Virus record (IMG/VR): IMGVR_UViG_3300021495_000001
Coordinates: 1-64,000 of that record
Length of the DNA: 64,000 bases
Reading direction: 5' to 3' (one strand)
From: a virus
Under the pieces are notes generated by a model that was not told where the DNA came from, ran no database searches, and saw nothing but the letters and a program-made list of their open reading frames with translations. The position numbers were made by a program, and so were the translations under genes. Within the stretch, counting starts at the first letter, position 1. The number at the start of each line of letters is the position of its first letter. Shown here one piece after another: positions 1 to 64,000 of this stretch.

Positions 1-814
1 CATTGTACGCCCCCTGCTTCATGAGAGTATCTTGGAAAAGCTGCCAATAGGAACGCAACTCCTCAATCTGCCCACCCAAGGTAGACATCTGTCTTTGCAT
101 CATCCCACCAAACTGGTCACGCATATAACCCATAAAAACATCAATCACATCCTGCATATCCACTACACCAGCAGCAATTGCCTCATTCAATTTCTCTAAC
201 TCTGCCCGTCCTATATTAAATCCACTTCTCAATGCATCCCCAACATTTACCCCAGCATTACTCAACTGCATCAAGTCCTGCGCCATAACCTTCCCCGTGG
301 CAGCCATCTGGCCAAAAGCATAAGCTAGACGGGGTAACACCTCTTTCCCCATAGCTGCTGCTGTATCACCAAGGGCTGTCATAGTTTCAATAGTGGGGTC
401 AAGACCATATGCTTTCAGAGTCTTGTATGCCTCCATTACCTCATTTATACGATAAGGGGTTTGGGTAGCAAATTCCAGTAGCTCTTGAAACTTCTTATTC
501 CCTGCATCTATCCCTTTCTCCAATACCTGTAGTGTCATCCGATACTGTTCAAATGAATTAGCCACCTCTACAGTTTGCTTAGCCACATACCCCAAGCCCA
601 ATGCGAGCAATGCCCCTCTAAGACTAAATATCAGGCCAGTAACCCCCTTCATTCCTGTTCTTACTCTATCAATCCCCCTTCTCCATATACTCACTTCCCT
701 AGTAGATTTCCTTATTTCCCTATTAAGGTCAATAATAGCCCCTTCAAAATGCTTAACAACACCACTTGCCTTATCCTCACCAAGCAAAACAAATTTAAGT
801 GTCTTCTCAGCCAT
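1..814 (-). CDS. Tail tape measure protein, N-terminal part (gene runs off the left edge)
   Basis: Absent from the ORF track because it is open at the edge. Manual minus-strand translation from ATG 814-812 gives MAEKTLKFVLLGEDKASGV...LIFSLRGALLALGLGYVAKQ...FATQTPYRINEVMEAYKTLKAYGLDP...GQMAATGKVMAQDLMQLSNAGVNV. This matches the TP901/PhageMin_Tail-type tape-measure core. It lies directly after the chaperone pair. Confidence 0.75.
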   Translation of the reverse strand, partial: MAEKTLKFVLLGEDKASGVVKHFEGAIIDLNREIRKSTREVSIWRRGIDRVRTGMKGVTGLIFSLRGALLALGLGYVAKQTVEVANSFEQYRMTLQVLEKGIDAGNKKFQELLEFATQTPYRINEVMEAYKTLKAYGLDPTIETMTALGDTAAAMGKEVLPRLAYAFGQMAATGKVMAQDLMQLSNAGVNVGDALRSGFNIGRAELEKLNEAIAAGVVDMQDVIDVFMGYMRDQFGGMMQRQMSTLGGQIEELRSYWQLFQDTLMKQGAYN

Positions 815-1183
815 CTACCTCTTATCCTCTTCCTCTTCCTCTTTCTCCTGCCTAAGCATTATACTGGTCAGCAAACAAAACCGTTCTATAAATTCCAACC
901 TTCCCTCCACCCCAAACTCCTTCATAATAAGCTCCAACCCATCTACATTCAGTGTATAACCACCAAAGCCATTCTGCATTACAAGAAGGGGGAAATAGCG
1001 GACAAAGACATACCAGACAAAAGCATTCTCTTCTGTAGGATCTACCCACCCACACTCTTCACATGTGGGTCTAGGCCAACCCATCTCTCGCATCAGTTGG
1101 CACTTTTCACATGTCACTTCTACTCCGTCTTTTATCCCTTGCTGTCTCCTCCGCTGCCATTCTGCAAACTGGATAAGTTTTTT
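815..1183 (-). CDS. Tail assembly chaperone, -1 frameshift extension (gpT-like part of a G-T fusion) with a CxxC...CxxC zinc ribbon
   Basis: The -1 frame relative to 1132..1635 is open from the slippery site (KKLIQFAEWQRRRQQGIKDGVEV TCEKCQLMREMGWPRPTCEECGW...) to the stop at 815. That stop abuts the tape-measure ATG at 814. Confidence 0.5.
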   Translation of the reverse strand, partial: KKLIQFAEWQRRRQQGIKDGVEVTCEKCQLMREMGWPRPTCEECGWVDPTEENAFVWYVFVRYFPLLVMQNGFGGYTLNVDGLELIMKEFGVEGRLEFIERFCLLTSIMLRQEKEEEEEDKR

Positions 1184-1635
1184 TCCTGCTCCTCCTTATA
1201 CTTACGACAGAAATCCTCAAACTGGCTCATTACCATACGAGAGGCCTCTATCCATGCCACACCCAGCATGGGGTACCCTCTCTTTACTAGGGCTAGTTTG
1301 TTTTCTCTTGTACAAGGTAACTCCCTCTCTTTCTCATCCACCACCCCTTTCCAATCCTTTACAATATAGTCAATCAGAGCCTCATTCAGCCCATCATTGT
1401 CCACTTGGGTGGTACGCTGGGTCTCCCTGCGCCCCTGCACAAAAACTGTCTCTACCTTTTCTGTAGTGTATCGTTCCCGCAGCTCACTATACACTTCATC
1501 AGTCAACGGGTTAATCAAAAAAGACACCTTGTCCCGCTCGTCTTTAGAAAATTCACCTAGCTCTGATTTATCAAACAAAGGGTCACTAGCCTTAATCCAT
1601 ACTGGCTCTGGTGTTAACTTAAATTTAATGCCCAT
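1132..1635 (-). CDS. Tail assembly chaperone (gpG-like)
   Basis: 167-aa ORF between the tail tube and tape-measure genes. It has a slippery heptamer near its 3' end and occupies the canonical G/G-T position. Confidence 0.6.
   Translation of the reverse strand: MGIKFKLTPEPVWIKASDPLFDKSELGEFSKDERDKVSFLINPLTDEVYSELRERYTTEKVETVFVQGRRETQRTTQVDNDGLNEALIDYIVKDWKGVVDEKERELPCTRENKLALVKRGYPMLGVAWIEASRMVMSQFEDFCRKYKEEQEKNLSSLQNGSGGDSKG
1177..1183 (-). promoter_or_regulatory. Programmed -1 ribosomal frameshift slippery heptamer A_AAA_AAC
   Basis: Minus strand reads cag gaA AAA AAC tta in the 0 frame of 1132..1635 (X_XXY_YYZ pattern). The downstream ORF is exactly in the -1 frame and open from this point. 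Confidence 0.55.
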
Positions 1636-1674
1636 TACTATGCTCCTCCTTTTCTATCTATTTTACACCCCTCT

Positions 1675-2706
1675 CTAACCTAATATATCCCCAGACCTAG
1701 TATTTACTAGCGTAATCATAAACGGCTCAGTACAAGGCATTCCATTAGGCGTATTAACACAAGCATCCAACTGTAAAGTCACTGTATGCCCTATCTTCCC
1801 AGGGCCTCCTACCGGTGCAGTCGCCGTGACAATCTTAGCCGAGGGGGCTTCTATCTTAAACATATAGCTGTTAGCATCTGTGAAAGTGATGTCCAGTTTC
1901 TGTAAAGTAGCACTGTTAATTGCAGTGGTAAAATCATTCATGCTATACTTATCAAAAGTCAATTCCAATGTAGCAGTGGGGAAACCACCACCAGTTGGCT
2001 CACTAATATCATTATAGCTAGCATCACGGTTCTCTTCCATTGGACGGTCAAAAGTCAGCCTAATGGTATGTGGATATATCTTATCACTATCACTCAATGC
2101 AGCCCCATCCCTGGCATTCATCCTAATCTTAGCATTGTCATCAAACACCACGCAGTGATACCTATCTGGGTAGGTTACATTGGCTATTGTATCAGTACTG
2201 TTTACCTGACTTTCTGTCTCCCACTTATTGCCAGTGCAATTAAACTCTGCTGTAACAATCTCGCCTACTGTCGCATTAAAGGAGAAACCAGTAACCTTAA
2301 GACTGGGGATTTCCCACACCTTGTCAGTCTTCTTCTTGATTACAAATGTCCCAAACAGCCCATCATTATTCGGTGCAAGCCTAATTGCATGCTCCCATTT
2401 GTCGCTTCCACTGCTAATACAAGTAGGGGTAGATGTAGAGCCCATCCCACAAGCAATCAACCTATCCAAACCCATGTACCGCATGTTTGCCCCTAGTGCC
2501 CCTGATGGTGCTGGGTAAAAAGTATCAATCCGCTCAGTAATAAAGTTCACCCCTAAAGACTCATCTGCAATAGGCGTCCGCCCAATATCCCCTAGTGCCT
2601 CATTGGTAATTAACACTCCATCACCGGACCCCACCTCCACTGCCGTTCGCCAACTAGTCGCCTTCTTAAATGCTGCTATAATCTCTCTTCCTGTTATTGC
2701 TGCCAT
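1675..2706 (-). CDS. Major tail (tube) protein, siphovirus-type
   Basis: 343-aa ORF immediately upstream of the chaperone pair and tape measure, with a strong RBS (aggaggtgaaagaga ATG). The call rests on position and beta-rich composition; no specific family was recognised. Confidence 0.55.
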   Translation of the reverse strand: MAAITGREIIAAFKKATSWRTAVEVGSGDGVLITNEALGDIGRTPIADESLGVNFITERIDTFYPAPSGALGANMRYMGLDRLIACGMGSTSTPTCISSGSDKWEHAIRLAPNNDGLFGTFVIKKKTDKVWEIPSLKVTGFSFNATVGEIVTAEFNCTGNKWETESQVNSTDTIANVTYPDRYHCVVFDDNAKIRMNARDGAALSDSDKIYPHTIRLTFDRPMEENRDASYNDISEPTGGGFPTATLELTFDKYSMNDFTTAINSATLQKLDITFTDANSYMFKIEAPSAKIVTATAPVGGPGKIGHTVTLQLDACVNTPNGMPCTEPFMITLVNTRSGDILG

Positions 2707-2747
2707 TCTCTTTCACCTCCTATACTCTCATCATTACTTCTACCTAA

Positions 2748-2776
2748 TTAATAAGGAAATTAAGCCTAAAAATTTA
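2748..2776 (-). promoter_or_regulatory. Conserved 29-nt late motif, copy C (upstream of tail tube gene)
   Basis: Minus strand TAAATTTTTAGGCTTAATTTCCTTATTAA begins at the TAA stop of the upstream gene. It aligns without gaps to the copies at 16362..16390 and 19955..19983. Confidence 0.4.
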
Positions 2777-3232
2777 TACGTTCTCAATGCAATCATTTAT
2801 CAACTGGTATTGAGCCGCCCAAAAAACCACTTGTGGGGTAGAATATAGCTCCCAAGCCCTTACTGGTTTAAGTGGCCTAATGGATAGTCCAAGTGTCTTC
2901 TCTTTCAACTTCTCCATTATGTCCTTTAGTATTGTATACACCCCCTTACTCCCCCCTCTTGCCTCTGACTGGTCTTGGTAACTTTGGCTTACAATCAAGA
3001 GGTCAACTGTCACGGTCTCCCGTGTGCACTCTTGGTCAGCATACTCATACTCTGCTGAAGACACTTTTACCAACACTGCTGGAAACTGGTTTACAAAAAA
3101 CTTTGTCAGTGCCTCCTCACTAGCCAACTCACCTGCATACCCTTTCAGTGCCTTCAAATACCCGCCTCTCTTCTTTAACAGAGGTTCTAAAGCATCTAAA
3201 ACCTTATCCTCATAATCCTTCAAGCTATACAC
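2774..3232 (-). CDS. Mu gp37-like (DUF1834-like) head-tail joining / tail terminator protein
   Basis: 152 aa. YLKALKGYAGELASEEALTKFFVNQFPAVLVKVSSAEYEY resembles my recollection of the Mu gp37/gp68 family. It lies between the virion morphogenesis gene and the tail tube. Confidence 0.45.
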   Translation of the reverse strand: MYSLKDYEDKVLDALEPLLKKRGGYLKALKGYAGELASEEALTKFFVNQFPAVLVKVSSAEYEYADQECTRETVTVDLLIVSQSYQDQSEARGGSKGVYTILKDIMEKLKEKTLGLSIRPLKPVRAWELYSTPQVVFWAAQYQLINDCIENV

Positions 3233-3236
3233 TCTG

Positions 3237-3728
3237 TTATTCCTCTTTCATCACATGTCTGCTAATTATTTTTACCACCAAATCCCAATCCCCTTCCCAC
3301 AACCCCTCAAACGGTAGCAACATCCTCTTTGGGACGTCACCCCAAGGGATAGGCACTCCTCGTTTTGTCCTCCCATACTGTCCTTTTCTAGCACCAAACT
3401 GGTGTGTAGGGGCATATCTTACCTCAGTCCCCCACTCTACTCCTCGCTGGCTAAAAGCATAAACAAAACTTTGTTGTAATGTGCCCATATCAGCCAATAT
3501 CTTTGGCCTGCCCTTACCTTTACCTTTCCTCCGCCTTGCAATAGTCACTGGGCTAAGGGGCTTCCAAGGCTGCCTGTATGGGTCATGTTCTCTCCTCCAC
3601 CCCCTCTGCCATCTACCAAGCAATGCCTCCCCTATCTCCCTCATTGCTGGGGCGAGGCCCCCCAGTGCCCTTGCCACTACCTCAGCCTTTTTCCTTGCCT
3701 CTCTAGTATCTACCTCAAACCTTATCAT
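3237..3728 (-). CDS. Phage virion morphogenesis protein (Mu G / tail completion S family)
   Basis: PWKPLSPVTIARRRK...ILADMGTLQQSFVYAFSQRGVEWGTEVRYAPTHQFGA is the typical family pattern. The start is set at the internal MIRFEV (3728), which abuts the upstream ORF end at 3730. Confidence 0.7.
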   Translation of the reverse strand: MIRFEVDTREARKKAEVVARALGGLAPAMREIGEALLGRWQRGWRREHDPYRQPWKPLSPVTIARRRKGKGKGRPKILADMGTLQQSFVYAFSQRGVEWGTEVRYAPTHQFGARKGQYGRTKRGVPIPWGDVPKRMLLPFEGLWEGDWDLVVKIISRHVMKEE

Positions 3729-3729
3729 C

Positions 3730-3978
3730 CTATTTCCACCAAATGGCCTTAGTCCACACAGCAAAAAATCCACCAAAAAACCCAGTCACTGCACTCACCC
3801 CTCTATCCCTCCATCTACGGTTCTCCAATTTGTCAAAACGCTTTCCACATGCATGTTTCTGGGTAGACAGGGTGTCATTTATATTCACTATATACTCAAA
3901 CAAAATATTTAACTTCACATTAACATCTGTAATCTGTTCAAAATCCTCCTTATTAATTGGCCTTACACCAGGTGGCAT
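3730..3978 (-). CDS. Small protein with C-terminal transmembrane segment
   Basis: 82-aa ORF with RBS aggaggatataaaa ATG. C-terminus GVSAVTGFFGGFFAVWTKAIWW is hydrophobic. Confidence 0.4.
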   Translation of the reverse strand: MPPGVRPINKEDFEQITDVNVKLNILFEYIVNINDTLSTQKHACGKRFDKLENRRWRDRGVSAVTGFFGGFFAVWTKAIWWK

Positions 3979-3992
3979 TTTTATATCCTCCT

Positions 3993-4757
3993 TTATAAAT
4001 CCCGTTCATCCTCCTCATCATCAATACGGTCATCATCTATAAACTGCTCCTCATACTCTATCATCGCAAAGGTAGGATGATAGTCTTTAGTACTAGACCA
4101 AACCTCCGTGTCAACCTTCCTTGCTATCACCTCTCCTGCCGTATTCACCAAGGTTAAACTCCCTACTTCCAAAGCCGTAATAGTCTTTTCTATCCTTTCC
4201 TTCTTCCCCTCAATCCAATCAAGTAAATCAGTCCCTACATGAATAGCATGGTCATCTAGTATCTCTACCAATGCCAGTGTCTTGCTAAGCCTACCAATCA
4301 GCGGGGGAAAGCTACTCACACTAGTGGCAAAGGGAACAGTATACATGGAAGATAGCCTAGCATTTATCACTGCATCTGCATCAGCAATATATTGTCTCAG
4401 GTCCTCATTAGTCAAATCCAGCTGGTCAAGCTTTTTATATAGCCTCCGTAAATCATTTGGGTGGCTATACAACCCAGCCTCATCTGCTGTTGTCTCTATT
4501 ACTTCAAACAGCCCCCGACTGATGTAATCCTTCCCACTAATAGTTACCTTCCACACATAACTATACAAACCAACAGTGCTGGGTAAAGTCTGGATAACAT
4601 AATAATCATAATCACTACTCTGTGATGCTGTAGCACTGGACACTAGAGTTTCATTTTTATCATAAATAGCCAGTGAGGGGGTTACGCCTGGTGCAACACT
4701 AAAGCTGACAGTAAATTGTTTAGTCCCACCTTTTTCATATCTTTCATATTCAGCCAT
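3993..4757 (-). CDS. Head-tail adaptor, Mu gp36 / DUF1320-like C-terminal domain with an extra N-terminal beta domain
   Basis: NEDLRQYIADADAVINARLSSMYTVPF...PPLIGRLSKTLALVEIL matches my recollection of the DUF1320 pattern. The N-terminal ~90 aa are beta-rich (Ig-like) and the C-tail is acidic. Confidence 0.5.
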   Translation of the reverse strand: MAEYERYEKGGTKQFTVSFSVAPGVTPSLAIYDKNETLVSSATASQSSDYDYYVIQTLPSTVGLYSYVWKVTISGKDYISRGLFEVIETTADEAGLYSHPNDLRRLYKKLDQLDLTNEDLRQYIADADAVINARLSSMYTVPFATSVSSFPPLIGRLSKTLALVEILDDHAIHVGTDLLDWIEGKKERIEKTITALEVGSLTLVNTAGEVIARKVDTEVWSSTKDYHPTFAMIEYEEQFIDDDRIDDEEDERDL

Positions 4758-4758
4758 T

Positions 4759-6792
4759 TTAGCTTCCTTTCATCCCATACGGGTCTTTTATGTCTTTCTT
4801 CATCCCATACGGGTCTTTTATATCCGTAAACATAGCTGTAATCACTTTTACCACTGCCCAAACAATTTGAGCATTTAGGTTGTCAGAAAGCTGGATAAGG
4901 GTATCAGTTAAAATCTTCAGCTCTTCCTTTGTAAACTTATCATTTAAAGCTACACTCTCAGCAATTGTCTTTTCTATCTCCTTCTTCCTTCTATCTTGGA
5001 GCTGAAGTAGAGTGTCAGTTAACAGTTTGGTAAAAATAACCTGTGCCTTAATGGTATCTTCTACTGGCAAAGTATCAAAAAAAGATTTAAACAGTTCTTT
5101 TTTACTCCTATCAGTCAAAATCAAACTATCTACCAACACCTTTGTTAAAATCCCTGTTATCTGAGCAATATAGGTATCTGACAATGGTAAAGTATCTGCA
5201 AGTTTTTTATCCAAATCCAGCTTCTTAATGTCTGATAATGACAGGATATCCCTTACCCTTTTGTCTAAATCTATCCTTCTAGCATCTGACAGTGATAATG
5301 TATCAGCCACTCTCTTGTCTAAATCCGTTCTTTTCATATCAGACAACAACAGCATGTCTGTAATCTTCTTATCTAAGTCAATTTTTTTCAGGTCTGATAA
5401 CAACAAAGTGTCTTGGAACACCTTCTCAACCACCCCAGATATAATTTCTGCGATGAATGTGTCTGTCAAAGTGATGGAAGTAGTAAATATTTTGCTCAAA
5501 GTCTTGACCAGTTTATCACTTATATCCAGTTGGTCTTGGAGGCTTTTATCAAGTGTTTTTACAGCAGTGTCAGTAATGGTAACCAAATCAGTAAACAATC
5601 GGTGGAAGAGGCATGATTTAAAGTGAGTATCAGACAAGCTCAAAGAATCCAGAAAATGCTTTTCTAGCTCTTTTCTCTTTCTGTCAGATATGCTTAAAGA
5701 AGCTAAGAAGCATTTCTCCAACTCCTTCCGCTTTCTATCAGACAAAGCCAAGCTCTCAGCCATCACCTTGTCCTGCATAGCCCCTCTACTGTCAGAAAGG
5801 CTTAGCGAGTCTTGCAAGGTAACAGAAAACACCTGTCCTCCAGCCGCCACATACTCATCCGCTCCAATATCCCAACTTCCGCTCCTAGTCTCGCCATCTA
5901 TATCATCATTGAATGCTAAATTTGGGTCAGAGGATAAATCTACACCTGCATCCTTTGCACAAGTATCACTAGAGGCAAGATGAAAATCATCATTAGCCTC
6001 ATCAACAAAAGAAACTGTGCAGGTTTTACTATTCGCGCCTGGAGCATCACCAGAGATGTCTGAAACATTATAATCAGAAGAACCATCAAAATCTCCATAA
6101 AAACCATCTGTGCAATCTTGGGTAATGTTATTTTTTGCTACAACAGTGCCGTGTCTACGATTTAATCCATAGTAACAATTATGAATTGTGTTATTGTAAA
6201 TGTAAGCATTAGTGCTTACACCATAAAAATATATTCCTCTTGCTTCTGTAGTTCCTTGCCCCCAATCATAAATAATGTTATTGTAAGCCTTTAAGGTAGC
6301 TTGACTTTCATATATCCCACGGCCATATGCATCTCCTGTTGGGTTATTTCCTCTTATAATACAGTGAGAAATAGTGACTTCATCACTATTATTTGATGGT
6401 GTTACCTTGATTCCATCCTTGGCCAAAGTAGATGTATTAGTGTTATACACTTGCAAACCTTCAATTCTTGTGTAAGCTTCATAAATTCTTAATAAATGTG
6501 TTGCTGTAGCGACCAATCTATACTTACTATCATTCCACTTCCCATCATGCCTATAATTTTCACTTGGGTCAGTCCAGATTTTGATATAACGAGTAGCATC
6601 TGGATTCCAGCTACCATCAATAGTAATAGGGTCGGTGTCTGCACTTCCACTTGAACATCTACATTTGGCAACTGCTATTTCATCTGCCTGCTGTAAATCC
6701 TTCTCCTCCCCTGCTTCCCAAGCACTCAAGCTGGTATAATCCGTTCCCGTGCCATTGTCTGGGTCAACTATCTTAACATTCTCAGTCGCCAT
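4759..6792 (-). CDS. Right-handed beta-helix (pectate-lyase-like) protein with a C-terminal array of ~18-aa repeats; candidate fibre/depolymerase
   Basis: N-terminal half carries repeated NNIIYD / IYNNTIHNCYYG / AKNNITQDC turns. C-terminal half has ~17 units such as DTLSLSDARRIDLDKRVR and DILSLSDIKKLDLDKKLA. It ends DIKDPYGMKKDIKDPYGMKGS. Confidence 0.6.
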   Translation of the reverse strand: MATENVKIVDPDNGTGTDYTSLSAWEAGEEKDLQQADEIAVAKCRCSSGSADTDPITIDGSWNPDATRYIKIWTDPSENYRHDGKWNDSKYRLVATATHLLRIYEAYTRIEGLQVYNTNTSTLAKDGIKVTPSNNSDEVTISHCIIRGNNPTGDAYGRGIYESQATLKAYNNIIYDWGQGTTEARGIYFYGVSTNAYIYNNTIHNCYYGLNRRHGTVVAKNNITQDCTDGFYGDFDGSSDYNVSDISGDAPGANSKTCTVSFVDEANDDFHLASSDTCAKDAGVDLSSDPNLAFNDDIDGETRSGSWDIGADEYVAAGGQVFSVTLQDSLSLSDSRGAMQDKVMAESLALSDRKRKELEKCFLASLSISDRKRKELEKHFLDSLSLSDTHFKSCLFHRLFTDLVTITDTAVKTLDKSLQDQLDISDKLVKTLSKIFTTSITLTDTFIAEIISGVVEKVFQDTLLLSDLKKIDLDKKITDMLLLSDMKRTDLDKRVADTLSLSDARRIDLDKRVRDILSLSDIKKLDLDKKLADTLPLSDTYIAQITGILTKVLVDSLILTDRSKKELFKSFFDTLPVEDTIKAQVIFTKLLTDTLLQLQDRRKKEIEKTIAESVALNDKFTKEELKILTDTLIQLSDNLNAQIVWAVVKVITAMFTDIKDPYGMKKDIKDPYGMKGS
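4771..4821 (-). repeat. 30-nt tandem duplication at the 3' end of the 4759..6792 gene
   Basis: catcccatacgggtcttttat occurs at 4771-4791 and again at 4801-4821. It encodes DIKDPYGMK twice. Confidence 0.85.
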
Positions 6793-7310
6793 TATTGCCT
6801 CTGGTCAATGATTTTTAAATCTTTTGCACTTACCTCAATTATGCCTTTCTTCAAACCGTCTTCTATTCCACTAATATCAACTTTATACCGCCTTCGTGCT
6901 ATTGTATGAAGTTCAGGCTCTTCTTCTATTTTGATATTGTAGTCTGACTCGTTTACTGTTATTCCAAAATGGCTTAACTCTTGAGCAACCAATCTACACT
7001 TTTTCAGGCATTCACTTTGTGCAAGGTCTTTATCTGTGCTTGTAACAAAAACACCCAATTTGTCTGATACAGCATGGTATCTAGTGCCAAGGTTTATTTC
7101 ATGGAATTGTATTAGATGTTGCAAATCTTCAGGATTGGCATCCTTAACTCGGACAATATAGAACTTTTCTTTGTTTAGTTCTTCCTTACCCCATTTCCAA
7201 CCATCAGGCTTAATTACAACCACATAACCTTTTTTATAGCAACCCCGCAAGTCTTTTACTTCATTGCTGTGGGTTGCATCACAAGCTTTTACAAGCAATT
7301 CAGCAGGCAT
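6792..7310 (-). CDS. Hypothetical protein (virion module)
   Basis: 172-aa ORF translationally coupled to both neighbours (ATGA-type overlaps). No recognisable motif. Confidence 0.5.
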   Translation of the reverse strand: MPAELLVKACDATHSNEVKDLRGCYKKGYVVVIKPDGWKWGKEELNKEKFYIVRVKDANPEDLQHLIQFHEINLGTRYHAVSDKLGVFVTSTDKDLAQSECLKKCRLVAQELSHFGITVNESDYNIKIEEEPELHTIARRRYKVDISGIEDGLKKGIIEVSAKDLKIIDQRQ

Positions 7311-7720
7311 TATTGAACCTCCACTTGAAAGCTTTGAGGAACTTCAGGCACTGGATACGGAATATAAATTGTTACTTCTGCCTTATCACTTTCATTATCT
7401 GCATTCTTTGCACTTAAACCAAATGTATAGTTTTGTCCAACCGAAATAACATCATAAGTAAACGCCTCTTCAAAACTTTTTGTGCCTGTTTCACCATCAC
7501 TGCATTTAGAAGTGAACTCCTGTATTTGTGTCCATGTATCATCAGGATTTTTCAAATACAAAACAAACTTAGTTTCCCAGCCAGGGCAGTCATAATCCCA
7601 CCGAGCTATGAAATCCATTGCTGTAGCTTCTGGAACGATAATGTAAGTATGAACCACAGCACCAGCCAATAAGGGCAAAAGCATTAACACAAAAGCCAAG
7701 ATAGTAATTAACTTTTTCAC
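7310..7720 (-). CDS. Secreted/exported beta-sandwich (FN3/Ig-like) protein
   Basis: N-terminal signal-peptide-like MKKLITILAFVLMLLPLLAGA. The rest is beta-rich with a C-terminal PYPVPEVP. Confidence 0.5.
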   Translation of the reverse strand: MKKLITILAFVLMLLPLLAGAVVHTYIIVPEATAMDFIARWDYDCPGWETKFVLYLKNPDDTWTQIQEFTSKCSDGETGTKSFEEAFTYDVISVGQNYTFGLSAKNADNESDKAEVTIYIPYPVPEVPQSFQVEVQ

Positions 7721-7908
7721 TTTTGAACCTCCTTACCATATATTTTTCTGAATAATTTAACCATTCTATTTTTTATCTTTTTATTTGAGCCAGCATAAAG
7801 CAAGTCTTCCACCTCTATAACCACTATCTCTGTCTCTCTTAACTGAAGCATATTATACTTAATTCTAATCCACCACTCATCAGCATGTCTTTCTACTTTC
7901 CATCTCAC
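7717..7908 (-). CDS. Hypothetical small protein
   Basis: 63-aa ORF with 4-nt overlaps to both flanking genes. Confidence 0.35.
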   Translation of the reverse strand: MRWKVERHADEWWIRIKYNMLQLRETEIVVIEVEDLLYAGSNKKIKNRMVKLFRKIYGKEVQK

Positions 7909-8372
7909 TAGCCTTTACTACCGATAGTAGTCTCAATGGTCAGCTTCAAAAAGTCACTATTCCCCAGCGTGGCAATCGTCCCAGTCAACCGTTGGAACAT
8001 CGTCCCACCTGTAGCAGCATTGAAGACACCTGCCTCTGTCAAGGCAACCGAGGTAATACTATCAGCAGCACCAGCAAAGGTAGTCACTGTAATCCAGACA
8101 TTATTACTACTAGTATTAGTGGCAAAAGTGTTCCGTGCCACCTCTCCCTCTAGTGCCGTATCATTCACTGTAGGGTCAGTTCCACCAGTCCCAACTGCTG
8201 TGTAAGCCATTGCACTGCCAGGGTTACTTGTGAGGTATTGAGCCAACCAATCCATCCCATCACCCACAATCAGGTTCTCGAACCTCTTCCTCTCCACTCT
8301 CCCATCAGCCCTAGTAATCTCCACTAACCAAATAGCCTTCAATGATAACCTGTCTCTCTTTTTCTTACGCAT
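7908..8372 (-). CDS. Putative virion structural protein (beta-sandwich)
   Basis: AYTAVGTGGTDPTVNDTALEGEVARN...LTEAGVFNAATGGTMF resembles a recurring phage structural-protein pattern. Start is set at MRKKKRD (8372), giving an 8-nt overlap with the upstream stop. Confidence 0.4.
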   Translation of the reverse strand: MRKKKRDRLSLKAIWLVEITRADGRVERKRFENLIVGDGMDWLAQYLTSNPGSAMAYTAVGTGGTDPTVNDTALEGEVARNTFATNTSSNNVWITVTTFAGAADSITSVALTEAGVFNAATGGTMFQRLTGTIATLGNSDFLKLTIETTIGSKG

Positions 8373-11300
8373 ACTTACCCTCCAAATCTTTAGTCTGCAC
8401 CTCAACTCTGCTCCTCAAATATCTCATCAAATCCTCACTGCTTGCAAACCTAGCCACCATAACTGGGGGGTTACTGTCTATTTCCCTATCCGCCTTCAAT
8501 GCCCAAGCTACCTCAAACCCCCTACCCAGTATGGTCAATGCCTCTGTGTAGTAAGGTAACCCATCTTCCTCCAGATGGTCACCAGAGCCAAGAAAATTCT
8601 CTTGGTACATCTTCACTGCCCTCTCACATAGCTCTACCACCTCTGGGGTCACTTGCCTTCCGTTCCCCTCCAATATGTACCGAGCCATGTGGACCCAGTC
8701 CCTCATGATGAGGTACTTCCCCAATGTCCGTTCTGGGTATTTCTCTCTGTCTCTTTTCACAAGGTTGATATTACGATAGAACTTCCTCCGTCTTCTCTCT
8801 TCACTTAAATATCCATCATGAGCCAACCCCACATCAGCCAAACAAACTACTGGCACCACAGCCTCCTTGCCTGGTAGATGTGGATGTTCATGAACACAAT
8901 TTGAAACAGATACCCCATTTACTACATATGAATGTTTATTAGCAACTGTAAGGTCATACACTTTACCTCTATACTGAATGGGTCGTATACTTTTAATCCG
9001 CATATACCGATATTCCCCATCACTCCATGACTGTGTAGGTACTATAGGGCCTTCCTTAGGCATCCCCCAATCTAAAAACTGTTTTCTCTTAACACGGGCA
9101 AAAACTTCATACGTCCCTGCAGCCTTATTATAACGAAAATTGGGCATAAACCCTTGGCGTAAAAGGAGCTCATTCACCTGATAGGCCAACACTTTTGAAA
9201 CAGTAGTGTACCTCACTAAAGAACCCTCTACACAACCATCTCCTCTCCACAAACCACGCAAGAGCTCCCTCTGTTTTTCAGCGGGCAACAACATCACCCA
9301 TTGTGGAACCTTCTTATTCCTAGCACCACTACCAATTTCACCCTTCAACCACTCTGCCAGAGGTCTACAACCTATAACAACGCTAATCACCCTACACTGT
9401 TTAGGATAGCTACACCAACTGGACATACCCCAACAAGATGCTATCTCTTTAACATCTTCCACATACTCAGTTTCATGTAAACCAAAAGAAAAATCTATCT
9501 TAGCACCTTCTGATACACAACCATCACTAATATAGTAGCCAATCAAACGTAATAACTTATCATCCACCAACAACACATCAGGCACTTTACTTACTTTCCC
9601 CTTCTGCCTTTTAATCCACACACCATCAACCAACTTCCAACTTGCACATGAACCACTACCTTTATGTGAGCCCTCCTTAGCATGCTCACTCAAACATACC
9701 ACATCCCTATCTTTTACCAATTTAGGGAGGGGGGATAAAAGCAAATCACCCACCTGCAATTCACCAGCCTTCACTTTTTCTATTTTATAATCCTCAAAAA
9801 AATGATGGTTACACCTACCTTTCATACGACAAATAGGCTTGCACCTAACATTATACTTCCTATCATTAATGCACTTCTTCGTGTGCACTGCAAAAACCTC
9901 ATGGGACTTACTAATTCTTAATGGCTCAGGAGACCCTACCGCTACTATCTCCAAAAACTCCTCATCAACATCATAAGACCAAATCCTTTCCACCCTCTGA
10001 TAACTACCATCATGCGTTCTAACACAATCACCCACCTTTATTTCTTTTATCGGTTTAAAATCAGGATTGGTGGCAACCAAAGCATCCTCTGTTATACAAC
10101 CCCAGAATTTAATCCCCAGCCCATTCCTAAACACCCTCACTGGCTGGTCAGGCTTAAATGGATGTTCAGGAAAGATGCTGAAATGATGTTGTTTTATTAC
10201 ATACCCATTATACATATTAGTACGTAAATACTTAAACAAGTCTCTAGCCTCAATCAGCTCCTCATCTGCATCCATCCAGAGGATAAAATCAGTAGTAGCA
10301 TGTTTTATACACTCATTCCTCACCACATCAAACCCTACCTCCAATGAGTCAGGACCCTTGTATACTTTGTCTGTATATTGTTTTGCTATCTCTACCGTGC
10401 TATCACTGCTACCCGTATCCATCACAATAATCTCATCAAACGCACTAACACTCTTCAATGCCCTGTGTAACATCGCCTCAGCATCTTTTACTATCAAACA
10501 AGCTGCTATTGTCTGCCTTGGCCGTTGTATAAAACACTTACGCTCCATGTCCACCTGTCCTACTTCAACACTGCTCTTCTGTCTATATGTAACAAAATGC
10601 CATCCCAACGGTTCACCATCTCTAGGGCTATTGCCAGCTAGGCCTACATTGACTGTATATTCTGGTTTTTTACCAAACATGTCCCGTAGGTCATGACGGT
10701 CAAAATGCCAAAAATGTCCTTTATATTTCAACTCACCCCCAGAAGCACCCCAAGACCCAAATGGCACACTAATCAACACATGCCCACCTTCCTTTACCCA
10801 CTTTTCTACTTTTCTCATTACCACCCATGGATGCCTAAAATGCTCCAAAATCTCAAAAGCTACCAAACAATCATATTGGCCAAGGGCGCTATTCTCATCC
10901 CCTACTACAAAGCTAACATTGCTGTATTTATTCAGCCTCTTTGCCAGCTCTACCTTCTCTGGCACTACCTCCACACCAGTGAAGTGTATAGTGGGAAACT
11001 GTTTAGCTAGGTTAAAAATGTATTGCCCTATATCACTCCCAAAATCCACCACTGTTTTTATATCTGGATGCTCTTCCAGATAATCTACCAAAAACTGAAG
11101 TCTCACAGGGCTAGCCATCCCCTCTACTTCTTCTATACTTTTTACACCAGTGGGTCCCTCTTCTAGAAATTGCTCAGTATAGAACTGCTTTACCCCCTCT
11201 GCAGCCCCCTGATACTGTTTATCAAGCTCTACCCTTTCCTCTTCATCCATCAAGGTCCTAGCAGCCTCTATGTCCTCATAGTAAATAAAATGCTTCTTCA

Positions 11301-12408
11301 GCCTTTCTTTATCTCGTGTCTGCTCAGAAAAAAACTGATGGAACTTCTCCATCCACCGCTCTACTACCTTTCCCCAATCAAACTCCTCTGCTCTCTTCCT
11401 TCCCCGCTCTGCAAGTTGTTTTCTCTTGGATGGGTTCTTGACCAAATAGAGAAGAGCCTTAATAAACCTGTCCTGATAATCTGGGGTAGAGGCTTGTCCT
11501 GATACAAAATATCCACAATCCCCCAGCACCTCACGCAGTGCACCTACATCATTGCAAACAAAAACAGCACCACTTGCCATCGCCTCTACTGCACTAATGC
11601 AAAATACCTCTTCAAAATCACTACAATAAGCATATATCCCTGCACTCTGGTACTGTTTATAAAGCTCCTGTTTATTCAAATGGCCTAGGTTGGTACAGTT
11701 AGGTAGCTCTTCAATCCTACCCCAAAGATATTCATACAGCCCCCTCATCTCAGGCACTGTATTATCATACCCTGCCACATAGAGATGAAACCGTGGTTCT
11801 ATCTTCAGCAACTTCTCCATTACCCCATCAGGCCCCACTAGATTAACCAACCCACGCTCTGGCCTAGCACAGTAAAGCAACCTGTATGGGTCTCCTTCAC
11901 CAAATGGGATTTCCCCAACTGACACTCCATTGTGTATTGGCCAAAATACCTGTTCTGGTAATCCATATACTTCCCTTTGTTGCTCTGCATGCCATTGACT
12001 CACTGTAACCACTCTGTCTACATTCCACATTACTTGGTGCACACTAACCTTGTTTCTCTTTAGGGCCAAATCATGGTTCCACAATATATTCAACCTGCTG
12101 CAAGTTCTGCCAGCAAAAGCCTGAGGCCACCGCTGGACAATGGTTATGTCGTGTGGGAAGCTAGTAATGTATTTAGATGCTTGGGCCAGAGGCCTATATA
12201 TCACTCCATCGTAAACCCCAGCACCACTAGCAGGGGGGGCATCACAATTACAAAACATCGTCACCCTGTTCCCTAGCTGTGCTAAATGCCTAGCCAGGCA
12301 CAACCCACATGTTTCACTCCCACCAAGACTATGTTTATTCAAACTATCACCGCTAAATGCCATCCCTGGCACCACCAACACTATATCAAAAGTATAGCTC
12401 CTCCTCAT
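8365..12408 (-). CDS. Trifunctional GT4 glycosyltransferase / SAM methyltransferase / GT2 glycosyltransferase (TPR-like tail), interrupted by an intein
   Basis: GT4: GGSETCGLCLARHLAQLGNRV and EEVFCISAVEAMASGAVFVCNDVGALREV. Methyltransferase: VVDFGSDIGQYIF...DCLVAFEILEHF. GT2: ACLIVKDAEAMLHRALKSV..IIVMDTGSSDSTVEIAK, DFILWMDADEEL, VRVFRNGLGIKFWG/intein/CVHEHP. Confidence 0.8.
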   Translation of the reverse strand: MRRSYTFDIVLVVPGMAFSGDSLNKHSLGGSETCGLCLARHLAQLGNRVTMFCNCDAPPASGAGVYDGVIYRPLAQASKYITSFPHDITIVQRWPQAFAGRTCSRLNILWNHDLALKRNKVSVHQVMWNVDRVVTVSQWHAEQQREVYGLPEQVFWPIHNGVSVGEIPFGEGDPYRLLYCARPERGLVNLVGPDGVMEKLLKIEPRFHLYVAGYDNTVPEMRGLYEYLWGRIEELPNCTNLGHLNKQELYKQYQSAGIYAYCSDFEEVFCISAVEAMASGAVFVCNDVGALREVLGDCGYFVSGQASTPDYQDRFIKALLYLVKNPSKRKQLAERGRKRAEEFDWGKVVERWMEKFHQFFSEQTRDKERLKKHFIYYEDIEAARTLMDEEERVELDKQYQGAAEGVKQFYTEQFLEEGPTGVKSIEEVEGMASPVRLQFLVDYLEEHPDIKTVVDFGSDIGQYIFNLAKQFPTIHFTGVEVVPEKVELAKRLNKYSNVSFVVGDENSALGQYDCLVAFEILEHFRHPWVVMRKVEKWVKEGGHVLISVPFGSWGASGGELKYKGHFWHFDRHDLRDMFGKKPEYTVNVGLAGNSPRDGEPLGWHFVTYRQKSSVEVGQVDMERKCFIQRPRQTIAACLIVKDAEAMLHRALKSVSAFDEIIVMDTGSSDSTVEIAKQYTDKVYKGPDSLEVGFDVVRNECIKHATTDFILWMDADEELIEARDLFKYLRTNMYNGYVIKQHHFSIFPEHPFKPDQPVRVFRNGLGIKFWGCITEDALVATNPDFKPIKEIKVGDCVRTHDGSYQRVERIWSYDVDEEFLEIVAVGSPEPLRISKSHEVFAVHTKKCINDRKYNVRCKPICRMKGRCNHHFFEDYKIEKVKAGELQVGDLLLSPLPKLVKDRDVVCLSEHAKEGSHKGSGSCASWKLVDGVWIKRQKGKVSKVPDVLLVDDKLLRLIGYYISDGCVSEGAKIDFSFGLHETEYVEDVKEIASCWGMSSWCSYPKQCRVISVVIGCRPLAEWLKGEIGSGARNKKVPQWVMLLPAEKQRELLRGLWRGDGCVEGSLVRYTTVSKVLAYQVNELLLRQGFMPNFRYNKAAGTYEVFARVKRKQFLDWGMPKEGPIVPTQSWSDGEYRYMRIKSIRPIQYRGKVYDLTVANKHSYVVNGVSVSNCVHEHPHLPGKEAVVPVVCLADVGLAHDGYLSEERRRRKFYRNINLVKRDREKYPERTLGKYLIMRDWVHMARYILEGNGRQVTPEVVELCERAVKMYQENFLGSGDHLEEDGLPYYTEALTILGRGFEVAWALKADREIDSNPPVMVARFASSEDLMRYLRSRVEVQTKDLEGKYA
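8899..10098 (-). mobile_element. Intein (400 aa) with LAGLIDADG homing endonuclease, inserted in the GT2 domain
   Basis: N-terminal CITEDALV (Cys1 codon 10098-10096), block B-like SKSHEVF. Two LAGLIDADG motifs: LLRLIGYYISDGCV and ELLRGLWRGDGCV. C-terminal YVVNGVSVSN (Asn codon 8901-8899) followed by +1 Cys. In frame, 1200 nt. Confidence 0.85.
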
Positions 12409-12435
12409 ATCCTTGCTCCTCTCCTCTCTTCCATA

Positions 12436-12630
12436 TTATCTATTTGCTTCTTCCCATAATCTCCCATAAAACTCCCCACTTGTCATACCTCTATCTACCC
12501 CACCTTCTTCTACATGCCCACACTTACACCACCAATCCCAAGGACGCTGAGGTGGGTAAGAAGTCAACTCATACCCCCTATACTTCTTTATCATTTTCTT
12601 TCCACAGACTGAGCATAACTTATATCTCAT
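12436..12630 (-). CDS. Small zinc-ribbon protein
   Basis: 64 aa with CSVCG...CKCGH. ATGA-type coupling to the upstream ORF. Confidence 0.45.
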   Translation of the reverse strand: MRYKLCSVCGKKMIKKYRGYELTSYPPQRPWDWWCKCGHVEEGGVDRGMTSGEFYGRLWEEANR

Positions 12631-12836
12631 TACTTTACCCTGCTCTCCTTGGCTATCTCCTCTTCCTGTTTTTTCAGCCGTCGCCTAGCCAACTGAACCT
12701 CCCTCACTACCTGCTCTCCCCCACTCTTTTTCAAGTACTCCAGCACCCTATCTAAATTCTTCTCCAACACATCTACCTGACGCTGTAATTTAGCCAAGTC
12801 AGCCTGTAAATACAAAATTTCCATCCCCATCTTCAC
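12630..12836 (-). CDS. Small coiled-coil protein
   Basis: 68 aa with heptad-like LQADLAKLQRQVDVLEKNLDRVLEYLKK. RBS gagaggaggtaggtgaag ATG. Confidence 0.45.
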   Translation of the reverse strand: MKMGMEILYLQADLAKLQRQVDVLEKNLDRVLEYLKKSGGEQVVREVQLARRRLKKQEEEIAKESRVK

Positions 12837-12854
12837 CTACCTCCTCTCTCACTA

Positions 12855-12897
12855 AAAAAATAGGGTAGAGGCCGAGGAGCAAAACCCCTACCCTACA
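12855..12897 (-). terminator. Intrinsic terminator after the major capsid gene
   Basis: Minus strand forms a stem tagggtagggg / cctctacccta with a 13-nt loop, followed by TTTTTTT. A second small hairpin ggcat-gtgc-atgcc plus gtttt lies just upstream at 12902-12915. Confidence 0.6.
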
Positions 12898-12958
12898 AAA
12901 CGGCATGCACATGCCAAAAAAGACTCTCATCCAAGTTGCTCCTCTAACCACTACCACT

Positions 12959-13939
12959 CTATTGAGAACTCCCAACACCCACTCTCAACACAGCTAGGTT
13001 ACTATCTATGATTTTCTCATCTTGATAGTAACCAACATGGATGTCCTGCCTGCCTGCCTTGGGGTCAAAGGGGAACACCCTAACAACCCAATTAGGCATA
13101 TTGGGGACTGTCCACCTAAAGCTGTATCCAAAACTAGGAACATCAATAGCTGGTTTAGGTGGAATGTAGGCGTAGAGCACACTGTCGTTCCATATCTGCG
13201 AAAGAGCCATGGTAGCACCTTTCGCAGCAGTGTTATAATATGCCCCACCTACCAATACCTTATCTACCTCAAGCAAAGTGGCCACTTGGTCTACCTTAGG
13301 AATACCGCCACCATGTGGGTACAGAAGTTCCCTTATCTCTTTACTATCCCTAAACTTCCGCCATGCTGTCTTCCCAAATACCACCAAATTGGCCTTATAC
13401 CCACTGATATCCTCCAGCATAGCTATATCACCCTGCGCATCCTCATAGGGGTCTGCATTATCTGTGCCCCAAGCACTAGCTGTAGTGGTATACGTGCCCA
13501 CATTGCTTGTGCTAGTCACCATACGGGCTACACGCAACTCATAGTTAATTAACAGCAAATCAGTGATAAAATTAGCCCGTCTCTGCCTAGACCGTATAGC
13601 CACATCAGCATTAGCTGCCTCCTCAGCTGTGATGTAAGTCCCCAAGGCATAATTAACACAGTTATACCCATCACTGCTCACATCAAAACTAACCATGTTA
13701 GGGGGTTGACCAGGTACACGGTAATCCCTAGTCTCCCTAAACTTATCCCCCTGATTGAACACATAGAAGTTGTCACTCTTCTTTGATACTGGAACAATGG
13801 GGAAAATCTGGTCAGCAATAAACCCCTGTGGCCTGTAATCTATTGCTAGATTACTCAGTGCTGCATCTATGTGTACATCATCAGGGCTCATATCATACAT
13901 CTTCACCGTATATATTCTTCCCATTTCACTCATTTTCAC
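12959..13939 (-). CDS. Major capsid protein, lambda gpE-like (Phage_cap_E family)
   Basis: 326 aa. DQIFPIVPVSKKSDNFYVF, ...LVVFGKTAWRKF..., VLVGGAYYNTA match the gpE-type pattern. Preceded by decoration and protease-scaffold genes and followed by a terminator. Confidence 0.8.
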   Translation of the reverse strand: MKMSEMGRIYTVKMYDMSPDDVHIDAALSNLAIDYRPQGFIADQIFPIVPVSKKSDNFYVFNQGDKFRETRDYRVPGQPPNMVSFDVSSDGYNCVNYALGTYITAEEAANADVAIRSRQRRANFITDLLLINYELRVARMVTSTSNVGTYTTTASAWGTDNADPYEDAQGDIAMLEDISGYKANLVVFGKTAWRKFRDSKEIRELLYPHGGGIPKVDQVATLLEVDKVLVGGAYYNTAAKGATMALSQIWNDSVLYAYIPPKPAIDVPSFGYSFRWTVPNMPNWVVRVFPFDPKAGRQDIHVGYYQDEKIIDSNLAVLRVGVGSSQ

Positions 13940-13947
13940 TTACCTCC

Positions 13948-14364
13948 TTATGGAACGCTAGTAACATTTGCCACTGCATTTGCACAATGGATAAAAGCCA
14001 CTGCTTGTCCACCGCTACTTGCACCTTCAATTACCCATCCAATTGTTCTCTTTCCACTTCCAGTTGTGCTACAACTTAATGCCCATCCGCCGCTACCACA
14101 GTAGATTTTATCACCAGCTGTCACTGCACCCCCAACCTTTACTGGGGTTACACCGAGAGGGCAAACTTCAGCAAACTGTCCCGCCTCTGGTTTATTCTGT
14201 AATACCCCAGCACACACTTGAGTGGGGGCTGCATCCACTACATCAACCTGAGCATCCCCAGATATCTCCACTAAGAAATACTGTTTCCCGCTCAGGTCAT
14301 TCTCAGCCTTGGCTGTAAAATTGCAAGGCTGCCCGCCTTTGTATGGATTTCCACTATATGCCAT
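13948..14364 (-). CDS. Head decoration protein (DUF2190-like)
   Basis: 138 aa, Gly/Ala-rich beta protein (GKQYFLVEISGD...VKVGGAVTAGDKIY) directly upstream of the capsid gene. This is the usual partner of E-type capsids. Confidence 0.55.
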   Translation of the reverse strand: MAYSGNPYKGGQPCNFTAKAENDLSGKQYFLVEISGDAQVDVVDAAPTQVCAGVLQNKPEAGQFAEVCPLGVTPVKVGGAVTAGDKIYCGSGGWALSCSTTGSGKRTIGWVIEGASSGGQAVAFIHCANAVANVTSVP

Positions 14365-14380
14365 CGCTCTTTACCTCCTG

Positions 14381-16339
14381 CTACTCTTTAAATTCTGCAT
14401 ACCGCTTTGCCAAGTCTGGGTCAGCTTTCAACACTGCTTCAAATGCCTCTGCATACTTCACCTTATGCTCTGCCATATATGCCTTCACCTTAGCATCCAC
14501 TTCTTGTCCTACGCTAGCAAACTCGCCATCACCTTTTATATTACCCAACTGCTCAGCAAAAGAGACTTTTGGGTCTTGCCTTGTAAGGTAAATCCTAATC
14601 ATATCAGCAAGACTAGCCTCTTTACTCTCACCCTTCTCATCCTTGACCTGATATTCCTTTTTCTCAGGTGCATAGAGAAGTAGTTGGGTAATTAATTCCT
14701 CATCTCTTGGCAGAACTTTGCCCTGTGCCTTGAGGTCTTTGACAAAGGTCTGGACTTCCATCGTCTTCTGTTTCAACTCCAACTCCCTATTCTTTGCCTC
14801 TACCTCTTCAGCCTTTTTCCGTAGCTGTTCTGCCTCATCCCTGTACTTTTTCAGCTCACTGATTTCAGCCTCCTTTGCCTCAAGCTCTTGCTGAAGCTTT
14901 TTGGCCTCTTCCTCAGTAGCCTTCCTCTGTGCCTCCTTGAGTTGTTCTACCTGATCAGTAAGCTGTGCAATTTCCTCATCCTTCCTCTTAATCAACTCAG
15001 CAAATTCTTTCTCTGTCATCTCTCCGTCCTCCTTTAATGAAAATAAATGTTTTGGGATTTCCTCATCTGGAACCCCTAACTTTCTATATAAAGCCACCAG
15101 CTTTTGCTTGACCTTTTTAGTCTCGCCTGGTGGTAACTCTACCCTTCTTCCCCTAAACCCACCTGGGCTAAGTGCTGCAACAGCCCTACCCAGCTGAGTT
15201 CTAGTCACCTTCTTATCAGGGTCTTCCCAAATCCGTAACTTCCAAGTGCTGGGTTTTTGTGGGTCTGGTACGTACAGATAGGCTTCCTTTGGATACTGTA
15301 CCCCATCTTCAGTCTTCATTACTTTAGCAAACCCCCTCCATTCCTCCACCGTATATGGTCTGCTTTCACCAAGTGGTAATGGAGGTGGATTTAACCACTT
15401 TTTTGCCTCCTCCATTGTCCATTTCCTACGGTCAAATAACCAGCTCTGTATATACACCCGCTCATCCTGTCCCTCTTTCAGCACTCCCCCTACATACCGC
15501 ACACCCTCAGCACCACTAAAGGTATTTTCTTTCAACGTGGTAATATCAAATGCACTCTCAGGATGCACCTCTGCCACTACATGTTCTAAATTTTCTTTCC
15601 ACACTATCATATACTCCCTCCTCTCCTCACCAAGCTCATACACATGTAACTCTCCACTTTCATTCTGCTGGGTGAGGAACTTTGATATATCAGCTAAGGT
15701 AGTCACTGCTGGGATACTTGAACCCAATATGGCCACAGCACTGAGCACTCTGGGGTATTTCTTTCCCTCATCCCTGTAATTCCATAACACCTCTGCACTC
15801 CTTCTTCCATACAACCCATTCTTAATTGCCTGCATAAGTGTTTTGGGTACATTACTAATTGTAGCCAATAGCTTCTTCCCCCTGCGTTTCAGCTCTGTAA
15901 CAAAACCGAGTGCCGGTTGCTCTGTGGCATCTTTAGGTTGGGCTTTATGGCCTAGCTTCACCACTGGTTTCCACTTGCCTTTCAACTCCTTAAAAGCCCG
16001 TACCATTTCATCTAGGTCTGCCTCAGTATATTTATCACCATTCCACTCCCCTGCAGCAAAAACCTCTACATCTTTTAGTGTTCCCTTGTTTTCATACTCC
16101 ACTAACACCACCTCACCTACATCATTGAACACCACATGGGGCACCTCATCCACCTCTGCATTCACCTTTCTAGCCACTGCATTAGCCTGCCGTATAGCAC
16201 TAGCCTCACACTCCTCCTGTTTCCTACCCTGCTTCAGGCATCTATCAAGTGCTCCATTGGCCACTCTTACCCAAACCTCTTTCTGTTTATCACTTAACCC
16301 TTTTATATGTTTCTCTACATCTTCCCTATTCCATGGCAT
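14381..16339 (-). CDS. Prohead protease / scaffold fusion (Mu I-like) with N-terminal ChaB-like domain
   Basis: N-terminus MPWNREDVEKHIKGLSDKQKEVWVRVANGALDRC...EASAIRQANAVARK is ChaB-like. VEVFAAGEWNGDKYTEADLDEMV...VKLGHK is Mu-I-like. A long EK-rich coiled coil (EEIAQLTDQVEQLKEAQRKATEEEAKKLQQELEAKEAEISELKK) forms the scaffold part. Confidence 0.65.
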   Translation of the reverse strand: MPWNREDVEKHIKGLSDKQKEVWVRVANGALDRCLKQGRKQEECEASAIRQANAVARKVNAEVDEVPHVVFNDVGEVVLVEYENKGTLKDVEVFAAGEWNGDKYTEADLDEMVRAFKELKGKWKPVVKLGHKAQPKDATEQPALGFVTELKRRGKKLLATISNVPKTLMQAIKNGLYGRRSAEVLWNYRDEGKKYPRVLSAVAILGSSIPAVTTLADISKFLTQQNESGELHVYELGEERREYMIVWKENLEHVVAEVHPESAFDITTLKENTFSGAEGVRYVGGVLKEGQDERVYIQSWLFDRRKWTMEEAKKWLNPPPLPLGESRPYTVEEWRGFAKVMKTEDGVQYPKEAYLYVPDPQKPSTWKLRIWEDPDKKVTRTQLGRAVAALSPGGFRGRRVELPPGETKKVKQKLVALYRKLGVPDEEIPKHLFSLKEDGEMTEKEFAELIKRKDEEIAQLTDQVEQLKEAQRKATEEEAKKLQQELEAKEAEISELKKYRDEAEQLRKKAEEVEAKNRELELKQKTMEVQTFVKDLKAQGKVLPRDEELITQLLLYAPEKKEYQVKDEKGESKEASLADMIRIYLTRQDPKVSFAEQLGNIKGDGEFASVGQEVDAKVKAYMAEHKVKYAEAFEAVLKADPDLAKRYAEFKE

Positions 16340-16361
16340 TCTATCTCTCCCTTTTTATCTT

Positions 16362-16390
16362 TTTATAGGGCAATTTAACCGCAAAATTTA
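16362..16390 (-). promoter_or_regulatory. Conserved 29-nt late motif, copy B (upstream of protease/scaffold gene)
   Basis: Minus strand TAAATTTTGCGGTTAAATTGCCCTATAAA starts at the TAA stop of 16388..16585 and ends 22 nt before ATG 16339. Confidence 0.4.
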
Positions 16391-16585
16391 ATCCCCCTCA
16401 TCCATCACATACATGGAGGTACTTTCCAACTCTTCCAGCCCCTTCCTAGCCTCCTCATCCCCATCTTCACTCTTCTTTTTTAGCCTAGCTGCACGTAACC
16501 AATCTGCATTAGCCCCGTCACAACATAAATTTATCTGGGCTACCTTTCCCTCTTCATCCCTTACAATAGGTTCAATTCTTTTCAT
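16388..16585 (-). CDS. Hypothetical small acidic protein
   Basis: 65-aa ORF between the portal-fusion and protease genes. Confidence 0.4.
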   Translation of the reverse strand: MKRIEPIVRDEEGKVAQINLCCDGANADWLRAARLKKKSEDGDEEARKGLEELESTSMYVMDEGD

Positions 16586-16588
16586 CTC

Positions 16589-19500
16589 TTACAATTTCTC
16601 CCCAAAATCTTTCATAGTCCCATCAGCCCTAAACATCCGCATATCATCAACCACTGACAAGACATCATCTATCCCCCTAAGAATCCACTCCCTCTCATCT
16701 GCATACTTACCAGTTATCCCAGACAATAGATTTCTATGTACTATTACTTCCTCTCTAGCAAACCTCCTTCGTACAGTCACTCCATCCTCTCCAGCACCAA
16801 AAAAATCTGCCACCTTCAACTTATCTGTATACCCAGCCAAACTATTATCCACCATCCTATACTTCAGCCTCTTCCTCCCCTCTTTTAGCACAGCTTTTCT
16901 TATTCTCTTTCCCTTCCCTCCATCTGTACCACGGTATAGTATTATCTCGCCTTGGTTGATTACTTCCATGTAAGCTTGATTGAGTGCACGTAGGCGTAGA
17001 TAGTCATCCACCGTAAGTATTTCGTCTATAATTCGCAACATCTCCCTTCTAGAAATATCAGAGGGATAAATCACACGGGGAAGTCCCTTCTCCAGCGAGA
17101 ATGCCCTCATCCGAAGAGCTGTCCCATAAGTACTCAATGAATCAGCCTGCCACTTCCGCATTACCCTTTCCATCCTGAGCAGTGATTCATCCTTATCAAT
17201 AAGCCTATCCAAAACCCTCTTCAATTTTCTCACTACTCTGGGACCTTCCTCCCCTGGCTTCACTCTCTGCCTAAATATATCTATATACCCCTGTTTATAC
17301 TGATAGTACTTCTCTGCATTTGCCTCATCACGAAACAGCCTAGCTACTGGGTCACTCTTCCACCCCTGTGTGCTAGGCCCCCCCACTCTACCCCCAAACT
17401 CTTCTGGTATCAATGCCAGCAACTCATCCTTTTCCTGCCTAGTAATAGGGGTAAAGGGATGAGTCATCATGTCATCCCTAGTCACAGGAATTAGCAATGA
17501 ACGGCAATTGTGAACTACTACCCCATTAGCCACATAGCTCTCATCTCCCCCCACACTCAGGTTATATAACCGCCGGTGGTACTTCATCTGGGTAACCCCT
17601 ACGGCTATTACTGTTGCTGACACAAACCCACCATCCCTCCACACTGTCACCCTATCACCCACTTCTAGCCTCTTCACCGGCACCCAACCAGGGGTAGCCA
17701 GCACTGGGTGGTCTGGGGTAACTGGGGGTAGGGTTATAGTATCCTCACCAATGCCTAGCATTACCTTATACACTGGCCCCTTATAAGTGGTGGGGGACTG
17801 GCGGTGGTGGACAAAAGTAACAGGCATATACCTGCCCAAATGAGTCAATACTTTATCCCCTACCTTTATGTCCTTAATTGGCTTATATCCTTTATCCGTC
17901 AGCACAGGGGTTTTAGGGGAGAGAAAGCAGTTGTGGTGCAGTGGAGGGATAAACCTCTCCATGTCTGGGTCATTCTTAGGTATCACTTTCCCATCAGCCT
18001 TCCTGCATATTTCAGTTGTCCTGCTGTCCAGTATAGCTGAGAACTCCATTGCAGGGACATAATCCCCAGCCTGTTGCATCATGGACACTCGCCCATGGTT
18101 ATACGCTGCTGTGGTACTCGTCCGTACCAACGTTTCAATCCTATACGGTGCAGCAGCCCCTGGCACCAACACTGTCTTATCGCCTACATATGGTTGGTAG
18201 GTCTGTTGGATCTTTTGTATGGTTTCTTTTAGTGGTACGCCTTTTTTAAGGGATTCCATCAGGATGTTTTGCACTTTAAAACGGAGCTGGGAATTGAGTA
18301 TTTCCTTTGTCTGTATACCTTTGCTTTTCAGCCATTCCAATGCCGCTGTAGGGGCAAATGGGTTGAGTCGCTTGTAGTGCTTCTTCCCTATCTCCCTCTC
18401 CGCTTCTTTCCTTCCCTCGTAAAAAGCCAGACGGAGCATCTCAGTGATAGCCTCTTGCAACTTACCACCATACTTCAACTCCAGCTTTTGTATCAAGGTA
18501 GGATGCAACTCTCCCTTCTCCATTCTCTTACTCACAAAATCAATCAGCCAGTCCCTCTGTTGTTTTATTATCCCTGTTATCTTCTCCACGCTGTTCCTAT
18601 CCAACTGGTCAAGATACCTTTGTATCCGTTCAAACTGACATTTTCTCTCATATGGGCTAAGGGGGCGGAAGTAAGTAGTGTAAGACCTAAGTTGATATCC
18701 TCCCCCCTCTTCCTCCTCTCTTTCAGGCCAACCAAGGTGCTGCCGCAGCTTGTTTTCGTCTTTAAGTGTAGGTGCTATAACCCCCTTCTCCACTGCATCA
18801 ATAAACAACTTGGCCATAGCCTGTCGCTTCTCTTCATCCATTGGCCTAAACTTAAACTTGGGGTATTTATCCACTGCATAGTTAAAACTAACCAACTCCC
18901 TTATCAACTGCTCATTCAACACCTCTTCCAAGTCCCGCCTATGTTTGTCTACAATTTGGAGGAATACATCAAAATGAACTTTTCCCTGACTGTAGCTACC
19001 GTAATGTCCTTGCTCACTTACTCCTAACAAATTTGGTATTAACAAGCTACGTGCAATAGCCATGTCATGGACAGCAATGGCATCCTTATATGTGGATGCC
19101 CCCCGTCCACTCACCTCTGGAAAGTTCAACTCTACCCCATCAGGCAACACTATACTGGTTCTGGCTTGCAGGTTATCTAGGATATTTTTTAGAGTTGTCC
19201 TTTCATTCTTAGTCAAAGCCTTTTTCAACGTCCCCACTGCAGGTGGCATACTGTACCGCTCCAAGTAAATGTTATACAGCTTTATTATTACATCCTTGCT
19301 CCACCACGAGCGGTAGGCTTCCCGCAAATCACTTATGCCATACCAATTATCAAACTCTTTGCGGTATGTGTAGATAATAAACTTACTCGGAGGTAGCTTC
19401 CGTGTACCAAAGCCCTGCCACACTCCGTTCTCTCGTAAATTACCAAACTCATCCACATCAAAATCCACCCCATGAGGCTTCCTAGTCTTTATTGCCTTGA

Positions 19501-19936
19501 CCCCTACTTTTCCACCATAGGGGCCTGTATCTGGAAGCAAAGTATAGACCTTTTCACTTACACTAAACCCATAGTCAAACGCCGTCATAATGTTCAACAG
19601 CACATCTTCAAACGTCCCCTTTACCCTTTCTAAATTATGCTTCACAAACTCAGCTACTTCTATATCAGCCTCATCATCACTAGCTGGCTCCACTACCCAA
19701 CCTGAACACAGCACAGCAAACTTACGCAGGTTCATGCACCCCTTCACCGTGTCATCTCTGCGTATTTTGTCATATATCCTCAACCCACCTTTTCTACTTG
19801 CCAGTGTATCAGGGTTATATGGGGTAAAAAGAGCAGTAGGGTATAACAGGGTCTCCCTGCTCATCAACTCCTTATCAAGCTGAGCCCCTCTAGTATTGGT
19901 TTGGAATATCTTTTTAATATGGCTAAAAATAGACAT
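16589..19936 (-). CDS. Portal (Mu gp29/DUF935-like) - MuF/SPP1 gp7 head morphogenesis - ADP-ribosyltransferase fusion, interrupted by a mini-intein
   Basis: The N-terminal ~450 aa look portal-like by size and position next to the terminase. The MuF motif IPPLHHN/intein/CRSLLIPV matches PP.H.NCRC. The C-terminus has R-S-ExE ART motifs: ILYRGTDG, NSLAGYT, ADEREWILRG. Confidence 0.75.
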   Translation of the reverse strand: MSIFSHIKKIFQTNTRGAQLDKELMSRETLLYPTALFTPYNPDTLASRKGGLRIYDKIRRDDTVKGCMNLRKFAVLCSGWVVEPASDDEADIEVAEFVKHNLERVKGTFEDVLLNIMTAFDYGFSVSEKVYTLLPDTGPYGGKVGVKAIKTRKPHGVDFDVDEFGNLRENGVWQGFGTRKLPPSKFIIYTYRKEFDNWYGISDLREAYRSWWSKDVIIKLYNIYLERYSMPPAVGTLKKALTKNERTTLKNILDNLQARTSIVLPDGVELNFPEVSGRGASTYKDAIAVHDMAIARSLLIPNLLGVSEQGHYGSYSQGKVHFDVFLQIVDKHRRDLEEVLNEQLIRELVSFNYAVDKYPKFKFRPMDEEKRQAMAKLFIDAVEKGVIAPTLKDENKLRQHLGWPEREEEEGGGYQLRSYTTYFRPLSPYERKCQFERIQRYLDQLDRNSVEKITGIIKQQRDWLIDFVSKRMEKGELHPTLIQKLELKYGGKLQEAITEMLRLAFYEGRKEAEREIGKKHYKRLNPFAPTAALEWLKSKGIQTKEILNSQLRFKVQNILMESLKKGVPLKETIQKIQQTYQPYVGDKTVLVPGAAAPYRIETLVRTSTTAAYNHGRVSMMQQAGDYVPAMEFSAILDSRTTEICRKADGKVIPKNDPDMERFIPPLHHNCFLSPKTPVLTDKGYKPIKDIKVGDKVLTHLGRYMPVTFVHHRQSPTTYKGPVYKVMLGIGEDTITLPPVTPDHPVLATPGWVPVKRLEVGDRVTVWRDGGFVSATVIAVGVTQMKYHRRLYNLSVGGDESYVANGVVVHNCRSLLIPVTRDDMMTHPFTPITRQEKDELLALIPEEFGGRVGGPSTQGWKSDPVARLFRDEANAEKYYQYKQGYIDIFRQRVKPGEEGPRVVRKLKRVLDRLIDKDESLLRMERVMRKWQADSLSTYGTALRMRAFSLEKGLPRVIYPSDISRREMLRIIDEILTVDDYLRLRALNQAYMEVINQGEIILYRGTDGGKGKRIRKAVLKEGRKRLKYRMVDNSLAGYTDKLKVADFFGAGEDGVTVRRRFAREEVIVHRNLLSGITGKYADEREWILRGIDDVLSVVDDMRMFRADGTMKDFGEKL
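17507..17929 (-). mobile_element. Mini-intein (141 aa, no endonuclease domain) in the MuF domain
   Basis: Starts CFLSPKTPVLTDKGY (Cys codon 17929-17927). Block B is VTPDHPVLA. Ends YVANGVVVHN (Asn codon 17509-17507) followed by +1 Cys. Removing it restores the conserved HHN-CRS MuF motif. Confidence 0.85.
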
Positions 19937-19954
19937 CTTTTCCTTTCTATTTAG

Positions 19955-19983
19955 TTAATAAGACAATTTAACTGCAAAATTTA
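19955..19983 (-). promoter_or_regulatory. Conserved 29-nt late motif, copy A (upstream of portal gene)
   Basis: Minus strand TAAATTTTGCAGTTAAATTGTCTTATTAA starts at the TAA stop of the sigma gene and ends 18 nt before ATG 19936. Confidence 0.4.
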
Positions 19984-20520
19984 ACTCTCCATCATCAACT
20001 TCTTTAACTCTGCCTTAAACCGCCTAACTACATTGCTTACTGTGGCCTCAGACACCTGCATCATAGCTGCAACCTCTTTCTGTGAGTAACCACTAAAAAG
20101 AGACAACACAACCATAGCACGGTGGCCTTCAGTAAGGGTAGACAAAAGGGCTTGGTATTGGTCATCCGATACCCAAGAGGGCATAGACACCACCTTCCCC
20201 TCTTCCCCTCTACTTTCCACCTGAGTAGTAGCAGGATCAGTAGAAAACTCCCTCAATACCCGCTGCATTATTTTGGACAGGTATTGCACAACATCCCCTG
20301 CTGGCCTATTCACATCTACCTTCCCCACCTTCACCAACTGCCATAAACGCAATGAAGCCTCAGCCTGCATATCCTCCCAGTATTGCTCTTTGCCTTTATG
20401 CTCAGAGTGGAGAAAATGACCCACCATCACTTTTACCAATGGCCAAAGAGCCTCAAACTGGGACCTTTTCAGCTCCTCCTGCACCTGTTTCATTTGTTCA
20501 TTCAGGCTATCTACTTCCAT
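19981..20520 (-). CDS. Sigma-70 family (ECF-like) RNA polymerase sigma factor
   Basis: Region-2-like EASLRLWQLVKVGKVD...VVQYLSKIMQRVLREF. Region-4 HTH: MVVLSLFSGYSQKEVAAMMQVSEATVSNVVRRFKAELKK. Start is set at MEVDSL, preceded by ggaggggg. Confidence 0.65.
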   Translation of the reverse strand: MEVDSLNEQMKQVQEELKRSQFEALWPLVKVMVGHFLHSEHKGKEQYWEDMQAEASLRLWQLVKVGKVDVNRPAGDVVQYLSKIMQRVLREFSTDPATTQVESRGEEGKVVSMPSWVSDDQYQALLSTLTEGHRAMVVLSLFSGYSQKEVAAMMQVSEATVSNVVRRFKAELKKLMMES

Positions 20521-20704
20521 CCCCCCTCCTAACCTTCCACTCATGCAACACCACCCTGTCTTCCAGTCTAACCAGCCGGTGGTATTGATATGCAGGGGTA
20601 CCTAGGACTATATGTGAATAATGGGTAGTAAGGAACTCCTTAAACTGGTCACATTGACACAGCCCCTGTATAAGCTCTCTATCCACCTTCAGCTCTTCTA
20701 CCAT
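20507..20704 (-). CDS. Hypothetical small protein (start uncertain)
   Basis: The ORF-track ORF 20507..20782 overlaps the GT9 gene. The internal MVEELKV start at 20704 removes the overlap. No motif recognised. Confidence 0.3.
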   Translation of the reverse strand: MVEELKVDRELIQGLCQCDQFKEFLTTHYSHIVLGTPAYQYHRLVRLEDRVVLHEWKVRRGDGSR

Positions 20705-20715
20705 ATCCCCTACCC

Positions 20716-21645
20716 CTACTTGCAACATAACACTCTCTCCACTGCCTTCATTACTCTCTCTACCTTTATCCCCCTCATACATTCATAATCAGAGCAAGAG
20801 AAAAAGAGGTCTTTGCCCTGGCAGGGCGCACAAGGCAAACTACTACCTAGAACAATGCCTTTTTTAGTGAAAAATGGTCGGTTTTTTGTGATGAGAGTAG
20901 GGCCAAACAAGGTAATCAAAGGGATGCCTAAAGCATCAGCTACATGCATCAACCCACTATCATTCATTACTGCAAGATCACATTGGCTAATTACCTTTGC
21001 CGTCTCTGAAATAGTAAGTCTGCCGGCGTAGTTTACCCCCCTCCCCCCGCATGCTTCCATTACCATCTGCCCCTCTAGCCATTCCTCCTCACCCCCAACC
21101 CAAACCACCCTTGCATCATATTCTTTTACAAGTGCCCGTGCGAGCTGGGGGAAATATGGCCATTTCTTTTTTTGCCAAACAGGTCGGTTTACTGACCCAT
21201 TGCACAAACAGACATTCGTCCCCATCTTGGGCAAAATAGGCCCCTGAGCCAAGGGAATATACGGAGTAGGTATCCCCCCTTTATACCCCAGTCCATACAC
21301 ATAGCTCATATAATACTCCACCTCATGTTCTCCACTTTCCCATCGTGGGGGTCTCTGTGGAAGAGTAGTTAAGCTAAGTAGGGCCTCATGGATTGCCCCA
21401 CCACCCCACTGAGTTATGAAAAACAAATCATATCCATCTAACGAACATGGGAAAAACCTAACATTATCAACTAAAGGCCATTTTTTACACATTTCAATCA
21501 CTGCATCAGAACGGTTATCCTTCCACCTCCCATCAAACACCACATCAAGAGTAGCATCAGGATATAACATTTTAAGAGCCTTCAACGCTGAGGTAAATAA
21601 AACCCAATTACCTAGACCATTCTGAAACCCTGTACATATCCTCAC
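20716..21645 (-). CDS. Glycosyltransferase family 9 (heptosyltransferase-like)
   Basis: RLTISETAKVISQCDLAVMNDSGLMHVADALGIPLITLFGPT is the classic GT9 C-terminal signature. Size is 309 aa. Confidence 0.75.
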   Translation of the reverse strand: MRICTGFQNGLGNWVLFTSALKALKMLYPDATLDVVFDGRWKDNRSDAVIEMCKKWPLVDNVRFFPCSLDGYDLFFITQWGGGAIHEALLSLTTLPQRPPRWESGEHEVEYYMSYVYGLGYKGGIPTPYIPLAQGPILPKMGTNVCLCNGSVNRPVWQKKKWPYFPQLARALVKEYDARVVWVGGEEEWLEGQMVMEACGGRGVNYAGRLTISETAKVISQCDLAVMNDSGLMHVADALGIPLITLFGPTLITKNRPFFTKKGIVLGSSLPCAPCQGKDLFFSCSDYECMRGIKVERVMKAVERVLCCK

Positions 21646-22439
21646 TCTCTAGCCCTCCTCCATGTGGAATAGCGGGACTCCTCCCCCATATGGACGACCA
21701 ACCCTGGCACTACCATTATGTATTTACCTTGCCTAACACAACTGTTTCTTGCTGACCACCTTTCATGGTCACCTATCAGGTAGTAGTCCACCCTGCTTCC
21801 TCTACCCCTGCTGGGCATCCCCCGCTCTGTGCCATCTGGGTTTAGGCGGGGGATAGGCATAATACTGTCCCAAAACCCCCTCTCTGCTACCAAACATGCA
21901 GCCCTTTCCAATTTTTTAAACTCTACTGGACGGCCTCGCCATGAAATAGCATCTACAGGGTGGTGTTCTGGGCTATCAAACCCACCAAAAAACCCTATGG
22001 GGTATTTTTCCTGTAGCTCCTCATATGCATCAATAAGTACCCTTATCCACCCCCGTTTTACCTCCACATCATCCTGTAAGTAAGCAAAATATTTAGCTGG
22101 GGTATAAAACTGCCCAAACATACCAGACACCCCATACAATGCATTCAACCCATAACACACTCCCTGCCGTCGTTTATTCAGGATGACAGCACAAAGCCTA
22201 CCATCATACAGCCTTCGTAAATAATCCCCTGTCCCATCGCTACTACAATCATCCACTACAAATAGACGGAAAGGTACAGTAGTGTTTCTAAATATGCTAT
22301 CTAGAGTCCTCCTCAACAAACTACAACGGTTATATGTGGTAACACCTATATCCACCACTGCTACACTCTCTATTTCTCTCACTATCTCTCTATCCTTCTC
22401 AGTCTGCTTCAAAAAGACACTGTTATAGTCTATCTTCAC
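21642..22439 (-). CDS. Glycosyltransferase family 2
   Basis: VVDIGVTTYNRCSLLRRTLDSIFRNTTVPFRLFVVDDCSSDGTGDYLRRL is the GT-A N-terminal motif with DDxS.D. Confidence 0.7.
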   Translation of the reverse strand: MKIDYNSVFLKQTEKDREIVREIESVAVVDIGVTTYNRCSLLRRTLDSIFRNTTVPFRLFVVDDCSSDGTGDYLRRLYDGRLCAVILNKRRQGVCYGLNALYGVSGMFGQFYTPAKYFAYLQDDVEVKRGWIRVLIDAYEELQEKYPIGFFGGFDSPEHHPVDAISWRGRPVEFKKLERAACLVAERGFWDSIMPIPRLNPDGTERGMPSRGRGSRVDYYLIGDHERWSARNSCVRQGKYIMVVPGLVVHMGEESRYSTWRRARE

Positions 22440-23074
22440 CCCCCAAAAATCCTCCTATACCCCGTCAACTCAAAAAACACACTGTACAACTGCTCAATCT
22501 CTTCAATCTGACCTGTAGTCAAGTAATACCTAAAATCAGCTAGTTTCCTGTCATGTACCCAGTCCCTCCTCAACCTACTTTCCAAGATATTCGCCCGCAA
22601 AGCCCTATCCACAACATCCAAAGGGACATCCACCCCTAAATGCCCGAATAACTGCCTAAAAGTAATAGATGCATGGGGACCTGTAGCCTGTTCATAAGAG
22701 ACTAAATGTACAAAAGGTTTACCCCAGTAACCCAAAAACCAACAAACATACCGTGATAAGCAATTGGGGTGAGTAATCAACATATCAATGCTCTCTTTTA
22801 GCCCCTTCCCCTTTACTACTAGGTCCAAGGGATGGATGGGAATATCACGGACATAAAAATAAACAGACACCACCACATCCCGTATATCCCTGTATATACC
22901 AAATATCTGCCTATCCTTGCACAAACCTAAACTGCTTGAATAGGGTAAATGCTGATGGCCATCTATCGCATCATTTAGTACCCTTACCCCTACCCTCTCA
23001 GCAATATACCTAACCACATCATGGAAATACACTGAGGCACTTCTAGGCATCCCCACCGCATATACCTCTTTCAT
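22436..23074 (-). CDS. Sulfotransferase-like protein
   Basis: 5'-PSB-like GMPRSASVY and 3'-PB-like IYRDIRDVVVSVYFY motifs. The start at MKEVY forms an ATGA overlap with the upstream stop. Confidence 0.5.
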   Translation of the reverse strand: MKEVYAVGMPRSASVYFHDVVRYIAERVGVRVLNDAIDGHQHLPYSSSLGLCKDRQIFGIYRDIRDVVVSVYFYVRDIPIHPLDLVVKGKGLKESIDMLITHPNCLSRYVCWFLGYWGKPFVHLVSYEQATGPHASITFRQLFGHLGVDVPLDVVDRALRANILESRLRRDWVHDRKLADFRYYLTTGQIEEIEQLYSVFFELTGYRRIFGG

Positions 23075-23697
23075 CCCCCCTTCCCCTCCTTCCAAAACAC
23101 CATCAGACTGTGCTCCTCCCCTGTTCCATCCACATCCCCCACCACCTCAACCATTATGCAGTGTAGTGGGGAAAACAGATGCTTATACTTATCCACCCCT
23201 CTATACCAAATATGCTCTTTATCCTCCAACCAAATACTGGTATTCTCATACAGCACTAAATAGCCATCTGGGGCTAATACTCTAGCAAGCTCACTGGTTA
23301 CCTGTCTTATACATGAGGGTGGGATATGTTGAAGAACCGTCCAGCTGAACACACCACCAAACTGAGCATCAGAAAAAGGAAGCCACAAACCATCATACTG
23401 GGCAAAGATCCCTTTTGGCACTCTTTTTTTAGCCTCCTTTACAGCCCACTCTACTATATCTACCCCATATACTTGCTTACAAAAAGAGGCCAGAAAGGCA
23501 GCCCACCTACCCCAACCACAACCAAAATCCAACACTACCCTGTCACGAAACAAAAACTGCAACAAACCCTCATACTGCTTCTGCAGTCTAGTTGTTTGGG
23601 CCGTAAGCTGGGCTGAGGACAGCTTGCAATGGCCTACTGCTTTACAGCCTTGCTCTCTATACCGCCTACACCAATACCCCCTTCTATCTTCTTTCAT
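23071..23697 (-). CDS. Class I SAM-dependent methyltransferase
   Basis: VVLDFGCGWGRWAAFLA (motif I), VYGVDI, GGVFSWTVLQHI, LAPDGYLVLYE. Confidence 0.75.
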   Translation of the reverse strand: MKEDRRGYWCRRYREQGCKAVGHCKLSSAQLTAQTTRLQKQYEGLLQFLFRDRVVLDFGCGWGRWAAFLASFCKQVYGVDIVEWAVKEAKKRVPKGIFAQYDGLWLPFSDAQFGGVFSWTVLQHIPPSCIRQVTSELARVLAPDGYLVLYENTSIWLEDKEHIWYRGVDKYKHLFSPLHCIMVEVVGDVDGTGEEHSLMVFWKEGKGG

Positions 23698-23869
23698 ACT
23701 GTTCCCTAATCCTCCGCTCTTTTTTTATCACCTGTGCAATACGCAATGTAAGATACCCCACAATCTCCTCCACTACCTCATCCTCTATTATCACCCCATG
23801 CTTTTTAGCAATGTCCACAATGTTCTGTTTGTGTAAATTAAACAAATCCTCTTTACTCATCCTTGCCAT
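23684..23869 (-). CDS. Hypothetical small protein
   Basis: 61-aa ORF coupled to its neighbours. Confidence 0.4.
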   Translation of the reverse strand: MARMSKEDLFNLHKQNIVDIAKKHGVIIEDEVVEEIVGYLTLRIAQVIKKERRIREQYERR

Positions 23870-23872
23870 TTT

Positions 23873-24379
23873 TTACCCCCCTCTCTCTCTATTTTTCTTC
23901 CTGAAAGTATTTGTCCTAGAGTCATAATCCTTACTCACCTTAGCCCTTTCACAAAACTTTTTATGCTTCTTGTATTGTCTCTGGACATACTTAGAGTCTT
24001 TATGTTTCTGTACCTCTTCCTCTATGGACTTCAACTGGCCTAGAAGAAAAGCCTCAAACTCCTTATATAGGCCAGCCATCCTAGGGCGTCTTCTATCTCT
24101 AGCCTTCCTCTGGTAAATATCACAAGCCCAAGCCATAGCTAAAAAACCATAAGCAGGCATAAGCACTTCCAAAGGCAAATTCTTCCTGTCTGCTTTCAAC
24201 TTATCCCCTCGTGCATTCTGGAGGACAAGCTTGTAATCCCCAAACTTCTCCCCATAAATCCTCATAGCCAAATCTCTTGCTACCCTTGAAAAAACTCTAT
24301 CACAGTATTTATACTCATTTTTAGCAAAAGCTCCATTAAGCTTCCTAGCATAATGTAATAAAGTAAACTTGCTAAGCAT
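23873..24379 (-). CDS. Hypothetical basic protein
   Basis: 168-aa ORF downstream of the large terminase with a Lys/Arg-rich C-terminus. No motif recognised. Confidence 0.45.
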   Translation of the reverse strand: MLSKFTLLHYARKLNGAFAKNEYKYCDRVFSRVARDLAMRIYGEKFGDYKLVLQNARGDKLKADRKNLPLEVLMPAYGFLAMAWACDIYQRKARDRRRPRMAGLYKEFEAFLLGQLKSIEEEVQKHKDSKYVQRQYKKHKKFCERAKVSKDYDSRTNTFRKKNRERGG

Positions 24380-24395
24380 TAGCTCCTCCTAAACT

Positions 24396-26006
24396 CTAAT
24401 ATTCCTCCTCTCCATCAGGCCACCAATTACTCACCCTCTTCCCCCTCTCACTCATTACTATCTGCTCCAACCCCACCCCCTTAGCCAATGCATTAAATGC
24501 CCCTGCTGCTGCATCTACCTGGTCTTTGTATGTCCCATGGGGGAAAAACCGATGCTCCTCTATAAACTCCTCGTTCCATCCCCCCTGTAACAATACTACA
24601 TTCCCTGCATTCACCTGCACGCTATACGGGTCAGCCCTGTATACCTTGTTTCCAGTGGGTCGGTCTATCTCAACATGAAACCCAGCAAGATTTCTCACCG
24701 TCCCCTCAGCGCTCTCCTTTCCCCCACTCCCCGGCTCCTGCTCCACATACACCACACACCCACTACCATCCACCTCAGCCACCTCCCTGATTATCCTCTC
24801 CCTCTCATCACTACTCCACCTCCCCCGCCTAACATCCAATACCATAAACTTCCCATTATTCAACTTACACATCTTTACCCCCACCGTATATGCCCCACCA
24901 CCCTCTGTCCCTGCCTTATCCCAGTACCTCACTGTTTCTACTATGTCTATAGGCAAGGGTAGCTGGGTAGCTATTTGGAAATGCTCCACTTTGAACATCC
25001 CCCCGCCGGGTGGTACAGGGTGCTGTCCTACCTGCCCCGCATAACCATACTGGCCTAGCTCTGCCTGCATATCCTCTAGCACCTTCCACGGCATCCGTAC
25101 TGGGTCCAGCAAGCCATTCACATAGTACCGGCACAGCTCTGGTGGTTGTAGTTGCTCTCGGTAGTTCTGTATCTCCCCCGGCAAACATATCAGCCTCACC
25201 CCCTTCCAGCTCCGTAGTATATGTCCTGAGGGGTCATTTTGGTGGAGGCGTTGCATAATGAGTATCACCGGGGTCACTTCCTTGTCTGCCTTCCGTGTTG
25301 ATAGCGTCTGGTCTATCCACCGGTTTGCACTTTGCAGTTCCTTCTCACTCACTGCCCTATTTGGGTCTACTGGGTCATCCACTATCAATATATGTCCATG
25401 AAACCCAGTCAGTGTGCCCCCTACAGATGTGGAGTACCGGTTACCGCCTGGCCTTACTACTTCTCCTTTACTGTGGCGGACTATACGGAAATTGCTTTTA
25501 GTATCCTTGTCTTTTTTTACACTTAGGTGGGGAAAAAGAGCCTTAAACCTATCACTACGGACTATATCACGGCTTTTCTCTGCATGCTCCAAAGCCAATG
25601 CACCGCTATAACTGGCAACTATAAAGCACATCCAATACCAATTTACCCAACACCAGACTGGAAGCATTACACTGCATACGGTTGATTTTGTGGTTCCTGG
25701 GGGGATATTTATTACTAGGTCATACTGTTTGGGCTCTCGGTTAGCCACCTGTCTGGCCATCCTTGCAAGTTCACTGCATAGGTATTTTATATGCCAGTTC
25801 CACACTGGGGGGTCGTTGCTCACTACTGGCCAAAAGTATTGTAGAAAATAGAAGAAATCCCGCCGACATAGTTCTGCCCGCAGTTCATTCCTCATACCGT
25901 AGAGTTTATAAGCTTGTTGAAACTGTTGTTTTCGTTCTTCATAGTGTTTCTTTCGGATAAACCCCAGACGGCTACTCTTGCTTATCTTTCCCATCAGCCT
26001 GCTCAA
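24396..26006 (-). CDS. terL: Terminase large subunit
   Basis: Walker A-like INIPPGTTKST and Walker B HILIVDDP. The C-terminal nuclease region VEQEPGSGGKESAEG...YRADPYSVQVNAGNVVLL..GWNEEFIEEHRFFP.GTYKDQVDAAAGAFN is typical of Terminase_6-type TerL. Confidence 0.85.
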   Translation of the reverse strand: MSRLMGKISKSSRLGFIRKKHYEERKQQFQQAYKLYGMRNELRAELCRRDFFYFLQYFWPVVSNDPPVWNWHIKYLCSELARMARQVANREPKQYDLVINIPPGTTKSTVCSVMLPVWCWVNWYWMCFIVASYSGALALEHAEKSRDIVRSDRFKALFPHLSVKKDKDTKSNFRIVRHSKGEVVRPGGNRYSTSVGGTLTGFHGHILIVDDPVDPNRAVSEKELQSANRWIDQTLSTRKADKEVTPVILIMQRLHQNDPSGHILRSWKGVRLICLPGEIQNYREQLQPPELCRYYVNGLLDPVRMPWKVLEDMQAELGQYGYAGQVGQHPVPPGGGMFKVEHFQIATQLPLPIDIVETVRYWDKAGTEGGGAYTVGVKMCKLNNGKFMVLDVRRGRWSSDERERIIREVAEVDGSGCVVYVEQEPGSGGKESAEGTVRNLAGFHVEIDRPTGNKVYRADPYSVQVNAGNVVLLQGGWNEEFIEEHRFFPHGTYKDQVDAAAGAFNALAKGVGLEQIVMSERGKRVSNWWPDGEEEY

Positions 26007-26535
26007 TCTGCTCTATGGCCTGCACTAACTGATGTAGCTGTTCCACTGTCAACCTGCTTGGGTCTATCACTCGCTCTGCCTTTAATGGTCCTCCTTGTGG
26101 GCCCGTCAGCTCATGCACTTCCCTCAACCCTAAGCTCCGTGCCACCAGACCTGGGTTAAAAAACCCTAACACTGCGCCCTCAAACCTTTGTTGATATAGT
26201 ATTTGTTCCACCATATCCATCACTGCCAGATACCCCTCCTCCCCCCGCTCCTTCTTTACCCGTCGGGTGTAATACCACCAATGCTTTGTCATACCTAAAA
26301 AAGTGCAGAAACCCTCCAGAGTGAAAGGCCGTGGACGGGGGATTTTCTCTCTTCCCTTTTGGCCTTTATGGAACACCAGTTGCTCCTCATACAACGGGTT
26401 ATCCTCTACCCATTTAAAATACTGGCAGGCCGCCCGCCATAACGATTCAGGGGTAGGGTATTTGGGGGGTCGGGTAGGGGTTGGATAGAGGGGGGCATGG
26501 GTTGCCCGTTTTTGCCACCATCGGGTTCGTCTCAT
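25972..26535 (-). CDS. terS: Terminase small subunit (gp3-type)
   Basis: PTPESLWRAACQYFKWVEDNPL...RPFTLEGFCTFLGM resembles small-terminase N-terminal DNA-binding domains. It is the first gene of the late arm and overlaps the terL start. Confidence 0.6.
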   Translation of the reverse strand: MRRTRWWQKRATHAPLYPTPTRPPKYPTPESLWRAACQYFKWVEDNPLYEEQLVFHKGQKGREKIPRPRPFTLEGFCTFLGMTKHWWYYTRRVKKERGEEGYLAVMDMVEQILYQQRFEGAVLGFFNPGLVARSLGLREVHELTGPQGGPLKAERVIDPSRLTVEQLHQLVQAIEQIEQADGKDKQE

Positions 26536-26619
26536 CTCTTTATATAGTATAAGGGAAAAGGGGTGGAAAAATAAAGGGGGAAAATTTTAAAAAAATTTAA
26601 AAAAATTTCAAAAAAGGGC

Positions 26620-26648
26620 TTGACTTTTTGAAAAAGCTATTATATAAT
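26620..26648 (+). promoter_or_regulatory. Early rightward sigma-70 promoter (TTGACT-17-TATAAT)
   Basis: TTGACT at 26620-26625, a 17-nt spacer, TATAAT at 26643-26648. Phased A-tracts lie upstream (26581-26615). It sits 30 nt upstream of ATG 26678 with RBS aggagg. Confidence 0.65.
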
Positions 26649-26677
26649 AGGGTAAAATAAAGGAAGGAGGTAAGAGG

Positions 26678-27562
26678 ATGGAATTCAAAATTGAAAAAGA
26701 GGTAAAGGGTAAAAAAGTTTTAATAAAAATAGAGCCTCTCAAATTATCTGAAAGTGGACAGCTTGAATTATGTTACTCTTTCCCAGGGCAAAAATATGAA
26801 GTGGGGAAGTTCTCCCCCCACAAAAAAGCCCTTATATTCCCACTTCCTGAAAAAATTAATGGTGTAAAAGCAAGTGGAATTAGCCTGCCTGATAATATCT
26901 GTCATGAGTTAGAGAAAATCCAAAAACATTTAAAGCAAGAACAAAAGGCAGCTTTTGATGAAGCATTTGAAAAAGCATTGACTTTACGCTACTACAACGG
27001 TGATTGGTACAGAACTATTGGATTTTGGGCAAAGGACGCATCAGCAGATGATGAAATAAAAGAAAGAATAAAAAAAGAGAATGACTACTGGTTACTGGCT
27101 GACCCTGATAAAATTGCAGAACAATATTTTAACCTCAAAAGATATTACTCAAAAGAAGAAGTAGAAAAAGTTACAAAGCAAATGGAACAAAAAGGTTTTC
27201 AAGTCAAAATAATTCTAATAGGGGAAGAAAAAGATACAGGCTATATAAAAGAAATAACTGCACCATGGGGGGTCTGGAAAGAACAAATTTTTAAGCCTCT
27301 GGTAGAAAAGGTCAAAGAGAAAGAAAGGAAAAGAGCAGAAGAATATCAAAATAAACTTAAAAAGGCATTGAAAAAGGCCAAAGAAACAGGCAAGCCTCAA
27401 ATAGTCCAAGTCTTAGGACACATAGATGGGGACGATAGGGAGGAGGTTAAAAGACATTGTCCACAGTTTCTAAAGGACTTTGGGGAGTTGGGTGTTATTA
27501 CAGTTTATGAAGTAGTGTATCCTGACGGGAAAATTACTGAAGAATACTCACCAAGCTATTAG
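26678..27562 (+). CDS. Hypothetical early protein
   Basis: 294-aa ORF, first gene after the early promoter, with a strong RBS. Confidence 0.6.
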   Translation: MEFKIEKEVKGKKVLIKIEPLKLSESGQLELCYSFPGQKYEVGKFSPHKKALIFPLPEKINGVKASGISLPDNICHELEKIQKHLKQEQKAAFDEAFEKALTLRYYNGDWYRTIGFWAKDASADDEIKERIKKENDYWLLADPDKIAEQYFNLKRYYSKEEVEKVTKQMEQKGFQVKIILIGEEKDTGYIKEITAPWGVWKEQIFKPLVEKVKEKERKRAEEYQNKLKKALKKAKETGKPQIVQVLGHIDGDDREEVKRHCPQFLKDFGELGVITVYEVVYPDGKITEEYSPSY

Positions 27563-27577
27563 AAAGGAGGTAAGAGG

Positions 27578-27745
27578 ATGAGAACAGCCGTCTATAAAGG
27601 GGTCAAAATTCTATTGGTGGAAGCTAATTTAGCTTTCATCAACAAACCAGGGGATGTCCTAAGATTGGGCATCTTTGCCGGGTATCCTCTATCAAAAATG
27701 AAGGAATTGATTGATTTAAAAAAAGGAGGAGAAGATGACAAGTAA
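27578..27745 (+). CDS. Hypothetical small protein (55 aa, below ORF-track cutoff)
   Basis: Manual reading gives aggaggtaagagg ATG. The same 16-nt RBS/start context occurs at 26678. Product MRTAVYKGVKILLVEANLAF... Confidence 0.4.
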   Translation: MRTAVYKGVKILLVEANLAFINKPGDVLRLGIFAGYPLSKMKELIDLKKGGEDDK

Positions 27746-28004
27746 AGAGTTTAAAAATTTGGTAAAGAAAGCAATGCAAATAAGAGTTTCATCTATTGAA
27801 TGTGCTGAACCACTTTTTGGGATTGGCCTTAAATCTGAAAGAGAAAGCAGAGGAATTACCAGAAGACATAAACTACTAATCACGCCTGAAGCAGCTATAG
27901 CATTTATTAGGTATCAGACTCTAAGATTAGATGGAACTTTAGATTTGGAAGAGCTTAACGATATTAAATGGCTTTTTATCAACTTTGTAGAAGTAGTCTA
28001 TTAA
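27735..28004 (+). CDS. Hypothetical protein
   Basis: 89-aa ORF with RBS aaaggaggagaag ATG. Confidence 0.5.
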   Translation: MTSKEFKNLVKKAMQIRVSSIECAEPLFGIGLKSERESRGITRRHKLLITPEAAIAFIRYQTLRLDGTLDLEELNDIKWLFINFVEVVY

Positions 28005-28017
28005 GGGGGGGGGTAGA

Positions 28018-28218
28018 ATGGCAAACAAGAGTAAAGAAGAGATAATAGAGTTCTTCAAATATAGCAACAATCCCATCATCCAATCAATCCTCTTCCAGTG
28101 GAACTACTATAATAGGATAACAAGGAAACAACTTGCCTTTCTACAAAAAGAAAAAGACAAAATTGAAAAGAAATGCAAAGAAATAAGACAAAGGGAGGTG
28201 AAGAAGAATGGCAGATAG
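28018..28218 (+). CDS. Hypothetical protein
   Basis: 66-aa ORF with a Lys-rich C-terminus. Confidence 0.45.
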   Translation: MANKSKEEIIEFFKYSNNPIIQSILFQWNYYNRITRKQLAFLQKEKDKIEKKCKEIRQREVKKNGR

Positions 28219-28447
28219 ATGGCAACTAGATGCAGATTGGGTAAAAAACAGGGCTTGTCTAAGCCTAATCCAAAAAGACAGGGCATGGAAATATCACCAA
28301 TTTGCAAATGGTGATGAAGAAATCTGTTACTACCAGGACGGAGAACGAATAGAAATTTCCCCATACAAACTGGAAAAAATCGAGCCAGAACTACTGTGGG
28401 AAATGCGACGGAGGTGGGATGCAATAGAGTTAATTTTGGGAAGATAA
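28208..28447 (+). CDS. Hypothetical protein
   Basis: 79-aa ORF with RBS gggaggtgaagaag ATG. Confidence 0.45.
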   Translation: MADRWQLDADWVKNRACLSLIQKDRAWKYHQFANGDEEICYYQDGERIEISPYKLEKIEPELLWEMRRRWDAIELILGR

Positions 28448-28471
28448 TAAAGAAACGAAGGGGGACTTGAA

Positions 28472-28705
28472 ATGGCTACTTTTTGTATTCATATCCGAGA
28501 AAGTAAAACTATTTTATCTTTTATAGATGAACACTACTGCTCTGACGGTGAAGCACCTCTAGCCTATAAACCAATTGAGGTGTGGGTATATAAGGGGTAC
28601 AGCTTTACAGGAAAAATCCGAGATGGTTTTATACATTGCTCATCTTGGAAATATAAAGTTAAATTTGGCAAGCTTGTTGTAGCCTGTCGGATAGATGACG
28701 TTTAA
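28472..28705 (+). CDS. Hypothetical protein
   Basis: 77-aa ORF with an RBS. Confidence 0.45.
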   Translation: MATFCIHIRESKTILSFIDEHYCSDGEAPLAYKPIEVWVYKGYSFTGKIRDGFIHCSSWKYKVKFGKLVVACRIDDV

Positions 28706-28723
28706 AAAAGGGAGGGAAGACAA

Positions 28724-29149
28724 ATGACAGAAATGGAAAAAGAAGCAAAAAGGCTAGAAAAATTAATGCCTGTAAGTAAGGCATGGAACAGGTTAAGATT
28801 ATTAAGGTTTCCATGTTTTGAACCCTGTGAAGGAGACCACGAAACAAAAAATGCTCTGCCCAAAATGGCAATGCGAGATGTAGGCAAAAACGGTTGGCCG
28901 TGCAGTGTTTGCAAACTGCGCAGCTCAACCGAATGTGGATTAAATCAAGTTTTAAACTTGCAATGGGCAATTTTTAAGACAAAGATAAAGGATGGGAAAG
29001 TTACTTGCCAATGGTGCGGTAAAACTCCAAAAATCTCTGATTGCCATTATGATGAAGGCGGGCCAATTTGGTGTCCGCATTGTGGAAACAGGACAGGTAG
29101 TTTTTATTTTAAGGAAGTCAATATTGCTTATGAAAGGAGGTCTGAATGA
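28724..29149 (+). CDS. Cys-rich zinc-ribbon protein
   Basis: 141 aa with CSVCKLRSSTEC..., CQWCGKTPKISDCH and CPHCGNRTG. Confidence 0.5.
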   Translation: MTEMEKEAKRLEKLMPVSKAWNRLRLLRFPCFEPCEGDHETKNALPKMAMRDVGKNGWPCSVCKLRSSTECGLNQVLNLQWAIFKTKIKDGKVTCQWCGKTPKISDCHYDEGGPIWCPHCGNRTGSFYFKEVNIAYERRSE

Positions 29150-29337
29150 ACTACAGAACATACCAACAAATACTAACAAGGTTCTTTGAGTATCATGACA
29201 TCCTGTTTGGGCAAGCTAAATTCAATCCAACTGGCAAAAAACCTTCTACTAGGAAAAGAGGACATCTTACAAAATGTGTTCTTAAAAGGAGAAGAAGAAA
29301 TGAAATCGCAAAGGAAACAAGGAGGAAACAAAAATGA
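29146..29337 (+). CDS. Small basic protein
   Basis: 63 aa with ATGA coupling and an Arg/Lys-rich C-terminus. Confidence 0.4.
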   Translation: MNYRTYQQILTRFFEYHDILFGQAKFNPTGKKPSTRKRGHLTKCVLKRRRRNEIAKETRRKQK

Positions 29338-29408
29338 TTGATTTCTTTGGCTTTTTAATAGCAATTTGGTTGATTGGATGGATTACAGTAAAATGGATAA
29401 ACAATTAA
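29334..29408 (+). CDS. Possible 24-aa hydrophobic peptide
   Basis: Manual reading: ATGA overlap with the upstream stop, product MIDFFGFLIAIWLIGWITVKWINN. Confidence 0.25.
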   Translation: MIDFFGFLIAIWLIGWITVKWINN

Positions 29409-29421
29409 AAGGAGGTATAAA

Positions 29422-29610
29422 ATGCCTGGAGCTTATAAATGTAAAAATTGTGGGCATATTGATTATTATTATGGAAGTCCTTTGTGGGTTCAAAAATGCA
29501 AAAAATGCCACAAACCAATAGGATTAAAACAACAAAATAAACCCAAAGATAAGCAAAAAATGAAAGGTTCATTAGCTTGCTTAGATGAAAAGGAGGTTAA
29601 CAATGTATAA
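29422..29610 (+). CDS. Small zinc-ribbon protein
   Basis: CKNCGH...CKKCHK. RBS aaaggaggtataaa ATG. Confidence 0.5.
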   Translation: MPGAYKCKNCGHIDYYYGSPLWVQKCKKCHKPIGLKQQNKPKDKQKMKGSLACLDEKEVNNV

Positions 29611-29803
29611 AAAAACACCCAAAAAGAAACTACCTAAAGTAGGGTTTAACCGTTTTGGTCACCGTTCCCATGCCAAAGGAATGAGGCGACTAATGGCAAA
29701 TAAAAACTTTAGGAAAGCGATTGAAAGCACTCTATGCAACCAATGTAAAAGGCTAAAACAGGAATTGGTAAAAGGGGGAAAACATGAAACCAATACTACA
29801 TAA
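29603..29803 (+). CDS. Small basic protein
   Basis: Start is set at MYKKTPKK, preceded by aaggagg. Lys/Arg-rich. Confidence 0.4.
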   Translation: MYKKTPKKKLPKVGFNRFGHRSHAKGMRRLMANKNFRKAIESTLCNQCKRLKQELVKGGKHETNTT

Positions 29804-30134
29804 TCTATATATAGACATAATCATCCTGCTAGCTGCTCTATGGATTGCCTCAAGTTTCATATTCCTTCACATCTGGCAAGAGATAGACCCCCCACCCCAA
29901 GATACCCAAATAGCACTCACTAAACAACCAGCAAACTGGGTTTCCACTAGAAAAATCACTAGAAATACCTACAAAACTGCTATCTCTCTTGAGCCTAATC
30001 TCCCCCCTGTAGAAGCAATGGAGGTGGCACAATATTTTATCAGGCAGAGATGTAAAAAAGCTAAAATAAAGAAGATAGCCATCTTGTACACAGTAAAGAC
30101 AAACATCTGGGTAATATGGAGGAAAGGAAAATGA
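29784..30134 (+). CDS. Membrane protein (one TM)
   Basis: IDIIILLAALWIASSFIFLHIW is a hydrophobic segment. Confidence 0.45.
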   Translation: MKPILHNLYIDIIILLAALWIASSFIFLHIWQEIDPPPQDTQIALTKQPANWVSTRKITRNTYKTAISLEPNLPPVEAMEVAQYFIRQRCKKAKIKKIAILYTVKTNIWVIWRKGK

Positions 30135-31759
30135 GGGCAAGTCTAATGGGACAAAAAATCAAAATCCAATTCCCCTTCAACCCCAAATCCCTGCAGACAA
30201 TAGATACCCTGCAAAAGGTGAAAACTCTACTGGGACGCAGATATCACAGAGAGGGGAGGTTTTGGTCATGCCCTCTCACTGTAAAATCAGCCCAACAACT
30301 CAAAGAGTGGGGGTTTCAGCTAGACCCTAAACTAGAACACTTCCTCCAATCCAAACTACATCCAACCCCCCCTAAGCCAATCCCCACCATCCCAGGCCTC
30401 AGGGGGGAGTTATACCCATTCCAAAACATTGGCGTTTCTTTCATAGAAAGTAGGCAAGGCAGAGCACTAATAGGGGATGAAATGGGATTGGGGAAAACTG
30501 TTGAAACTCTAGCCTGGTTACAGCTTCATCCTGAAAAAAGACCAGCCATAATTGTCTGCCCAGCATCTTTAAAACTAAACTGGGAAGAAGAAATACAGAG
30601 GTGGATAGAAAGAAGGCCAGAAAATATCCCCCAAGTGCTGTCTGGGACAAAGCCCAGTGGAGGTTTCATCCATGGAAAAATCCTTATCATCAACTATGAC
30701 ATCCTTCATGCATGGACAGAGAAAATACAAAAACTCCATCCACAAGTAATAATACTAGATGAGGCTCATCTCACAAAAAACAGAAAAGCAAAAAGGACTA
30801 AAGCAGTCAACATCATAGCTAGAAATGTCCCCCACATTATTGGACTAACTGGCACCCCCATTACAAGCAGGCCAGTAGAGTTCTTTAATACGCTCCACCT
30901 TATAGACCCCACACTATTCCCTGATTTCTGGACATATGCACACCGCTATTGTGATCCCCATCATAATGGATATGGGTGGAACTTCAAAGGTGCATCCAAT
31001 ACTGAAGAGCTACACCAGCTACTTACCCGAACAATCATGCTTAGGCGGAGAAAGGAAGAAGTATTGCAGGAACTCCCCAGTAAAATCCGCTCCGCCATAC
31101 CCATAGAACTAACCAACAAGGAGGAATATAAATTAGCCGAAAGGGATTTCATTACATGGATACAATCTGTAGGGAAAGCAAAGGTGGGAGTAAAAATCCA
31201 AGCTCTAGCTAAAATAGAATACCTAAAACAAATAGCCCTAAAAGGTAAAATTAGCCAATGTATACAGTGGATAAAAGATTTCTTAGAAGTGGAAGATAAG
31301 CTAATTGTTTTTGCCATCCACAGAAATACAATCAACACCCTCATGCAGGAGTTCAAGGGGGTAGCAGTCAAAGTAGACGGCTCAGTGACAAAAGAGAAAA
31401 GGCAAGAGGCAGTCCAAGCCTTCCAAAGTAATCCCAACTATAAGCTTTTCATTGGTAATATAAAAGCTGCAGGAGTGGGATTAACTCTAACCGCATCATC
31501 AAATGTGGTATTTCTTGAACTGCCATGGACACCTGGTGAGCTGGGGCAGGCAGAGGATAGGGCACATAGGATTGGTCAGAAAAAGGCAGTTAACATTTAC
31601 TACTTGCTAGCTAGGGGTACAATAGAAGAGAAGATTGCAAAATTACTGGACATAAAAAAGAAAGTTTTGGGGAGAGTGCTAGATGGGCAAGAGGTAGGAG
31701 AGGAGACATTGTTGACTACCCTCTTAGCCTCTTATGAAAAAAGGAAAGGAGGTGAATGA
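30131..31759 (+). CDS. SNF2-family DNA-dependent ATPase/helicase
   Basis: GDEMGLGKT (motif I), ILDEAHLTKN (DEAH), GLTGTPI, QAEDRAHRIGQ (motif VI). Start is set at MRASL after ggagga. Confidence 0.85.
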   Translation: MRASLMGQKIKIQFPFNPKSLQTIDTLQKVKTLLGRRYHREGRFWSCPLTVKSAQQLKEWGFQLDPKLEHFLQSKLHPTPPKPIPTIPGLRGELYPFQNIGVSFIESRQGRALIGDEMGLGKTVETLAWLQLHPEKRPAIIVCPASLKLNWEEEIQRWIERRPENIPQVLSGTKPSGGFIHGKILIINYDILHAWTEKIQKLHPQVIILDEAHLTKNRKAKRTKAVNIIARNVPHIIGLTGTPITSRPVEFFNTLHLIDPTLFPDFWTYAHRYCDPHHNGYGWNFKGASNTEELHQLLTRTIMLRRRKEEVLQELPSKIRSAIPIELTNKEEYKLAERDFITWIQSVGKAKVGVKIQALAKIEYLKQIALKGKISQCIQWIKDFLEVEDKLIVFAIHRNTINTLMQEFKGVAVKVDGSVTKEKRQEAVQAFQSNPNYKLFIGNIKAAGVGLTLTASSNVVFLELPWTPGELGQAEDRAHRIGQKKAVNIYYLLARGTIEEKIAKLLDIKKKVLGRVLDGQEVGEETLLTTLLASYEKRKGGE

Positions 31760-31761
31760 GA

Positions 31762-31923
31762 ATGAACCCAATAAAAGACACAGATATCCTTTTATGGAAG
31801 GAAACACCAACAAAAGAAGAAGAGGAGAGATGGAGAAAAGCATATGAAAAAGTAAGAAAACAAGAACTGGAAGAAGGAATTGAATTAGAAGAGGGGGATT
31901 TTGACTGGACAGAGGAGGAGTAA
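31762..31923 (+). CDS. Hypothetical small acidic protein (53 aa)
   Basis: Manual reading: aaggaggtgaatgaga ATG; product MNPIKDTDILLWKETPTKEEEERW... Confidence 0.35.
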   Translation: MNPIKDTDILLWKETPTKEEEERWRKAYEKVRKQELEEGIELEEGDFDWTEEE

Positions 31924-31926
31924 ACG

Positions 31927-32097
31927 ATGAAACGGAAAGAATTTGAACAACTAAGAATAGGAAGTACTGTTTATGCCAAGGGAAGAAAAGCAAGAGTAGT
32001 GGAAAAAATGGGTGATAGGTTAGTGAAAATACAGTACATAGAAACAAAAAGAACAGCATGGAAACGGCCTAGACAAATAGAAAAAGAGAGGAGGTAA
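31927..32097 (+). CDS. Hypothetical small protein (56 aa, KOW/SH3-like)
   Basis: Manual reading: MKRKEFEQLRIGSTVYAKGRKARVVEKMGDRLVKIQY... It resembles 55260..55439 and 45824..46036. Confidence 0.35.
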   Translation: MKRKEFEQLRIGSTVYAKGRKARVVEKMGDRLVKIQYIETKRTAWKRPRQIEKERR

Positions 32098-32099
32098 AA

Positions 32100-32609
32100 A
32101 TGATAGAAAGTTACCAAAACATGTTGAGAAAATTAGCATGGAGCTTTTCCCACACCACTGGGCAACCTTTTGAAGACCTATTATCAGTGGGTTATCTAGC
32201 TTACCTCACTGCAAAAGAGAAATACCAACGTGGAAATGGGGCTCAGTTTGGAACATACCTGTATGCAGTGGTAAAGAATGCATTGATTGATTTTTGTAAA
32301 GCTGAACAGGACGAGGCGACCAGCCTTGAACAATTCAACCCAGCCTTGCTAGTCTCTCCTCTACCTACTCCAGAAGAAAGACTACTATTCACTACCACCA
32401 TAAACCAGCTAAGCACAGAAGCAAAAATGGTATGCAAAATGATATTCTCCACCCCACACGAGTATGCAATGGCAATAGAGACCCCCAAAAAAGCCAAGAC
32501 AAAGCTCAAAAAACGACTAAGACAACTGGGGTGGACGTATGCAAAAATACAAAAAACCATGGCCGAAATAACAGCTACAGTAAGGGAGGAAGGGGCATGG
32601 AACGAATAA
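32100..32609 (+). CDS. Sigma-70-like factor (region 2 plus divergent region 4)
   Basis: FEDLLSVGYLAYLTAKEKYQRGNGAQFGTYLYAVVKNALIDFCKAE matches sigma region 2.1-2.4. The C-terminus KKRLRQLGWTYAKIQKTMAEI is HTH-like. Confidence 0.55.
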   Translation: MIESYQNMLRKLAWSFSHTTGQPFEDLLSVGYLAYLTAKEKYQRGNGAQFGTYLYAVVKNALIDFCKAEQDEATSLEQFNPALLVSPLPTPEERLLFTTTINQLSTEAKMVCKMIFSTPHEYAMAIETPKKAKTKLKKRLRQLGWTYAKIQKTMAEITATVREEGAWNE

Positions 32610-32836
32610 GAAAGAATAGAAGAGAAAGAAAATATACACTAGGGGGATTTGTCCCTGACCCACCCCCAAACTGCAAATCACCCTCTATCATTGAAATGCC
32701 AGATGGTTCCAAATGGGTTGATGCAGTCCTATGTGCTACTTTCTGCCATCCAAACTATTGTCAAGTAGCTAAAACATATTTCAAAAAATTAAAAGCACAG
32801 AGGAGGAAAAACAAAAATGATATGCAGTCTATGTAA
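32597..32836 (+). CDS. Hypothetical basic Cys-containing protein
   Basis: Start is set at MERIRKNRRE after gggaggaagggGC. The ORF-track version (32432) overlaps the sigma gene. Confidence 0.4.
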   Translation: MERIRKNRRERKYTLGGFVPDPPPNCKSPSIIEMPDGSKWVDAVLCATFCHPNYCQVAKTYFKKLKAQRRKNKNDMQSM

Positions 32837-33239
32837 AAAAAGAACGAATGCCACATTCTATGTCAATGGACGGGACCTATGTAAAGAGTGCTATGCTGTC
32901 TGGAAGGAAGATTACCATGTCTGCAAAATCTGTGGGAAACTAGAACCTGCTACATATGTCACTGAAGTAAAGGAAAAGCTTAGAAAAGAACAAATTTGTT
33001 TTGAATGTTGGCATTGGCTATGCCTCATCAAAAGAGCAAATGACCCCAGAAGCGTGAGAATCAAACATCACCACTACTGGATAGGTAACGGGAAAGGGTC
33101 TTTCAAAGGATTTGGAGGGCGACATTTCAAAATAAAAATTTTTAATGGGAAAATTATAGAAACAAATGACTTATGGTATCAAGGGGAAATACCTGAAAGG
33201 TTCTGGGAAGAGTTGCCTGATAATGCAGAGTTTATCTAG
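32817..33239 (+). CDS. Zinc-ribbon protein
   Basis: CSLCKK...CKECY...CKICG...CFECWHWLC in the N-terminal half. Conserved-looking C-terminus KGFGGRHFKIKIFNGKIIETNDLWYQGEIPERF. Confidence 0.5.
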   Translation: MICSLCKKRTNATFYVNGRDLCKECYAVWKEDYHVCKICGKLEPATYVTEVKEKLRKEQICFECWHWLCLIKRANDPRSVRIKHHHYWIGNGKGSFKGFGGRHFKIKIFNGKIIETNDLWYQGEIPERFWEELPDNAEFI

Positions 33240-33248
33240 GGTGGAAGG

Positions 33249-34172
33249 ATGACGGCACTTGAACAACTACTACAAGACTACCATGTTCCTTTCCAAACCA
33301 CTGGACACAAACACTGCAGGCCAGGGTGGGCAAACATGCCATGCCCTTTTTGCACAGGTAACCCTGGTCTGCATTTAGGGGTGCATCTAAGTACCAACAC
33401 ATGGACATGTTGGCGGTGCGGTCCTAAACCCCGCTGGGTAGCCCTAGCAAAAGTGCTTGGGGTAGACTCCCAAGAGGCAAAAAAGCTCTTCAAACAGTAC
33501 CAAAAACAATATGGATGTGGATACCCATCCCCCCAAAATACAAACAAGCTAATCAAGATTAGACCTACCAAACTACCCTCTGACTGTGGACAGTTGATGT
33601 ATCATCACAAGCAATACTTGATACAGCGGGGGTTTGATCCTGAGAAGATAGAGAGGGAGTGGGGGGTGAAAGGGGCTGGTCCTGCTGCCATGCTAGATAA
33701 GGTAGAGTACAAAAACCGCATAATCATCCCTATATACTGGGATAACAGGCTAGTGTCTTTCCAAGGCCGTACAATCAGAGAGGGGGTAGAACCAAAATAC
33801 AAAGCCTGCCCAAAAACCCGTGAAGCCATCCCCCACCAGACCATTCTCTATGGAAAACAAGAGGCATGGAGCAGTGGGGCGGGGATATGTGTAGAGGGGG
33901 TAATGGATGTATGGAGGTTGGGGAAAGAGGCTTTTGCTGTGTTTGGGATATCATATACTAAAAAACAAATCAGGTGGATAGCAAAACTTTTCAAGCGAGT
34001 TTTCATTGTTTTTGATGATGACCCACAAGCACAACGACAGGCACAAAAGCTGGTAGGAGAGTTGGCTTTCAGGGGGGTGGAGGTAGAAAACGTAGAAATA
34101 GAAGGAGACCCAGGGGGAATGAAGCAAGAGGAGGCAAGATATTTAGTAAAAAATTTATTAAGGAAATGGTGA
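33249..34172 (+). CDS. DNA primase (zinc finger plus TOPRIM)
   Basis: Zinc finger CPFCTGNPGLHLGV...WTCWRCG. TOPRIM: ICVEGVMDVWRL and VFIVFDDDPQAQRQAQK. Confidence 0.65.
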   Translation: MTALEQLLQDYHVPFQTTGHKHCRPGWANMPCPFCTGNPGLHLGVHLSTNTWTCWRCGPKPRWVALAKVLGVDSQEAKKLFKQYQKQYGCGYPSPQNTNKLIKIRPTKLPSDCGQLMYHHKQYLIQRGFDPEKIEREWGVKGAGPAAMLDKVEYKNRIIIPIYWDNRLVSFQGRTIREGVEPKYKACPKTREAIPHQTILYGKQEAWSSGAGICVEGVMDVWRLGKEAFAVFGISYTKKQIRWIAKLFKRVFIVFDDDPQAQRQAQKLVGELAFRGVEVENVEIEGDPGGMKQEEARYLVKNLLRKW

Positions 34173-34197
34173 AAAGTGAGTATAATAATATAGAGGA
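34157..34197 (+). promoter_or_regulatory. Conserved phage promoter element, copy 1
   Basis: ATTAAGGAAATGGTGAAAAGTGAGTATAATAATATAGAGG: TTAAGG at 34158-63, 17-nt spacer, TATAAT at 34181-86. It overlaps the primase stop. Confidence 0.55.
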
Positions 34198-34205
34198 GGT
34201 AAATA

Positions 34206-34382
34206 ATGGGAAGAAAAAGATTGATGGAAATCAGCAGAATGGTGACCTTTCTGTTAGATGACAAAACCTACAAACAGGTCTCCACCTATTCAAGAAGACA
34301 TAAAAAAGGCTTTTCTGCCACCTTACGTTTCCTGTTACAGAGGGGGCTAGAGGCAGAGAGAAATAAGAAAGTGGGGAAATAA
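34206..34382 (+). CDS. Small basic protein (58 aa), possible RHH/DNA-binding
   Basis: Manual reading: first ORF after promoter copy 1, product MGRKRLMEISRMVTFLLDDKTYKQVSTYSRRHKKGFSATLRFLLQRGLE. Confidence 0.4.
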   Translation: MGRKRLMEISRMVTFLLDDKTYKQVSTYSRRHKKGFSATLRFLLQRGLEAERNKKVGK

Positions 34383-34392
34383 GGGGGGCAAA

Positions 34393-35271
34393 ATGAAAAA
34401 AGAAATTAGACTAGCAGTAAGGGGGCTTTATGATTTACAAAAAATAAGGATACAAATAGGAAACAGATTACACAATCACTATCTAAACAAGCTTGGTGTT
34501 AAGCCTAGTGAAGAAAAAGATAAAACAATAGGGTGGCTAACAGAACGCCTAAAAGAGGAGCACAAAAGGATTGTTGATGGAATGCTACATGAAAAAAACT
34601 TAATCAAAAACTTAAGTAGAATTCTAGGCACAGAAAAAGGGCTTATCTCAACTGAAACAGAATTTGCTCTCTCCTCAGCATACCTGCACCTGTGTGAAGA
34701 TGAAGAAAGACAAATCAAATTTCTTAAAAAACTCCTTGAAGACATCCCCATCTACAACAGCTTCCTAAAAGAAGTCAAAGGAGTTGGCCCCCAAATGGCA
34801 GGGGTAATAATCTCTGAGTTTGACATTACCAAAGCAAAATACGTAAGTAGTCTCTGGAAATATGCTGGGTTGGATGTTGTAGTGACTGCTGATGGTGAAG
34901 TGATGGGGAGGAGAATGAGCAAGAAATGTTGTAAAGTAATTGAATATATTGCTAAAAATGGAGAAAAGAAAGAAAGGTTATCACTAACTTACAATCCATT
35001 TCTGAAAAGCAAACTACTAGGCGTCCTCGCTAAATCATTCATTAAGCTGAAAAGTCCTTACCGCAAATTTTATGATGATTATAAACATAGGTTACAAAAC
35101 CACCCAAAGCACAAAAACAAAAGTAAAGGGCATATAGACAACATGGCAAAGCGGTATATGATAAAAATGTTCCTAATTGACCTGTATGTGAAGTGGAGAA
35201 AATTATCAGGTTTGTCTGTACACCCCAGTTATGCTGAAGGAAAACTTGAAATTAAACACAAAGCAGGTTAA
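34393..35271 (+). CDS. Protein with IS110-family transposase C-terminal (HhH, Transposase_20-like) domain only
   Basis: LKEVKGVGPQMAGVIISEFDITKAKYVSSLWKYAGLDVV...YNPFLKSKLLGVLAKSFIK...MAKRYMIKMFLIDLYVKW matches the IS110 C-domain pattern. The N-terminal 130 aa are coiled-coil-like with no DEDD/RuvC-like motif. Confidence 0.5.
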   Translation: MKKEIRLAVRGLYDLQKIRIQIGNRLHNHYLNKLGVKPSEEKDKTIGWLTERLKEEHKRIVDGMLHEKNLIKNLSRILGTEKGLISTETEFALSSAYLHLCEDEERQIKFLKKLLEDIPIYNSFLKEVKGVGPQMAGVIISEFDITKAKYVSSLWKYAGLDVVVTADGEVMGRRMSKKCCKVIEYIAKNGEKKERLSLTYNPFLKSKLLGVLAKSFIKLKSPYRKFYDDYKHRLQNHPKHKNKSKGHIDNMAKRYMIKMFLIDLYVKWRKLSGLSVHPSYAEGKLEIKHKAG

Positions 35272-35276
35272 AAATG

Positions 35277-35580
35277 GATAAGCCAGCGCGGACTAGAAAA
35301 CCATTAATACAAAGCGAACCAATAGCAAGAAGACAACCATTAGTTAATAGTGAGTCACACATCCGAAGAAAACCAATCAAGGGGAGCGAGCCAAAAATAG
35401 CGAGACAACCAATAAAACTGAGTGAACCATAGGGCAGAAGAAAACCATGGATAAAAAGCGTGCCACTGTAATGAAGAAAACCATGGATTATGAGCGAGCC
35501 AAATGGAGAGAGATAACCAAGCATGGAAAGCGGGCCAAACCTCTACAAATGGAGTAGAAAACCCTGATATGGGAAGCCCA
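35277..35580. repeat. Phased 18-nt / 36-nt tandem repeat array (candidate iterons / origin)
   Basis: 8-nt cores start at 35278, 35296, 35314 ... 35530 at exactly 18-nt spacing (15 units). They alternate GAAAACCA/GACAACCA/GATAACCA with GCGAGCCA/GTGAACCA/GCGTGCCA. Two degenerate units follow. No plus-strand ORF spans the array. Confidence 0.8.
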
Positions 35581-35620
35581 GATATGGATATCCAAAATAA
35601 GGGCAGGAAAGGAGTAAGAC

Positions 35621-36832
35621 ATGAGAAGTGAACTGAAAAACAAGATAAAAGACAACTACACAATCATCCCTAATGCACTCATAACTGACCCCTCTCTCAA
35701 TCCAACAGCGAAATACCTGTATGCACTACTAGCAAGTAAACCTGATGAATGGCAGTTCTATAACAATGCACTCGCCAGTGAAATGGGGTGTACCACTGAT
35801 ACCTTACGAAAACACCTAAAAATGCTTGAAGACAGTGGGTGGATAGAAATAAAAAAACAATCAGAATTACCAAGAGAAAAAGGTAGATTCCCACCGAACA
35901 AATACATACTAAAACACATAAAATCAACCGTATCGGAAAAATTCGGTATCGGAAAAAACACGCATCGGAAAAACCATGATACTTATAAAGAAGTACCTAA
36001 AGTAAGAAGTAATAATAGTAAGAAGAAAAGTATATTATTGTCTGAAAGTGAAAAAACTGGGTTTGGTTCCCCCAATACAGAACAAATTGGGGGCTCCTCC
36101 AATTTTGATAAAGAAGGGCTTCCCCCAGTGAAAGAAAGAACAAAATCTTTCCTTCCATTTGCTAAACAACTCGCTTCCATCATCAGAACAAAAAAGAGAG
36201 TTAAAATCCCCCCCACCCGCCTCCACAGTTGGGCAACAGAGTTTCGTAAACTAGTAAAGGTAGAAGGGGTAGATAGAGAGCGTGTCCAAAGAGTTTTGGA
36301 TTGGTATGGAGGGAGTATTGGTGGACAATATGTCCCAGTTGTAGAAAGTGGGGCGAGTTTCCGCCATAAGTTTCTTCGTCTAGAAGCAGCAATGGAAAGG
36401 GAACAAGGTCAAGGGGGTTATGAGAGAGAAAACAAACCCTCCACCACTGCTAGTCTGAGTGAGATTTTAGACCGACTAGGTAAGCCCAAAACACACTGCC
36501 GTAGAGCCTTCCCCAAAGAGTGTCTTGCCCCAGCACGGGAGATACTGGGTGATGGGGTGAGGAGGGTAGAGGTGGCTGAGCAGTTGGTGAGGATGATTGA
36601 GGAGATTGGTGAGAGACAAAAGGGGGTAGAGGAAAAAGTATATGAGCTTCTGCCCAGTCCTTTTAGTTTAGTGTGCCAGTATGTGAGGTGGTTAGGGGGG
36701 CAGGAGTGGGTGGAACATCCCACTTTGCAGATGTTCTCTATCCATCACAAACTGTTTCAGCATTTTTGTAAACAACAAGCAAAAAACAATTTAGACCTTC
36801 ACCCAGTGACAGGGAGGAAGGTGGGGAGGTAG
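35621..36832 (+). CDS. Replication initiator / organizer with N-terminal winged-helix domain
   Basis: YTIIPNALITDPSLNPTAKYLYALLASKPDEWQFYNNALASEMGCTTDTLRKHLKMLEDSGWIEIKK is a typical phage Rep/DnaD-type wHTH. It lies directly downstream of the repeat array and upstream of the helicase. Confidence 0.55.
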   Translation: MRSELKNKIKDNYTIIPNALITDPSLNPTAKYLYALLASKPDEWQFYNNALASEMGCTTDTLRKHLKMLEDSGWIEIKKQSELPREKGRFPPNKYILKHIKSTVSEKFGIGKNTHRKNHDTYKEVPKVRSNNSKKKSILLSESEKTGFGSPNTEQIGGSSNFDKEGLPPVKERTKSFLPFAKQLASIIRTKKRVKIPPTRLHSWATEFRKLVKVEGVDRERVQRVLDWYGGSIGGQYVPVVESGASFRHKFLRLEAAMEREQGQGGYERENKPSTTASLSEILDRLGKPKTHCRRAFPKECLAPAREILGDGVRRVEVAEQLVRMIEEIGERQKGVEEKVYELLPSPFSLVCQYVRWLGGQEWVEHPTLQMFSIHHKLFQHFCKQQAKNNLDLHPVTGRKVGR

Positions 36833-36836
36833 GAGT

Positions 36837-37190
36837 ATGACCCGTGAGGAGATGCTTAAAAAATTGTGGGCAGGCGAAGACCCACTTGATTTGAGCATTG
36901 GAAAGTGGAGAGATGTAGTCAAGCATTTGAATAAGATTACCAGATTTGAGGAATTTAACAAAGAGATTGAGATGGGGGAAGATAATTGTGCATTATGTGA
37001 AATGTATTATTATGATGGTGGTTGTATTGAATGTCCTGTCAGAAAGGCGACTGGTAATGGAGAGTGTCGAGGAACACCTTTTAAGGATTTTGTTAAAGCA
37101 TGTATAGAGGAAGACCTTGAGGGTATGCGAAAAGCGGCAACGGCTGAGTTAAAATTCTTAGAAAACTTGAAAGGAGGTAAGGATAGATGA
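36837..37190 (+). CDS. Cys-rich hypothetical protein
   Basis: 117 aa with CALCEMYYYDGGCIECPV...ECRG. Confidence 0.45.
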   Translation: MTREEMLKKLWAGEDPLDLSIGKWRDVVKHLNKITRFEEFNKEIEMGEDNCALCEMYYYDGGCIECPVRKATGNGECRGTPFKDFVKACIEEDLEGMRKAATAELKFLENLKGGKDR

Positions 37191-37267
37191 AAGCATTTGA
37201 AGGAATATTATTAAGTGGGTTATTAGGACTTATTTTGTGGATATTGCTTTTCTTTTTAATTTTTTAG
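37187..37267 (+). CDS. Possible 26-aa hydrophobic peptide
   Basis: Manual reading: ATGA overlap, product MKAFEGILLSGLLGLILWILLFFLIF. Confidence 0.25.
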   Translation: MKAFEGILLSGLLGLILWILLFFLIF

Positions 37268-37282
37268 ACTGGGGGGTATCTC

Positions 37283-37468
37283 ATGGAAGTAAAAATTGAA
37301 AGAAAGTATATTTTGGAATTGACTGAGGAGGAGGCTGTATGGTTGAGGGGACTTGTCCAGAACCCCTATCCTACCCAAGGCAACCCTGAGCAGGACCCAG
37401 ATAAAGAAGACCCTCTTGATAGGGAGATGCGAAAGAGGTTGTGGGGAGCTTTGTCACGTGAGGCTTAA
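37283..37468 (+). CDS. Hypothetical small protein
   Basis: 61-aa ORF. Confidence 0.4.
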   Translation: MEVKIERKYILELTEEEAVWLRGLVQNPYPTQGNPEQDPDKEDPLDREMRKRLWGALSREA

Positions 37469-37480
37469 GGAGGTCTGAGC

Positions 37481-39049
37481 ATGCAAAAACCTGATAGGAT
37501 GATAGAGAGGCGGATAGTGATTGGGATGATAGTTAGCACTGATTACCTATCTAGGGTGTCCAGAATTTGGTCCCCTGCTTTTTTCACCTCAGACGCTGCA
37601 CGAATTATCAGCACTTGGTGTATGGAATATTTCAACAAATATGCTAAAGCCCCCAACACAGACATAGAAGCCATATTCTATGACAAACTGGCATCTAAAA
37701 AAATCCCCCAAGATTTAGCTGAGGAGTTTGAGGAGGAGATTTTACCAGGGTTGTCAGAGGAGTATGACAGGGAGGGGAAGTTTAACTCGGGTTACCTCTA
37801 TGACCAGACAGTAAAATATTTTAAAGCACAACAACTCCGCCTCCACAGCCAACAGATACAACAGCTTACTGAACAGGGACGGTATGATGAGGCAGAGAAG
37901 CTGGCGCAAGAGTTTAAACCCACTGTGTTAGATGAGGTTAGCATCGGGTTGGATTTAGCAAGTGAGGAAGCACAGGAGCGGGTAGAACGGGCGTTTAATG
38001 CTGAACTCCAGCATCTAATCAACTACCCTGGTGCATTGGGGGACATGTGGAATGACCATTTGGTGAGAGGGGGCTTTGTGGGATTGATGGGGCCTGAAAA
38101 GCGGGGGAAGACCATGTGGTTAATAGAGCTAGCTATGCGTGCAGTGAGACAAAAATGTAATGTGGCTTTTTTTGAAGCAGGGGATATGTCTGAGCCACAA
38201 ATACTGAGGCGGATATGTATCTATATAGCTAAGAAATCAGATAGACTGCGGTATTGTGAGGAGTTTTATAAGCCTGTGGGGGATTGTGCTAAGAACCAGT
38301 TGGACAAATGCCAGCGGTCTGACCGTAACTGTAATTTTGGTGCATTGGCTGAGGTGTTTCCTAATACATCTGTGAAAGATCTGAGGGGGCAGTTGAAATA
38401 TGATGAGCTGGTAGAGATAGTAAAAGAGAACCCAGACTATGAGCCTTGTGATAGTAGCAAATGTGATGAGCGGGTGGGTAGTATTTGGTTGGTGCGTGTG
38501 CCTAAAAAGAGGCCACTGACAGGGCAAGAGGCAAAGAAGCATCTAAAAAAGTTTTTTACTAAATACAAACGCCATTTTAAACTGATGGTCTATCCAGCAG
38601 ACACACTAACAGTAGCGGAGATGAAGAGGTGTCTTGATGTATGGGAAAGGCAGGAGGGGTTTGTGCCTGATGTGATTTGTGTTGACTATGCGGATCTCTT
38701 AACAGCACCAGTAAGGGAGTTTCGCCACCGACAGGACTACATCTGGAAAAACTTGCGGGCATTGTCTTTGGAAAGACATTGTCTAGTGTTAACAGCCACA
38801 CAGGCAGATGCAGAAAGCTATAAAGCTAACCGTTTACAGCTGTCCAACTTCAGTGAGGACAAGCGTAAGTATGCCCATGTGACAGCTATGTATGGGCTAA
38901 ACCAAGACCCAGAGGGAAGGGAGAAAGAGTTAGGGATAATGCGGATAAATGAGCTAGTAGTGAGGGAAGGAGAGTTTAGCCCTGTTAATGAGGTGACGGT
39001 GCTTCAGTGTTTGAGAATGGGGCGGGCTTTTTTGGAGAGTTATAAATAG
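37481..39049 (+). CDS. DnaB-like replicative helicase (RecA-fold)
   Basis: Walker A GLMGPEKRGKTMW, Walker B VICVDYADLL, then LVLTATQADAES. Confidence 0.6.
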   Translation: MQKPDRMIERRIVIGMIVSTDYLSRVSRIWSPAFFTSDAARIISTWCMEYFNKYAKAPNTDIEAIFYDKLASKKIPQDLAEEFEEEILPGLSEEYDREGKFNSGYLYDQTVKYFKAQQLRLHSQQIQQLTEQGRYDEAEKLAQEFKPTVLDEVSIGLDLASEEAQERVERAFNAELQHLINYPGALGDMWNDHLVRGGFVGLMGPEKRGKTMWLIELAMRAVRQKCNVAFFEAGDMSEPQILRRICIYIAKKSDRLRYCEEFYKPVGDCAKNQLDKCQRSDRNCNFGALAEVFPNTSVKDLRGQLKYDELVEIVKENPDYEPCDSSKCDERVGSIWLVRVPKKRPLTGQEAKKHLKKFFTKYKRHFKLMVYPADTLTVAEMKRCLDVWERQEGFVPDVICVDYADLLTAPVREFRHRQDYIWKNLRALSLERHCLVLTATQADAESYKANRLQLSNFSEDKRKYAHVTAMYGLNQDPEGREKELGIMRINELVVREGEFSPVNEVTVLQCLRMGRAFLESYK

Positions 39050-39060
39050 AAAATTTTATC

Positions 39061-39102
39061 ATTAAGGAAATGGGGCAGAACGAGTATAATAAATATAGAG
39101 GA
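39061..39102 (+). promoter_or_regulatory. Conserved phage promoter element, copy 2
   Basis: ATTAAGGAAATGGGGCAGAACGAGTATAATAAATATAGAGG: TTAAGG at 39062-67, 17-nt spacer, TATAAT at 39085-90. Confidence 0.55.
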
Positions 39103-39124
39103 GAGGAATAAAGGAGGAGCAAAA

Positions 39125-39712
39125 ATGAAAAAGACAGAAATTACGAAGGAAGAGTTAGCTTATGTGGCAAAAGAGATGACAGAGTACATGCAACTAGAGC
39201 CACCAATTGAGGTTGATGGAAGTATAGAGGAGCTAAAAAGTGAAGTAGAGGAGGCTGCTGAGCTGATTGAGGAGGGGGATGAGTTTACGGAGAGAACAAT
39301 AAAGGTGTTAAAGGCCTTAGGGGTGGACTTGCCTGAAGGGATTGGGGTGAAAAAGACCCAAGAGGAGAGCAAAGAGGACGCCCCAGTAAGTAAACCCCCA
39401 GCACCAGTTAAGAAAGAGAAAAAGAAAGAGGAAAGTCCACAGAAGGTAAAAATGTCAAAACCAAAGCTACAGGTGGTAAAGAAAGCTCAACAAGGGCAAA
39501 AAACACGGGCACAGGTGATGGCTGAGATAGTAAGGAGTACAAGGAAGAAACCACTTAGCACTAAGGAAATGATTGAGAGGATGAAAAAGGTATATGGTGG
39601 AAGTGAAAAGGAAGCTGTGTATCAGGTTAGGCATTACATTGGGTTATTGGTGGCGCTTAGCCTCCTGTCTGTGAATGATAAAGGCAAATATACATATACT
39701 ATTACTTCCTAG
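39125..39712 (+). CDS. Acidic/Lys-rich protein with C-terminal wHTH-like domain
   Basis: 195 aa with an acidic N-terminus, a KKEKKKEE linker and the C-terminus TRAQVMAEIVRSTRKKPLSTKEMIERMKKVYG. Confidence 0.45.
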   Translation: MKKTEITKEELAYVAKEMTEYMQLEPPIEVDGSIEELKSEVEEAAELIEEGDEFTERTIKVLKALGVDLPEGIGVKKTQEESKEDAPVSKPPAPVKKEKKKEESPQKVKMSKPKLQVVKKAQQGQKTRAQVMAEIVRSTRKKPLSTKEMIERMKKVYGGSEKEAVYQVRHYIGLLVALSLLSVNDKGKYTYTITS

Positions 39713-39722
39713 CTAACTGCAT

Positions 39723-41429
39723 ATGAGAGAGCTTGGCCATAAAGGGTTTTTTGACATAAAACCACACCAGAGGGGGCTTGCTGGGCAGTTTTTACTCCCC
39801 CCCTTCTCTGTCCTCCACACCTACACGGGTGAGTGGAAGAGGAGGAAACAACAATGGCTTGCACTTGGGATTAAGGGGGAAGTAGGAAGAGAATGTAGAG
39901 TTTATACTAATCGTGAGTGGGTAAGAAAAAAACTACCACATGAAAAAGGGCTCTGTGTGAATTTAACTGCAGGAGGGGTTAGTGTATTTGACCCTGTCCT
40001 ATGTGAGCTAATGTATAGTTGGTTTTGCCCTAAAGGTGGTGGCATCTTAGACCCCTTTGCTGGTGGGTCAGTGCGTGGTGTGGTGGCCTCTTGTATGGGG
40101 TATAAATACTATGGCTGTGAGATCTGCCCTGAGCAAGTGCAGGCTAATAGAGAGCAGGCAGTTGAGATTTTTGGAAGGTATGGAGTAGATAGCTTAACAC
40201 CTGTTCAATATATTATAGATGGTGTTTACTTAAAAAGGGATGATTATTTTAATGTTTTGGGTTTGAGGGGTGGGAAAGTAAGGACGGCGTACACTTTGTT
40301 GAAGAAGGCAGATAGCAACACTATTGTAACTGCTGGTGCAAGGCAGAGCCCACAGATAGCAATTGTCTCTGCATTATCATATTGGCTAGGCAAAACCTGC
40401 CATTGTTTTGTCCCAACTGGTGAAGAGACAGAGATGATTAATATAGCAAGGTATTTTAAAGCAAAAGTACATAAGGTAATGCCAGGCCGTAACAGTGTCC
40501 TCATATCAAGAGCAGTAGAGTTTGCCAAGAAAAGAGAGTTTTGCTATATCCCTTTTGGCATGGAGTGTGAGGAGGCAGTTGAGGAGACAGCAAAACAGGT
40601 GCAAAACCTCCCTTTTGATAAAATCAATAAAATTGTCCTCCCTGTTGGTTCAGGTATGAGCTTGGCTGGGGTTATTACTGGGTTAAAGAGACTTGGTATT
40701 AAAAAGAAAGTATTAGGTATTGTAGTAGGTGCAAACCCAGAAAGGAGGCTTGATAAATTTGCACCAAGCTGGGAGGACTATGTTGAGCTCATCAGAGTGG
40801 GTAAGCAGTATCATGAGGAGGAGAGAGTGGATGAGAAGTGGGGTGTTCATTTTGATAAAATTTATGAAGCTAAATGTTTAGGCTTCGTAGAAAAAGGAGA
40901 CCTGTTTTGGGTTGTTGGTATGAGACCTAAACTTGAGGAGGTTGTGGGTGAGAATTACCCAAAGTGGATTGTTGGTGATAGTAATAAGGTGTTAGATGGG
41001 CTGATAGAAAAGGGGGTAAAGTATGATTTTATCTTTACCTGCCCACCATATGGTAATTTAGAAGTGTATAGTGACTTGGAAGGTGATATTAGTAATATAC
41101 AAAGTTATGATAAGTTTTTGGAGGCTTACAGTAGTATAATCCATAAGGCTTGCCATTGTCTAAGGCAGAACCGTTTTGCTTGTTTTGTGGTAGCTAACTA
41201 TAGAGATAAAAAGGGGTTTTACCATGATTTTGTGGGTGATACCATACGGGCATTTGAAGAGTGTGGGGCGCATTTTTATAATGAGTTGATTTTGGTGACA
41301 CCCCCGGGTAGCCTTCCTGTGCGTGCAGGGAGGGTCTTTAGTAGCACAAGGAAGGTAGGCAAGATGCACCAGAATGTTTTGGTTTTTTATAAAGGTGATG
41401 TTAAAAAAATAAAAGAGATTTTTAAGTGA
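39723..41429 (+). CDS. DNA (N6A/N4C) methyltransferase with an inserted fold-type-II PLP-enzyme domain (ACC deaminase / cysteine synthase-like)
   Basis: Methyltransferase N-terminal half: PPFSVLHTYTGEWKRRKQQWLALGI, ILDPFAGGSVRGVVA. Inserted domain: YLKRDDYFNVLGLRGGKVRTAYTLL, TAGARQSPQIAIV, LPVGSGMSLAGVITG. Methyltransferase C-terminal half: KWIVGDSNKVL, DFIFTCPPYGNLEVYSD, FYNELILV. Confidence 0.65.
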   Translation: MRELGHKGFFDIKPHQRGLAGQFLLPPFSVLHTYTGEWKRRKQQWLALGIKGEVGRECRVYTNREWVRKKLPHEKGLCVNLTAGGVSVFDPVLCELMYSWFCPKGGGILDPFAGGSVRGVVASCMGYKYYGCEICPEQVQANREQAVEIFGRYGVDSLTPVQYIIDGVYLKRDDYFNVLGLRGGKVRTAYTLLKKADSNTIVTAGARQSPQIAIVSALSYWLGKTCHCFVPTGEETEMINIARYFKAKVHKVMPGRNSVLISRAVEFAKKREFCYIPFGMECEEAVEETAKQVQNLPFDKINKIVLPVGSGMSLAGVITGLKRLGIKKKVLGIVVGANPERRLDKFAPSWEDYVELIRVGKQYHEEERVDEKWGVHFDKIYEAKCLGFVEKGDLFWVVGMRPKLEEVVGENYPKWIVGDSNKVLDGLIEKGVKYDFIFTCPPYGNLEVYSDLEGDISNIQSYDKFLEAYSSIIHKACHCLRQNRFACFVVANYRDKKGFYHDFVGDTIRAFEECGAHFYNELILVTPPGSLPVRAGRVFSSTRKVGKMHQNVLVFYKGDVKKIKEIFK

Positions 41430-41444
41430 GAGGGGTAGTATATG

Positions 41445-41543
41445 TGGCCGTGCTGAGTTTTACCCTCCCTCCTCTACTACACCTCCTTCCCCTGTTTACA
41501 GACAGGGTTTAGGGAGTGGGTTTTGTAGGCACGGCCATTTTTT
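41445..41543 (+). terminator. Long compound hairpin followed by T6 (putative terminator / structured RNA)
   Basis: Outer stem tggccgtgc (41445-53) pairs with gcacggcca (41529-37), followed by tttttt. Inner pairings are accctccct/agggag(tg)ggt and ccctgt-ttacag-acaggg (41490-41507). Confidence 0.45.
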
Positions 41544-41557
41544 ACAAGGAGGAACAA

Positions 41558-42595
41558 ATGGAAAGAGAAAAGTTATTAAAAGCATTAGAGGTTGTTAGAC
41601 CAGGGCTGTCAAACAAAGGTTTTATAGAGCAGATGGGTTGTTTTATTTTTACAGGGGATAGAGTGGTTACTTACAATGATGAAATTACCATTACCCACCC
41701 TCTACAAACAGGAATAACGGGGGCAGTGAGAGCAGAACAACTGTATAAGTTGCTTGGTAAACTACCTGACCACCGTATTAGGCTTAGGGCAACTGAAACA
41801 GAGCTGTTGGTGTCTGATGGGAAAATTAAAGCAGGCATCCCTTTACAAACAGAGATAGAACTCCCCCTTCTGGATTATAGCAAGATAAAGGGCTGGGTGA
41901 AAATACCAGAGGGCTTTTTAGAAGCAGTTAAATTTTGCCTCTTTTCATGTGCTAGAGACATCACCACCCCACAATTGTCTTGTATTTATGTTAATAAAAA
42001 AGGGGGGTCAGTGGAGTCCACAGATAATTTCCGTCTTACCAGGGTTAATGTGGGGGGGCTTGATGCGTTCCCTGCCTCTTTCTTACTCCCTGTCCATGCA
42101 GCGGAGGGAGTATTTGCCAATGAGGGGGGAGTGGAAGAGATAGCAGTGGGGGAGAACTGGGTGCATTTTAGGTTGGGTAACCAGTGTATGTTTAGTGCTA
42201 GGACTTATACAGAAGTCCAATATCCTAATCTTTCAGAGGTCATCCATCAGTTTGAACAAAAAAAAGAGAAGGTAAAAATCACTTTACCAAAAACCCTTCC
42301 TGACATCCTCCAGCGAGCAATGATATTTGCTGGTGACAGTGGGACTGAACGGGTTACAGTGTCTGTATTGTCAGGGAAGATGGAAGTGAGGGCAGAGGGA
42401 GTAAATGGATGGTTTAAAGAAGTGGATGAGGTGGACTATGAGGGGGAGACAGTAGTGTTTCGTATTAACCCTCATTATCTAGCTGATATATGTGAGAAGA
42501 CTAATTATCTTGAGGTAACTGATAGGCTAGCAGGATTTAGAAGTGAAGAGTGGATACATATTGTGGCATTGATGTCTGAGAAGGAGGAGACATAG
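41558..42595 (+). CDS. DNA polymerase sliding clamp, beta (DnaN-like)
   Basis: 345 aa. LLKALEVVRPGLSNKGFIEQMGCFIFTGDRVVTYNDEITITHPL... shows the three-fold beta-clamp-like pattern. Start is set at MEREKLL after aaggagg. Confidence 0.55.
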   Translation: MEREKLLKALEVVRPGLSNKGFIEQMGCFIFTGDRVVTYNDEITITHPLQTGITGAVRAEQLYKLLGKLPDHRIRLRATETELLVSDGKIKAGIPLQTEIELPLLDYSKIKGWVKIPEGFLEAVKFCLFSCARDITTPQLSCIYVNKKGGSVESTDNFRLTRVNVGGLDAFPASFLLPVHAAEGVFANEGGVEEIAVGENWVHFRLGNQCMFSARTYTEVQYPNLSEVIHQFEQKKEKVKITLPKTLPDILQRAMIFAGDSGTERVTVSVLSGKMEVRAEGVNGWFKEVDEVDYEGETVVFRINPHYLADICEKTNYLEVTDRLAGFRSEEWIHIVALMSEKEET

Positions 42596-42639
42596 GCGGC
42601 CTTTTTTGTGTAGTAACCAATCAAAGGAGGTGTAATGAT

Positions 42640-42813
42640 ATGGGTTATGAGAGGGTTTACGTATACAAAAACTATGAGGACATTGTTGTGGTGGTAGCAG
42701 ATAGCAAAGAACAAGCACAGGAGAAAATTAAGGAAAGGTTTGGGGGGATATATAATGCTAGACTAGAAGACATAAAAACATTGGATGAGTTTATAGAACA
42801 GTTTCGTATATGA
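42640..42813 (+). CDS. Small protein (57 aa), paralog family member 1
   Basis: Manual reading: aaggaggtgtaatgat ATG. RVYVYKNYEDIVVVVADSKEQAQEKIKERFGG...LDEFIEQF parallels the C-terminus of 42854..43186. Confidence 0.45.
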   Translation: MGYERVYVYKNYEDIVVVVADSKEQAQEKIKERFGGIYNARLEDIKTLDEFIEQFRI

Positions 42814-42853
42814 AACTGAGAAGTGAAGAGAAAGAGAACAAGAGGGGACTAAT

Positions 42854-43186
42854 ATGAAAGAATGGGATTTTTTAGAAAGAATAGCTAATGAGCTTTTGCA
42901 AACCCTTTATCAAAGAATGTGGTTTAGGGGTTGGGATGTTTATAGTGAGGATTGGGCTGTTGAAAGAATAAAACATGCGCTGGAGAAGGCAATAGAGGAA
43001 AATAGGAAGGGAAAAATTTATGTATATGTGGATTTTGAGGATATAGCTGTAGCAATAGCAGACAGTAAAGAAGATGCATTAAAGAAATTCATGGAAAAGT
43101 CTGAAGGAATATGGGATGAGGTGGAATGTGTACTGGCGTTGGATGAGTTCATAGAGCGGTTTCTTGTAGGAAAAGCAAAAAAGTAG
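42854..43186 (+). CDS. Hypothetical protein, paralog family member 2
   Basis: C-terminus KIYVYVDFEDIAVAIADSKEDALKKFMEKSEGIW...LDEFIERF. Confidence 0.5.
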   Translation: MKEWDFLERIANELLQTLYQRMWFRGWDVYSEDWAVERIKHALEKAIEENRKGKIYVYVDFEDIAVAIADSKEDALKKFMEKSEGIWDEVECVLALDEFIERFLVGKAKK

Positions 43187-43194
43187 GAATACAA

Positions 43195-45777
43195 GTGGGC
43201 TTTTTCAACCTAGTAAGTGAAAAAACTAGAGGTGGCTGTGTTTCCTGTGGCTTATATAAAAATGCAACTAACCCCCAGATAAAGCCATACGGCCATTTTA
43301 AACTAGGCATTCTAAATGTAGGCCAAAGCCCTGGTGAGGTAGAAGATAGAAGAGGGAAGCCTTGGCAGGGGAGAGCTGGACGGGTGCTTAGACAGGCATA
43401 TAGAGAGCTAGGGGTGTCCTTGTTCAGGGATTGCCTAAACATTAATGCAGTGAACTGCCGTCCAATAGACAAAAAAGGCAATAACAGAACCCCCACAAAT
43501 AATGAGATTAACTGTTGCCGTCCACGAGTGCTGAGAACCATTAAGGAGAACCACCCCAAAGTGATTGTCCTCTTAGGTGGTGAAGCAGTGCAGAGTGTAA
43601 TAGGCCATAGATGGAAAAAGGACTTAGGGGGGATAATGAAATGGAGGGGGTGGTGTATACCAGATAGAGACCTGCATGCATGGGTCTGCCCTGTCTTCCA
43701 CCCCAGCTATGTTATGAGGCAGGAGAGGGAGGATGTGGCATGGACAGTATGGAGGCAGGATTTAGAGAGAGCTTTAGGTATGATACATACCCCTTTCCCC
43801 ACTTTTACTGAAGAAAGAGAAAAGGTAAGAATAGTAAAACAACCAAGGGCGTTATTTGAAAAGCTGAGAAAAGAAACTCCATCTATGAACCCACCATACC
43901 TAGCCTTTGATATAGAGACAACTGGAATAAAGCCGTATGACAAACAAAACCATCAGGTAGTTTGCATGTCTTTTTGTAATAGCCCAGATATTGTTTATGT
44001 CACCCCAGCACCAATTGAGAGGGCTGATGTAGAGGCTCTAAAAAAATTGCTAGAGGATAAGAGGATTGGAAAGATTGCACATAATATGAAGTTTGAAGGA
44101 ACATGGATGAAGGTAATGTATGGGATAGAGGTAAGAGGGTGGGTATGGGATAGCATGATAGCTGCACATGTTTTAGACAACCGCCCAGATATAACAGGGC
44201 TTAAGTTTCAGGTGTATATCCGTTTTGGGATACCAGATTATGATAGTGAGATTACACCATACCTGAGGGGAAAAGACCCCAAAAATGCTAACTCAGTGAA
44301 TAGAATTATGGAGCTGGTGAGGTCTCCTGTGGGCTTTACTAAGTTGATGAACTATTGTGGGCTGGATAGCTTGTTTACTTACCAGCTAGCAATAAAACAG
44401 ATGAAAGAGATAAAACAGTATGAGAAAGGTTATGGATTATTTCATAATGGTGCTTTAGCATTAATGCGAGCAGAGTGGGCTGGAATGAGGGTGGATGTAG
44501 AGTATTGTAAACGAAAAAAGAGACTTTTGTCCAAAAAGGTCAATTTCTACCAACATAAACTGGAAGAGACTAAACTGGCTCAGTTATGGAAAAAGAGATT
44601 TAGGGATAAGGTGAACTGGAACAGCAACCAGCAGTTATCCCATATTCTTTACCATGTCATGAAAATAACTCCACCCAAGCTAACTGCCACAGGGGCTGGT
44701 GCAACAGATAATGAGGCATTGGAAAAGATAAATGTCCCTGGGGTGGGTTTGATATTGCAGATCCGTAGACTGAAAAAAATCCGAGACACCTACCTAGAGG
44801 CTTTTCTGAGAGAACAAGTAGGGGGCTGGATGCATCCCCATTTTGACCTGCACACAGTGCGTAGCTACCGTAGCTCTAGCTCTTCCCCTAATTTCCAAAA
44901 TATACCTAATCGGGATAGAGAGGCAATGAAAATATGCCGAGGGGCTATATACCCACGGCCAGGGCACTTGATATTAGCCCCTGATTTCAGTGGGATAGAG
45001 GTGATGGTTGCCTGCTGTTACACAAAGGATGAGCGGCTGATTTATGATGCTGTCCATGGGGATATGCATAGGGATATGGCAATGGAGCTGTATATGTTAG
45101 ATAGCCTAGACAAACACCACCCTGGTGAAAAGAATTTCCGCCAAGGGGGGAAGAACGGGTTTGTATTCCCCCAATTTTATGGAGATTATTATATGAACTG
45201 CGCCCAGGGGCTGTTAGAGTGGGCGAAAGTGGCATATCGCAGGGATGGCACACCAGGGTTGGTGCATCTTCAGGATAAAGGATTGGTTAAGTTGGATAAA
45301 AAAGGTGAGATAAAAAGCTGTGATAAATTTATTGAGCATGTACGGGCAGTGGAAGACCAGTTTTGGAATGTAAGGTATAAAGGGTACACAGAATGGAAAG
45401 AGAGAACCTGGAGGGAATATCAAAAGAAGGGCTATGTGGAGATGTTTACTGGATTTAGATGTGGCGGGGTGATGCGGAGAAACGAAGTATTAAACATCCC
45501 CATACAAGGCTCAGCTTTTCACTGCTTGTTGTGGTCTTTTATTGAAATTGGCAGGATAAGTGAAGAGGAAGGGTGGGATAGCAGATTATTCGGGGAGATA
45601 CATGATGAGATGCTGATTGACACCCACCCAGAAGAACTTGAACATGTAAAGAAGACAGTAGAGAGGGTAACCACGGTAGAGCTACCCAAGGCTTTTTCAT
45701 GGATAATTGTTCCATTGAAAGTAGAAATAGAAGTACATCCTGTAGATGGTTGTTGGGCAAAGAAAGAAAGTCATTAA
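43195..45777 (+). CDS. Family-4 uracil-DNA glycosylase domain fused to a family A DNA polymerase (3'-5' exo plus pol)
   Basis: UDG: GCVSCGLYKNA, LNVGQSPGEVEDRRGKPWQGRAGRVL, NAVNCRP, FHPSYV. Exo: LAFDIETTG. Pol motif A DFSGIEVMVACCY, motif B RQGGKNGFVFPQFYG, motif C GEIHDEMLID. Confidence 0.85.
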   Translation: MGFFNLVSEKTRGGCVSCGLYKNATNPQIKPYGHFKLGILNVGQSPGEVEDRRGKPWQGRAGRVLRQAYRELGVSLFRDCLNINAVNCRPIDKKGNNRTPTNNEINCCRPRVLRTIKENHPKVIVLLGGEAVQSVIGHRWKKDLGGIMKWRGWCIPDRDLHAWVCPVFHPSYVMRQEREDVAWTVWRQDLERALGMIHTPFPTFTEEREKVRIVKQPRALFEKLRKETPSMNPPYLAFDIETTGIKPYDKQNHQVVCMSFCNSPDIVYVTPAPIERADVEALKKLLEDKRIGKIAHNMKFEGTWMKVMYGIEVRGWVWDSMIAAHVLDNRPDITGLKFQVYIRFGIPDYDSEITPYLRGKDPKNANSVNRIMELVRSPVGFTKLMNYCGLDSLFTYQLAIKQMKEIKQYEKGYGLFHNGALALMRAEWAGMRVDVEYCKRKKRLLSKKVNFYQHKLEETKLAQLWKKRFRDKVNWNSNQQLSHILYHVMKITPPKLTATGAGATDNEALEKINVPGVGLILQIRRLKKIRDTYLEAFLREQVGGWMHPHFDLHTVRSYRSSSSSPNFQNIPNRDREAMKICRGAIYPRPGHLILAPDFSGIEVMVACCYTKDERLIYDAVHGDMHRDMAMELYMLDSLDKHHPGEKNFRQGGKNGFVFPQFYGDYYMNCAQGLLEWAKVAYRRDGTPGLVHLQDKGLVKLDKKGEIKSCDKFIEHVRAVEDQFWNVRYKGYTEWKERTWREYQKKGYVEMFTGFRCGGVMRRNEVLNIPIQGSAFHCLLWSFIEIGRISEEEGWDSRLFGEIHDEMLIDTHPEELEHVKKTVERVTTVELPKAFSWIIVPLKVEIEVHPVDGCWAKKESH

Positions 45778-45813
45778 GGAAATGGAGAAAAATGAGTATA
45801 ATAATATAGAGGG
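45773..45813 (+). promoter_or_regulatory. Conserved phage promoter element, copy 3
   Basis: ATTAAGGAAATGGAGAAAAATGAGTATAATAATATAGAGGGG: TTAAGG at 45774-79 (its TAA is the polymerase stop), 17-nt spacer, TATAAT at 45797-802. Confidence 0.55.
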
Positions 45814-45823
45814 GTAGAAATAA

Positions 45824-46036
45824 GTGAGTGCCCAAAATTTTGAAATAGGTGACATTGTAGAAATTTTACCTTGTCTATTAGGGGAAATATATGATATTGT
45901 GGGGAGAAGGGCAAAAGTGATTGGATTTATTTCCTCTCCCAACATAACAACTGCAATTAAAGTAGAGATAGGTGATAGCATATTCTTTCTGCATCCAATG
46001 GAATTAAAGAAGATTAAAGGAGGAAGTTATGAGTAA
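45824..46036 (+). CDS. Hypothetical small protein (GTG start)
   Basis: 70-aa ORF, first after promoter copy 3. Confidence 0.45.
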   Translation: MSAQNFEIGDIVEILPCLLGEIYDIVGRRAKVIGFISSPNITTAIKVEIGDSIFFLHPMELKKIKGGSYE

Positions 46037-46268
46037 TGAAAAAATGGCAATCAGGAAAGATGACCCAAGAGAAAGGTATCTTTATGATGCTGAGTTTAGG
46101 ACATTGGTTGATGCTATGTTAAAACTTGTTGAGAACTGTCAATTTACTCCTTTTGAATTAAGACAGGCTCTTGTTTTGGCTCTTATAAAGTATGAGGAAC
46201 TGACTTTGAGGGCATCACCTTTTAAGTTATCTCCAAAGATAGATATTTTATGGGGAAATGAAAAATAA
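46029..46268 (+). CDS. Hypothetical protein
   Basis: 79-aa ORF with RBS aaaggaggaagtt ATG. Confidence 0.45.
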   Translation: MSNEKMAIRKDDPRERYLYDAEFRTLVDAMLKLVENCQFTPFELRQALVLALIKYEELTLRASPFKLSPKIDILWGNEK

Positions 46269-46297
46269 ACATTATTTCAATAAATAAAGGAGAGCTT

Positions 46298-46651
46298 ATG
46301 AGTAAAAAAATAGATGATTATTTAGATTTGAATGTTAGAGATAATGGTCCAAGCATTATCATTGAAGGTAGTTTTACCTTCAAAACAATACAGGAATTTC
46401 ACAAAAATGTATACTCTCAGTTTGAAGAAGAGCTAAGGTATATGTCAAAAATGACATTATTGAATGAAATCATGGAATTAATTACCAAAGAAATCAAGGA
46501 GAATGGTGACAAGATATTAGAAATCTCAGGTAAAGTACTGAAGAGCAGGATGTTTGGTTCAGATGAAGAGCAATTAAGAGAAATAATGAATCTGGTACAG
46601 TTAACTTTACTCATGTTAGTAAGAAAAAATGAGGATATGGCTGAAAAATAA
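46298..46651 (+). CDS. Hypothetical protein
   Basis: 117-aa ORF with RBS aaaggagagctt ATG. Confidence 0.45.
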   Translation: MSKKIDDYLDLNVRDNGPSIIIEGSFTFKTIQEFHKNVYSQFEEELRYMSKMTLLNEIMELITKEIKENGDKILEISGKVLKSRMFGSDEEQLREIMNLVQLTLLMLVRKNEDMAEK

Positions 46652-46662
46652 AGGAGGATATA

Positions 46663-46947
46663 ATGGGCAAAGAGGGAAAGATAACAGTGGAGAGGTTAGT
46701 GGAGTTAAAAACAGAATTGGAAAAGGAGATAAAGGAATACCTATGTGCTAAATTCTATGATTTTCAGCAGAAGACTGGAGTACCTGTGTCTAACATTCAT
46801 GTTTCTTTCTATGGCCTACCCCGTCACCTCTGTTCTAGTAATCCCTGGCAGAAGCATTCTATTTCAGAAAGAATGGATGACAATTCTCTAAAGGGAGTTG
46901 AGGACGTCACAGTAGAGCTAGATATTGACAGAGTGGGGGAAGTTTAG
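46663..46947 (+). CDS. Hypothetical protein
   Basis: 94-aa ORF abutting the clamp-loader start. Confidence 0.45.
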   Translation: MGKEGKITVERLVELKTELEKEIKEYLCAKFYDFQQKTGVPVSNIHVSFYGLPRHLCSSNPWQKHSISERMDDNSLKGVEDVTVELDIDRVGEV

Positions 46948-47865
46948 ATGGCTTTATACTTAAAATACAGGCCAAAAGAGTTTGATGAAGTATATGGGAA
47001 TGAGCAAACATTAGAGACACTACAAGAGCTGTTAGCCAAACCCAACCCTCCCCATTCATACTTACTTCATGGCCCAACTGGATGTGGAAAGACTACATTG
47101 GCAAGGATAATTGCCAGAAAACTGGGGTGTGAAGGGAATGATTTCAGGGAACTAGATACGGCAGATTTCCGTGGGATTGACACCATAAGGGAAATCCGTG
47201 AACATATGCAATACCGTCCGCTGCAGGGGAAGTGTAGAGTTTGGCTTCTTGACGAGGTCCACCAAACAACCAAGGAAGCCCAGAATGCATTACTAAAGGC
47301 ACTTGAGGATACTCCCCGTCATGTTTACTTTATCCTCTGCACCACTGACCCACATAAACTCCTCCCTACTATCAGGGGGCGTTGCAGTGAGTTTTCTGTT
47401 AAACCTCTCAGTGACAGGGACATGAAAAGCTTGTTACACAAGGTGGTAAAAGCAGAGGGGGAGAGGTTAAGCAAGAAAGTATATGACCAAATAATACAGG
47501 ACAGCCAAGGGCATCCGAGAAATGCTTTACAAATACTGGAACAAACGCTAGCCGTCCTGCCAGAGAAACGCCTTGAGGTGGCTAAGAGGGTAGCGGAGAA
47601 GCAGTCGCAGACTATTCAACTATGCCGTGCCCTTTTGGATGGCTCTCCATGGACTAAAGTGATGCAAATATTGAAAGGGCTGAAGGAAGAGGACCCAGAG
47701 GGGGTGAGGCGAGCAGTGTTGGGGTATTGCCAAGCAGTGTTGTTAAATGGTGAAAACAATCAGGCTGGGGTGGTTATGGAGGAGTTTATTGAGCCTTTTT
47801 ATAATAGCGGTTTTGCAGGTTTGGTGTTTGCTTGTTATTCAGTAGTGATGGGGGGTGGAAGTTGA
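46948..47865 (+). CDS. Clamp loader AAA+ ATPase (DNA pol III gamma/tau - RFC-like)
   Basis: YRPKEFDEVYGNE, Walker A HGPTGCGKTTLARIIA, Walker B WLLDEVHQ, sensor/SRC IRGRCSEF. Confidence 0.8.
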   Translation: MALYLKYRPKEFDEVYGNEQTLETLQELLAKPNPPHSYLLHGPTGCGKTTLARIIARKLGCEGNDFRELDTADFRGIDTIREIREHMQYRPLQGKCRVWLLDEVHQTTKEAQNALLKALEDTPRHVYFILCTTDPHKLLPTIRGRCSEFSVKPLSDRDMKSLLHKVVKAEGERLSKKVYDQIIQDSQGHPRNALQILEQTLAVLPEKRLEVAKRVAEKQSQTIQLCRALLDGSPWTKVMQILKGLKEEDPEGVRRAVLGYCQAVLLNGENNQAGVVMEEFIEPFYNSGFAGLVFACYSVVMGGGS

Positions 47866-47905
47866 AAGAAATTAAAAGAAAAAATAACAAAAAAAGGAGG
47901 AAATT

Positions 47906-48295
47906 ATGAAAATTAAAAGAGAAATAGCAAAAATAATTTACTCCATCACACCTTCCTACTCTTCTGGACAGGAAGATTTAAGAAAAATAGAAGAGCTTAC
48001 TAAGCTTTTTAAGTCCTATGCTCGTTCATTAGTACCTGATATACAACATTATGATAATGATGATGTGAAGAATCCTGACCTCCAATTCAGAGTTATTTGT
48101 GCATATAAAGATGGTTACAATGCATGTAGGGAAGAAATATTGAATTCAATAAATAATGAAGAGGATAGCTCTCTTATTATAAAAGATGGGTGGAAAATAA
48201 ACAAAGAAGGTAAGATTGAAGTCCAAACTGGGCTGGATAAACGTGATGGTAAATGGGGTACAGGCAAGTACTGTAGATTTGAAGGAGATAAATAG
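47906..48295 (+). CDS. Hypothetical protein
   Basis: 129-aa ORF with RBS aaaggaggaaatt ATG. Confidence 0.45.
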   Translation: MKIKREIAKIIYSITPSYSSGQEDLRKIEELTKLFKSYARSLVPDIQHYDNDDVKNPDLQFRVICAYKDGYNACREEILNSINNEEDSSLIIKDGWKINKEGKIEVQTGLDKRDGKWGTGKYCRFEGDK

Positions 48296-48296
48296 A

Positions 48297-48581
48297 ATGA
48301 AATGGCCAAAGTATAGGTACAAATACAAAGCCTATCCTGACGCACTTTTATCTCTGCAGTTCCGCAAAGATGGAAATGGAAGGCCAATATTTTCTATTAC
48401 TAGCAACTTAACTAAGAGAAGGCATCTTGATGACAGTTTTACCCAGTTAAGCTACCCAAAGTTTGGACGGGACTTAGCTCAAGCAGATTTTTTAAGTGAA
48501 CAAGACAAGCTTGCTTTAGACCTTTTTTGTAAGTCTTATTTGGAATGTAGAAGGGAAACGAAAAGCAAGGAGAATAAATAA
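48297..48581 (+). CDS. Hypothetical protein
   Basis: Start is set at MKWPKYRYK (after gaaggaga), two nt past the upstream stop. The ORF-track start at 48216 overlaps the upstream gene. Confidence 0.4.
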   Translation: MKWPKYRYKYKAYPDALLSLQFRKDGNGRPIFSITSNLTKRRHLDDSFTQLSYPKFGRDLAQADFLSEQDKLALDLFCKSYLECRRETKSKENK

Positions 48582-49052
48582 ATGGATTGGGCAGAAAAAG
48601 AAGTAGCAAGTCTGGAATTAAGTAGGAGGCTAAAAGAATTAGGGTTTCCTCAAAATAGGGAAGGCTGGCACTGGGTAAAAACTACATATCCTATTAAATG
48701 GGTATTAGCAATTATGTTAGATGGAATATGGTTGAGTGCGAAAAACTATATTACAATTAAAGATGAAGTAATAGAAGAAATTGTTAAAGCTCCTACCTGC
48801 CCAGAAATGGGTAAATGGTTACCGCTTTATTTAGATGTGAGAAAAGGCGTTCTTTCTGCTGAGGTTCATAGATTGCATCTGTATAGAACTTATGATGGTT
48901 GGTGTATTTCCTATGGGGCATTAAGCCGATGCGCATTTACTCTTCCTAATGCTTTTGCTGAAATGTTGATATATTTAGTGAGAAATGAATATATGTCTTT
49001 CAGCCAAGGAGAGATAAAGATAATCCCCCTATTGCGAGAGGGGGGATATTAA
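48582..49052 (+). CDS. Hypothetical protein
   Basis: 156-aa ORF abutting the upstream stop. Confidence 0.45.
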   Translation: MDWAEKEVASLELSRRLKELGFPQNREGWHWVKTTYPIKWVLAIMLDGIWLSAKNYITIKDEVIEEIVKAPTCPEMGKWLPLYLDVRKGVLSAEVHRLHLYRTYDGWCISYGALSRCAFTLPNAFAEMLIYLVRNEYMSFSQGEIKIIPLLREGGY

Positions 49053-49077
49053 ACAAAATAGACAGGGAGGATAAATA

Positions 49078-49560
49078 ATGGACTTTGAAAAAGACATAAA
49101 CATAGATGAGCAGGCATTGGATGTGGAATGGTTAGAACAGCCTAGGATAACTCTCCAGTATGCCAAGTGGGTAGCAGATTTGGAGGAGAGGAAAGACAGG
49201 GCAAAGGAGTTAGTGGAGGTGATGAAAGCAGAGCTAGATAAAGATATACGGAGCAATCCTGATAAGTATGGATTGGCTAAAATTACTGAGGGGGCTGTTC
49301 AAAATACTATTATTCTGCAACCAGAATACAGAGAGGCCCAAGAGGCTTACATTGAGGCTAAGCATGAGAGTGATATTGCAAAAGCTGCAATGAGGGCAGT
49401 GGATACAAAGAAGATGGCGTTGGAAAACTTAGTAAAGCTGTTTGGCCTTTCTTACTTTGCAGGACCTTCTGTGCCACGAAATCTAGCAGAAGAAAGGGCA
49501 AAGAAACAGAAAGAGAGCAACCAAAAAGTGGCTAGGGCTATGAGGAGAAAGAAACAATGA
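49078..49560 (+). CDS. Hypothetical protein
   Basis: 160-aa ORF with RBS agggaggataaata ATG and a helical Lys-rich tail. Confidence 0.5.
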   Translation: MDFEKDINIDEQALDVEWLEQPRITLQYAKWVADLEERKDRAKELVEVMKAELDKDIRSNPDKYGLAKITEGAVQNTIILQPEYREAQEAYIEAKHESDIAKAAMRAVDTKKMALENLVKLFGLSYFAGPSVPRNLAEERAKKQKESNQKVARAMRRKKQ

Positions 49561-49709
49561 AATGGTGGTTGATTGTAGTTGGAGTGGTTATCTGTCTGCC
49601 TTTTTATGCCTATGTGCTTAGTAAACATATTACATTGGGTAAATTAATGGCATATAGGGTGATTTTAAAGATGGGCAAGGAGAAAAAGGATGAAGATAGA
49701 GGAATTTGA
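49557..49709 (+). CDS. Possible small membrane protein (50 aa)
   Basis: Manual reading: ATGA overlap, product MKWWLIVVGVVICLPFYAYVL... Confidence 0.3.
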   Translation: MKWWLIVVGVVICLPFYAYVLSKHITLGKLMAYRVILKMGKEKKDEDRGI

Positions 49710-50070
49710 GTTGGAGAGAAATGAAGAAGGAGTACAAGTCTCAATGACTATTGCGTTGGAGACGAACGTCAGATTTAAGGTTCCTAAATCCTTGGGTTCC
49801 TTGGAAGTGGTTAGAGGGGCTGATGTTGATGAGGAAGGAAAGCTAAAGGGGATGGTGGAATTTGACAAATTGTGGATAGAAACAAAACATATAGATAATT
49901 TTACTGATGTGAGACGAGCAGTTACAGAAATCAGAGGGTTGATTAGGGAAATCTCTCTTGCCGAGAGAGCGGCGATGGATACCTGTTTGCTTATTGAAAA
50001 CTATATAAGAAAGGAGTTGCAGGAATATTTAATAAAGGAGGACAAAGATGAGAAAGAAGAGGAGAAGTAA
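49690..50070 (+). CDS. Hypothetical protein
   Basis: 126-aa ORF. Confidence 0.45.
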   Translation: MKIEEFELERNEEGVQVSMTIALETNVRFKVPKSLGSLEVVRGADVDEEGKLKGMVEFDKLWIETKHIDNFTDVRRAVTEIRGLIREISLAERAAMDTCLLIENYIRKELQEYLIKEDKDEKEEEK

Positions 50071-51055
50071 ATTCAGAGACAGGGTGGCTGCAGATGCACA
50101 GAGGCAACGTAACCAGCGGTCTCAATACGGTCATCTTCAGTTACCTAAAGGGATACGGATGTTTAGGGAGGAGCCTAACACGAGGGTTAAGTTAGACTTC
50201 TTACCGTACCGTGTCACTGACCCACATCACCCTGATAGGGATGAGGAGCTGGGGATAGCTGTGGAGGGGGAGCTTTGGTATAAACGCCCTTACAAGTTGC
50301 ACCGTAATATTGGCATAAATAATGAGACAATAGTTTGCCCTACCAGTGTTGGTAAACCCTGCCCAATTTGTGAGTATCGGGCAAGATTGTTGAAAGAAGG
50401 GGGTAAATGGGATGATGATGCGGTGAGAGCACTCAGACCAAGTGACCGCAACCTGTATGTGGTGATCCCTCTAGGGCATAAAGAGTATGAAGAGAAACCA
50501 CATGTCTGGGACATCAGCCAAGCATGTTTTCAGAAGGCATTGAATGAGGAGTTGGAGGAGGATGAGGACAGGGCGGTGTTTCCTGATTTAGAAGAGGGGT
50601 ATACCTTGCGGATACGGTTTAGTGAGGAGAAGTTTGGGAAAAATACCTTTGCTGACACATCTAGGATTGATTTTATAGAGCGGGATAGTGTTTATTCAGA
50701 AGACATCCTAGAGCAGGTACCAAACCTAGATGAGGTTCTTACCATCCTTCCCTACAAGGAGATAGAAGCCAAGTTGTTTGATATGGATAGCGAGCCGACA
50801 GAGGAAGAGGAAATGGGACAGGAAGAGGTCAAGAAAGAAGAAGAGGAGGATGTACCTCTTCAGCCTAGTAGGTATAGGAAACCAAAAGAAACTAAGAGAG
50901 AGATAGAGAGAGAAGAGACAATCCGCAAGCCTAAGTCTAAGAAGTGTCCATATGGCCATGTCTTTGGGCAGGATTGTGAAGAGTTTGATGATTGTGATGA
51001 TTGTGAGGTATTTGATGACTGCTTTGAACAAAGAGAAAAAGAAGAAAGAGGATAG
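50048..51055 (+). CDS. Single-stranded DNA-binding protein, T4 gp32-like
   Basis: The architecture parallels gp32: VKLDFLPYRV (cf IRFLP), a Zn site H...CPTSVGKPCPICEY, NLYVVIPL, and an acidic C-terminal tail (EEEMGQEEVKKEEEED) plus an extra Cys/Asp-rich end. Confidence 0.55.
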   Translation: MRKKRRSKFRDRVAADAQRQRNQRSQYGHLQLPKGIRMFREEPNTRVKLDFLPYRVTDPHHPDRDEELGIAVEGELWYKRPYKLHRNIGINNETIVCPTSVGKPCPICEYRARLLKEGGKWDDDAVRALRPSDRNLYVVIPLGHKEYEEKPHVWDISQACFQKALNEELEEDEDRAVFPDLEEGYTLRIRFSEEKFGKNTFADTSRIDFIERDSVYSEDILEQVPNLDEVLTILPYKEIEAKLFDMDSEPTEEEEMGQEEVKKEEEEDVPLQPSRYRKPKETKREIEREETIRKPKSKKCPYGHVFGQDCEEFDDCDDCEVFDDCFEQREKEERG

Positions 51056-51428
51056 GGATATCCTGCTGGTTTTACCCAAACGAGATAGTAGCACATATCT
51101 GACAGGAAAATATATAGGGGCTTTTGTCCCAGTAGAGGTGTCTGATAGTCTCCGCTTAACTGCGCTGGTTGAGGGTGAGACTTTGCAGGGGGTTGTACAG
51201 AGGAGGCTACAAGAGGGAAGTAATATAAAGACATCTATTGACCAGATGGTAGAGGCACTTTGTAGGACATGGGAAGAGATGCAGGGGAGGGTAAGGGTTG
51301 GGGTGTTTGAGGAGTGTATTAGATACAGGTTGGGTAGGAAGGGAATTAGCAAAAGAGTTATAGAGCAAATAGTAAGCAAGGTGAGGAAGCATTGTGAAAA
51401 AAAGAAAAAGAAAAAGCCTAACAGTTGA
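50952..51428 (+). CDS. Possible ribbon-helix-helix protein; start unresolved
   Basis: The RHH-like part (YIGAFVPVEVSDSLRLTALVEGETLQGVVQRRL) begins after the SSB stop. The only in-frame ATG (50952) lies 104 nt inside the SSB gene. Confidence 0.35.
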   Translation: MAMSLGRIVKSLMIVMIVRYLMTALNKEKKKKEDRDILLVLPKRDSSTYLTGKYIGAFVPVEVSDSLRLTALVEGETLQGVVQRRLQEGSNIKTSIDQMVEALCRTWEEMQGRVRVGVFEECIRYRLGRKGISKRVIEQIVSKVRKHCEKKKKKKPNS

Positions 51429-52443
51429 GCAAGTGAAAAAACATGCCCAACAACCTGTGGGGAAAACCCCCCAGTATGAAGGGGATATAGAAAAGATAAT
51501 TAGCACTGGATCAACTCTTTTAGACCTAGCCATTTCAGGCGGTAGGGTGCATGGAGGGGGAATACCTGCTGGGATAATGGTAGAAGTGTTTGGGCCAAGT
51601 AGCACTGGTAAGACTGTTTTGTTGTGTGAGATAGCGGGGAATGTAAAAAGGCAGGGTGGGCAGGTGATGTTCCATGACCCAGAAGCCCGCCTAAATAAAC
51701 AGTTTGCCAGGTTGTTTGGGTTAGATGTGGAGGAGATTGAGTACCAGATACCAGATACTGTCAGTGAGGTGTTTAAACCCATCAGAGAGTGGGACCCAAA
51801 ACCGAGGGGAAAAGTACATGGAATTTTTGCTGACTCATTGGCAGCACTCACTACAGAGATGGAAGAAGAGGGGAAGGACTCATATGGGATGAGACGTGCG
51901 CGGGAGTTTAGTGAGCAATGCAGGTTGACATGTAGAGAGTTAGCTAAAAAAGGCTTCCTTATGGTCTGCTCAAATCAAATCCGTCAAAATATAGATGCAG
52001 GGTCTTTTGGCCCAAAATACAAGAGCCCAGGGGGGGAGGCAATTGGCTTCTACTCTAGCCTCCGCCTGCGTTGCCTTAATGCTGAAAAGATTAAAAAAAA
52101 GAAGAGGATTGGAGGCAAGGAAGTCGTCAGAGTGGTGGGGATAAAGACAGAGGTGGAGGTGTTTAAGTCTAGTGTGTGGAAACCCTACCACACTGCACCA
52201 TTGTATATCTTATATGACTATGGGATTGATGACATCCGTGCTAATCTCCGTTTTCTTAAGTCAACACTAGGGGAAAGTGTGTATAAGGTAGGGGGGAAAG
52301 AATTGGCAAAGAGGATTGAGGAGGCAATAGCAATTGTCGAAGAGGAAGGGTTGGAAGAAGAATTAAAGAAGGAGGTAATTAAGATATGGATGGAGGTAGA
52401 GAATCAATTCACTGTCAACCGAAAACCGAAGGTGAGAGGGTAA
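51394..52443 (+). CDS. RecA/UvsX-family recombinase
   Basis: STGSTLLDLAISGGRVHGGGIPAGIMVEVFGPSSTGKTVLLCEIAG (Walker A), HDPEARLNKQFARLFGLDVEE, and Walker B IFADSLAAL. Confidence 0.7.
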   Translation: MKKRKRKSLTVEQVKKHAQQPVGKTPQYEGDIEKIISTGSTLLDLAISGGRVHGGGIPAGIMVEVFGPSSTGKTVLLCEIAGNVKRQGGQVMFHDPEARLNKQFARLFGLDVEEIEYQIPDTVSEVFKPIREWDPKPRGKVHGIFADSLAALTTEMEEEGKDSYGMRRAREFSEQCRLTCRELAKKGFLMVCSNQIRQNIDAGSFGPKYKSPGGEAIGFYSSLRLRCLNAEKIKKKKRIGGKEVVRVVGIKTEVEVFKSSVWKPYHTAPLYILYDYGIDDIRANLRFLKSTLGESVYKVGGKELAKRIEEAIAIVEEEGLEEELKKEVIKIWMEVENQFTVNRKPKVRG

Positions 52444-52634
52444 GGTATAGTTATCACCTAGCACTATTACGGATTCAGCACATAATAGATGAGATAAAAA
52501 AGACTTTGTGGGTTCTATATGAAAAAACAAATGGTACCCCTCATTGGGTTAAGGGGATAGAAGGCGTATGTGAGCAGCTTTTAAATGTCCAGAAACAGCT
52601 GGTGGAAATGGAATCAAAGATTAAAAACAAATGA
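52386..52634 (+). CDS. Hypothetical protein (overlaps recombinase 3' end by 58 nt)
   Basis: 82-aa ORF with a single ATG. Coding status uncertain. Confidence 0.3.
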   Translation: MDGGRESIHCQPKTEGERVRYSYHLALLRIQHIIDEIKKTLWVLYEKTNGTPHWVKGIEGVCEQLLNVQKQLVEMESKIKNK

Positions 52635-52999
52635 GAAAAAGAAAGATTACCCCCCAGTCTGCAAAGGCCAAAGCAAGGCGGTTACAATCTTGGGTGGCAA
52701 AACAGATAGCAAAAGTAACAGGTTTTCCTTGTGGAAAGGACAAACCAGTTGAGCCACGGCCTATGGGCCAAAGCGGGCCTGATGTCCGTCTGGAGGGACA
52801 GGTACTTAAGGTTTTTCCTTTTACAGTTGAGTGTAAATGGCAGGAGACATGGTCAATCCCAACATGGATACGACAAGTAAAGAAGAACCAGATGGAGGGG
52901 ACGGACTGGTTGTTGTTTTGTAAGAAGAATAGGGAGCGTGCAGTGGTGGTGATGGATGCAGAGAGGTTTTTTGCTTTATTCCTAAAAAAATGGAGATGA
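52631..52999 (+). CDS. PD-(D/E)xK nuclease, Holliday-junction-resolvase-like
   Basis: GQSGPDVRLEG....FPFTVECKW gives a D...E-x-K arrangement. 122 aa with a basic N-terminus, sitting next to recombination genes. Confidence 0.5.
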   Translation: MRKRKITPQSAKAKARRLQSWVAKQIAKVTGFPCGKDKPVEPRPMGQSGPDVRLEGQVLKVFPFTVECKWQETWSIPTWIRQVKKNQMEGTDWLLFCKKNRERAVVVMDAERFFALFLKKWR

Positions 53000-53007
53000 G
53001 GGGAAAA

Positions 53008-54087
53008 ATGATTAAATCTGTTACTATACAAAACTTTCAAAGCCATAAAAATACTACACTAGAGTTTTCAAAAGGGGTAAATGTCATTGTTGGGCTTTCT
53101 GATGCAGGAAAATCAGCTATCTTCCATGCAGTGAACTGGGTAATAACTAACAGGCCTCTAGGGGATGCTTTCAGAAGTGATTGGGGCGGAAAAACAAGGG
53201 TAGAGCTGACCTTAGACCCAGGTGGTAAAGTAGTACGAGAGAAAGATAAAAATAAGAACCAATACCTCATTTACCCAGCCCAAGATGATGACCCCCTAGT
53301 GTTAGAAGGGTTTGGCTCTGAGCCACCAGGAGAAGTTAATATACTTATGAACATGGACAGTATCAATATACAAAACCAAGCTGACCCACCATTCCTTCTG
53401 ATGAGTAGCCCAGGGGAGGTTGCACAAATGCTAAACAAGGCGGCCTCCATTGATGACATTGACCGAGTTACTTCCAGCCTACGAAGTACACACCGTCGGC
53501 TACAACAGGCAGACCAGACAGACCAAGAAAGACTGGAGGAATACAAAAAGGAGCTGGATAAATATGCAGAGTTGCCAAGGTTGGAAAAGGAGATAGGAAG
53601 GCTGGAGCAGCTAGAACAGGATAAGAAAGAGATGGAAAGGCAACTAACAGAACTAGATGATCTGTGTGAACAGTGGGAAGATTTGGAAGAGCAGTTGCAT
53701 AAGACAGAAGGGGTAGAACAGAGTCTAAAGTTGCTGAGCGAAGTGGAAAAGCAGGCAGAGGAATGGAGAGGGGTAAAAGGGCGATATGAGCAACTAAGAG
53801 GGTTGTATAGGGATGCTATTACATTAGAAAGAAAACTAAGGAAAATAAAGAAGATAACTATTATCACAGAGCGGTTTGAGGAGACAGAGAAAGCATATCA
53901 GGCATGGGTAGAGGTAAAAGAAGAGAGCAAAAGGTTGATGGATTTAGAAAGGAAAGGAAGACAAATCACACAAAGAATTGAGACATGTGAAAGAGAGGCA
54001 AGCAGGCTAAGTAAGGAGTTTCATGCTTTATGCCCAGATACCTGCCCACTTTGTGGTGCCCCTATGAGAGTGAAAAAAAGACATTAA
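53008..54087 (+). CDS. SbcC/Rad50-like ATPase, N-terminal half (Walker A, coiled coil, zinc hook)
   Basis: IKSVTIQNFQSHKNTTLEFSKGVNVIVGLSDAGKSAIFHAV, a long coiled coil, and a C-terminal CPDTCPLCG hook-like motif. Confidence 0.7.
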   Translation: MIKSVTIQNFQSHKNTTLEFSKGVNVIVGLSDAGKSAIFHAVNWVITNRPLGDAFRSDWGGKTRVELTLDPGGKVVREKDKNKNQYLIYPAQDDDPLVLEGFGSEPPGEVNILMNMDSINIQNQADPPFLLMSSPGEVAQMLNKAASIDDIDRVTSSLRSTHRRLQQADQTDQERLEEYKKELDKYAELPRLEKEIGRLEQLEQDKKEMERQLTELDDLCEQWEDLEEQLHKTEGVEQSLKLLSEVEKQAEEWRGVKGRYEQLRGLYRDAITLERKLRKIKKITIITERFEETEKAYQAWVEVKEESKRLMDLERKGRQITQRIETCEREASRLSKEFHALCPDTCPLCGAPMRVKKRH

Positions 54088-54124
54088 GGAAATAGGGAAG
54101 AGCGAGTATAATAATATAGAGGGG
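54083..54124 (+). promoter_or_regulatory. Conserved phage promoter element, copy 4
   Basis: ATTAAGGAAATAGGGAAGAGCGAGTATAATAATATAGAGGGG: TTAAGG at 54084-89 (its TAA is the upstream stop), 17-nt spacer, TATAAT at 54107-12. Confidence 0.55.
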
Positions 54125-54131
54125 GGTAAAT

Positions 54132-55019
54132 TTGGTAACAGCAATCTTAACAGCAGACATTCACCTTTGGGACAACCCACCATCCACCCGCATTGATGAT
54201 TTTCTAGTTGCACAAGAGAGAAAGCTCAAATTTTTAAAGGAACTTCAAGCCAAATATAAATGTCCAGTTATTGATGCAGGGGATGTGTTCAATGGATGGA
54301 AAGCATCACCGTGGGTTACCCTACTAGCCTACCATCTTTTACCTACCCCTTTTATCACCGTCCCTGGTAATCATGACCTACCTGAACACTCTATGAAGCT
54401 GTATGAGAAATCATCCTTGGCATTGTTAGAAAAGGTGAGGAAGGGAGTAGCTGTGTTAAGTAGTGGTGGGGAAGCCTGTTTGCAGGGGTATACTGTTGCT
54501 GGGTTTGCCTATGGGGAGAAGTTGGGAAGGGTGGATGGGGATATAGTTATAATCCATGATTTAGTATATCCTACAGGGAAACCTCCATGGCCTGGTGCTG
54601 AGGGGTACGAGGCTAGGAAGTTATTTGAACTGTTCCCCCATGCAAAATTAATCCTTACTGGACATAACCATACAGCTTTTGTTGAGGAACATGAGGGTAG
54701 GTTGTTAGTTAATCCTGGTTCTATGATGCGTCTGTCCATAGACAAGGCAGACTATAAACCACGGTGTTATTTGTACTATGGCAAACAAAATAGGGTTAGG
54801 GCTGTGTATTATCCGATTGAGCAGGGGGTATTTGATTTAACCCACCGTGCTGCCATGGAAGAGAGAAAAAAGAGGATGGAGGCGTATATAGAGAGGATGA
54901 ATATGGGAGTAGGGTGGGGGGTACAGTTTTCTTTTAGGGCTAATTTAGAGCAGTTTTTTAAGGAAAACAAGATACCAAGGTTAGTAAGGGAGGTAATATG
55001 GAAACATCTAGAGAGCTAG
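54132..55019 (+). CDS. SbcD/Mre11-like metallophosphoesterase nuclease (TTG start)
   Basis: ILTADIHLWD, DAGDVFN, VPGNHD, LTGHNH are calcineurin-like phosphoesterase motifs I-IV. Confidence 0.75.
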   Translation: MVTAILTADIHLWDNPPSTRIDDFLVAQERKLKFLKELQAKYKCPVIDAGDVFNGWKASPWVTLLAYHLLPTPFITVPGNHDLPEHSMKLYEKSSLALLEKVRKGVAVLSSGGEACLQGYTVAGFAYGEKLGRVDGDIVIIHDLVYPTGKPPWPGAEGYEARKLFELFPHAKLILTGHNHTAFVEEHEGRLLVNPGSMMRLSIDKADYKPRCYLYYGKQNRVRAVYYPIEQGVFDLTHRAAMEERKKRMEAYIERMNMGVGWGVQFSFRANLEQFFKENKIPRLVREVIWKHLES

Positions 55020-55255
55020 GACAAAAGTTGCTAAGGCTAAAAGAACAGTTAGAGCGAAAAAAAGCAGAGAGGACAGAGCTACAGGGTCAGTTAAAAAGTG
55101 TAATGGAAATGCTGAAGAGGCAATATGGGGTAAAGACGCTAGAAGAGGCAAGGGCGAAAATGGAAGAGCTGGAAAGGGAAGTAAGAGAGTATGAGATGGA
55201 AATTTACAAGGGGTTAGAAAAGATAGAAGAGTTGTTTAATGAGATAGAGGAGTGA
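54998..55255 (+). CDS. Coiled-coil protein
   Basis: 85 aa, entirely heptad-like (LLRLKEQLERKKAERTELQGQLKSVMEMLKRQ...). Confidence 0.45.
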   Translation: METSRELGQKLLRLKEQLERKKAERTELQGQLKSVMEMLKRQYGVKTLEEARAKMEELEREVREYEMEIYKGLEKIEELFNEIEE

Positions 55256-55259
55256 AGAG

Positions 55260-55439
55260 ATGGCTTTCAAAACAGGGGATAAAGTAAAAATTATTCCATC
55301 AAAAGTTACCAAAGTATTAAAAATAAGAGGGCTAATCGGAACAGTAAAACATGTAGGGGATGGGCAAGCAATTGTTAACATACCCAGTAAGGGGGATTAC
55401 CCTTTATTGTTCAGTGAAATAAGAAAGGTGAGAAGGTAA
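55260..55439 (+). CDS. Small KOW/SH3-like protein (59 aa)
   Basis: Manual reading: MAFKTGDKVKIIPSKVTKVLKIRGLIGTVKHVGDGQAIVNIP... TAATG coupling to the next gene. Confidence 0.4.
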   Translation: MAFKTGDKVKIIPSKVTKVLKIRGLIGTVKHVGDGQAIVNIPSKGDYPLLFSEIRKVRR

Positions 55440-56083
55440 TGGAGGAGATTACAACTGTTCGGAATAGACTAGAACAATACAAGGGAAAGAGACAACAACT
55501 GGAGCAGATGGTAGAGGAGGTCTCAAGTGAGCTGAAAGCCAGGAAAAGACTGTTGGACAGATATGAGCGGGCATTGGAGATAGTAAAAGTGGTGGGGTTG
55601 CAGACCCAGAAACAGCTTGAATATCATCTTGCTGAGCAGGTTAGTTTGGCTTTGGCTGCAGTCTTTGACTACCCGTATGAGTTCAAGGTTAGGTTTCAGG
55701 AGAAGCGGGGGAAAACTGAGGCAGAACTTCTACTGGCAAGAAATGGAATGGAAATACACTCCATGAAGTTTGTTGGGGGTGGAGTGAGGGATGTTGCATC
55801 ACTGGGATTACGGGTGGCTTACTGGGCTATGAGGCAAGATAGAAAGACAAGGCCAGTGTTTTTACTGGATGAACCTTTTGCCCACCTGAAGGGTGAGGAG
55901 GCCAATTATAGGGCATTGGCTTTATTGCAGGAGATGTCACAGAAGCTTGGTATCCAGATATTAATGGTGAGTGATGAGCGTGTTCCCCGTGAGGTTATTT
56001 CAGACACTGCTGACAGGGTGTTTGTGGTGGAGATGAGAAAAGGGGTTAGCAGGGTAAAGAAGGAGGGGAAGGAAGATGCCTAA
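55439..56083 (+). CDS. SbcC/Rad50-like ATPase, C-terminal half (signature/Walker B/D-loop)
   Basis: Coiled-coil N-terminus, then GGGVRDVASLGLRVAY (signature-like), VFLLDEPFAHL (Walker B) and ILMVSDE. Confidence 0.65.
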   Translation: MEEITTVRNRLEQYKGKRQQLEQMVEEVSSELKARKRLLDRYERALEIVKVVGLQTQKQLEYHLAEQVSLALAAVFDYPYEFKVRFQEKRGKTEAELLLARNGMEIHSMKFVGGGVRDVASLGLRVAYWAMRQDRKTRPVFLLDEPFAHLKGEEANYRALALLQEMSQKLGIQILMVSDERVPREVISDTADRVFVVEMRKGVSRVKKEGKEDA

Positions 56084-56315
56084 GATGAAACTGTATGTAT
56101 GGCCTAAAGTGGTGGCATTAAGTCAATATGATGATGGTATTGCTTTTGCCTTAGCTCCAGATAAAAAGAGCGCAGTAGATGCCGTCCTCAAAAAGTTTAA
56201 GAAGGAATCCAGATATTGGCAAGATGATTATGCACGTTTGGCTAAGGAACTTGAGGAGACAGAGCCCCTTATTGTTGAAAACATAGAAGGGTTTTGGGTA
56301 TATGGGTCAGATTAA
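56076..56315 (+). CDS. Hypothetical protein, paralog family member 3
   Basis: KLYVWPKVVALSQYDDGIAFALAPDKKSAVDAVLKKFKKE resembles the 42640 and 42854 products. Confidence 0.45.
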   Translation: MPKMKLYVWPKVVALSQYDDGIAFALAPDKKSAVDAVLKKFKKESRYWQDDYARLAKELEETEPLIVENIEGFWVYGSD

Positions 56316-56349
56316 GTTTAGGGGGGAGGCATGAAGGAGAGGTTTGAAA

Positions 56350-56553
56350 ATGAATATAGATTATAGTAGCTATGATGATAAAGGTTTGGTGAATGTGTAT
56401 ATATTTAGTTATCCTGATGATGATAATGCTACAAAGCTGGAAGGGGAGTTAAGAAAACGAGGATTGTTTGAATGGGCACACCAAATGTTTAATAAGCTAT
56501 ATGAAATATTTAATGATGAGTGGGATAAAAGAGTGAATGAGGTTAAAACATGA
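56350..56553 (+). CDS. Hypothetical small acidic protein
   Basis: ATG 56350 lies 8 nt after aaggagagg. The ORF track used TTG at 56344. Confidence 0.4.
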   Translation: MNIDYSSYDDKGLVNVYIFSYPDDDNATKLEGELRKRGLFEWAHQMFNKLYEIFNDEWDKRVNEVKT

Positions 56554-56876
56554 AGAAAGATTTAAAATACTATTTAAATTTGCCTTATACTATCAGAATA
56601 TTCAAATACATTGAATACAATGGCAAAGAATATTTTGGTGCAGAAATACCTGAGTTGCCTGGTTGTGGAGCTGAAGGTAGGACTAGAAAGGAGGCTCTAA
56701 AAAAATTACAAGAAGCAAAAAGAGCATGGATAGAAGTTAGCCTTGAAAGAGGATTGGATATTCCTGAACCAAAGAATAATGTAAACGTTGTTACTATATA
56801 TGATATTGATACTACAAATATAACAGCTAGCATTGAAATAGGCAATAATAGCAGATGCAAGAAGGCAGAAATATAA
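56550..56876 (+). CDS. HicB-like (UPF0150) antitoxin-fold protein
   Basis: YFGAEIPELPGCGAEGRTRKEALKKLQEAKRAWIEVSLERGLDIPEP matches the HicB N-domain pattern. Confidence 0.6.
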   Translation: MKKDLKYYLNLPYTIRIFKYIEYNGKEYFGAEIPELPGCGAEGRTRKEALKKLQEAKRAWIEVSLERGLDIPEPKNNVNVVTIYDIDTTNITASIEIGNNSRCKKAEI

Positions 56877-56911
56877 GAAGTTAAAGAGAGAGTATAAAAA
56901 GGGGAAATAAA

Positions 56912-57295
56912 ATGAAAAAAGATGCATTAGAAATGAGTAAAGCAATTCGTAGGGCAATTTTTGTCTATGAAGGAGCAAGATTACATGCAAGAATGCTTAA
57001 TTGTCCAGTAATTCCTGAACCTTGGAATGAACGAGAGGAAGAATTTAAGTCACAATTTATTGAGCTTGTGGATGATTTAATTACAGGGAAACGAGTATTT
57101 TCTGACCCTAGAACCGCACATGATTCTTGGATGAAGAAGTATGAAGAAATGGGATGGATATTTGGTAAAGAGTATGACCCAGACAGAAAAATACATCCAG
57201 ACCTTGTTCCCTATGAAAAATTAGACCCGAGAGAAAAGGTGAAGGATGATGTGTTTCTTACTCTAGTTAATATAGCAGGTGAATACATCTGGTAA
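56912..57295 (+). CDS. RyR-domain protein
   Basis: AHDSWMKKYEEMGWIFGKEYDPDRKIHPDLVPYEKLDPREKVKDD matches the RyR repeat pattern (W..GW.yG...d...K.hP.LvpY..L...eK). Confidence 0.65.
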   Translation: MKKDALEMSKAIRRAIFVYEGARLHARMLNCPVIPEPWNEREEEFKSQFIELVDDLITGKRVFSDPRTAHDSWMKKYEEMGWIFGKEYDPDRKIHPDLVPYEKLDPREKVKDDVFLTLVNIAGEYIW

Positions 57296-57298
57296 GCA

Positions 57299-57979
57299 AT
57301 GATTTACCCCCAACCTTCAATACAGCTTGTTGATACACCCATTGATTTGGGTACAGCAAGAATATGCTTTACTGAGAGGCAACTAGATTGGGTATTGGAA
57401 AAGAGGATTAGAGGGGAGATTGAAGAATTATGGGTGAAAATTAAATTTATCGGAATGAATACGAGAAAACATAACAAAGTGACGCTGATAAACGAGATGG
57501 TTGATAAGATTAAAAAGATGTCATTTGATGATAAATTGGCATTGATACCTAGATTGATTGAGAGTGAAACATATCTCTTTGCCATATTACTTGGTGAGCC
57601 TCAATACTATTTCAAGGAAGTTCTTTTTAATGACCCTAGAAGAAGGCATATCCGTTTTATTATTTGCAAGAGGTGCGGACAAATGCGTATTCATAAAAGT
57701 AAGGGGCTATGCGTTCATTGTTATGGATACCTCAAGCGAGACAAAAAGATTAAATATGGGATAAGAGAAGTGACAAGAGGCAATAAAGTGATTTGCACCC
57801 GTTGTAAAAGATTGAGAAAGCATCATAGTGCGGGATTATGCACAGTTTGTTATCATCATCTTAGAAGGAAAAAAGTGTGGAATAAGTATGTTGAGTTGTT
57901 AATAATTAAATTGTTAATGATTATAGGAGGCAAGAAATGGATATTGAAAAGGAATGTGACAAAATTGAAGAGGAAATAA
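57299..57979 (+). CDS. Protein with two tandem zinc-ribbon modules
   Basis: ICKRCGQMRIHKSKGLCVHCYGYLKRDKK and ICTRCKRLRKHHSAGLCTVCYHHLRRKK form an internal duplication. Confidence 0.5.
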   Translation: MIYPQPSIQLVDTPIDLGTARICFTERQLDWVLEKRIRGEIEELWVKIKFIGMNTRKHNKVTLINEMVDKIKKMSFDDKLALIPRLIESETYLFAILLGEPQYYFKEVLFNDPRRRHIRFIICKRCGQMRIHKSKGLCVHCYGYLKRDKKIKYGIREVTRGNKVICTRCKRLRKHHSAGLCTVCYHHLRRKKVWNKYVELLIIKLLMIIGGKKWILKRNVTKLKRK

Positions 57980-58155
57980 TGCAAGCTTCTGGATTAGATA
58001 ACAATCAATATTCAAATGAAGAAATTAGAAAAGAATTTGAAGAATTTAAAAAAGATATGGCTGAAATAAAAGAATTCATAGAGAATTTTGAAAAGAAATT
58101 TACACAGTTAGTAGTTGAGCTTGCTAAGAGAGAATATTATAGGAGGCAACCATGA
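57937..58155 (+). CDS. Hypothetical acidic coiled-coil protein
   Basis: 72 aa with a strong RBS (taggaggcaagaa ATG). Confidence 0.45.
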   Translation: MDIEKECDKIEEEIMQASGLDNNQYSNEEIRKEFEEFKKDMAEIKEFIENFEKKFTQLVVELAKREYYRRQP

Positions 58156-58484
58156 AAGAACTTACTAAAAAGCAGTATAATAAAATTTTGAAAGAACTTA
58201 GAGAGATTAAACAGATTATGGCTACAAAGAATGAGACTGCTAAAAACAAAGGTAATGAAAACAATAGAGAGATAAAGGACATCGTTGAAGATATAGGAGA
58301 TATTACAGACAGGATATGTGAAAGAATTGATAGTATGTGCCATAAAATGAATGAAGCTATTCTTGAAGCGTATGGTATGCCAATTTCTCCTCGGAGAAGA
58401 TGTAGAAATGTAACTCGTCCAATTTATTATAGGGAAGATGGTATCAATAGCACGAGGGCAAGAAGCACTAATTATATATATTAA
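58152..58484 (+). CDS. Hypothetical protein
   Basis: 110-aa ORF with ATGA coupling. Confidence 0.45.
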   Translation: MKELTKKQYNKILKELREIKQIMATKNETAKNKGNENNREIKDIVEDIGDITDRICERIDSMCHKMNEAILEAYGMPISPRRRCRNVTRPIYYREDGINSTRARSTNYIY

Positions 58485-58491
58485 AGAAATT

Positions 58492-58788
58492 ATGGAGGCC
58501 ATTATGAAAGAAATTATCTCACGCCAACTTAAATGGCAGAGGAAAATGTTGGAAGAGGGCAGGTGTATCATCTGTGGAAAACCTGCTATTCCAAAAAGTA
58601 AATATTGCGTGAGGTGTTGGCTAAATCAATACATAAGATATGCTAGCAGAAGGAAAAAGCCTGTAAAGTTTAAAAATTCAAAAACTGTTAGGGCATTGCA
58701 GTTGCTTGTAAATGAAGATTGGGAGAGGAAAAATAAAGTTGAGTATAGACCTTTTTCACCCATTACAGAATACGGGCTCGGACAATAG
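58492..58788 (+). CDS. Zinc-ribbon protein (start 58492 or 58504)
   Basis: CIICGKPAIPKSKYCVRCW. The ORF-track start at 58438 overlaps the upstream gene. Confidence 0.4.
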   Translation: MEAIMKEIISRQLKWQRKMLEEGRCIICGKPAIPKSKYCVRCWLNQYIRYASRRKKPVKFKNSKTVRALQLLVNEDWERKNKVEYRPFSPITEYGLGQ

Positions 58789-58801
58789 AGAGGAATTGAA
58801 A

Positions 58802-58981
58802 ATGAAAAAAAGAGCATTAATTTGGGAAAAAGATTTTAATCTTGGCTTGTGGTTTATAACTAAAGAGGTAAAAGTTATAGAGGAAACGCCAAGAGCGGTA
58901 AAGATAAAGAAATTTATAGGAAGTAAATGGATACCCAAAAGAGGATTTGGTTTAAGAGTGGAGATGATAAAAAATGAGTAA
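58802..58981 (+). CDS. Hypothetical small protein
   Basis: Start is set at MKKRALIWEKDF after agagagga. 59 aa. Confidence 0.35.
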   Translation: MKKRALIWEKDFNLGLWFITKEVKVIEETPRAVKIKKFIGSKWIPKRGFGLRVEMIKNE

Positions 58982-59501
58982 GTATCATGGAAAGGAACTT
59001 AGATTATTTATCTCAAATAAAGAAGGCAAAGAATTATTTGAATGGGCTGATAAACTTAGCCCTACTCTTGCTGAAAAAGTTAAAAGTGCAGTTGCCCGTG
59101 CTTTATCTGGATGCTCTAATGGGTCTTTCCTTTGGAATGTTTTTTATTATTACCAGTGTGATGCTGAAAGAGTAAGGGAAGGATTAAGGGAACAATACAA
59201 AGAAAAAGGCACAATAGAAATGGGGAAGCGATGGGGATTTGATTATCATACAATACAAGAAGGACTTAAAGAATTAGGCATTGAAATTAAACCCAGAATA
59301 TACAACAACGCACCATATGGATTAGCAAGCGAGGCATTTGAGAAATATGGTGGGATAGAAGCAGTTTTGAAACAATATAGTGTAACAAAATTCAGTAAAA
59401 TTTGTAAACTCTCCGTTTCTTGTTTATTACAATATTTAAATAAACAGGGGTATTATTATGATAGAGAAGAGAGAAGATGGAAAATTAAATCTAATAAATA
59501 A
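58974..59501 (+). CDS. Hypothetical protein
   Basis: 175-aa ORF. Confidence 0.45.
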   Translation: MSKYHGKELRLFISNKEGKELFEWADKLSPTLAEKVKSAVARALSGCSNGSFLWNVFYYYQCDAERVREGLREQYKEKGTIEMGKRWGFDYHTIQEGLKELGIEIKPRIYNNAPYGLASEAFEKYGGIEAVLKQYSVTKFSKICKLSVSCLLQYLNKQGYYYDREERRWKIKSNK

Positions 59502-59997
59502 TCTCATTAGTGATGATTTTCTTAATTATGGTGCAGCAGTCTTTGCCCAGATAAAGATTGCAGAGGAAGTTATAGGTAAATATAAAGAAGATTATCCTCT
59601 TGTAGATAAGTGTTTTTTAGCTTTTCGTACAAGGCTCATTGAACCTGATTTTGCACCTTGGATTTTCCGTTCTCACTGCAAAGAGATTGCAGACAGACTG
59701 AAAAAAGTTGGAAAAAGGTGGAGTAAAAAGCAAATCTTTGGCCTAATGCAACCACCCACAAAAGCAGAGATTGTGTGCGCTCTTTCAAAGGCCAGTATGC
59801 TTGCACCATTGAGACGGGATGGAGCAGCATTGGCATTACACTATTTTAATGAGATTGCTAAAGAGGAAGGAAAGGAATTTAAGATTGAATATGTCCCAAT
59901 ATCTGATTTAGAACTGAAACAAGCAGAGGAAGAAATTGTCCATCATTTAAGCAAACTTGGTGAGGGAAGGGCTAAGATAGTTTGGGAGAGATTTTAG
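59458..59997 (+). CDS. Hypothetical protein
   Basis: 179-aa ORF. Confidence 0.45.
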   Translation: MIEKREDGKLNLINNLISDDFLNYGAAVFAQIKIAEEVIGKYKEDYPLVDKCFLAFRTRLIEPDFAPWIFRSHCKEIADRLKKVGKRWSKKQIFGLMQPPTKAEIVCALSKASMLAPLRRDGAALALHYFNEIAKEEGKEFKIEYVPISDLELKQAEEEIVHHLSKLGEGRAKIVWERF

Positions 59998-60006
59998 GAG
60001 GTAGAA

Positions 60007-60627
60007 ATGGAAAAACATGACAAAGAGTATTTGGAGATGTGCCAAAAAGCAGGGGAGATACAGAAAATCTGGAAACCTAGAGCCGGAGATTGGGTTATAG
60101 ACATCCAGAATGATAGTATATGTATAATCTGTTTAGTAAGGGGGGACAATCCTGATTATTTTTACCTTGTTGGTACTGACGCTGATAACCCAAACGATTT
60201 TTATCAACATTATATCTCAAAAGTTTATTGGCTCCCAACTCAAAGCCAATTACAAGAAATGTTAGGGATAGCTGATGATATAAAACCTGCCTTATTGGAG
60301 GAGATTACCCAGCTTAGGTATAAATATAATTATGAGAGTAGTAGTGGAGACGTCAGTCTGAATGGAGAAAAGTTGTGGTTAGTGTTTTATATGTGGAAGA
60401 AACATAGAAAATTATGGAATGTAGAAAAACAATGTTGGGAAAGGGAGATGTTCGATGAGGCTTTGAAGGAGAAAATTAGAAATGCTTTGTCTTATTGGGA
60501 TGAGGATGAGAGCTTACTTTTGAATGATGGCGTGGAGGCAGTCATAAATGTTTTCAAAGAATGGATAAAAGAGAATAGGGGGGTGATTTTAAAGTGGCTA
60601 GATGAAAGGAGACTAACCGATGGCTAA
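60007..60627 (+). CDS. Hypothetical protein
   Basis: 206-aa ORF with RBS taggaggtagaa ATG. Confidence 0.5.
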   Translation: MEKHDKEYLEMCQKAGEIQKIWKPRAGDWVIDIQNDSICIICLVRGDNPDYFYLVGTDADNPNDFYQHYISKVYWLPTQSQLQEMLGIADDIKPALLEEITQLRYKYNYESSSGDVSLNGEKLWLVFYMWKKHRKLWNVEKQCWEREMFDEALKEKIRNALSYWDEDESLLLNDGVEAVINVFKEWIKENRGVILKWLDERRLTDG

Positions 60628-60784
60628 AAGAAAGAGAAAAGCTAGAGAAATAAGATATTATTATACAGGGGAAGATGAGCATAAAGTTTATCGTGATCGT
60701 GCAATTATAAATGCACTTGGAAAGGCTCTTAAAGAGTGGGTGAGGGAAAGTAAAAAAGGCAGTAAAGGGGAGGATAGTAAATGA
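60620..60784 (+). CDS. Small basic protein (54 aa)
   Basis: Manual reading: MAKRKRKAREIRYYYTGEDEHKVYRDRAIINALGKAL... ATGA coupling to the next ORF. Confidence 0.35.
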   Translation: MAKRKRKAREIRYYYTGEDEHKVYRDRAIINALGKALKEWVRESKKGSKGEDSK

Positions 60785-61068
60785 ATACACTTTGTCTTTT
60801 TAAAGTAACAGTTAAGGGGTTTTGTGGTAAGCGATACAAAACTGTGTATGTAATATCTGATAATTTGGATGATGCTTATCAAACTTATAGGAATTTTTTG
60901 GATAATCAAGACTTGGGATTTGAACATGCAGGAGATAGGGAATTAGAGAAAATAGAGTTGGTAGCTAAACTTTACAAAGAAGCTGAAAGCGAATGTAAAA
61001 TGTTATTTATATCAAATAGAATTAGTGAAAAGTTATGTGAAAGGGGCAAACTATGGGAAACAAGGTAA
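60781..61068 (+). CDS. Hypothetical protein
   Basis: 95-aa ORF. Confidence 0.4.
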   Translation: MNTLCLFKVTVKGFCGKRYKTVYVISDNLDDAYQTYRNFLDNQDLGFEHAGDRELEKIELVAKLYKEAESECKMLFISNRISEKLCERGKLWETR

Positions 61069-61277
61069 ATCAGACAAAACCAGATAAAGAGTATTGGTTA
61101 ATGATTGCTGGCCAAGTTCATTCAATTATTGCCTTGGTTCGTAGCTCTATTAAATTGGAAGATGTAGAGAGATTAAACCGTTTCTTGATGACTTATGAGG
61201 CAATAGCTTTGTTTAAAGAGGAATATCCCAAATTGGTAACGAGAGTGCGAATAATAGAGAATGCATTTAAGTGGTAA
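61053..61277 (+). CDS. Hypothetical protein
   Basis: 74-aa ORF. Confidence 0.4.
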   Translation: MGNKVNQTKPDKEYWLMIAGQVHSIIALVRSSIKLEDVERLNRFLMTYEAIALFKEEYPKLVTRVRIIENAFKW

Positions 61278-61283
61278 AGGGCT

Positions 61284-61928
61284 ATGGGGGCGGATAAGGC
61301 TAAAGCTATAACCCTTTCTGAACTATGCACTCATATTTTCCCTCCTCCCAAGGGAAGAAAAGGAAAGGGGGTTTGTGTTTGGTGTGGGAAGGAAGTAGAT
61401 GAGATGTTTGATATCAAGGTTTCTGATAATTTTATGGGGTGGTGTTATTTTTCATTTGGGGATTGTATGTGTAGGTATTGTTATGCTTTTTTCTCTAAAC
61501 AGTCCTTCAGGAAAAAGAGTTGGGTGGCTACAAAGAGTGGAGTGAAATTCATAAAAAGAGATGAGATTATGGAGCTTCTCCTCCAACCACCAAAGCCCCC
61601 TTGGTTTCTATATATTACAAAAACAGGCCAAAAGCAGGGGTGGTTGCACTGTATTCATAAGGTGAACTTGTCTTCTTTCTCCTTCACAGTTGCCTTTGAG
61701 CCCTTTGATTTTCCAGTTCAGACAAACATCTCTGAGGTTCATGCTTTACATAATCTTCTATCTTTTCTGAGAGAGAGAAAAGTGACAAAAACAGAACTTT
61801 TAACTGGTGTGTTTAAGATGAAGACTTACGAGAGGGCAATAAAAGAGGGGTATGAAGAGGAGTTAAAAAGAGCTAAAAAATATGCAGGAAAAGGAATATG
61901 GGAGGTAATGTGTCATGTCATCAAATGA
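61284..61928 (+). CDS. Zinc-finger protein, candidate Csf1/Cas8-like large subunit of a type IV-like effector
   Basis: CVWCGKEVDE...CYFSFGDCMCRYCYAFF (CxxC...CxCxxC), then LLQPPKPPWFLYITKTGQKQGWLHCIHKV. It is the first gene of a coupled operon with RAMP genes. The call rests on motif-level recollection only. Confidence 0.4.
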   Translation: MGADKAKAITLSELCTHIFPPPKGRKGKGVCVWCGKEVDEMFDIKVSDNFMGWCYFSFGDCMCRYCYAFFSKQSFRKKSWVATKSGVKFIKRDEIMELLLQPPKPPWFLYITKTGQKQGWLHCIHKVNLSSFSFTVAFEPFDFPVQTNISEVHALHNLLSFLRERKVTKTELLTGVFKMKTYERAIKEGYEEELKRAKKYAGKGIWEVMCHVIK

Positions 61929-62322
61929 TAAAGAGAGTAAACTGGTTGTCTTTTTAGCACTTGTTTACATGCGTGTTCCATGGGGGAAGATGCAGATGGG
62001 GAAGAATGTTTGGGATGTGTTTAACCACCGTGTCCGTGCTGCATCTAGAAAAGGGACTATGCAAGCATTTGCAAGCAAGTTATGTAACTATTTTGGGATA
62101 CAGTCTCTGCCCCCAGAGGCTGTGCTCATTCTAGATGACCTTATCCCTGATCAAGAAAGAGTGCTAAACCTGCTATATATGGAACATATACCAATTTGCA
62201 TGAGAGCAGTAATAAAAGCAAAAGAGATTAGAGAAGCTAAAAAAGAGAAAGAGAAAGAGAAACAACAGAAAAAGGAGGAAAAGAATGGGGAAAAATTACA
62301 AAACGGTCTGTGGACTGTGTGA
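61915..62322 (+). CDS. Small helical protein, candidate Cas11-like small subunit
   Basis: 135 aa, helical-looking sequence with a K/E-rich tail. It sits between the putative large subunit and Cas7. The call is positional. Confidence 0.3.
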   Translation: MSSNDKESKLVVFLALVYMRVPWGKMQMGKNVWDVFNHRVRAASRKGTMQAFASKLCNYFGIQSLPPEAVLILDDLIPDQERVLNLLYMEHIPICMRAVIKAKEIREAKKEKEKEKQQKKEEKNGEKLQNGLWTV

Positions 62323-63118
62323 GGCAAAAACCCCGATTTTTCATGGAGGAAATGAAAAAACAGGGAGCACCCCTATCCTTCGCACCATTATGATTTGGCA
62401 TGAAGGGGGTGGGGTTAGCATCCCCTACATCCATGGGAATGCAGTGCGGGGAAAGCTGAGACGGATGATTATGAAAGATATGCTAGAGGTGGTTGGATAC
62501 TCTGTGACAAACAAAAAGTTGCACCACTCTCTGTTTTCTGGTGGAGTGTTAGAGGGAACTGAAAAAACAAGTGGAGTTCTAGATTTAACATTAAGGAAAG
62601 AAATTGTGGACATGCTCCCCCCTATTTCTCTATTTGGCTGTGGGATAGGAAACCAGTTGATACAAGGGAAGCTTGTGGTTGGACATATGTGGCCTATTTG
62701 CAAGGAGTATAAAGCCTTTCTTCCTACTAGCTTCCAAGGTGACCAGCGGGCGCAGCAGCCTGTTCGTGTCTTTACAGATGAGTCTTTTATCACTAGGAGG
62801 GATGATTTGCGAGAGGAGAGGGAAAAAGATAAGCAGGCTGTCCAGATGAAAGTAGATTATGAGTGCTTTATCCCTGGGACAGCCTTTTACCATGAGTTCA
62901 AACTCCTTTTTACAAACGCAGTGGAGGAAAGTTGCTTTTCACGCTTGCTATCCCTGTGGAAAATGTATCCAAACGTTGGTGGCCGTGGGAGTTCAGGTGA
63001 TGGGTTGTTAATTTTAAACTATGACTGGGAAGGCAAAGATGATGTATATATGGAACATTTAAGCACAAAGGCCAAAGAGATTGCATCCTTGTTAAAAAAA
63101 CTGGAGGAAATGTTGTGA
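62285..63118 (+). CDS. RAMP protein, Cas7 (Csf2/Csm3-like) backbone subunit candidate
   Basis: TPIFHGGNEKTG, IPYIHGNAVRGKLRRMI, HHSLFSGGVLEG, ISLFGCGIG and the glycine loop NVGGRGSSGDG. Strong RBS aggaggaaaaga ATG. Confidence 0.55.
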   Translation: MGKNYKTVCGLCEAKTPIFHGGNEKTGSTPILRTIMIWHEGGGVSIPYIHGNAVRGKLRRMIMKDMLEVVGYSVTNKKLHHSLFSGGVLEGTEKTSGVLDLTLRKEIVDMLPPISLFGCGIGNQLIQGKLVVGHMWPICKEYKAFLPTSFQGDQRAQQPVRVFTDESFITRRDDLREEREKDKQAVQMKVDYECFIPGTAFYHEFKLLFTNAVEESCFSRLLSLWKMYPNVGGRGSSGDGLLILNYDWEGKDDVYMEHLSTKAKEIASLLKKLEEML

Positions 63119-63909
63119 TGATCCCCGTCTTATATGAAAAGCAAAGAGAGGAGATAGAGTATTTTGTTTCAAAGATAGAAAGGCAGAAACAGAAACAAAG
63201 GTTAAATAGATTTACCAATTTTAAAATCACTTTTACTCTCTCTTCTCCAATCTGCATCACCACCCCATGGCTTAATTTTGACAGCCTTATAGGGCATCTT
63301 ATGACTATGGAGAGTTTGGATAGGGAGTATTTTGTTACGGATAAAAAAATTAACTTAGCAAAATATATGTCAGGTGGGGGGTTACCGTATGGGTCTTTAT
63401 GGCATGAAGAAGAAGGGCTGGCTGTTCCAACAGTGAGTGTTGGATATTCAGAAGAACCTTTTGAACCTCGTGTAGAGGTTTTGTATAAGCGGTTTGAGGG
63501 GTATCATGCATCATTCAAAGGAAAGATAAGGGTTGGCTCTGGACATTTCCGTAACTTTATGATTCGTCATATTTATATCCCCATAAAAAAGGTTATTTTC
63601 TTTGTGAAAGGGGATAAAGAGTTTATCTACAACTTACTAAAGAGAAATCTATTTGCCCTTGGCAATGATGTTCGTGTAGGTTATGGGTTTATAAAAAATA
63701 TGTCAGTCAGAGATATGGAGAAGGATTACTCTATTGTGATGAATGGAAAAGCTATGCGTCCGCTCCCTGTGGAATTCTGCAAGAGTTATGAAGAAGTGGC
63801 CCCTCTTCCATACAAACCACCGTATTGGGAGAAAAGAAATGTGCGGATGTGTGTACCCCCTTTTACTAGGTGTGAGTTGAAAGAAAAGTGGAGGAAGTAT
63901 TACGGGTGA
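63115..63909 (+). CDS. RAMP-like protein, Cas5 (Csf3-like) candidate
   Basis: FKITFTLSSPICITTPWLNFDSLIGHLM (first strand plus helix as in Cas5/Csf3) and the glycine loop ALGNDVRVGYGFI. ATGA coupling to the Cas7-like gene. Confidence 0.4.
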   Translation: MMIPVLYEKQREEIEYFVSKIERQKQKQRLNRFTNFKITFTLSSPICITTPWLNFDSLIGHLMTMESLDREYFVTDKKINLAKYMSGGGLPYGSLWHEEEGLAVPTVSVGYSEEPFEPRVEVLYKRFEGYHASFKGKIRVGSGHFRNFMIRHIYIPIKKVIFFVKGDKEFIYNLLKRNLFALGNDVRVGYGFIKNMSVRDMEKDYSIVMNGKAMRPLPVEFCKSYEEVAPLPYKPPYWEKRNVRMCVPPFTRCELKEKWRKYYG

Positions 63910-64000
63910 TTAAGATTGAGGTTGCTTACCACCGTATGAACTCTGATGGAAACTTGACAAGATGCTACCGTACAATTTGGTCTCTTTGTGGTGCAACAAC
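63906..64000 (+). CDS. 5' end of a further coupled gene (GTG start, runs off the right edge)
   Basis: GTGA overlap with the upstream stop. The frame is open to the window end: (M)IKIEVAYHRMNSDGNLTRCYRTIWSLCGAT. Confidence 0.35.
   Translation, partial: MIKIEVAYHRMNSDGNLTRCYRTIWSLCGAT

Follow-up and report, generated by a model that had tools for sequence, protein, structure and literature searches.

By hypermodifying their DNA, phages overcome restriction enzymes and CRISPR nucleases, and the modifications are also a source of new chemistry for biotechnology. All known PLP-dependent steps of DNA modification are part of thymidine pathways that comprise several genes and have 5-hydroxymethyl-dU as their starting point. 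Among them are the reactions of M6 gp52 and ViI gp226, the two known decarboxylases of amino acids appended to DNA bases, for both of which experiments demonstrated the decarboxylation of O-serinyl- and C-alpha-glycinyl-thymidine in DNA (Lee et al., NAR 2021, PMC8989533), and for which K36 (gp52) and K92 (gp226) were proposed as the PLP lysines (PMC8989533). More distant relatives of the same fold, ACC deaminase and D-cysteine desulfhydrase (1f2d, 1tzk, 1j0a, and 4d8t), use free small-molecule substrates, and no nucleic-acid enzyme is fused to them.

On the methyltransferase (MTase) side, the closest described systems are the beta-class N6A/N4C MTases (PF01555; TTHA0409 (2zie), the N4C MTase 8s9n, and CcrM (6pbd)) and the phage ParB-MTase family (phrog_498 and phrog_12517), exemplified by Listeria phage B054 gp77, Enterococcus phiFL3A gp36, and Vincenzo gp1. 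No biochemically characterized member of the latter family was found in the literature, and the label "methylase" is an annotation only. ParB-N6N4 MTase fusions, but none with a PLP domain, appear in a survey of ParB-CTPases (PMC12704722), and our literature search returned no description of an MTase-PLP fusion. In this study, such a fusion, encoded within a viral DNA stretch of 64 kb (hereafter, the window), was subjected to computational analysis.

Domain Organization of the Fusion Protein

The ORF at 39723..41429 (+ strand, as are all features given below), comprising 568 aa and a stop codon according to the ORF list, encodes an MTase(N)-PALP-MTase(C) fusion. Both Pfam domains score above the gathering cutoffs, i.e., PF01555 (N6_N4_Mtase) with 48.1 bits (cutoff 26.7), split in two stretches, and PF00291 (PALP) with 45.7 bits (cutoff 35) over residues 168-350. 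The PHROG matches are distributed in the same manner, with phrog_12517 and phrog_498 assigned to the MTase and phrog_3650 to the insert. The AlphaFold2 model of the fusion protein has a mean pLDDT of 84.5, exceeding 90 over most of both domains, and its best PDB fold matches in the Foldseek search were D-cysteine desulfhydrase and ACC deaminase (E ~1e-13; probability 1.00 to 4d8t, 1tzk, and 1j0a). The ORF was thereby confirmed to encode a circularly permuted PF01555-type amino-methyltransferase with a fold-type-II PLP domain inside. This is the architecture which the initial annotation had read from the sequence, taking the flanks for a phage-type N6A/N4C-like MTase, now borne out by the two-part PF01555 match and the aligned motifs, and the insert for a complete PLP domain, of fold type II and from the ACC-deaminase/D-cysteine-desulfhydrase branch, for which PF00291, the fold matches, and the retained catalytic lysine speak. 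All the motifs that it quoted were found and aligned as it had proposed.

The N-terminal MTase part (residues 1-151; 39723..40175) contains a conserved "PPFSVL...W..RK..W" segment, motif X (S87-W100), motif I, the motif II strand, and helix B; its residues 91-147 align to residues 222-278 of the beta-class enzyme 2zie, i.e., to the C-terminal part of that protein. Columns S87, F89, D90, P91, E95, W100, D110, F112, G114, and G115 are invariant in 50 fusion homologs. Motif I extends from I108 to G119 (ILDPFAGGSVRG), and conservation of its SAM-binding loop, D110-P-F-A-G-G115 (40050..40067), is 100% among the relatives compared (112 inserted and 123 uninserted), with DPFAGGS aligned to motif I (FxGxG) of 2zie and CcrM. 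The C-terminal MTase part (residues 405-568; 40935..41426) carries the motif III strand KWIVGDS, motif IV, and motifs V-VIII, with the PF01555 match at 435-561 and residues 414-477 aligned to 23-84 of 2zie. Its catalytic loop, motif IV (C440-P-P-Y443 within TCPPY; 41040..41051), has each of the C, P, P, and Y residues conserved in 99-100% of inserted and uninserted relatives. This loop aligns to "SPPY" of 2zie and 8s9n and to "DPPY" of CcrM, and it begins with Cys, at a position that is occupied by Asp, Asn, or Ser in known amino-MTases.

The core thus shares with the beta-class MTases a homologous catalytic domain, the FxGxG motif I, and the PPY loop, whereas it differs from them in the invariant CPPY in place of D/S-PPY, in the PLP domain placed at the permutation breakpoint, and in the permuted order, since motif I precedes motif IV (X, I, II, [insert], III, IV-VIII instead of IV-VIII, TRD, X, I-III). 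It is a member of the phage ParB-MTase family (8e-90 to phrog_12517, with at most 71% identity to uninserted members), although the copy from the window carries a PLP insert and has no ParB domain, which is retained at the N-terminus of many fusion homologs. Kinship with the characterized ssDNA methylases M.EcoGIX and M.BceJIII was considered and rejected, as the core gave two weak plasmid matches, neither of that type. Active-site remodeling of the inserted MTases was looked for and not found; the catalytic motifs are identical in the 112 inserted and 123 uninserted relatives.

The limits of the insert were set by comparison with the metagenomic protein P0002 (315 aa), which is approximately 94% identical to both flanks and in which the C-terminal MTase part runs on directly from the N-terminal one. 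The domain comprises R152-L404 (40176..40934; 253 aa), is absent from P0002/L005, where the junction is seamless and in frame, and is supported as a fold-type-II PLP domain by PF00291, Foldseek, and the profile search. At the DNA level, the P0002 contig is collinear with window positions 38212-40174 (87.6%) and 40947-41875 (92.3%), with about 13 bp at the place where the window has about 772 bp. The measured length lies within the 250-290 aa anticipated by the initial annotation (at about 40200-40950), and P0002 together with more than 100 uninserted relatives bears out its statement that a short linker is normal in this family. Its placement of the insert between motifs I and IV was correct but imprecise, as the insertion point follows motif II with helix B (residues 128-150) and precedes the motif III strand KWIVGDS (414-420), which, on alignment, is the circular-permutation breakpoint of beta-class MTases.

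No GC anomaly that would mark a recent acquisition was observed (0.41 in the insert vs. 0.47 and 0.39 in the flanks). The searches of Pfam, NCBIfam, and PHROG gave no match of the ORF to inteins or homing endonucleases, the PALP domain covers the whole insert, and Hint, LAGLIDADG, HNH, and GIY-YIG signatures are all missing from the ORF, in agreement with the earlier view of a domain insertion and not a selfish element.

Conserved Motifs and Relatives of the PLP Domain

The predicted PLP Schiff-base lysine, K185 of "RGGK" (40275..40277), is invariant in 50 of the 50 fusion homologs and aligns with the Lys of the ACC-deaminase "GNK"; the same column holds K in the wild-type yeast ACC deaminase, T in the catalytic-residue mutant 1j0c, and K36 and K92 in M6 gp52 and ViI gp226, respectively. 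Both the PLP-fold similarity and the catalytic lysine, the two features on which the original assignment hinged, are therefore present according to Pfam, Foldseek, and the alignment. S209-P210-Q211 (40347..40355), also invariant in the alignment of fusion homologs, is the counterpart of the ACC-deaminase "SNQ" PLP-contact motif; it is aligned to "QSNQ" of 1f2d/1j0e, with "TAGARQSPQ" matching "GGRQSNQ", and S209 is invariant across gp52, gp226, Vincenzo gp2, and the standalone forms. Within the glycine-rich phosphate-binding loop, G309-S310-G311-M312...G320 (40647..40682), residues G309, S310, M312, G316, and G320 are invariant, and "VGSGMSLAG" is aligned to the "GSGGTLAG" phosphate loop of 1j0a. 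Near the C-terminus of the domain, Y381-E382-A383-K384 (40863..40874; Y381, E382, and K384 invariant) is aligned to "YEGK" of ViI gp226 and "YDLK" of M6 gp52. Its Tyr and Glu may be equivalent to Tyr294 and Glu295 of ACC deaminase, the pyridine-N1 ligand. In these 50 homologs, which have 44-50% identity, motif I, motif IV, K185, SPQ, the Gly loop, and YExK are all invariant. Both modules look active and under purifying selection on this pattern of conservation, and we regard it as very probable that both domains are indeed active.

In the profile search with the insert, yeast ACC deaminase was found at 1e-14, and cysteine synthase and TrpB were among the weaker matches. ACC deaminase and D-cysteine desulfhydrase align with the insert at the catalytic Lys, Ser motif, and phosphate loop; the insert differs from these enzymes in its length (253 aa vs. 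about 330) and in having "SPQ" for their "SNQ". The scores against the curated families are far below the cutoffs, i.e., 42.5 vs. 289.4 bits for TIGR01275 and 30 vs. 392 bits for TIGR01274, and by this measure the insert is not a member of the ACC-deaminase/D-cysteine-desulfhydrase families, which are only its nearest solved fold. The match to phrog_3650 (4e-31) is far stronger than that to the threonine dehydratase phrog_7093 (6e-13).

BLASTP aligned the insert with ViI gp226 (1e-13) and M6 gp52 (1e-5), and the homology spans the whole domain; nevertheless, the identity to gp52/gp226 is only 22-27%, so that the reaction specificity of the PLP domain is not readable from the sequence. The three proteins share the phage-specific fold-type-II branch, the full-domain alignment, the Schiff-base lysine column, the Ser of SPQ, the Ser of the glycine loop, the Tyr-(Glu/Asp)-x-Lys motif, and a terminal "FW.VG" strand, and all of them are encoded in phage DNA-metabolism modules. 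On sequence comparison, the insert belongs to the phage clade of the DNA-acting decarboxylases M6 gp52 and ViI gp226, the cellular ACC deaminases being more distant. Joined to an enzyme of the amino-MTase type, the insert must have a target base and an appended group other than those of gp226 and gp52.

Gene Neighborhood

Both gp226 and gp52 are standalone proteins, and they act after three other enzymes of their pathways (dUMP hydroxymethylase, 5-hmdU DNA kinase, and amino-acid:DNA transferase), of which the window is devoid. No thymidylate-synthase-like, 5-HMUDK, or aGPT-Pplase gene was detected in its 64 kb, and the components of the 5-hmdU pathway (hydroxymethylase, 5-HMUDK kinase, and aGPT-Pplase amino-acid:DNA transferase) were found neither there nor in the five other genomic contexts inspected. 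Nor did any partner gene recur between the window, in which nearly all of the larger ORFs were annotated, and these five contexts. The MTase-PLP unit appears to be self-contained.

A promoter-like repeated intergenic element, located at 39058..39105, lies upstream of both ORF 39125 and the fusion gene. It occurs in four copies (at about 34157, 39058, 45771, and 54082), every one of which is found just upstream of a gene, and the copies share CATTAAGGAAAT.G.G.A.A...GAGTATAATAATATAGAGG. The promoter function of this element is suggested by a TATAAT-like box only, and the copy at 39058 is likely the start of the transcription unit of ORF 39125 and the fusion gene.

Distribution and Origin of the Fusion

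The database search for the same architecture revealed more than 100 clusters (at 50% identity) carrying an MTase and PLP fusion; the architecture is thus not rare and is already present, unremarked, in GenBank phages. The carriers are associated with hosts from several bacterial phyla. Among approximately 145 cluster representatives, the PLP domain is located inside the MTase in 105, after a complete MTase in 23, and before one in six, which gives three fusion topologies. A tandem fusion is encoded in locus L020. The two modules are also encoded by overlapping adjacent genes, as in mycobacteriophage Vincenzo (gp1, ParB-MTase, and gp2, PLP) and in several bacterial assemblies, with loci L023, L042, and L064 among the examples. 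Some of the longer fusions carry extra domains; a 2OG/Fe AspH-like hydroxylase is present in 7 of 41, and the further additions are a QueC-like PP-loop domain and an additional SAM MTase. Such tailoring-type additions are typical of multi-step modification pathways. True inteins occur elsewhere in some of the long homologs.

These data show that the MTase and PLP modules have been linked repeatedly in evolution, both by adjacency of their genes and by fusion in three topologies, and their functional coupling is probable. Because its place may be ahead of the MTase, within it, or behind it, the PLP domain need not face the MTase active site in a fixed geometry. It counts against the function proposed below that many standalone PLP homologs have no MTase of this family within 7 kb and that no PLP gene was found within 4 kb at 72 of 79 MTase loci.

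The MTase core of the window is nearest to uninserted MTases (71% identity vs. at most 64% to the fused clade). Trees and HMM log-odds likewise put this core with uninserted MTases, and they put the PLP part with standalone proteins. In these analyses, which consisted of NJ trees without bootstrap and HMM heuristics trained on the compared sets, a single origin of the insertion was not supported, and the fusion of the window looks independent of the main fused clade. Instead of a gain in the window lineage, there may have been a recent deletion in that of P0002.

Proposed Function and Alternative Explanations

We propose, with a probability of roughly 0.5, that the gene product is a self-contained, bifunctional phage enzyme that modifies DNA in two steps; the chances that the product of its action is a hypermodification appear evenly balanced. 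This last point, i.e., hypermodification instead of plain methylation, was put forward in the initial annotation and is unproven, although it is now better founded owing to the gp52/gp226 clade and the repeated linkage of the modules. In the proposed mechanism, the core would bind DNA, flip a base, and alkylate its exocyclic nitrogen using SAM, after which the PLP domain would link to a primary alpha-amine of the new group through a Schiff base and tailor this group, most likely by decarboxylation. The outcome would be a bulky, positively charged adduct blocking host nucleases.

The 3-amino-3-carboxypropyl (acp) group of SAM itself is the sole alpha-amino-acid group that a SAM enzyme can install without partners, and for this reason it was chosen for a more specific proposal. 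Transfer of acp (+101 Da), followed by decarboxylation, would give an N-(3-aminopropyl) base (+57 Da); equivalently, SAM might be decarboxylated first and the aminopropyl group then transferred, as by spermidine synthase. In some lineages the N-(3-aminopropyl) base might be further hydroxylated or amidated by the added domains. Acp transfer to tRNA is carried out by TYW2 and aminopropyl transfer by spermidine synthase. Together with CmoX, these enzymes exemplify the Rossmann MTase fold moving acp, aminopropyl, and carboxymethyl groups, including, as CmoX has been presented, onto phage DNA, which is an analogy and not a sign of common membership. CmoX is introduced in its source as a phage cytosine C5-carboxymethyltransferase (PMC12783734). 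Our literature search found no natural N-aminopropyl or N-acp DNA base, and the specific idea that a CPPY-type "methyltransferase" places these groups on the exocyclic nitrogen of adenine or cytosine is speculative and rather unlikely to be right as formulated.

Plain methylation, with an additional role for the PLP domain, is a serious competitor of this reading. Since the motifs are the same in inserted and uninserted MTases, and P0002, about 94% identical, lacks the insert, the core reaction is probably the same either way, and for this very large MTase family methyl transfer is the default assumption. A methyl adduct offers the PLP domain no amine, which counts against hypermodification. 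It is therefore possible, if somewhat unlikely, that the core is an ordinary N6-adenine/N4-cytosine MTase and that the PLP domain is auxiliary and does not act on DNA. It could work at the amino-acid end of SAM or SAH, e.g., by clearing the inhibitor SAH, or on a free amino acid, or it could destroy SAM by ACC-synthase/ACC-deaminase-type chemistry as an anti-restriction measure. Such a role is in line with the shared catalytic motifs and the near-identical twin without an insert, with the small-molecule substrates of the nearest solved folds (ACC deaminase and D-cysteine desulfhydrase), with the standalone PLP homologs that often do not adjoin an MTase, and with the variable position of the domain, which makes tight coupling of active sites unnecessary. 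However, the insert is nearer to the DNA-acting gp226/gp52 clade than to the cellular ACC deaminases, its repeated and independent linkage specifically to a DNA MTase family would be surprising in an enzyme of general metabolism, and some fusions bear further tailoring domains. As regards SAM or SAH as the substrate, no fold-type-II PLP enzyme is known to us that degrades either compound.

Beta-elimination and beta-replacement are typical of fold-type-II enzymes such as cysteine synthase, and the PLP domain itself might accordingly be imagined as the transferase, forming an aminoacrylate from serine, O-acetylserine, or cysteine that is attacked by the flipped base to leave an alanyl group on DNA; SAM binding would then serve to methylate that same site or a different one, or only to handle the DNA. 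This scheme, which we consider improbable, draws on the typical chemistry of the fold, on cysteine synthase and TrpB among the weaker profile matches, and on the absence of conserved neighbors, as it needs no partner enzyme. It is weakened by the best matches, which are the ACC-deaminase/D-cysteine-desulfhydrase branch and gp52/gp226 and not cysteine synthases, by the invariance of all SAM-binding and catalytic MTase residues, which a scaffold-only role would not require, and by the variable position of the PLP domain, which argues against a shared active site. The notion of a decayed or selfish (intein-like or mobile) non-catalytic insert tolerated at a permissive loop might be entertained on account of its site, a natural chain break of permuted relatives, its clean gain or loss between close relatives, and the true inteins present elsewhere in some long homologs. 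Nevertheless, K185 and all the PLP-binding motifs are invariant across 50 homologs, the composition is not anomalous (GC as given above), the domain is also encoded by a conserved gene of its own, and the ORF is free of Hint, LAGLIDADG, and HNH signatures; the invariant motifs and the missing intein/endonuclease signatures effectively refute this explanation, which is very hard to believe.

Significance

In the fusions analyzed here, the same kind of PLP domain that acts in the known thymidine pathways is joined to an amino-methyltransferase-type enzyme and has no other partner. This pairing is indicative of an as yet undescribed second route to modified DNA, which is self-contained and probably directed at adenine or cytosine. 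Cultured carriers of the two modules are at hand (Erythrobacter phage vB_EliS_R6L, Pseudanabaena phage Pam4, and mycobacteriophage Vincenzo/AlanGrant). If the acp/aminopropyl proposal were true, it would represent the first SAM-derived aminoalkyl hypermodification of DNA, the first made by a single polypeptide, and a previously unknown natural base, and the uninserted CPPY family of phage enzymes may then not be simple methylases.

Domain Composition of the MTase-PLP Fusion Protein

The initial annotation of the ORF located at 39723–41429 proved accurate, as a gene encoding a 568-aa protein is present at exactly these coordinates on the + strand. The proposed splitting of a methyltransferase (MTase) around a PLP-enzyme insert was recovered by Pfam, with PF01555 (N6_N4_Mtase; 48.1 bits) matched in two stretches and PF00291 (PALP; 45.7 bits, residues 168–350) between them, both above the gathering cutoff. 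Searches of PHROGs matched the fusion protein to phrog_12517, an uninserted methylase family of 316 positions (8e-90), and to phrog_498 (ParB-methyltransferase), and the insert to phrog_3650 (4e-31), whose function is not annotated. In a PDB sequence search, the beta-class methylase TTHA0409 (2zie) matched residues 91–147 through its C-terminal part and residues 414–477 through its N-terminal part, and the middle of the protein aligned with the ACC deaminase homologue 1j0a (GGK/GNK, ‘RQSPQ’/‘HSNH’ and the ‘GSG’ loop being paired). The fusion protein belongs both to the phage ParB-MTase/phrog_12517 methylase family and to PF00291. The best NCBIfam models for its middle part are those of ACC-deaminase/D-cysteine-desulfhydrase, yet they score 42.5 bits versus a curated cutoff of 289 bits, and membership in these equivalogs was rejected, as the curated cutoffs were not reached. 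Databases label such proteins in general terms only (‘DNA modification methylase’, ‘pyridoxal-phosphate dependent enzyme’, ‘carboxylate deaminase’).

The extent of the insert was established by comparison with P0002 (315 aa), a metagenomic protein with both flanks ~94% identical to the fusion and the middle absent. P0002 is encoded on contig L005, which matches the window collinearly on either side of the insert (88–92% DNA identity) and has ~13 bp where the window has ~772 bp. The junction (slash) reads ‘...QANREQAIEIFG/GEEIGVNYPKW...’ in P0002 and ‘...QANREQAVEIFG/RYGVDSLTPVQ...RPKL/EEVVGENYPKW...’ in the window protein. Since the flanks match and the middle is absent there, the insert is delimited to R152–L404 (253 aa, nt 40176–40934), in agreement with the ~250–290 aa at ~40200–40950 predicted earlier. 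It is in frame with the MTase parts, shows no compositional anomaly in comparison with its flanks, and is also present in P0001, a fragment with 94% identity. Its placement between motifs I and IV was correct in general and can be specified: it lies 3′ of motif II and helix B (residues 128–150) and before the motif III strand KWIVGDS (414–420), where the chain termini of beta-class methylases fall.

Both modules are intact. Across 50 aligned fusion homologues (44–50% identity), D110, F112, G114 and G115 of motif I and C440-P-P-Y443 of motif IV were invariant, as were K185, R172, D174, S209-P210-Q211, G309-S310, Y381-E382, K384, W396 and G399 of the PLP domain. The AlphaFold2 model built with this alignment had a mean pLDDT of 84.5 and a pTM of 0.69, with both domains mostly >90, and its first PDB fold matches in Foldseek were D-cysteine desulfhydrase and ACC deaminase (E ~1e-13, probability 1.0). 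The profile of the phage PLP clade matched yeast ACC deaminase (1e-14), and at the column of K185 the wild-type enzyme has K, whereas T is found in an entry whose description states a mutated catalytic residue. Thus, the PLP fold suggested from the sequence was confirmed, and the candidate PLP lysine occupies the catalytic-Lys column. No Hint, LAGLIDADG or HNH signatures were found in the fusion ORF with Pfam, NCBIfam and PHROGs. The invariant PLP residues, the fold and the ACC deaminase match lead us to reject a non-catalytic or selfish insert, and the original interpretation as a domain insertion holds. The fusion is therefore predicted to contain two active catalytic modules.

The Cys-Pro-Pro-Tyr of motif IV (41040–41051) does not vary among 235 relatives with or without the insert; in solved relatives its first position is Ser or Asp, whereas Cys occurs throughout the MTase family of the window. 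This residue recalls the catalytic Cys of C5-pyrimidine methyltransferases. It may leave room for unusual chemistry, of which it is not evidence.

Distribution and Linkage of the MTase and PLP Modules

The architecture is common: the full fusion protein has thousands of relatives, PF00291 and PF01555 co-occur in almost all of the best 120 (many with an N-terminal ParB domain), and 2006 matches at E<=1e-30 were obtained when 1.84 billion cluster representatives were searched exhaustively. The uninserted methylase family is very large (at least 8000 matches to P0002 at E<=1e-10), and standalone homologues of the insert (~250 aa, 45–50% identity) number in the hundreds on phage contigs. In mycobacteriophage Vincenzo, gene 1 encodes a ParB-methylase that is complete and lacks the insert, and gene 2, which overlaps it, encodes the PLP protein. 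Among 79 methylase loci sampled from species-representative genomes, the insert was present in three, an overlapping downstream PLP gene in three (Solirubrobacteraceae, Sinorhizobium and one uncultured), and a ParB-MTase-PALP tandem fusion of 1185 aa in one (Loktanella); the remaining 72 had no PLP gene within 4 kb. Of ~145 representatives carrying both modules, 105 have the order MTase(N)-PLP-MTase(C), 23 MTase-PLP and six PLP-MTase. Such varied arrangements show that a fixed inter-domain geometry is not needed, and the adjacent genes together with several fusion orders provide strong Rosetta-stone evidence for joint action of the PLP enzyme with this methylase family.

The methylase core of the window shows up to 71% identity to uninserted proteins versus up to 64% to other inserted ones, and its PLP part groups with standalone proteins in an NJ tree and scores 18 bits better with a standalone-derived than with a fused-derived HMM (both heuristic); the window fusion thus seems independent of the main inserted clade.

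Additional domains recur among 41 long fusions (e.g., in P0358, P0413, P0435, P0470, P0455, P0465 and P0359): seven carry a 2OG/Fe(II) Asp/Asn-beta-hydroxylase-like domain (PF05118), two a QueC-like PP-loop domain between the MTase and PLP parts, one a second, N-terminal class-I SAM methyltransferase, and a few contain true inteins or LAGLIDADG endonucleases. Multi-step modification pathways typically employ hydroxylases and carboxylate-activating domains for tailoring.

Relationship of the PLP Domain to gp226 and gp52

In tblastn against phage genomes, the insert weakly matched a 418–424-aa protein of ViI-like (Kuttervirus) phages, i.e., ViI orf00226 (YP_004327553), gp226. This PLP-dependent decarboxylase converts O-serinyl-thymidine to 5-NeOmdU in DNA, and its relative, M6 gp52, decarboxylates C-alpha-glycinyl-thymidine (Lee et al., PMC8989533). 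In BLASTP, the alignment of the insert with gp226 (1e-13) stretched from ‘KR(D/E)D’ to the terminal ‘LFW(V/I)VG’ strand, and gp52 aligned at 1e-5. In a joint alignment, K185 shares one column with K92 of gp226 and K36 of gp52, the lysines proposed by Lee et al. (PMC8989533), and the Ser of SPQ, the glycine-loop Ser and the Tyr-(Glu/Asp)-x-Lys motif are common to all three. The full-domain alignment, common lysine and shared motifs place the insert, at the sequence level, in a phage branch of fold-type-II enzymes, both characterised members of which act on DNA-attached amino acids. Identity to gp52/gp226 is low (22–27%), so this similarity does not prove the same reaction specificity.

Genomic Context

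The fusion gene lies within the replication module of a phage lacking a close cultured relative (PolA <=25% identical). It is preceded by genes for an SNF2 helicase, sigma factor, primase, IS110-like transposase, replication initiator, DnaB and a 195-aa unknown protein, and followed by those for a sliding clamp, PolA with an N-terminal UDG domain, clamp loader, gp32-like SSB, UvsX, SbcC and SbcD. The 64-kb window yielded no thymidylate-synthase-like hydroxymethylase, 5-hmdU kinase or aGPT-Pplase, and five other contexts of fusion homologues had no common partner gene. Hence, the fusion is like gp52/gp226 in sequence but unlike them in pathway context, and the enzyme apparently requires nothing beyond ubiquitous substrates (DNA, SAM and PLP).

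The IS110/IS116-family transposase-like ORF (34393–35271, +; PF02371; phrog_4285, 5.7e-38) is flanked by the primase and the replication initiator. The family-A polymerase (860 aa, 43195–45777, +) bears its uracil-DNA-glycosylase-superfamily domain (PF03167, 1.2e-23) at residues ~32–180; in the related contig L006, the UDG domain sits on PolIII-alpha instead. A ~45-bp intergenic element, ‘CATTAAGGAAAT.G.G.A.A..GAGTATAATAATATAGAGG’, recurs on the + strand (~34157–34200, 39058–39105, 45771–45812 and 54082–54122) directly upstream of genes. Its TATAAT-like box is succeeded by a Shine-Dalgarno sequence, and it probably serves as a phage promoter; ORF 39125, after which comes the MTase-PLP gene, has one copy in front of it, and the element is kept in L005.

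At ~26000–26650, a sharp change of GC-skew sign and a strand switch separate leftward structural/packaging genes from rightward replication genes, marking a divergent control region. The leftward genes include the terminase small (25975–26535) and large (24399–26006) subunits and a 1115-aa ORF (16592–19936, −) with a Mu-type portal (PF06074), a Mu-F-like head morphogenesis domain (PF04233) and a Hint/intein region at residues ~670–810 (PF13403, PF07591, weak Intein_splicing), which resembles a portal-MuF fusion carrying an intein. The portal and terminase genes are separated by a block (20719–23697, −) coding for a GT9 heptosyltransferase-like protein (309 aa), a GT2 glycosyltransferase (265 aa), an unknown protein of 219 aa and a class-I SAM methyltransferase (Methyltransf_25, 208 aa), which could modify the virion, host surface or another substrate. 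A 127-aa ORF (56912–57295, +) carries an RyR domain (PF02026, 1.8e-9), occasionally seen in phages.

Putative Role in DNA Hypermodification

We favor coupled DNA hypermodification by the two modules, with a probability of about 0.5. The methylase-type core would flip a base and alkylate an exocyclic nitrogen with SAM, and the PLP domain would form an external aldimine with an alpha-amine of the adduct and tailor it, most likely by decarboxylation. Without help, a SAM enzyme can to our knowledge deliver a single alpha-amino-acid group, the 3-amino-3-carboxypropyl (acp) group of SAM itself. Were this group transferred, its decarboxylation would give an N-(3-aminopropyl) base with a positive charge, comparable in effect to the aminoethyl and aminoethoxymethyl thymidines whose synthesis involves gp52 and gp226. 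Precedents are TYW2 for acp transfer by a methyltransferase fold (to tRNA) and spermidine synthase for aminopropyl transfer; the acp/aminopropyl route specifically is doubtful.

The catalytic motifs are the same in 112 inserted and 123 uninserted MTase relatives, and the insert-less P0002 is ~94% identical in the MTase core; therefore, either the whole CPPY family transfers a non-methyl group, or the core methylates and the PLP domain has some other task. A serious rival, to which we give a lower probability, is plain methylation with a side activity of the PLP domain on SAM, SAH or a small molecule; it would account for these unchanged motifs. Against it, the PLP module is homologous to the DNA-amino-acid decarboxylases gp226/gp52, and the two modules are linked in evolution. 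A PLP-mediated beta-replacement onto the flipped base seems improbable.

Literature searches retrieved no publication describing an MTase-PLP fusion. The data suggest that the protein is a phage DNA-modification enzyme with a PLP tailoring step, in a form for which we found no published description, and it could turn out to represent categorically new chemistry.

Follow-up and report, generated by a model that had tools for sequence, protein, structure and literature searches.

A probable array-less type IV-B module with a predicted TrmL-like SPOUT gene in a tailed-phage genome

The plus-strand genes at the end of the 64,000-nt stretch of viral DNA analysed here (the window) almost certainly belong, judging from their sequences, to a complete array-less type IV-B module carried in a tailed-phage genome. 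The full module is composed of csf1, cas11, csf2, csf3, a TrmL-like SPOUT gene and a cysH-like gene in this order; cysH-like and all but the first 31 codons of the SPOUT gene lie past the window end (Table 1). The csf core is of a known kind, since phage-borne type IV-B loci have been described previously (PMC7038947, PMC10848311). The new element here is the SPOUT gene, and no mention of such a gene between csf3 and cysH-like was found in the accessible type IV literature. The best explanation of the whole, assigned a probability of roughly 70%, is a type IV-B module in which an RNA-bound Csf filament works with RNA-modifying accessory enzymes.

Core operon and phage setting

A sequence-only reading of the window had described four plus-strand ORFs with overlaps of 14, 38 and 4 nt, and their sizes and overlaps proved exact; the GTG start proposed for a fifth ORF was confirmed and overlaps the csf3 stop. 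On identical public contigs, gene callers place the csf3 start at ATG 63118 (263 aa). Two contigs continue past the window end: L002, which is 100% identical to window positions 59847-64000, and L001, which is 99.2% identical to positions 59243-64000.

Table 1. Genes of the csf module and its continuation on contigs L001 and L002
Feature	Position (window unless a contig is named)	Strand	Support
csf1, type IV large subunit (Cas8-like), 214 aa	61284..61928	+	PADLOC Csf1_0_IV 3.7e-39
cas11, type IV small subunit, 135 aa, K/E-rich tail	61915..62322	+	PADLOC Cas11_0_IV 2.2e-34
csf2, type IV Cas7 backbone RAMP, 277 aa	62285..63118	+	typeIV_Cas7 1.1e-71
csf3, type IV Cas5, 264 aa from GTG 63115	63115..63909	+	PADLOC Csf3_0_IV 2.5e-44
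Predicted TrmL-like SPOUT gene, 5' end (31 codons of 150 aa)	63906..64000	+	GTG start
Predicted SPOUT gene, full	L001:4664-5116, L002:4060-4512; ends window-equivalent 64358	+	
cysH-like	window-equivalent 64351-65079 (L002:4505-5233, L001:5109-5837)	+	PAPS_reduct 1.3e-14

All motifs quoted in the sequence-only reading were recovered in the translations. Csf1 features an N-terminal CxxC...CxCxxC zinc-finger-like motif (CVWCGKE and CMCRYC) together with PPKPPWFLYITKTGQKQGW, Csf2 contains TPIFHGGNEKTG, IPYIHGNAVRGKLRR, SLFSGG, SLFGCG and VGGRGSSGDG, and Csf3 contains FTLSSPICITTPWLNFDSLIGHL and GNDVRVGYGF. Cas assignment was made with the PADLOC/CRISPRCasTyper profile sets, and the proposed Csf1/Cas8-like, Cas11-like, Cas7 and Cas5 identities are each backed by a type IV-specific profile at 1e-34 to 1e-71; the matches obtained are to RAMP/Csf families, and the best of them are not to an unrelated phage family. 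The Csf1_0_IV profile covers residues 11-213 of Csf1, which also matches NCBIfam TIGR03114 cas8u_csf1 at 8.6e-11, below the cut-off of that profile, and the identical protein on L001/L002 has a precomputed Pfam assignment to PF27781 Csf1. Csf3 likewise matches NCBIfam TIGR03116 cas5_csf3 at 5.3e-17, below the cut-off of the profile, and the identical gene on L001/L002 is assigned to Pfam PF27782 Csf3. For Cas11, a second PADLOC match was obtained (Cas11_1_IV, 5.3e-08), the 29 viral relatives exhibit 44-61% identity, and searches of Pfam, NCBIfam and PDB returned no sequence matches.

Csf2 matches a second type IV profile (Csf2_0_IV, 6.2e-67), with weak matches to Pfam RAMPs (0.045) and to Csm3/Cmr4 profiles. 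Its PDB sequence matches are 11fs_C 'Cas7c' (1.2e-15), the type IV-A Csf2 8rc2 (2.9e-07) and the type IV-B Csf2 7jhy (9.8e-07). This Cas7 had been called unusually compact, which did not hold up: its size is normal for the clade, and a 280-position type IV Cas7 profile is matched end to end (positions 6-279). The 29 viral Csf2 relatives are of similar length, because approximately 246-277 of the 277 window residues are matched where contigs are complete. The top-scoring Csf profiles either cover type IV as a whole or were given the label 'CAS-IV-A' when they were built, so the type IV-B subtype call rests on gene content.

The phage setting was borne out by the structural and replication genes identified in this tailed-phage genome. 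The minus-strand arm encodes the large terminase, portal and head protease, and the plus-strand arm encodes an SNF2 helicase, a DnaD-like loader, a DnaB-like helicase, a DNA polymerase and a clamp-loader-like ATPase, along with gp32-like SSB, RecA-like and SbcC/Mre11-like genes. The csf module is packed head to tail after the phage replication and recombination genes and before an endolysin gene (Amidase_3), which is found downstream of the operon on the continuing contig. Owing to this placement, the module is probably part of a lytic-cycle transcription unit.

The claim that the 64 kb contain no CRISPR array was upheld by every search run: Tandem Repeats Finder identified no repeat unit above 16 nt, no CRISPR-like spaced direct repeats were detected, and an Rfam scan provided nothing at gathering score. 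The 7 kb past the window end on L001 also contain no array. The companion claim, that cas1, cas2, cas3, cas6 and cas10 are missing, stands for 12 larger plus-strand-arm ORFs (30-55 kb), among which PADLOC and/or Pfam gave no Cas matches, and for Cas6, since tblastn of the window with the Cas6 of a relative gave no match. All genes from csf1 through the endolysin gene were scanned and gave no helicase or Cas10, so that DinG (types IV-A/E), RecD (type IV-D) and HD-Cas10 (type IV-C) are absent from the locus. The only helicases among those tested in the window are the SNF2-type protein (ZorD/DpdE-like matches) and the DnaB-like protein, both of which lie in the replication module, 22-31 kb upstream.

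A locus missing its array, adaptation genes and nuclease might be read as a decaying, non-functional CRISPR-Cas remnant carried as passive phage cargo, but conservation makes this extremely improbable. Every ORF is intact and translationally coupled, and dN/dS ranges from 0.06 to 0.10 (Csf3 0.06 against L037, SPOUT 0.09, CysH-like 0.10). Relatives of Csf2 were found in 29 viral loci of IMG/VR and in 22 GTDB genome loci, which keep the csf1-cas11-csf2-csf3 order with cysH-like next in nearly every sufficiently long locus. The more than 50 related loci lie on viral contigs and in bacterial and archaeal MAGs; the five-gene order persists in elements of both domains down to approximately 30-40% identity, and 42 columns of Csf2 are invariant. 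A putative catalytic Asp of Csf2 has been proposed (PMC7937560), and it may possibly correspond to a loop position occupied by Asp in 20 of the 29 clade relatives and by Asn (N23) in the window.

The cysH-like and SPOUT genes

A cysH-like gene had been suggested as something to look for beyond position 64000, and one is present on L001/L002 as the second gene after csf3. The operon continues there with a 150-aa gene followed by a gene for a 242-aa PAPS_reduct protein identified by Pfam. This protein has an SGGKDS PP-loop at residue 43 and no Cys within its last 60 residues. Among 28 CysH-like sequences examined, the SGGKDS PP-loop is invariant (28/28) and no C-terminal Cys is conserved. An SGGxDS-type PP-loop and a missing catalytic Cys are traits of CasCysH (PMC8175902).

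The fifth gene is predicted to encode a SPOUT fold of the SpoU/TrmL type. Its product matches Pfam SpoU_methylase (PF00588) at 7.1e-05 and 23.4 bits, under the gathering score of 29.7, and it is therefore classed as a SPOUT-fold, TrmL-like protein and not as a TrmL orthologue. Some of its relatives have a precomputed PF00588 match, and a search of PDB sequences with the family profile identified TrmL 7e3t (1.4e-04). Foldseek analysis of the AlphaFold2 model (pLDDT 85.4, pTM 0.84) against PDB gave a top 50 composed entirely of SPOUT methylases, the best being CspR/TrmL/YibK proteins (E ~2e-07, TM 0.70-0.80; 8w9u, 5co4, 7e3t, 4jak), with TrmL/CspR at TM 0.75-0.80, and all matches are tRNA or rRNA methylases. 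The residues invariant in the family (N16, R22, T23, G103, E105 and N126) align with the motif 1-3 residues of TrmL 7e3t, for which catalytic or SAM-site roles are presumed as in TrmH and TrmL. Motif 3 is changed to 'VET...CLIN' in place of 'IPM...SLN', so SAM binding and catalysis by this protein are only putative.

The SPOUT family is small: a search of 1.84 billion representatives gave 6 clusters at E<=1e-10, no copies were found in 185,579 reference genomes, and wherever its context can be read the gene is seen only within type IV-B loci. All 16 loci that carry it (among them L001, L002, L032-L040 and L064-L066) have cysH-like directly adjacent, and csf3 is adjacent too where the contig covers it; L033 and L034 exhibit the swapped order csf3-cysH-SPOUT. 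Among the relatives found with the window Csf2, the gene is present in 0/29 IMG/VR and 0/22 genome loci. Because it is absent from most relatives, the gene is regarded as an optional add-on, not as part of the type IV-B functional core.

Relatives lacking the SPOUT gene exhibit 46-63% identity to the window in Csf2 and only 33-40% in CysH-like, whereas SPOUT-bearing relatives exhibit only 39-47% in Csf2 and 46-64% in CysH-like. In neighbour-joining trees built from modest alignments with midpoint rooting, one exclusive clade unites the CysH-like proteins linked to SPOUT (200/200 bootstraps), while the Csf2 of the window lineage clusters with SPOUT-less loci (200/200). The CysH-like clade, set against this discordant Csf2 tree, indicates at the sequence level that the SPOUT and cysH-like genes travel together as a cassette.

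Proposed function and alternatives

In the type IV-B complex of Mycobacterium, Csf2 and Cas11 form a filament on heterogeneous RNA approximately 55-60 nt long, with a base flipped every 6 nt (PMC7937560). By analogy, the Csf filament encoded here probably binds RNA. Based on homology to that solved complex, Csf2 would polymerise along RNA of approximately 55-60 nt, the minor filament would consist of Cas11, and the ends would be capped by Csf3 and Csf1. The module includes no nuclease, helicase, adaptation gene or array of its own, and for this reason the particle is expected to bind RNA, and perhaps a complementary target as well, and to be unable to cut. As a further suggestion, effector activity would sit in the 3' accessory cassette, where the CysH-like PP-loop ATP pyrophosphatase would adenylate its substrate and the SPOUT protein, of TrmL/CspR type, would act as a putative SAM-dependent RNA 2'-O-methylase. 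The filament may then serve as a platform on which RNA is presented for chemical modification, or it may mark RNA for modification; every sixth nucleotide is flipped out and exposed in Cas7 filaments. It is somewhat favoured that the SPOUT and CysH-like proteins share one substrate and act together, and it is tentatively proposed that this substrate is RNA that the Csf complex holds or targets. The cooperation of the filament with RNA-modifying enzymes is reached by inference only. Against it, the published type IV-B complex, which was examined with CysH left out, showed no preference for particular RNA sequences (PMC7937560). During infection, the module likely benefits the phage in counter-defence or competition.

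A different use of RNA binding, raised in three publications (PMC7937560, PMC7038947, PMC8175902), would be a sponge: the nuclease-free filament would sequester host crRNAs or guide RNAs regardless of sequence and blunt RNA-guided defences, with the enzymes peripheral. Several features suit this idea: an array, a nuclease and adaptation genes are all lacking from the module, which is located among phage genes likely expressed in lytic growth, and the type IV-B complex assembles on heterogeneous RNA. It is nevertheless unlikely, as it leaves unexplained the near-universal CysH-like protein and the tightly linked SPOUT protein, both under purifying selection. A four-protein stoichiometric trap would also be costly to the phage, and such a complex anti-CRISPR was judged unlikely in earlier work (PMC7038947).

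Several relatives encode Cas6. In the array-less loci L032, L036, L039, L040 and L061, a bona fide Cas6 (Pfam Cas_Cas6_C, 1.8e-32) immediately follows cysH-like, and in L056 it lies ahead of cysH-like. With phage-encoded Cas6 as the processing step in some relatives, the complex could load crRNAs from host arrays and bind complementary DNA or RNA of competitors, blocking expression as in type IV-A. The module is built like a class 1 effector that carries a guide (PMC7937560), and type IV-A silencing needs no cutting (PMC12669027). The window lineage, however, is without Cas6, no array is present in the 64 kb plus 7 kb, and the helicase partner is missing; furthermore, host spacers could equally aim the complex at the phage itself. 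Silencing by scavenged guides is therefore considered rather improbable.

Other accessory genes recur among the relatives. A DPPW beta-class N6_N4-type methylase is found at the same junction of the locus in L023, L048, L059 and L061 and near that junction in L062, L044, L016 and L017, and L048, L053 and L063 encode IbrA/IbrB-like PAPS_reduct+DUF3440 proteins paired with ParB_N. These genes point to DNA and, as features of other relatives, count against the RNA-modification reading. They would fit a module in which the CysH-like protein, as a DndC relative, and methylases modify phage DNA against restriction, with the Csf ribonucleoprotein recruiting or regulating them; the CysH-like protein also weakly matches DndC (6e-06) and BrxP (8e-05). 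The likelihood of this is low, since the accessory gene of the window is of TrmL type with Foldseek matches confined to RNA methylases, the Cys required for Dnd-type sulphur chemistry is missing (PMC8175902), and RNA is the ligand of the Csf backbone (PMC7937560). For the preferred reading, an RNA-bound Csf filament working with RNA-modifying enzymes, it is the rare tRNA-methylase-like gene alongside a CysH-like enzyme that points to RNA modification as the job of the module.

Comparison with known systems

The type IV-B locus on a plasmid of Mycobacterium sp. JS623 (PDB 7JHY; PMC7937560, PMC7038947, PMC8175902) shares the csf1-cas11-csf2-csf3 and cysH-like content and order. It is likewise borne on a mobile element without an array, Cas6, helicase, nuclease or adaptation genes, and its CysH-like protein likewise has an SGGxDS PP-loop and no catalytic Cys. 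The locus described here differs in residing in a tailed-phage genome and not an actinobacterial megaplasmid, in a Csf2 that is no more than a distant relative of the solved one (phmmer 9.8e-07), and in the extra TrmL-like SPOUT gene between csf3 and cysH-like.

Two viral loci also encode csf1, cas11, csf2, csf3 and cysH-like side by side. The 'Fuxiviridae' of Bathyarchaeia differ from the window in having a mini-array and an archaeal host; their CysH-like adjoins Csf3, and no methylase was reported in the locus (PMC10848311). Skermania phage SPI1 Orf40-44 (KR011061) match Csf1 (1.9e-28), Cas11 (5.9e-15), Cas7 (1.2e-66) and Cas5 (2.1e-36) profiles, and Orf44 is a CysH-like protein with SGGKDS. 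The 339-aa SPI1 Csf2 exhibits only 32% identity to the window Csf2 over half its length and, unlike in the window, no gene intervenes between csf3 and cysH-like.

The SPOUT protein has the same size (~150 aa) and predicted fold as TrmL/CspR/YibK, the minimal SPOUT tRNA (C/U34) 2'-O-methyltransferases, and has conserved residues that align with their motif 1 Asn and Arg, motif 2 Gly/Glu and motif 3 Asn. It differs in its motif 3 sequence, in an identity of only 11-22%, in its sub-gathering Pfam SpoU score and in belonging to a tiny family seen only in type IV-B loci. Beyond type IV-B, the window locus lacks the DinG, Cas6/Csf5 and array of type IV-A and the Cas10, cyclase and HD domain of type III. 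Type IV-A (DinG) and type III-A Csm systems nevertheless have related Cas7/Cas5 RAMP proteins, as reflected in the match of Csf2 to the type IV-A 8rc2, and a filament architecture is common to type IV and type III-A Csm complexes (PMC7937560).

A type IV-B operon in a tailed-phage genome

The csf operon at the 3' end of the window is preceded by a run of small genes without assigned function, with almost no intergenic space, and is composed of four plus-strand ORFs whose successive overlaps are 14, 38 and 4 nt long. The GTG at 63906 opens a fifth ORF, across the csf3 stop codon. The sequence-only reading gave these ORFs with the same coordinates and overlaps, and all of the peptide motifs it quoted are found in the translations. 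On the identical public contigs the gene callers' genes are the same, save for a csf3 start at ATG 63118. The identity of the four gene products is settled by PADLOC's type IV-specific CRISPRCasTyper models, whereas the general libraries are nearly silent: Pfam gave RAMPs for the third protein (0.045) and nothing else, NCBIfam gave Csf1, Csf2 and Csf3 matches that are all below threshold, and PHROGs gave two families without assigned function.

Coordinates of the operon, phage and accessory genes. Positions in the window, or window-equivalent for the two genes beyond 64000; L-numbers are related loci with their own coordinates.
Feature	Sequence	Position	Strand	Description
head protease	window	14381-16339	-	structural arm
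portal with head-morphogenesis domain	window	16589-19936	-	structural arm
large terminase	window	24396-26006	-	structural arm
csf1	window	61284-61928	+	214 aa; Csf1_0_IV 3.7e-39 (CRISPRCasTyper model in PADLOC)
cas11	window	61915-62322	+	135 aa; Cas11_0_IV 2.2e-34 (CRISPRCasTyper model in PADLOC)
csf2	window	62285-63118	+	277 aa; typeIV_Cas7 1.1e-71 / Csf2_0_IV 6.2e-67 (PADLOC)
csf3	window	63115-63909	+	264 aa; Csf3_0_IV 2.5e-44 (CRISPRCasTyper model in PADLOC)
SPOUT gene	L001/L002	63906-64358	+	150 aa; directly after csf3
cysH-like	L001/L002	64351-65079	+	242 aa; PAPS_reduct 1.3e-14
DPPW methylase	L023	10148-10822		exactly between csf3 and cysH-like (SPOUT slot of the window lineage)
DPPW methylase	L048	5990-6496		same slot
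DPPW methylase	L059	7321-7869		same slot
DPPW methylase	L061	6997-7674		same slot
DPPW methylase	L062	4818-5552		between csf1 and cas11
DPPW methylase	L044	10734-11453		in/beside IV-B locus
DPPW methylase	L016	12751-13506		in/beside IV-B locus
DPPW methylase	L017	7132-7887		in/beside IV-B locus
IbrA/IbrB-like pair	L048	5355-5918 and 7300-8379		between csf3 and cysH-like
IbrA/IbrB-like pair	L053	3037-4765		between csf3 and cysH-like
IbrA/IbrB-like pair	L063	7561-8847 and 9466-9903		between csf3 and cysH-like
Cas6	L032	9189-9902		beside cysH-like
Cas6	L036	9177-9887		beside cysH-like
Cas6	L039	4667-5380		beside cysH-like
Cas6	L040	4011-4724		beside cysH-like
Cas6	L061	8391-9101		beside cysH-like
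Cas6	L056	2747-3403		beside cysH-like

Among PDB sequences, Csf2 matched IV-A Csf2 8rc2 (2.9e-07) and IV-B 7jhy (9.8e-07), the latter being to our knowledge the sole IV-B structure. The nearest solved relative, far nearer than 7jhy, is 11fs_C at 1.2e-15 (also 11hc and 11hd), whose 330-aa chain bears the deposited name 'Cas7c'. Neither Csf1 nor Cas11 had a meaningful match among PDB sequences, and the best for Csf3 was only 0.03. The initial proposal of a type IV(-B)-like Cascade, which hinged on profile hits to Cas7, Cas5 or Csf1, is upheld by the type IV profile matches and the Csf2 matches to solved structures; its Cas7 is not unusually compact, as had been suggested, the csf2 product being of normal size for the clade. 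In the conserved Csf2 loop HGG[D/N/S]EKTGS, the window has Asn (N23; N23-E24 are encoded at 62351-62356) at a position that is Asp in 20 of 29 relatives, and the next Glu is invariant. The putative catalytic Asp of IV-B Csf2 has been placed in an N-terminal loop (PMC7937560), a position to which N23 of the window may correspond.

The exact Csf2 sequence is present on two public contigs that run past 64000, L001 (ENA ERZ27247988; 12,069 bp, 99.2% identity to window 59243-64000) and L002 (Logan SRR7051275; 100% identity to window 59847-64000). On both, the second gene after csf3 is the cysH-like gene that the sequence-only reading had suggested looking for beyond the window. The CysH-like protein features an SGGKDS PP-loop and is without Cys in its last 60 residues; an SGGKDS-type PP-loop and missing Cys set IV-B 'CasCysH' apart from true CysH and DndC (PMC8175902). 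The genes 3' of cysH-like encode a 201-aa protein with a weak AAA_28 match, two small ORFs and an Amidase_3 endolysin (3.9e-45), followed by opposite-strand genes. The AAA_28-like gene was rejected as a system component and is counted as not conserved because it is present in L001 only. A promoter and terminator scan of L001 gave fewer sites than in shuffles and is hence uninformative.

The locus has the complete gene content defined for type IV-B (PMC7038947, PMC8175902), to which it is assigned by gene content, since csf1, cas11, csf2, csf3 and cysH-like are present, DinG, RecD, HD-Cas10 and Cas6 are absent from the csf locus, and there is no array. The absence of an array, also proposed from the sequence, was confirmed for the 64-kb window by TRF, spaced direct repeats and Rfam. 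Spaced repeats were absent from L001 and from related loci L032, L033, L036, L039 and L040; TRF was negative on L032, and Rfam on L001, L032, L033, L039 and L040. Type IV-C, suggested by the 'Cas7c' name of the best PDB match, was rejected because the large subunit is Csf1 rather than HD-Cas10 and cysH-like is present; types IV-A, IV-D and IV-E were rejected because neither DinG nor RecD nor a Csf3-Csf1 fusion is present. The locus is a genuine type IV-B module carried by a phage.

The window is genomic DNA of a tailed phage, with a minus-strand structural arm and a plus-strand replication arm. The latter encodes an SNF2 helicase, a protein with a DnaG-like region, a DnaD-like loader and a DnaB-like helicase, and the arm also encodes a DNA methylase, a DNA polymerase, a clamp-loader-like ATPase, a gp32-like SSB, a RecA-like protein and an SbcC-like ATPase with a Mre11-like phosphoesterase. 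The csf operon and the small genes preceding it have the same G+C (0.34-0.41) and the same strong coding-strand G>C skew. Given this match and the tight packing, the operon looks like a long-resident phage component, and we infer that it is co-transcribed with the replication arm.

Over the whole window, GC skew is very strong and tracks the coding strand. It is about -0.3 to -0.4 over the structural arm, while most of the replication arm, from about 36 to 64 kb, has +0.2 to +0.37; the stretch at 26-36 kb is weaker (+0.05 to +0.14). The sign flips where the two arms diverge, near position 26000. Candidates for iterons or other origin elements are three 29-nt direct repeats with 36 nt spacing (GAAGAAAACCATGGAT...GCGTGCCA) at 35437-35537, a short distance 5' of the DnaD-like replication-initiator gene (35621-36832). 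A 1347-aa ORF of the structural arm (8365-12408, minus strand) contains glycosyltransferase-like regions at residues 221-359 and 633-718, and its residues 935-1172 match the large subunit of anaerobic ribonucleotide reductase; such a combination is unusual in a gene of the virion arm. A tRNA scan of the 64-kb window identified none.

The TrmL-like SPOUT gene and its cysH-like neighbour

The fifth gene product matched Pfam SpoU_methylase under threshold (7.1e-05), and a profile of this protein and nine homologues identified TrmL structures among PDB sequences (1.4e-04). Its AlphaFold2 model (pLDDT 85.4, pTM 0.84) matches CspR, TrmL and YibK, which are minimal SPOUT tRNA C/U34 2'-O-methylases (TM 0.70-0.80), and the invariant N16, R22, T23, G103, E105 and N126 of the family align with SpoU motifs 1-3. 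The family is very small, with ten clusters in a search of 5.8 billion proteins and, at E<=1e-10, six of 1.84 billion representatives; none was found in 185,579 reference genomes. The SPOUT gene adjoins cysH-like in every copy with a readable neighbourhood and adjoins csf3 wherever the contig reaches, a linkage counted over 16 loci of at least seven lineages (L001, L002, L032-L040, L064-L066). The order is usually csf3-SPOUT-cysH-like, and the SPOUT gene follows cysH-like in L033/L034. The family HMM identified no further copy in L003-L031 and L041-L063, nor elsewhere in the window.

Relatives lacking the SPOUT gene share 46-63% identity with the window in Csf2 and 33-40% in the CysH-like protein, whereas distant SPOUT-bearing loci share 39-41% in Csf2, 46-52% in CysH-like and 47-51% in SPOUT; for L064 and L065 these values are 46-47%, 64% and 66-67%. 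By neighbour-joining, 200/200 bootstraps unite the CysH-like proteins of SPOUT-bearing loci in one clade, and the Csf2 tree places the window lineage with SPOUT-less loci in 200/200 and recovers a single SPOUT clade in 0/200. The identity pattern and the conflicting trees indicate that the SPOUT and CysH-like genes move jointly and are swapped between Csf backbones, as two enzymes that share a pathway would be expected to do. The dN/dS values of Csf3 (0.06), SPOUT (0.09) and CysH-like (0.10) all correspond to purifying selection.

Accessory enzymes and proposed function

A second small methylase family, of the beta-class N6_N4 type, occurs in or beside eight IV-B loci and features a (Y/C/T/S)DPPW motif and a C-terminal GxG SAM motif; the L059 copy matches Pfam N6_N4_Mtase (1e-07). 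Each IbrA/IbrB-like pair consists of a PAPS_reduct+DUF3440 protein and a ParB_N protein, and the L063 junction also encodes a GNAT acetyltransferase. These methylases and pairs in relatives suggest, as a general rule, that the csf3/cysH junction of IV-B loci gathers nucleic-acid-modifying enzymes, a more cautious generalisation than RNA modification. Other junctions also take insertions, as SPOUT-bearing L064 has two extra genes between csf2 and csf3 (2768-3641), one of 47 aa and one of 242 aa that faintly matches DUF6009.

For IV-B, the key question of the field is the role of the always-present CysH-like enzyme with the Csf ribonucleoprotein (PMC7937560, PMC8175902). The solved IV-B complex is a Csf2/Cas11 double filament on ~55-60 nt RNA with Csf3 and Csf1 caps, in which a nucleotide is flipped every six positions and which has no cutting activity (PMC7937560). 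By analogy, the Csf proteins of the window would form the same kind of RNA filament. The association with the SPOUT gene, together with the structural relatives of its model being all RNA methylases, narrows the hypotheses towards RNA modification. We propose that the activity of the system resides in its accessory enzymes, a PP-loop adenylating enzyme and, in the window lineage, an RNA 2'-O-methylase-like protein, which would act on filament-held RNA or on RNA paired to it. On a bolder reading, with a probability of roughly one in four, IV-B Csf complexes in general would be RNA-holding platforms for nucleic-acid-modifying enzymes rather than serve interference. The Cas7 filament would present every sixth nucleotide, with the CysH-like protein adenylating the bound or paired RNA and, in this lineage, a dedicated TrmL-like SPOUT protein 2'-O-methylating it. 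The purpose could be to shield RNA from host ribonucleases, as a 2'-O-methyl stops cleavage dependent on the 2'-OH, or to inactivate host guide RNAs.

However, the SPOUT gene is optional, and DPPW methylases and IbrA/IbrB-like/ParB pairs at the same junction also speak against modification of RNA. The IbrA/IbrB-like PAPS-reductase and ParB pairs lean towards modification of DNA, a rival reading. Two further rivals to the accessory-enzyme platform are that the complex may act as an RNA sponge or that it may silence with scavenged crRNAs. The latter is favoured by the Cas6 genes of array-less relatives, which are bona fide (Pfam Cas_Cas6_C 1.8e-32, Cas6_I-A 1.6e-16); no CRISPR-like repeats were found in Cas6-bearing L032, L036, L039 and L040, and the pre-crRNA that such loci process might come from the host. 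In IV-B, a Cas6 has been described as rare, with 12 instances reported (PMC7038947).

If the platform reading is true, the SPOUT gene is the first IV-B accessory gene with a fold for which an RNA-specific activity has been characterised biochemically, which would allow a direct assay for IV-B function; if RNA modification is wrong, what stands is a correct but unremarkable identification of a known system carried by a phage. The rare SPOUT gene, found only inside IV-B loci, offers a specific way of testing what IV-B does.

Distribution and comparison with known systems

Csf2 identified 29 loci in IMG/VR (46-63% identity), and nearly all contigs that are long enough have the order csf1-cas11-csf2-csf3-cysH-like. 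A further 22 loci were found in GTDB genomes of Calditrichia, Chloroflexota, Bacillota (including the isolate Caldicoprobacter algeriensis TH7C1), Thermoanaerobacter, Ignavibacteria/Kapaibacterium, Methanobacteriaceae and several archaeal MAGs. The large clade of this locus is scarcely represented among deposited phage genomes: of 50,697, none was matched by the operon in blastn, and Csf2 gave a single weak match, to Skermania phage SPI1 (KR011061.1). Orf40-44 of SPI1 (record 32609-36242) form a complete IV-B operon of Csf1, Cas11, Csf2, Csf3 and a CysH-like protein with SGGKDS, each of the five annotated as 'hypothetical protein'. SPI1, a cultured wastewater actinophage, could serve for experiments on IV-B function.

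Type IV-B is known from plasmids, prophages, some lytic phages and one archaeal virus, and since its presence in phages and viruses is already published, the core operon of the window is of an already-known kind (PMC7038947, PMC10848311). No report linking SPOUT, SpoU or TrmL to type IV was found in the literature. As far as the literature searched shows, what makes the variant of the window new is its TrmL-like SPOUT gene, which is inherited together with a CysH-like subclade of its own.
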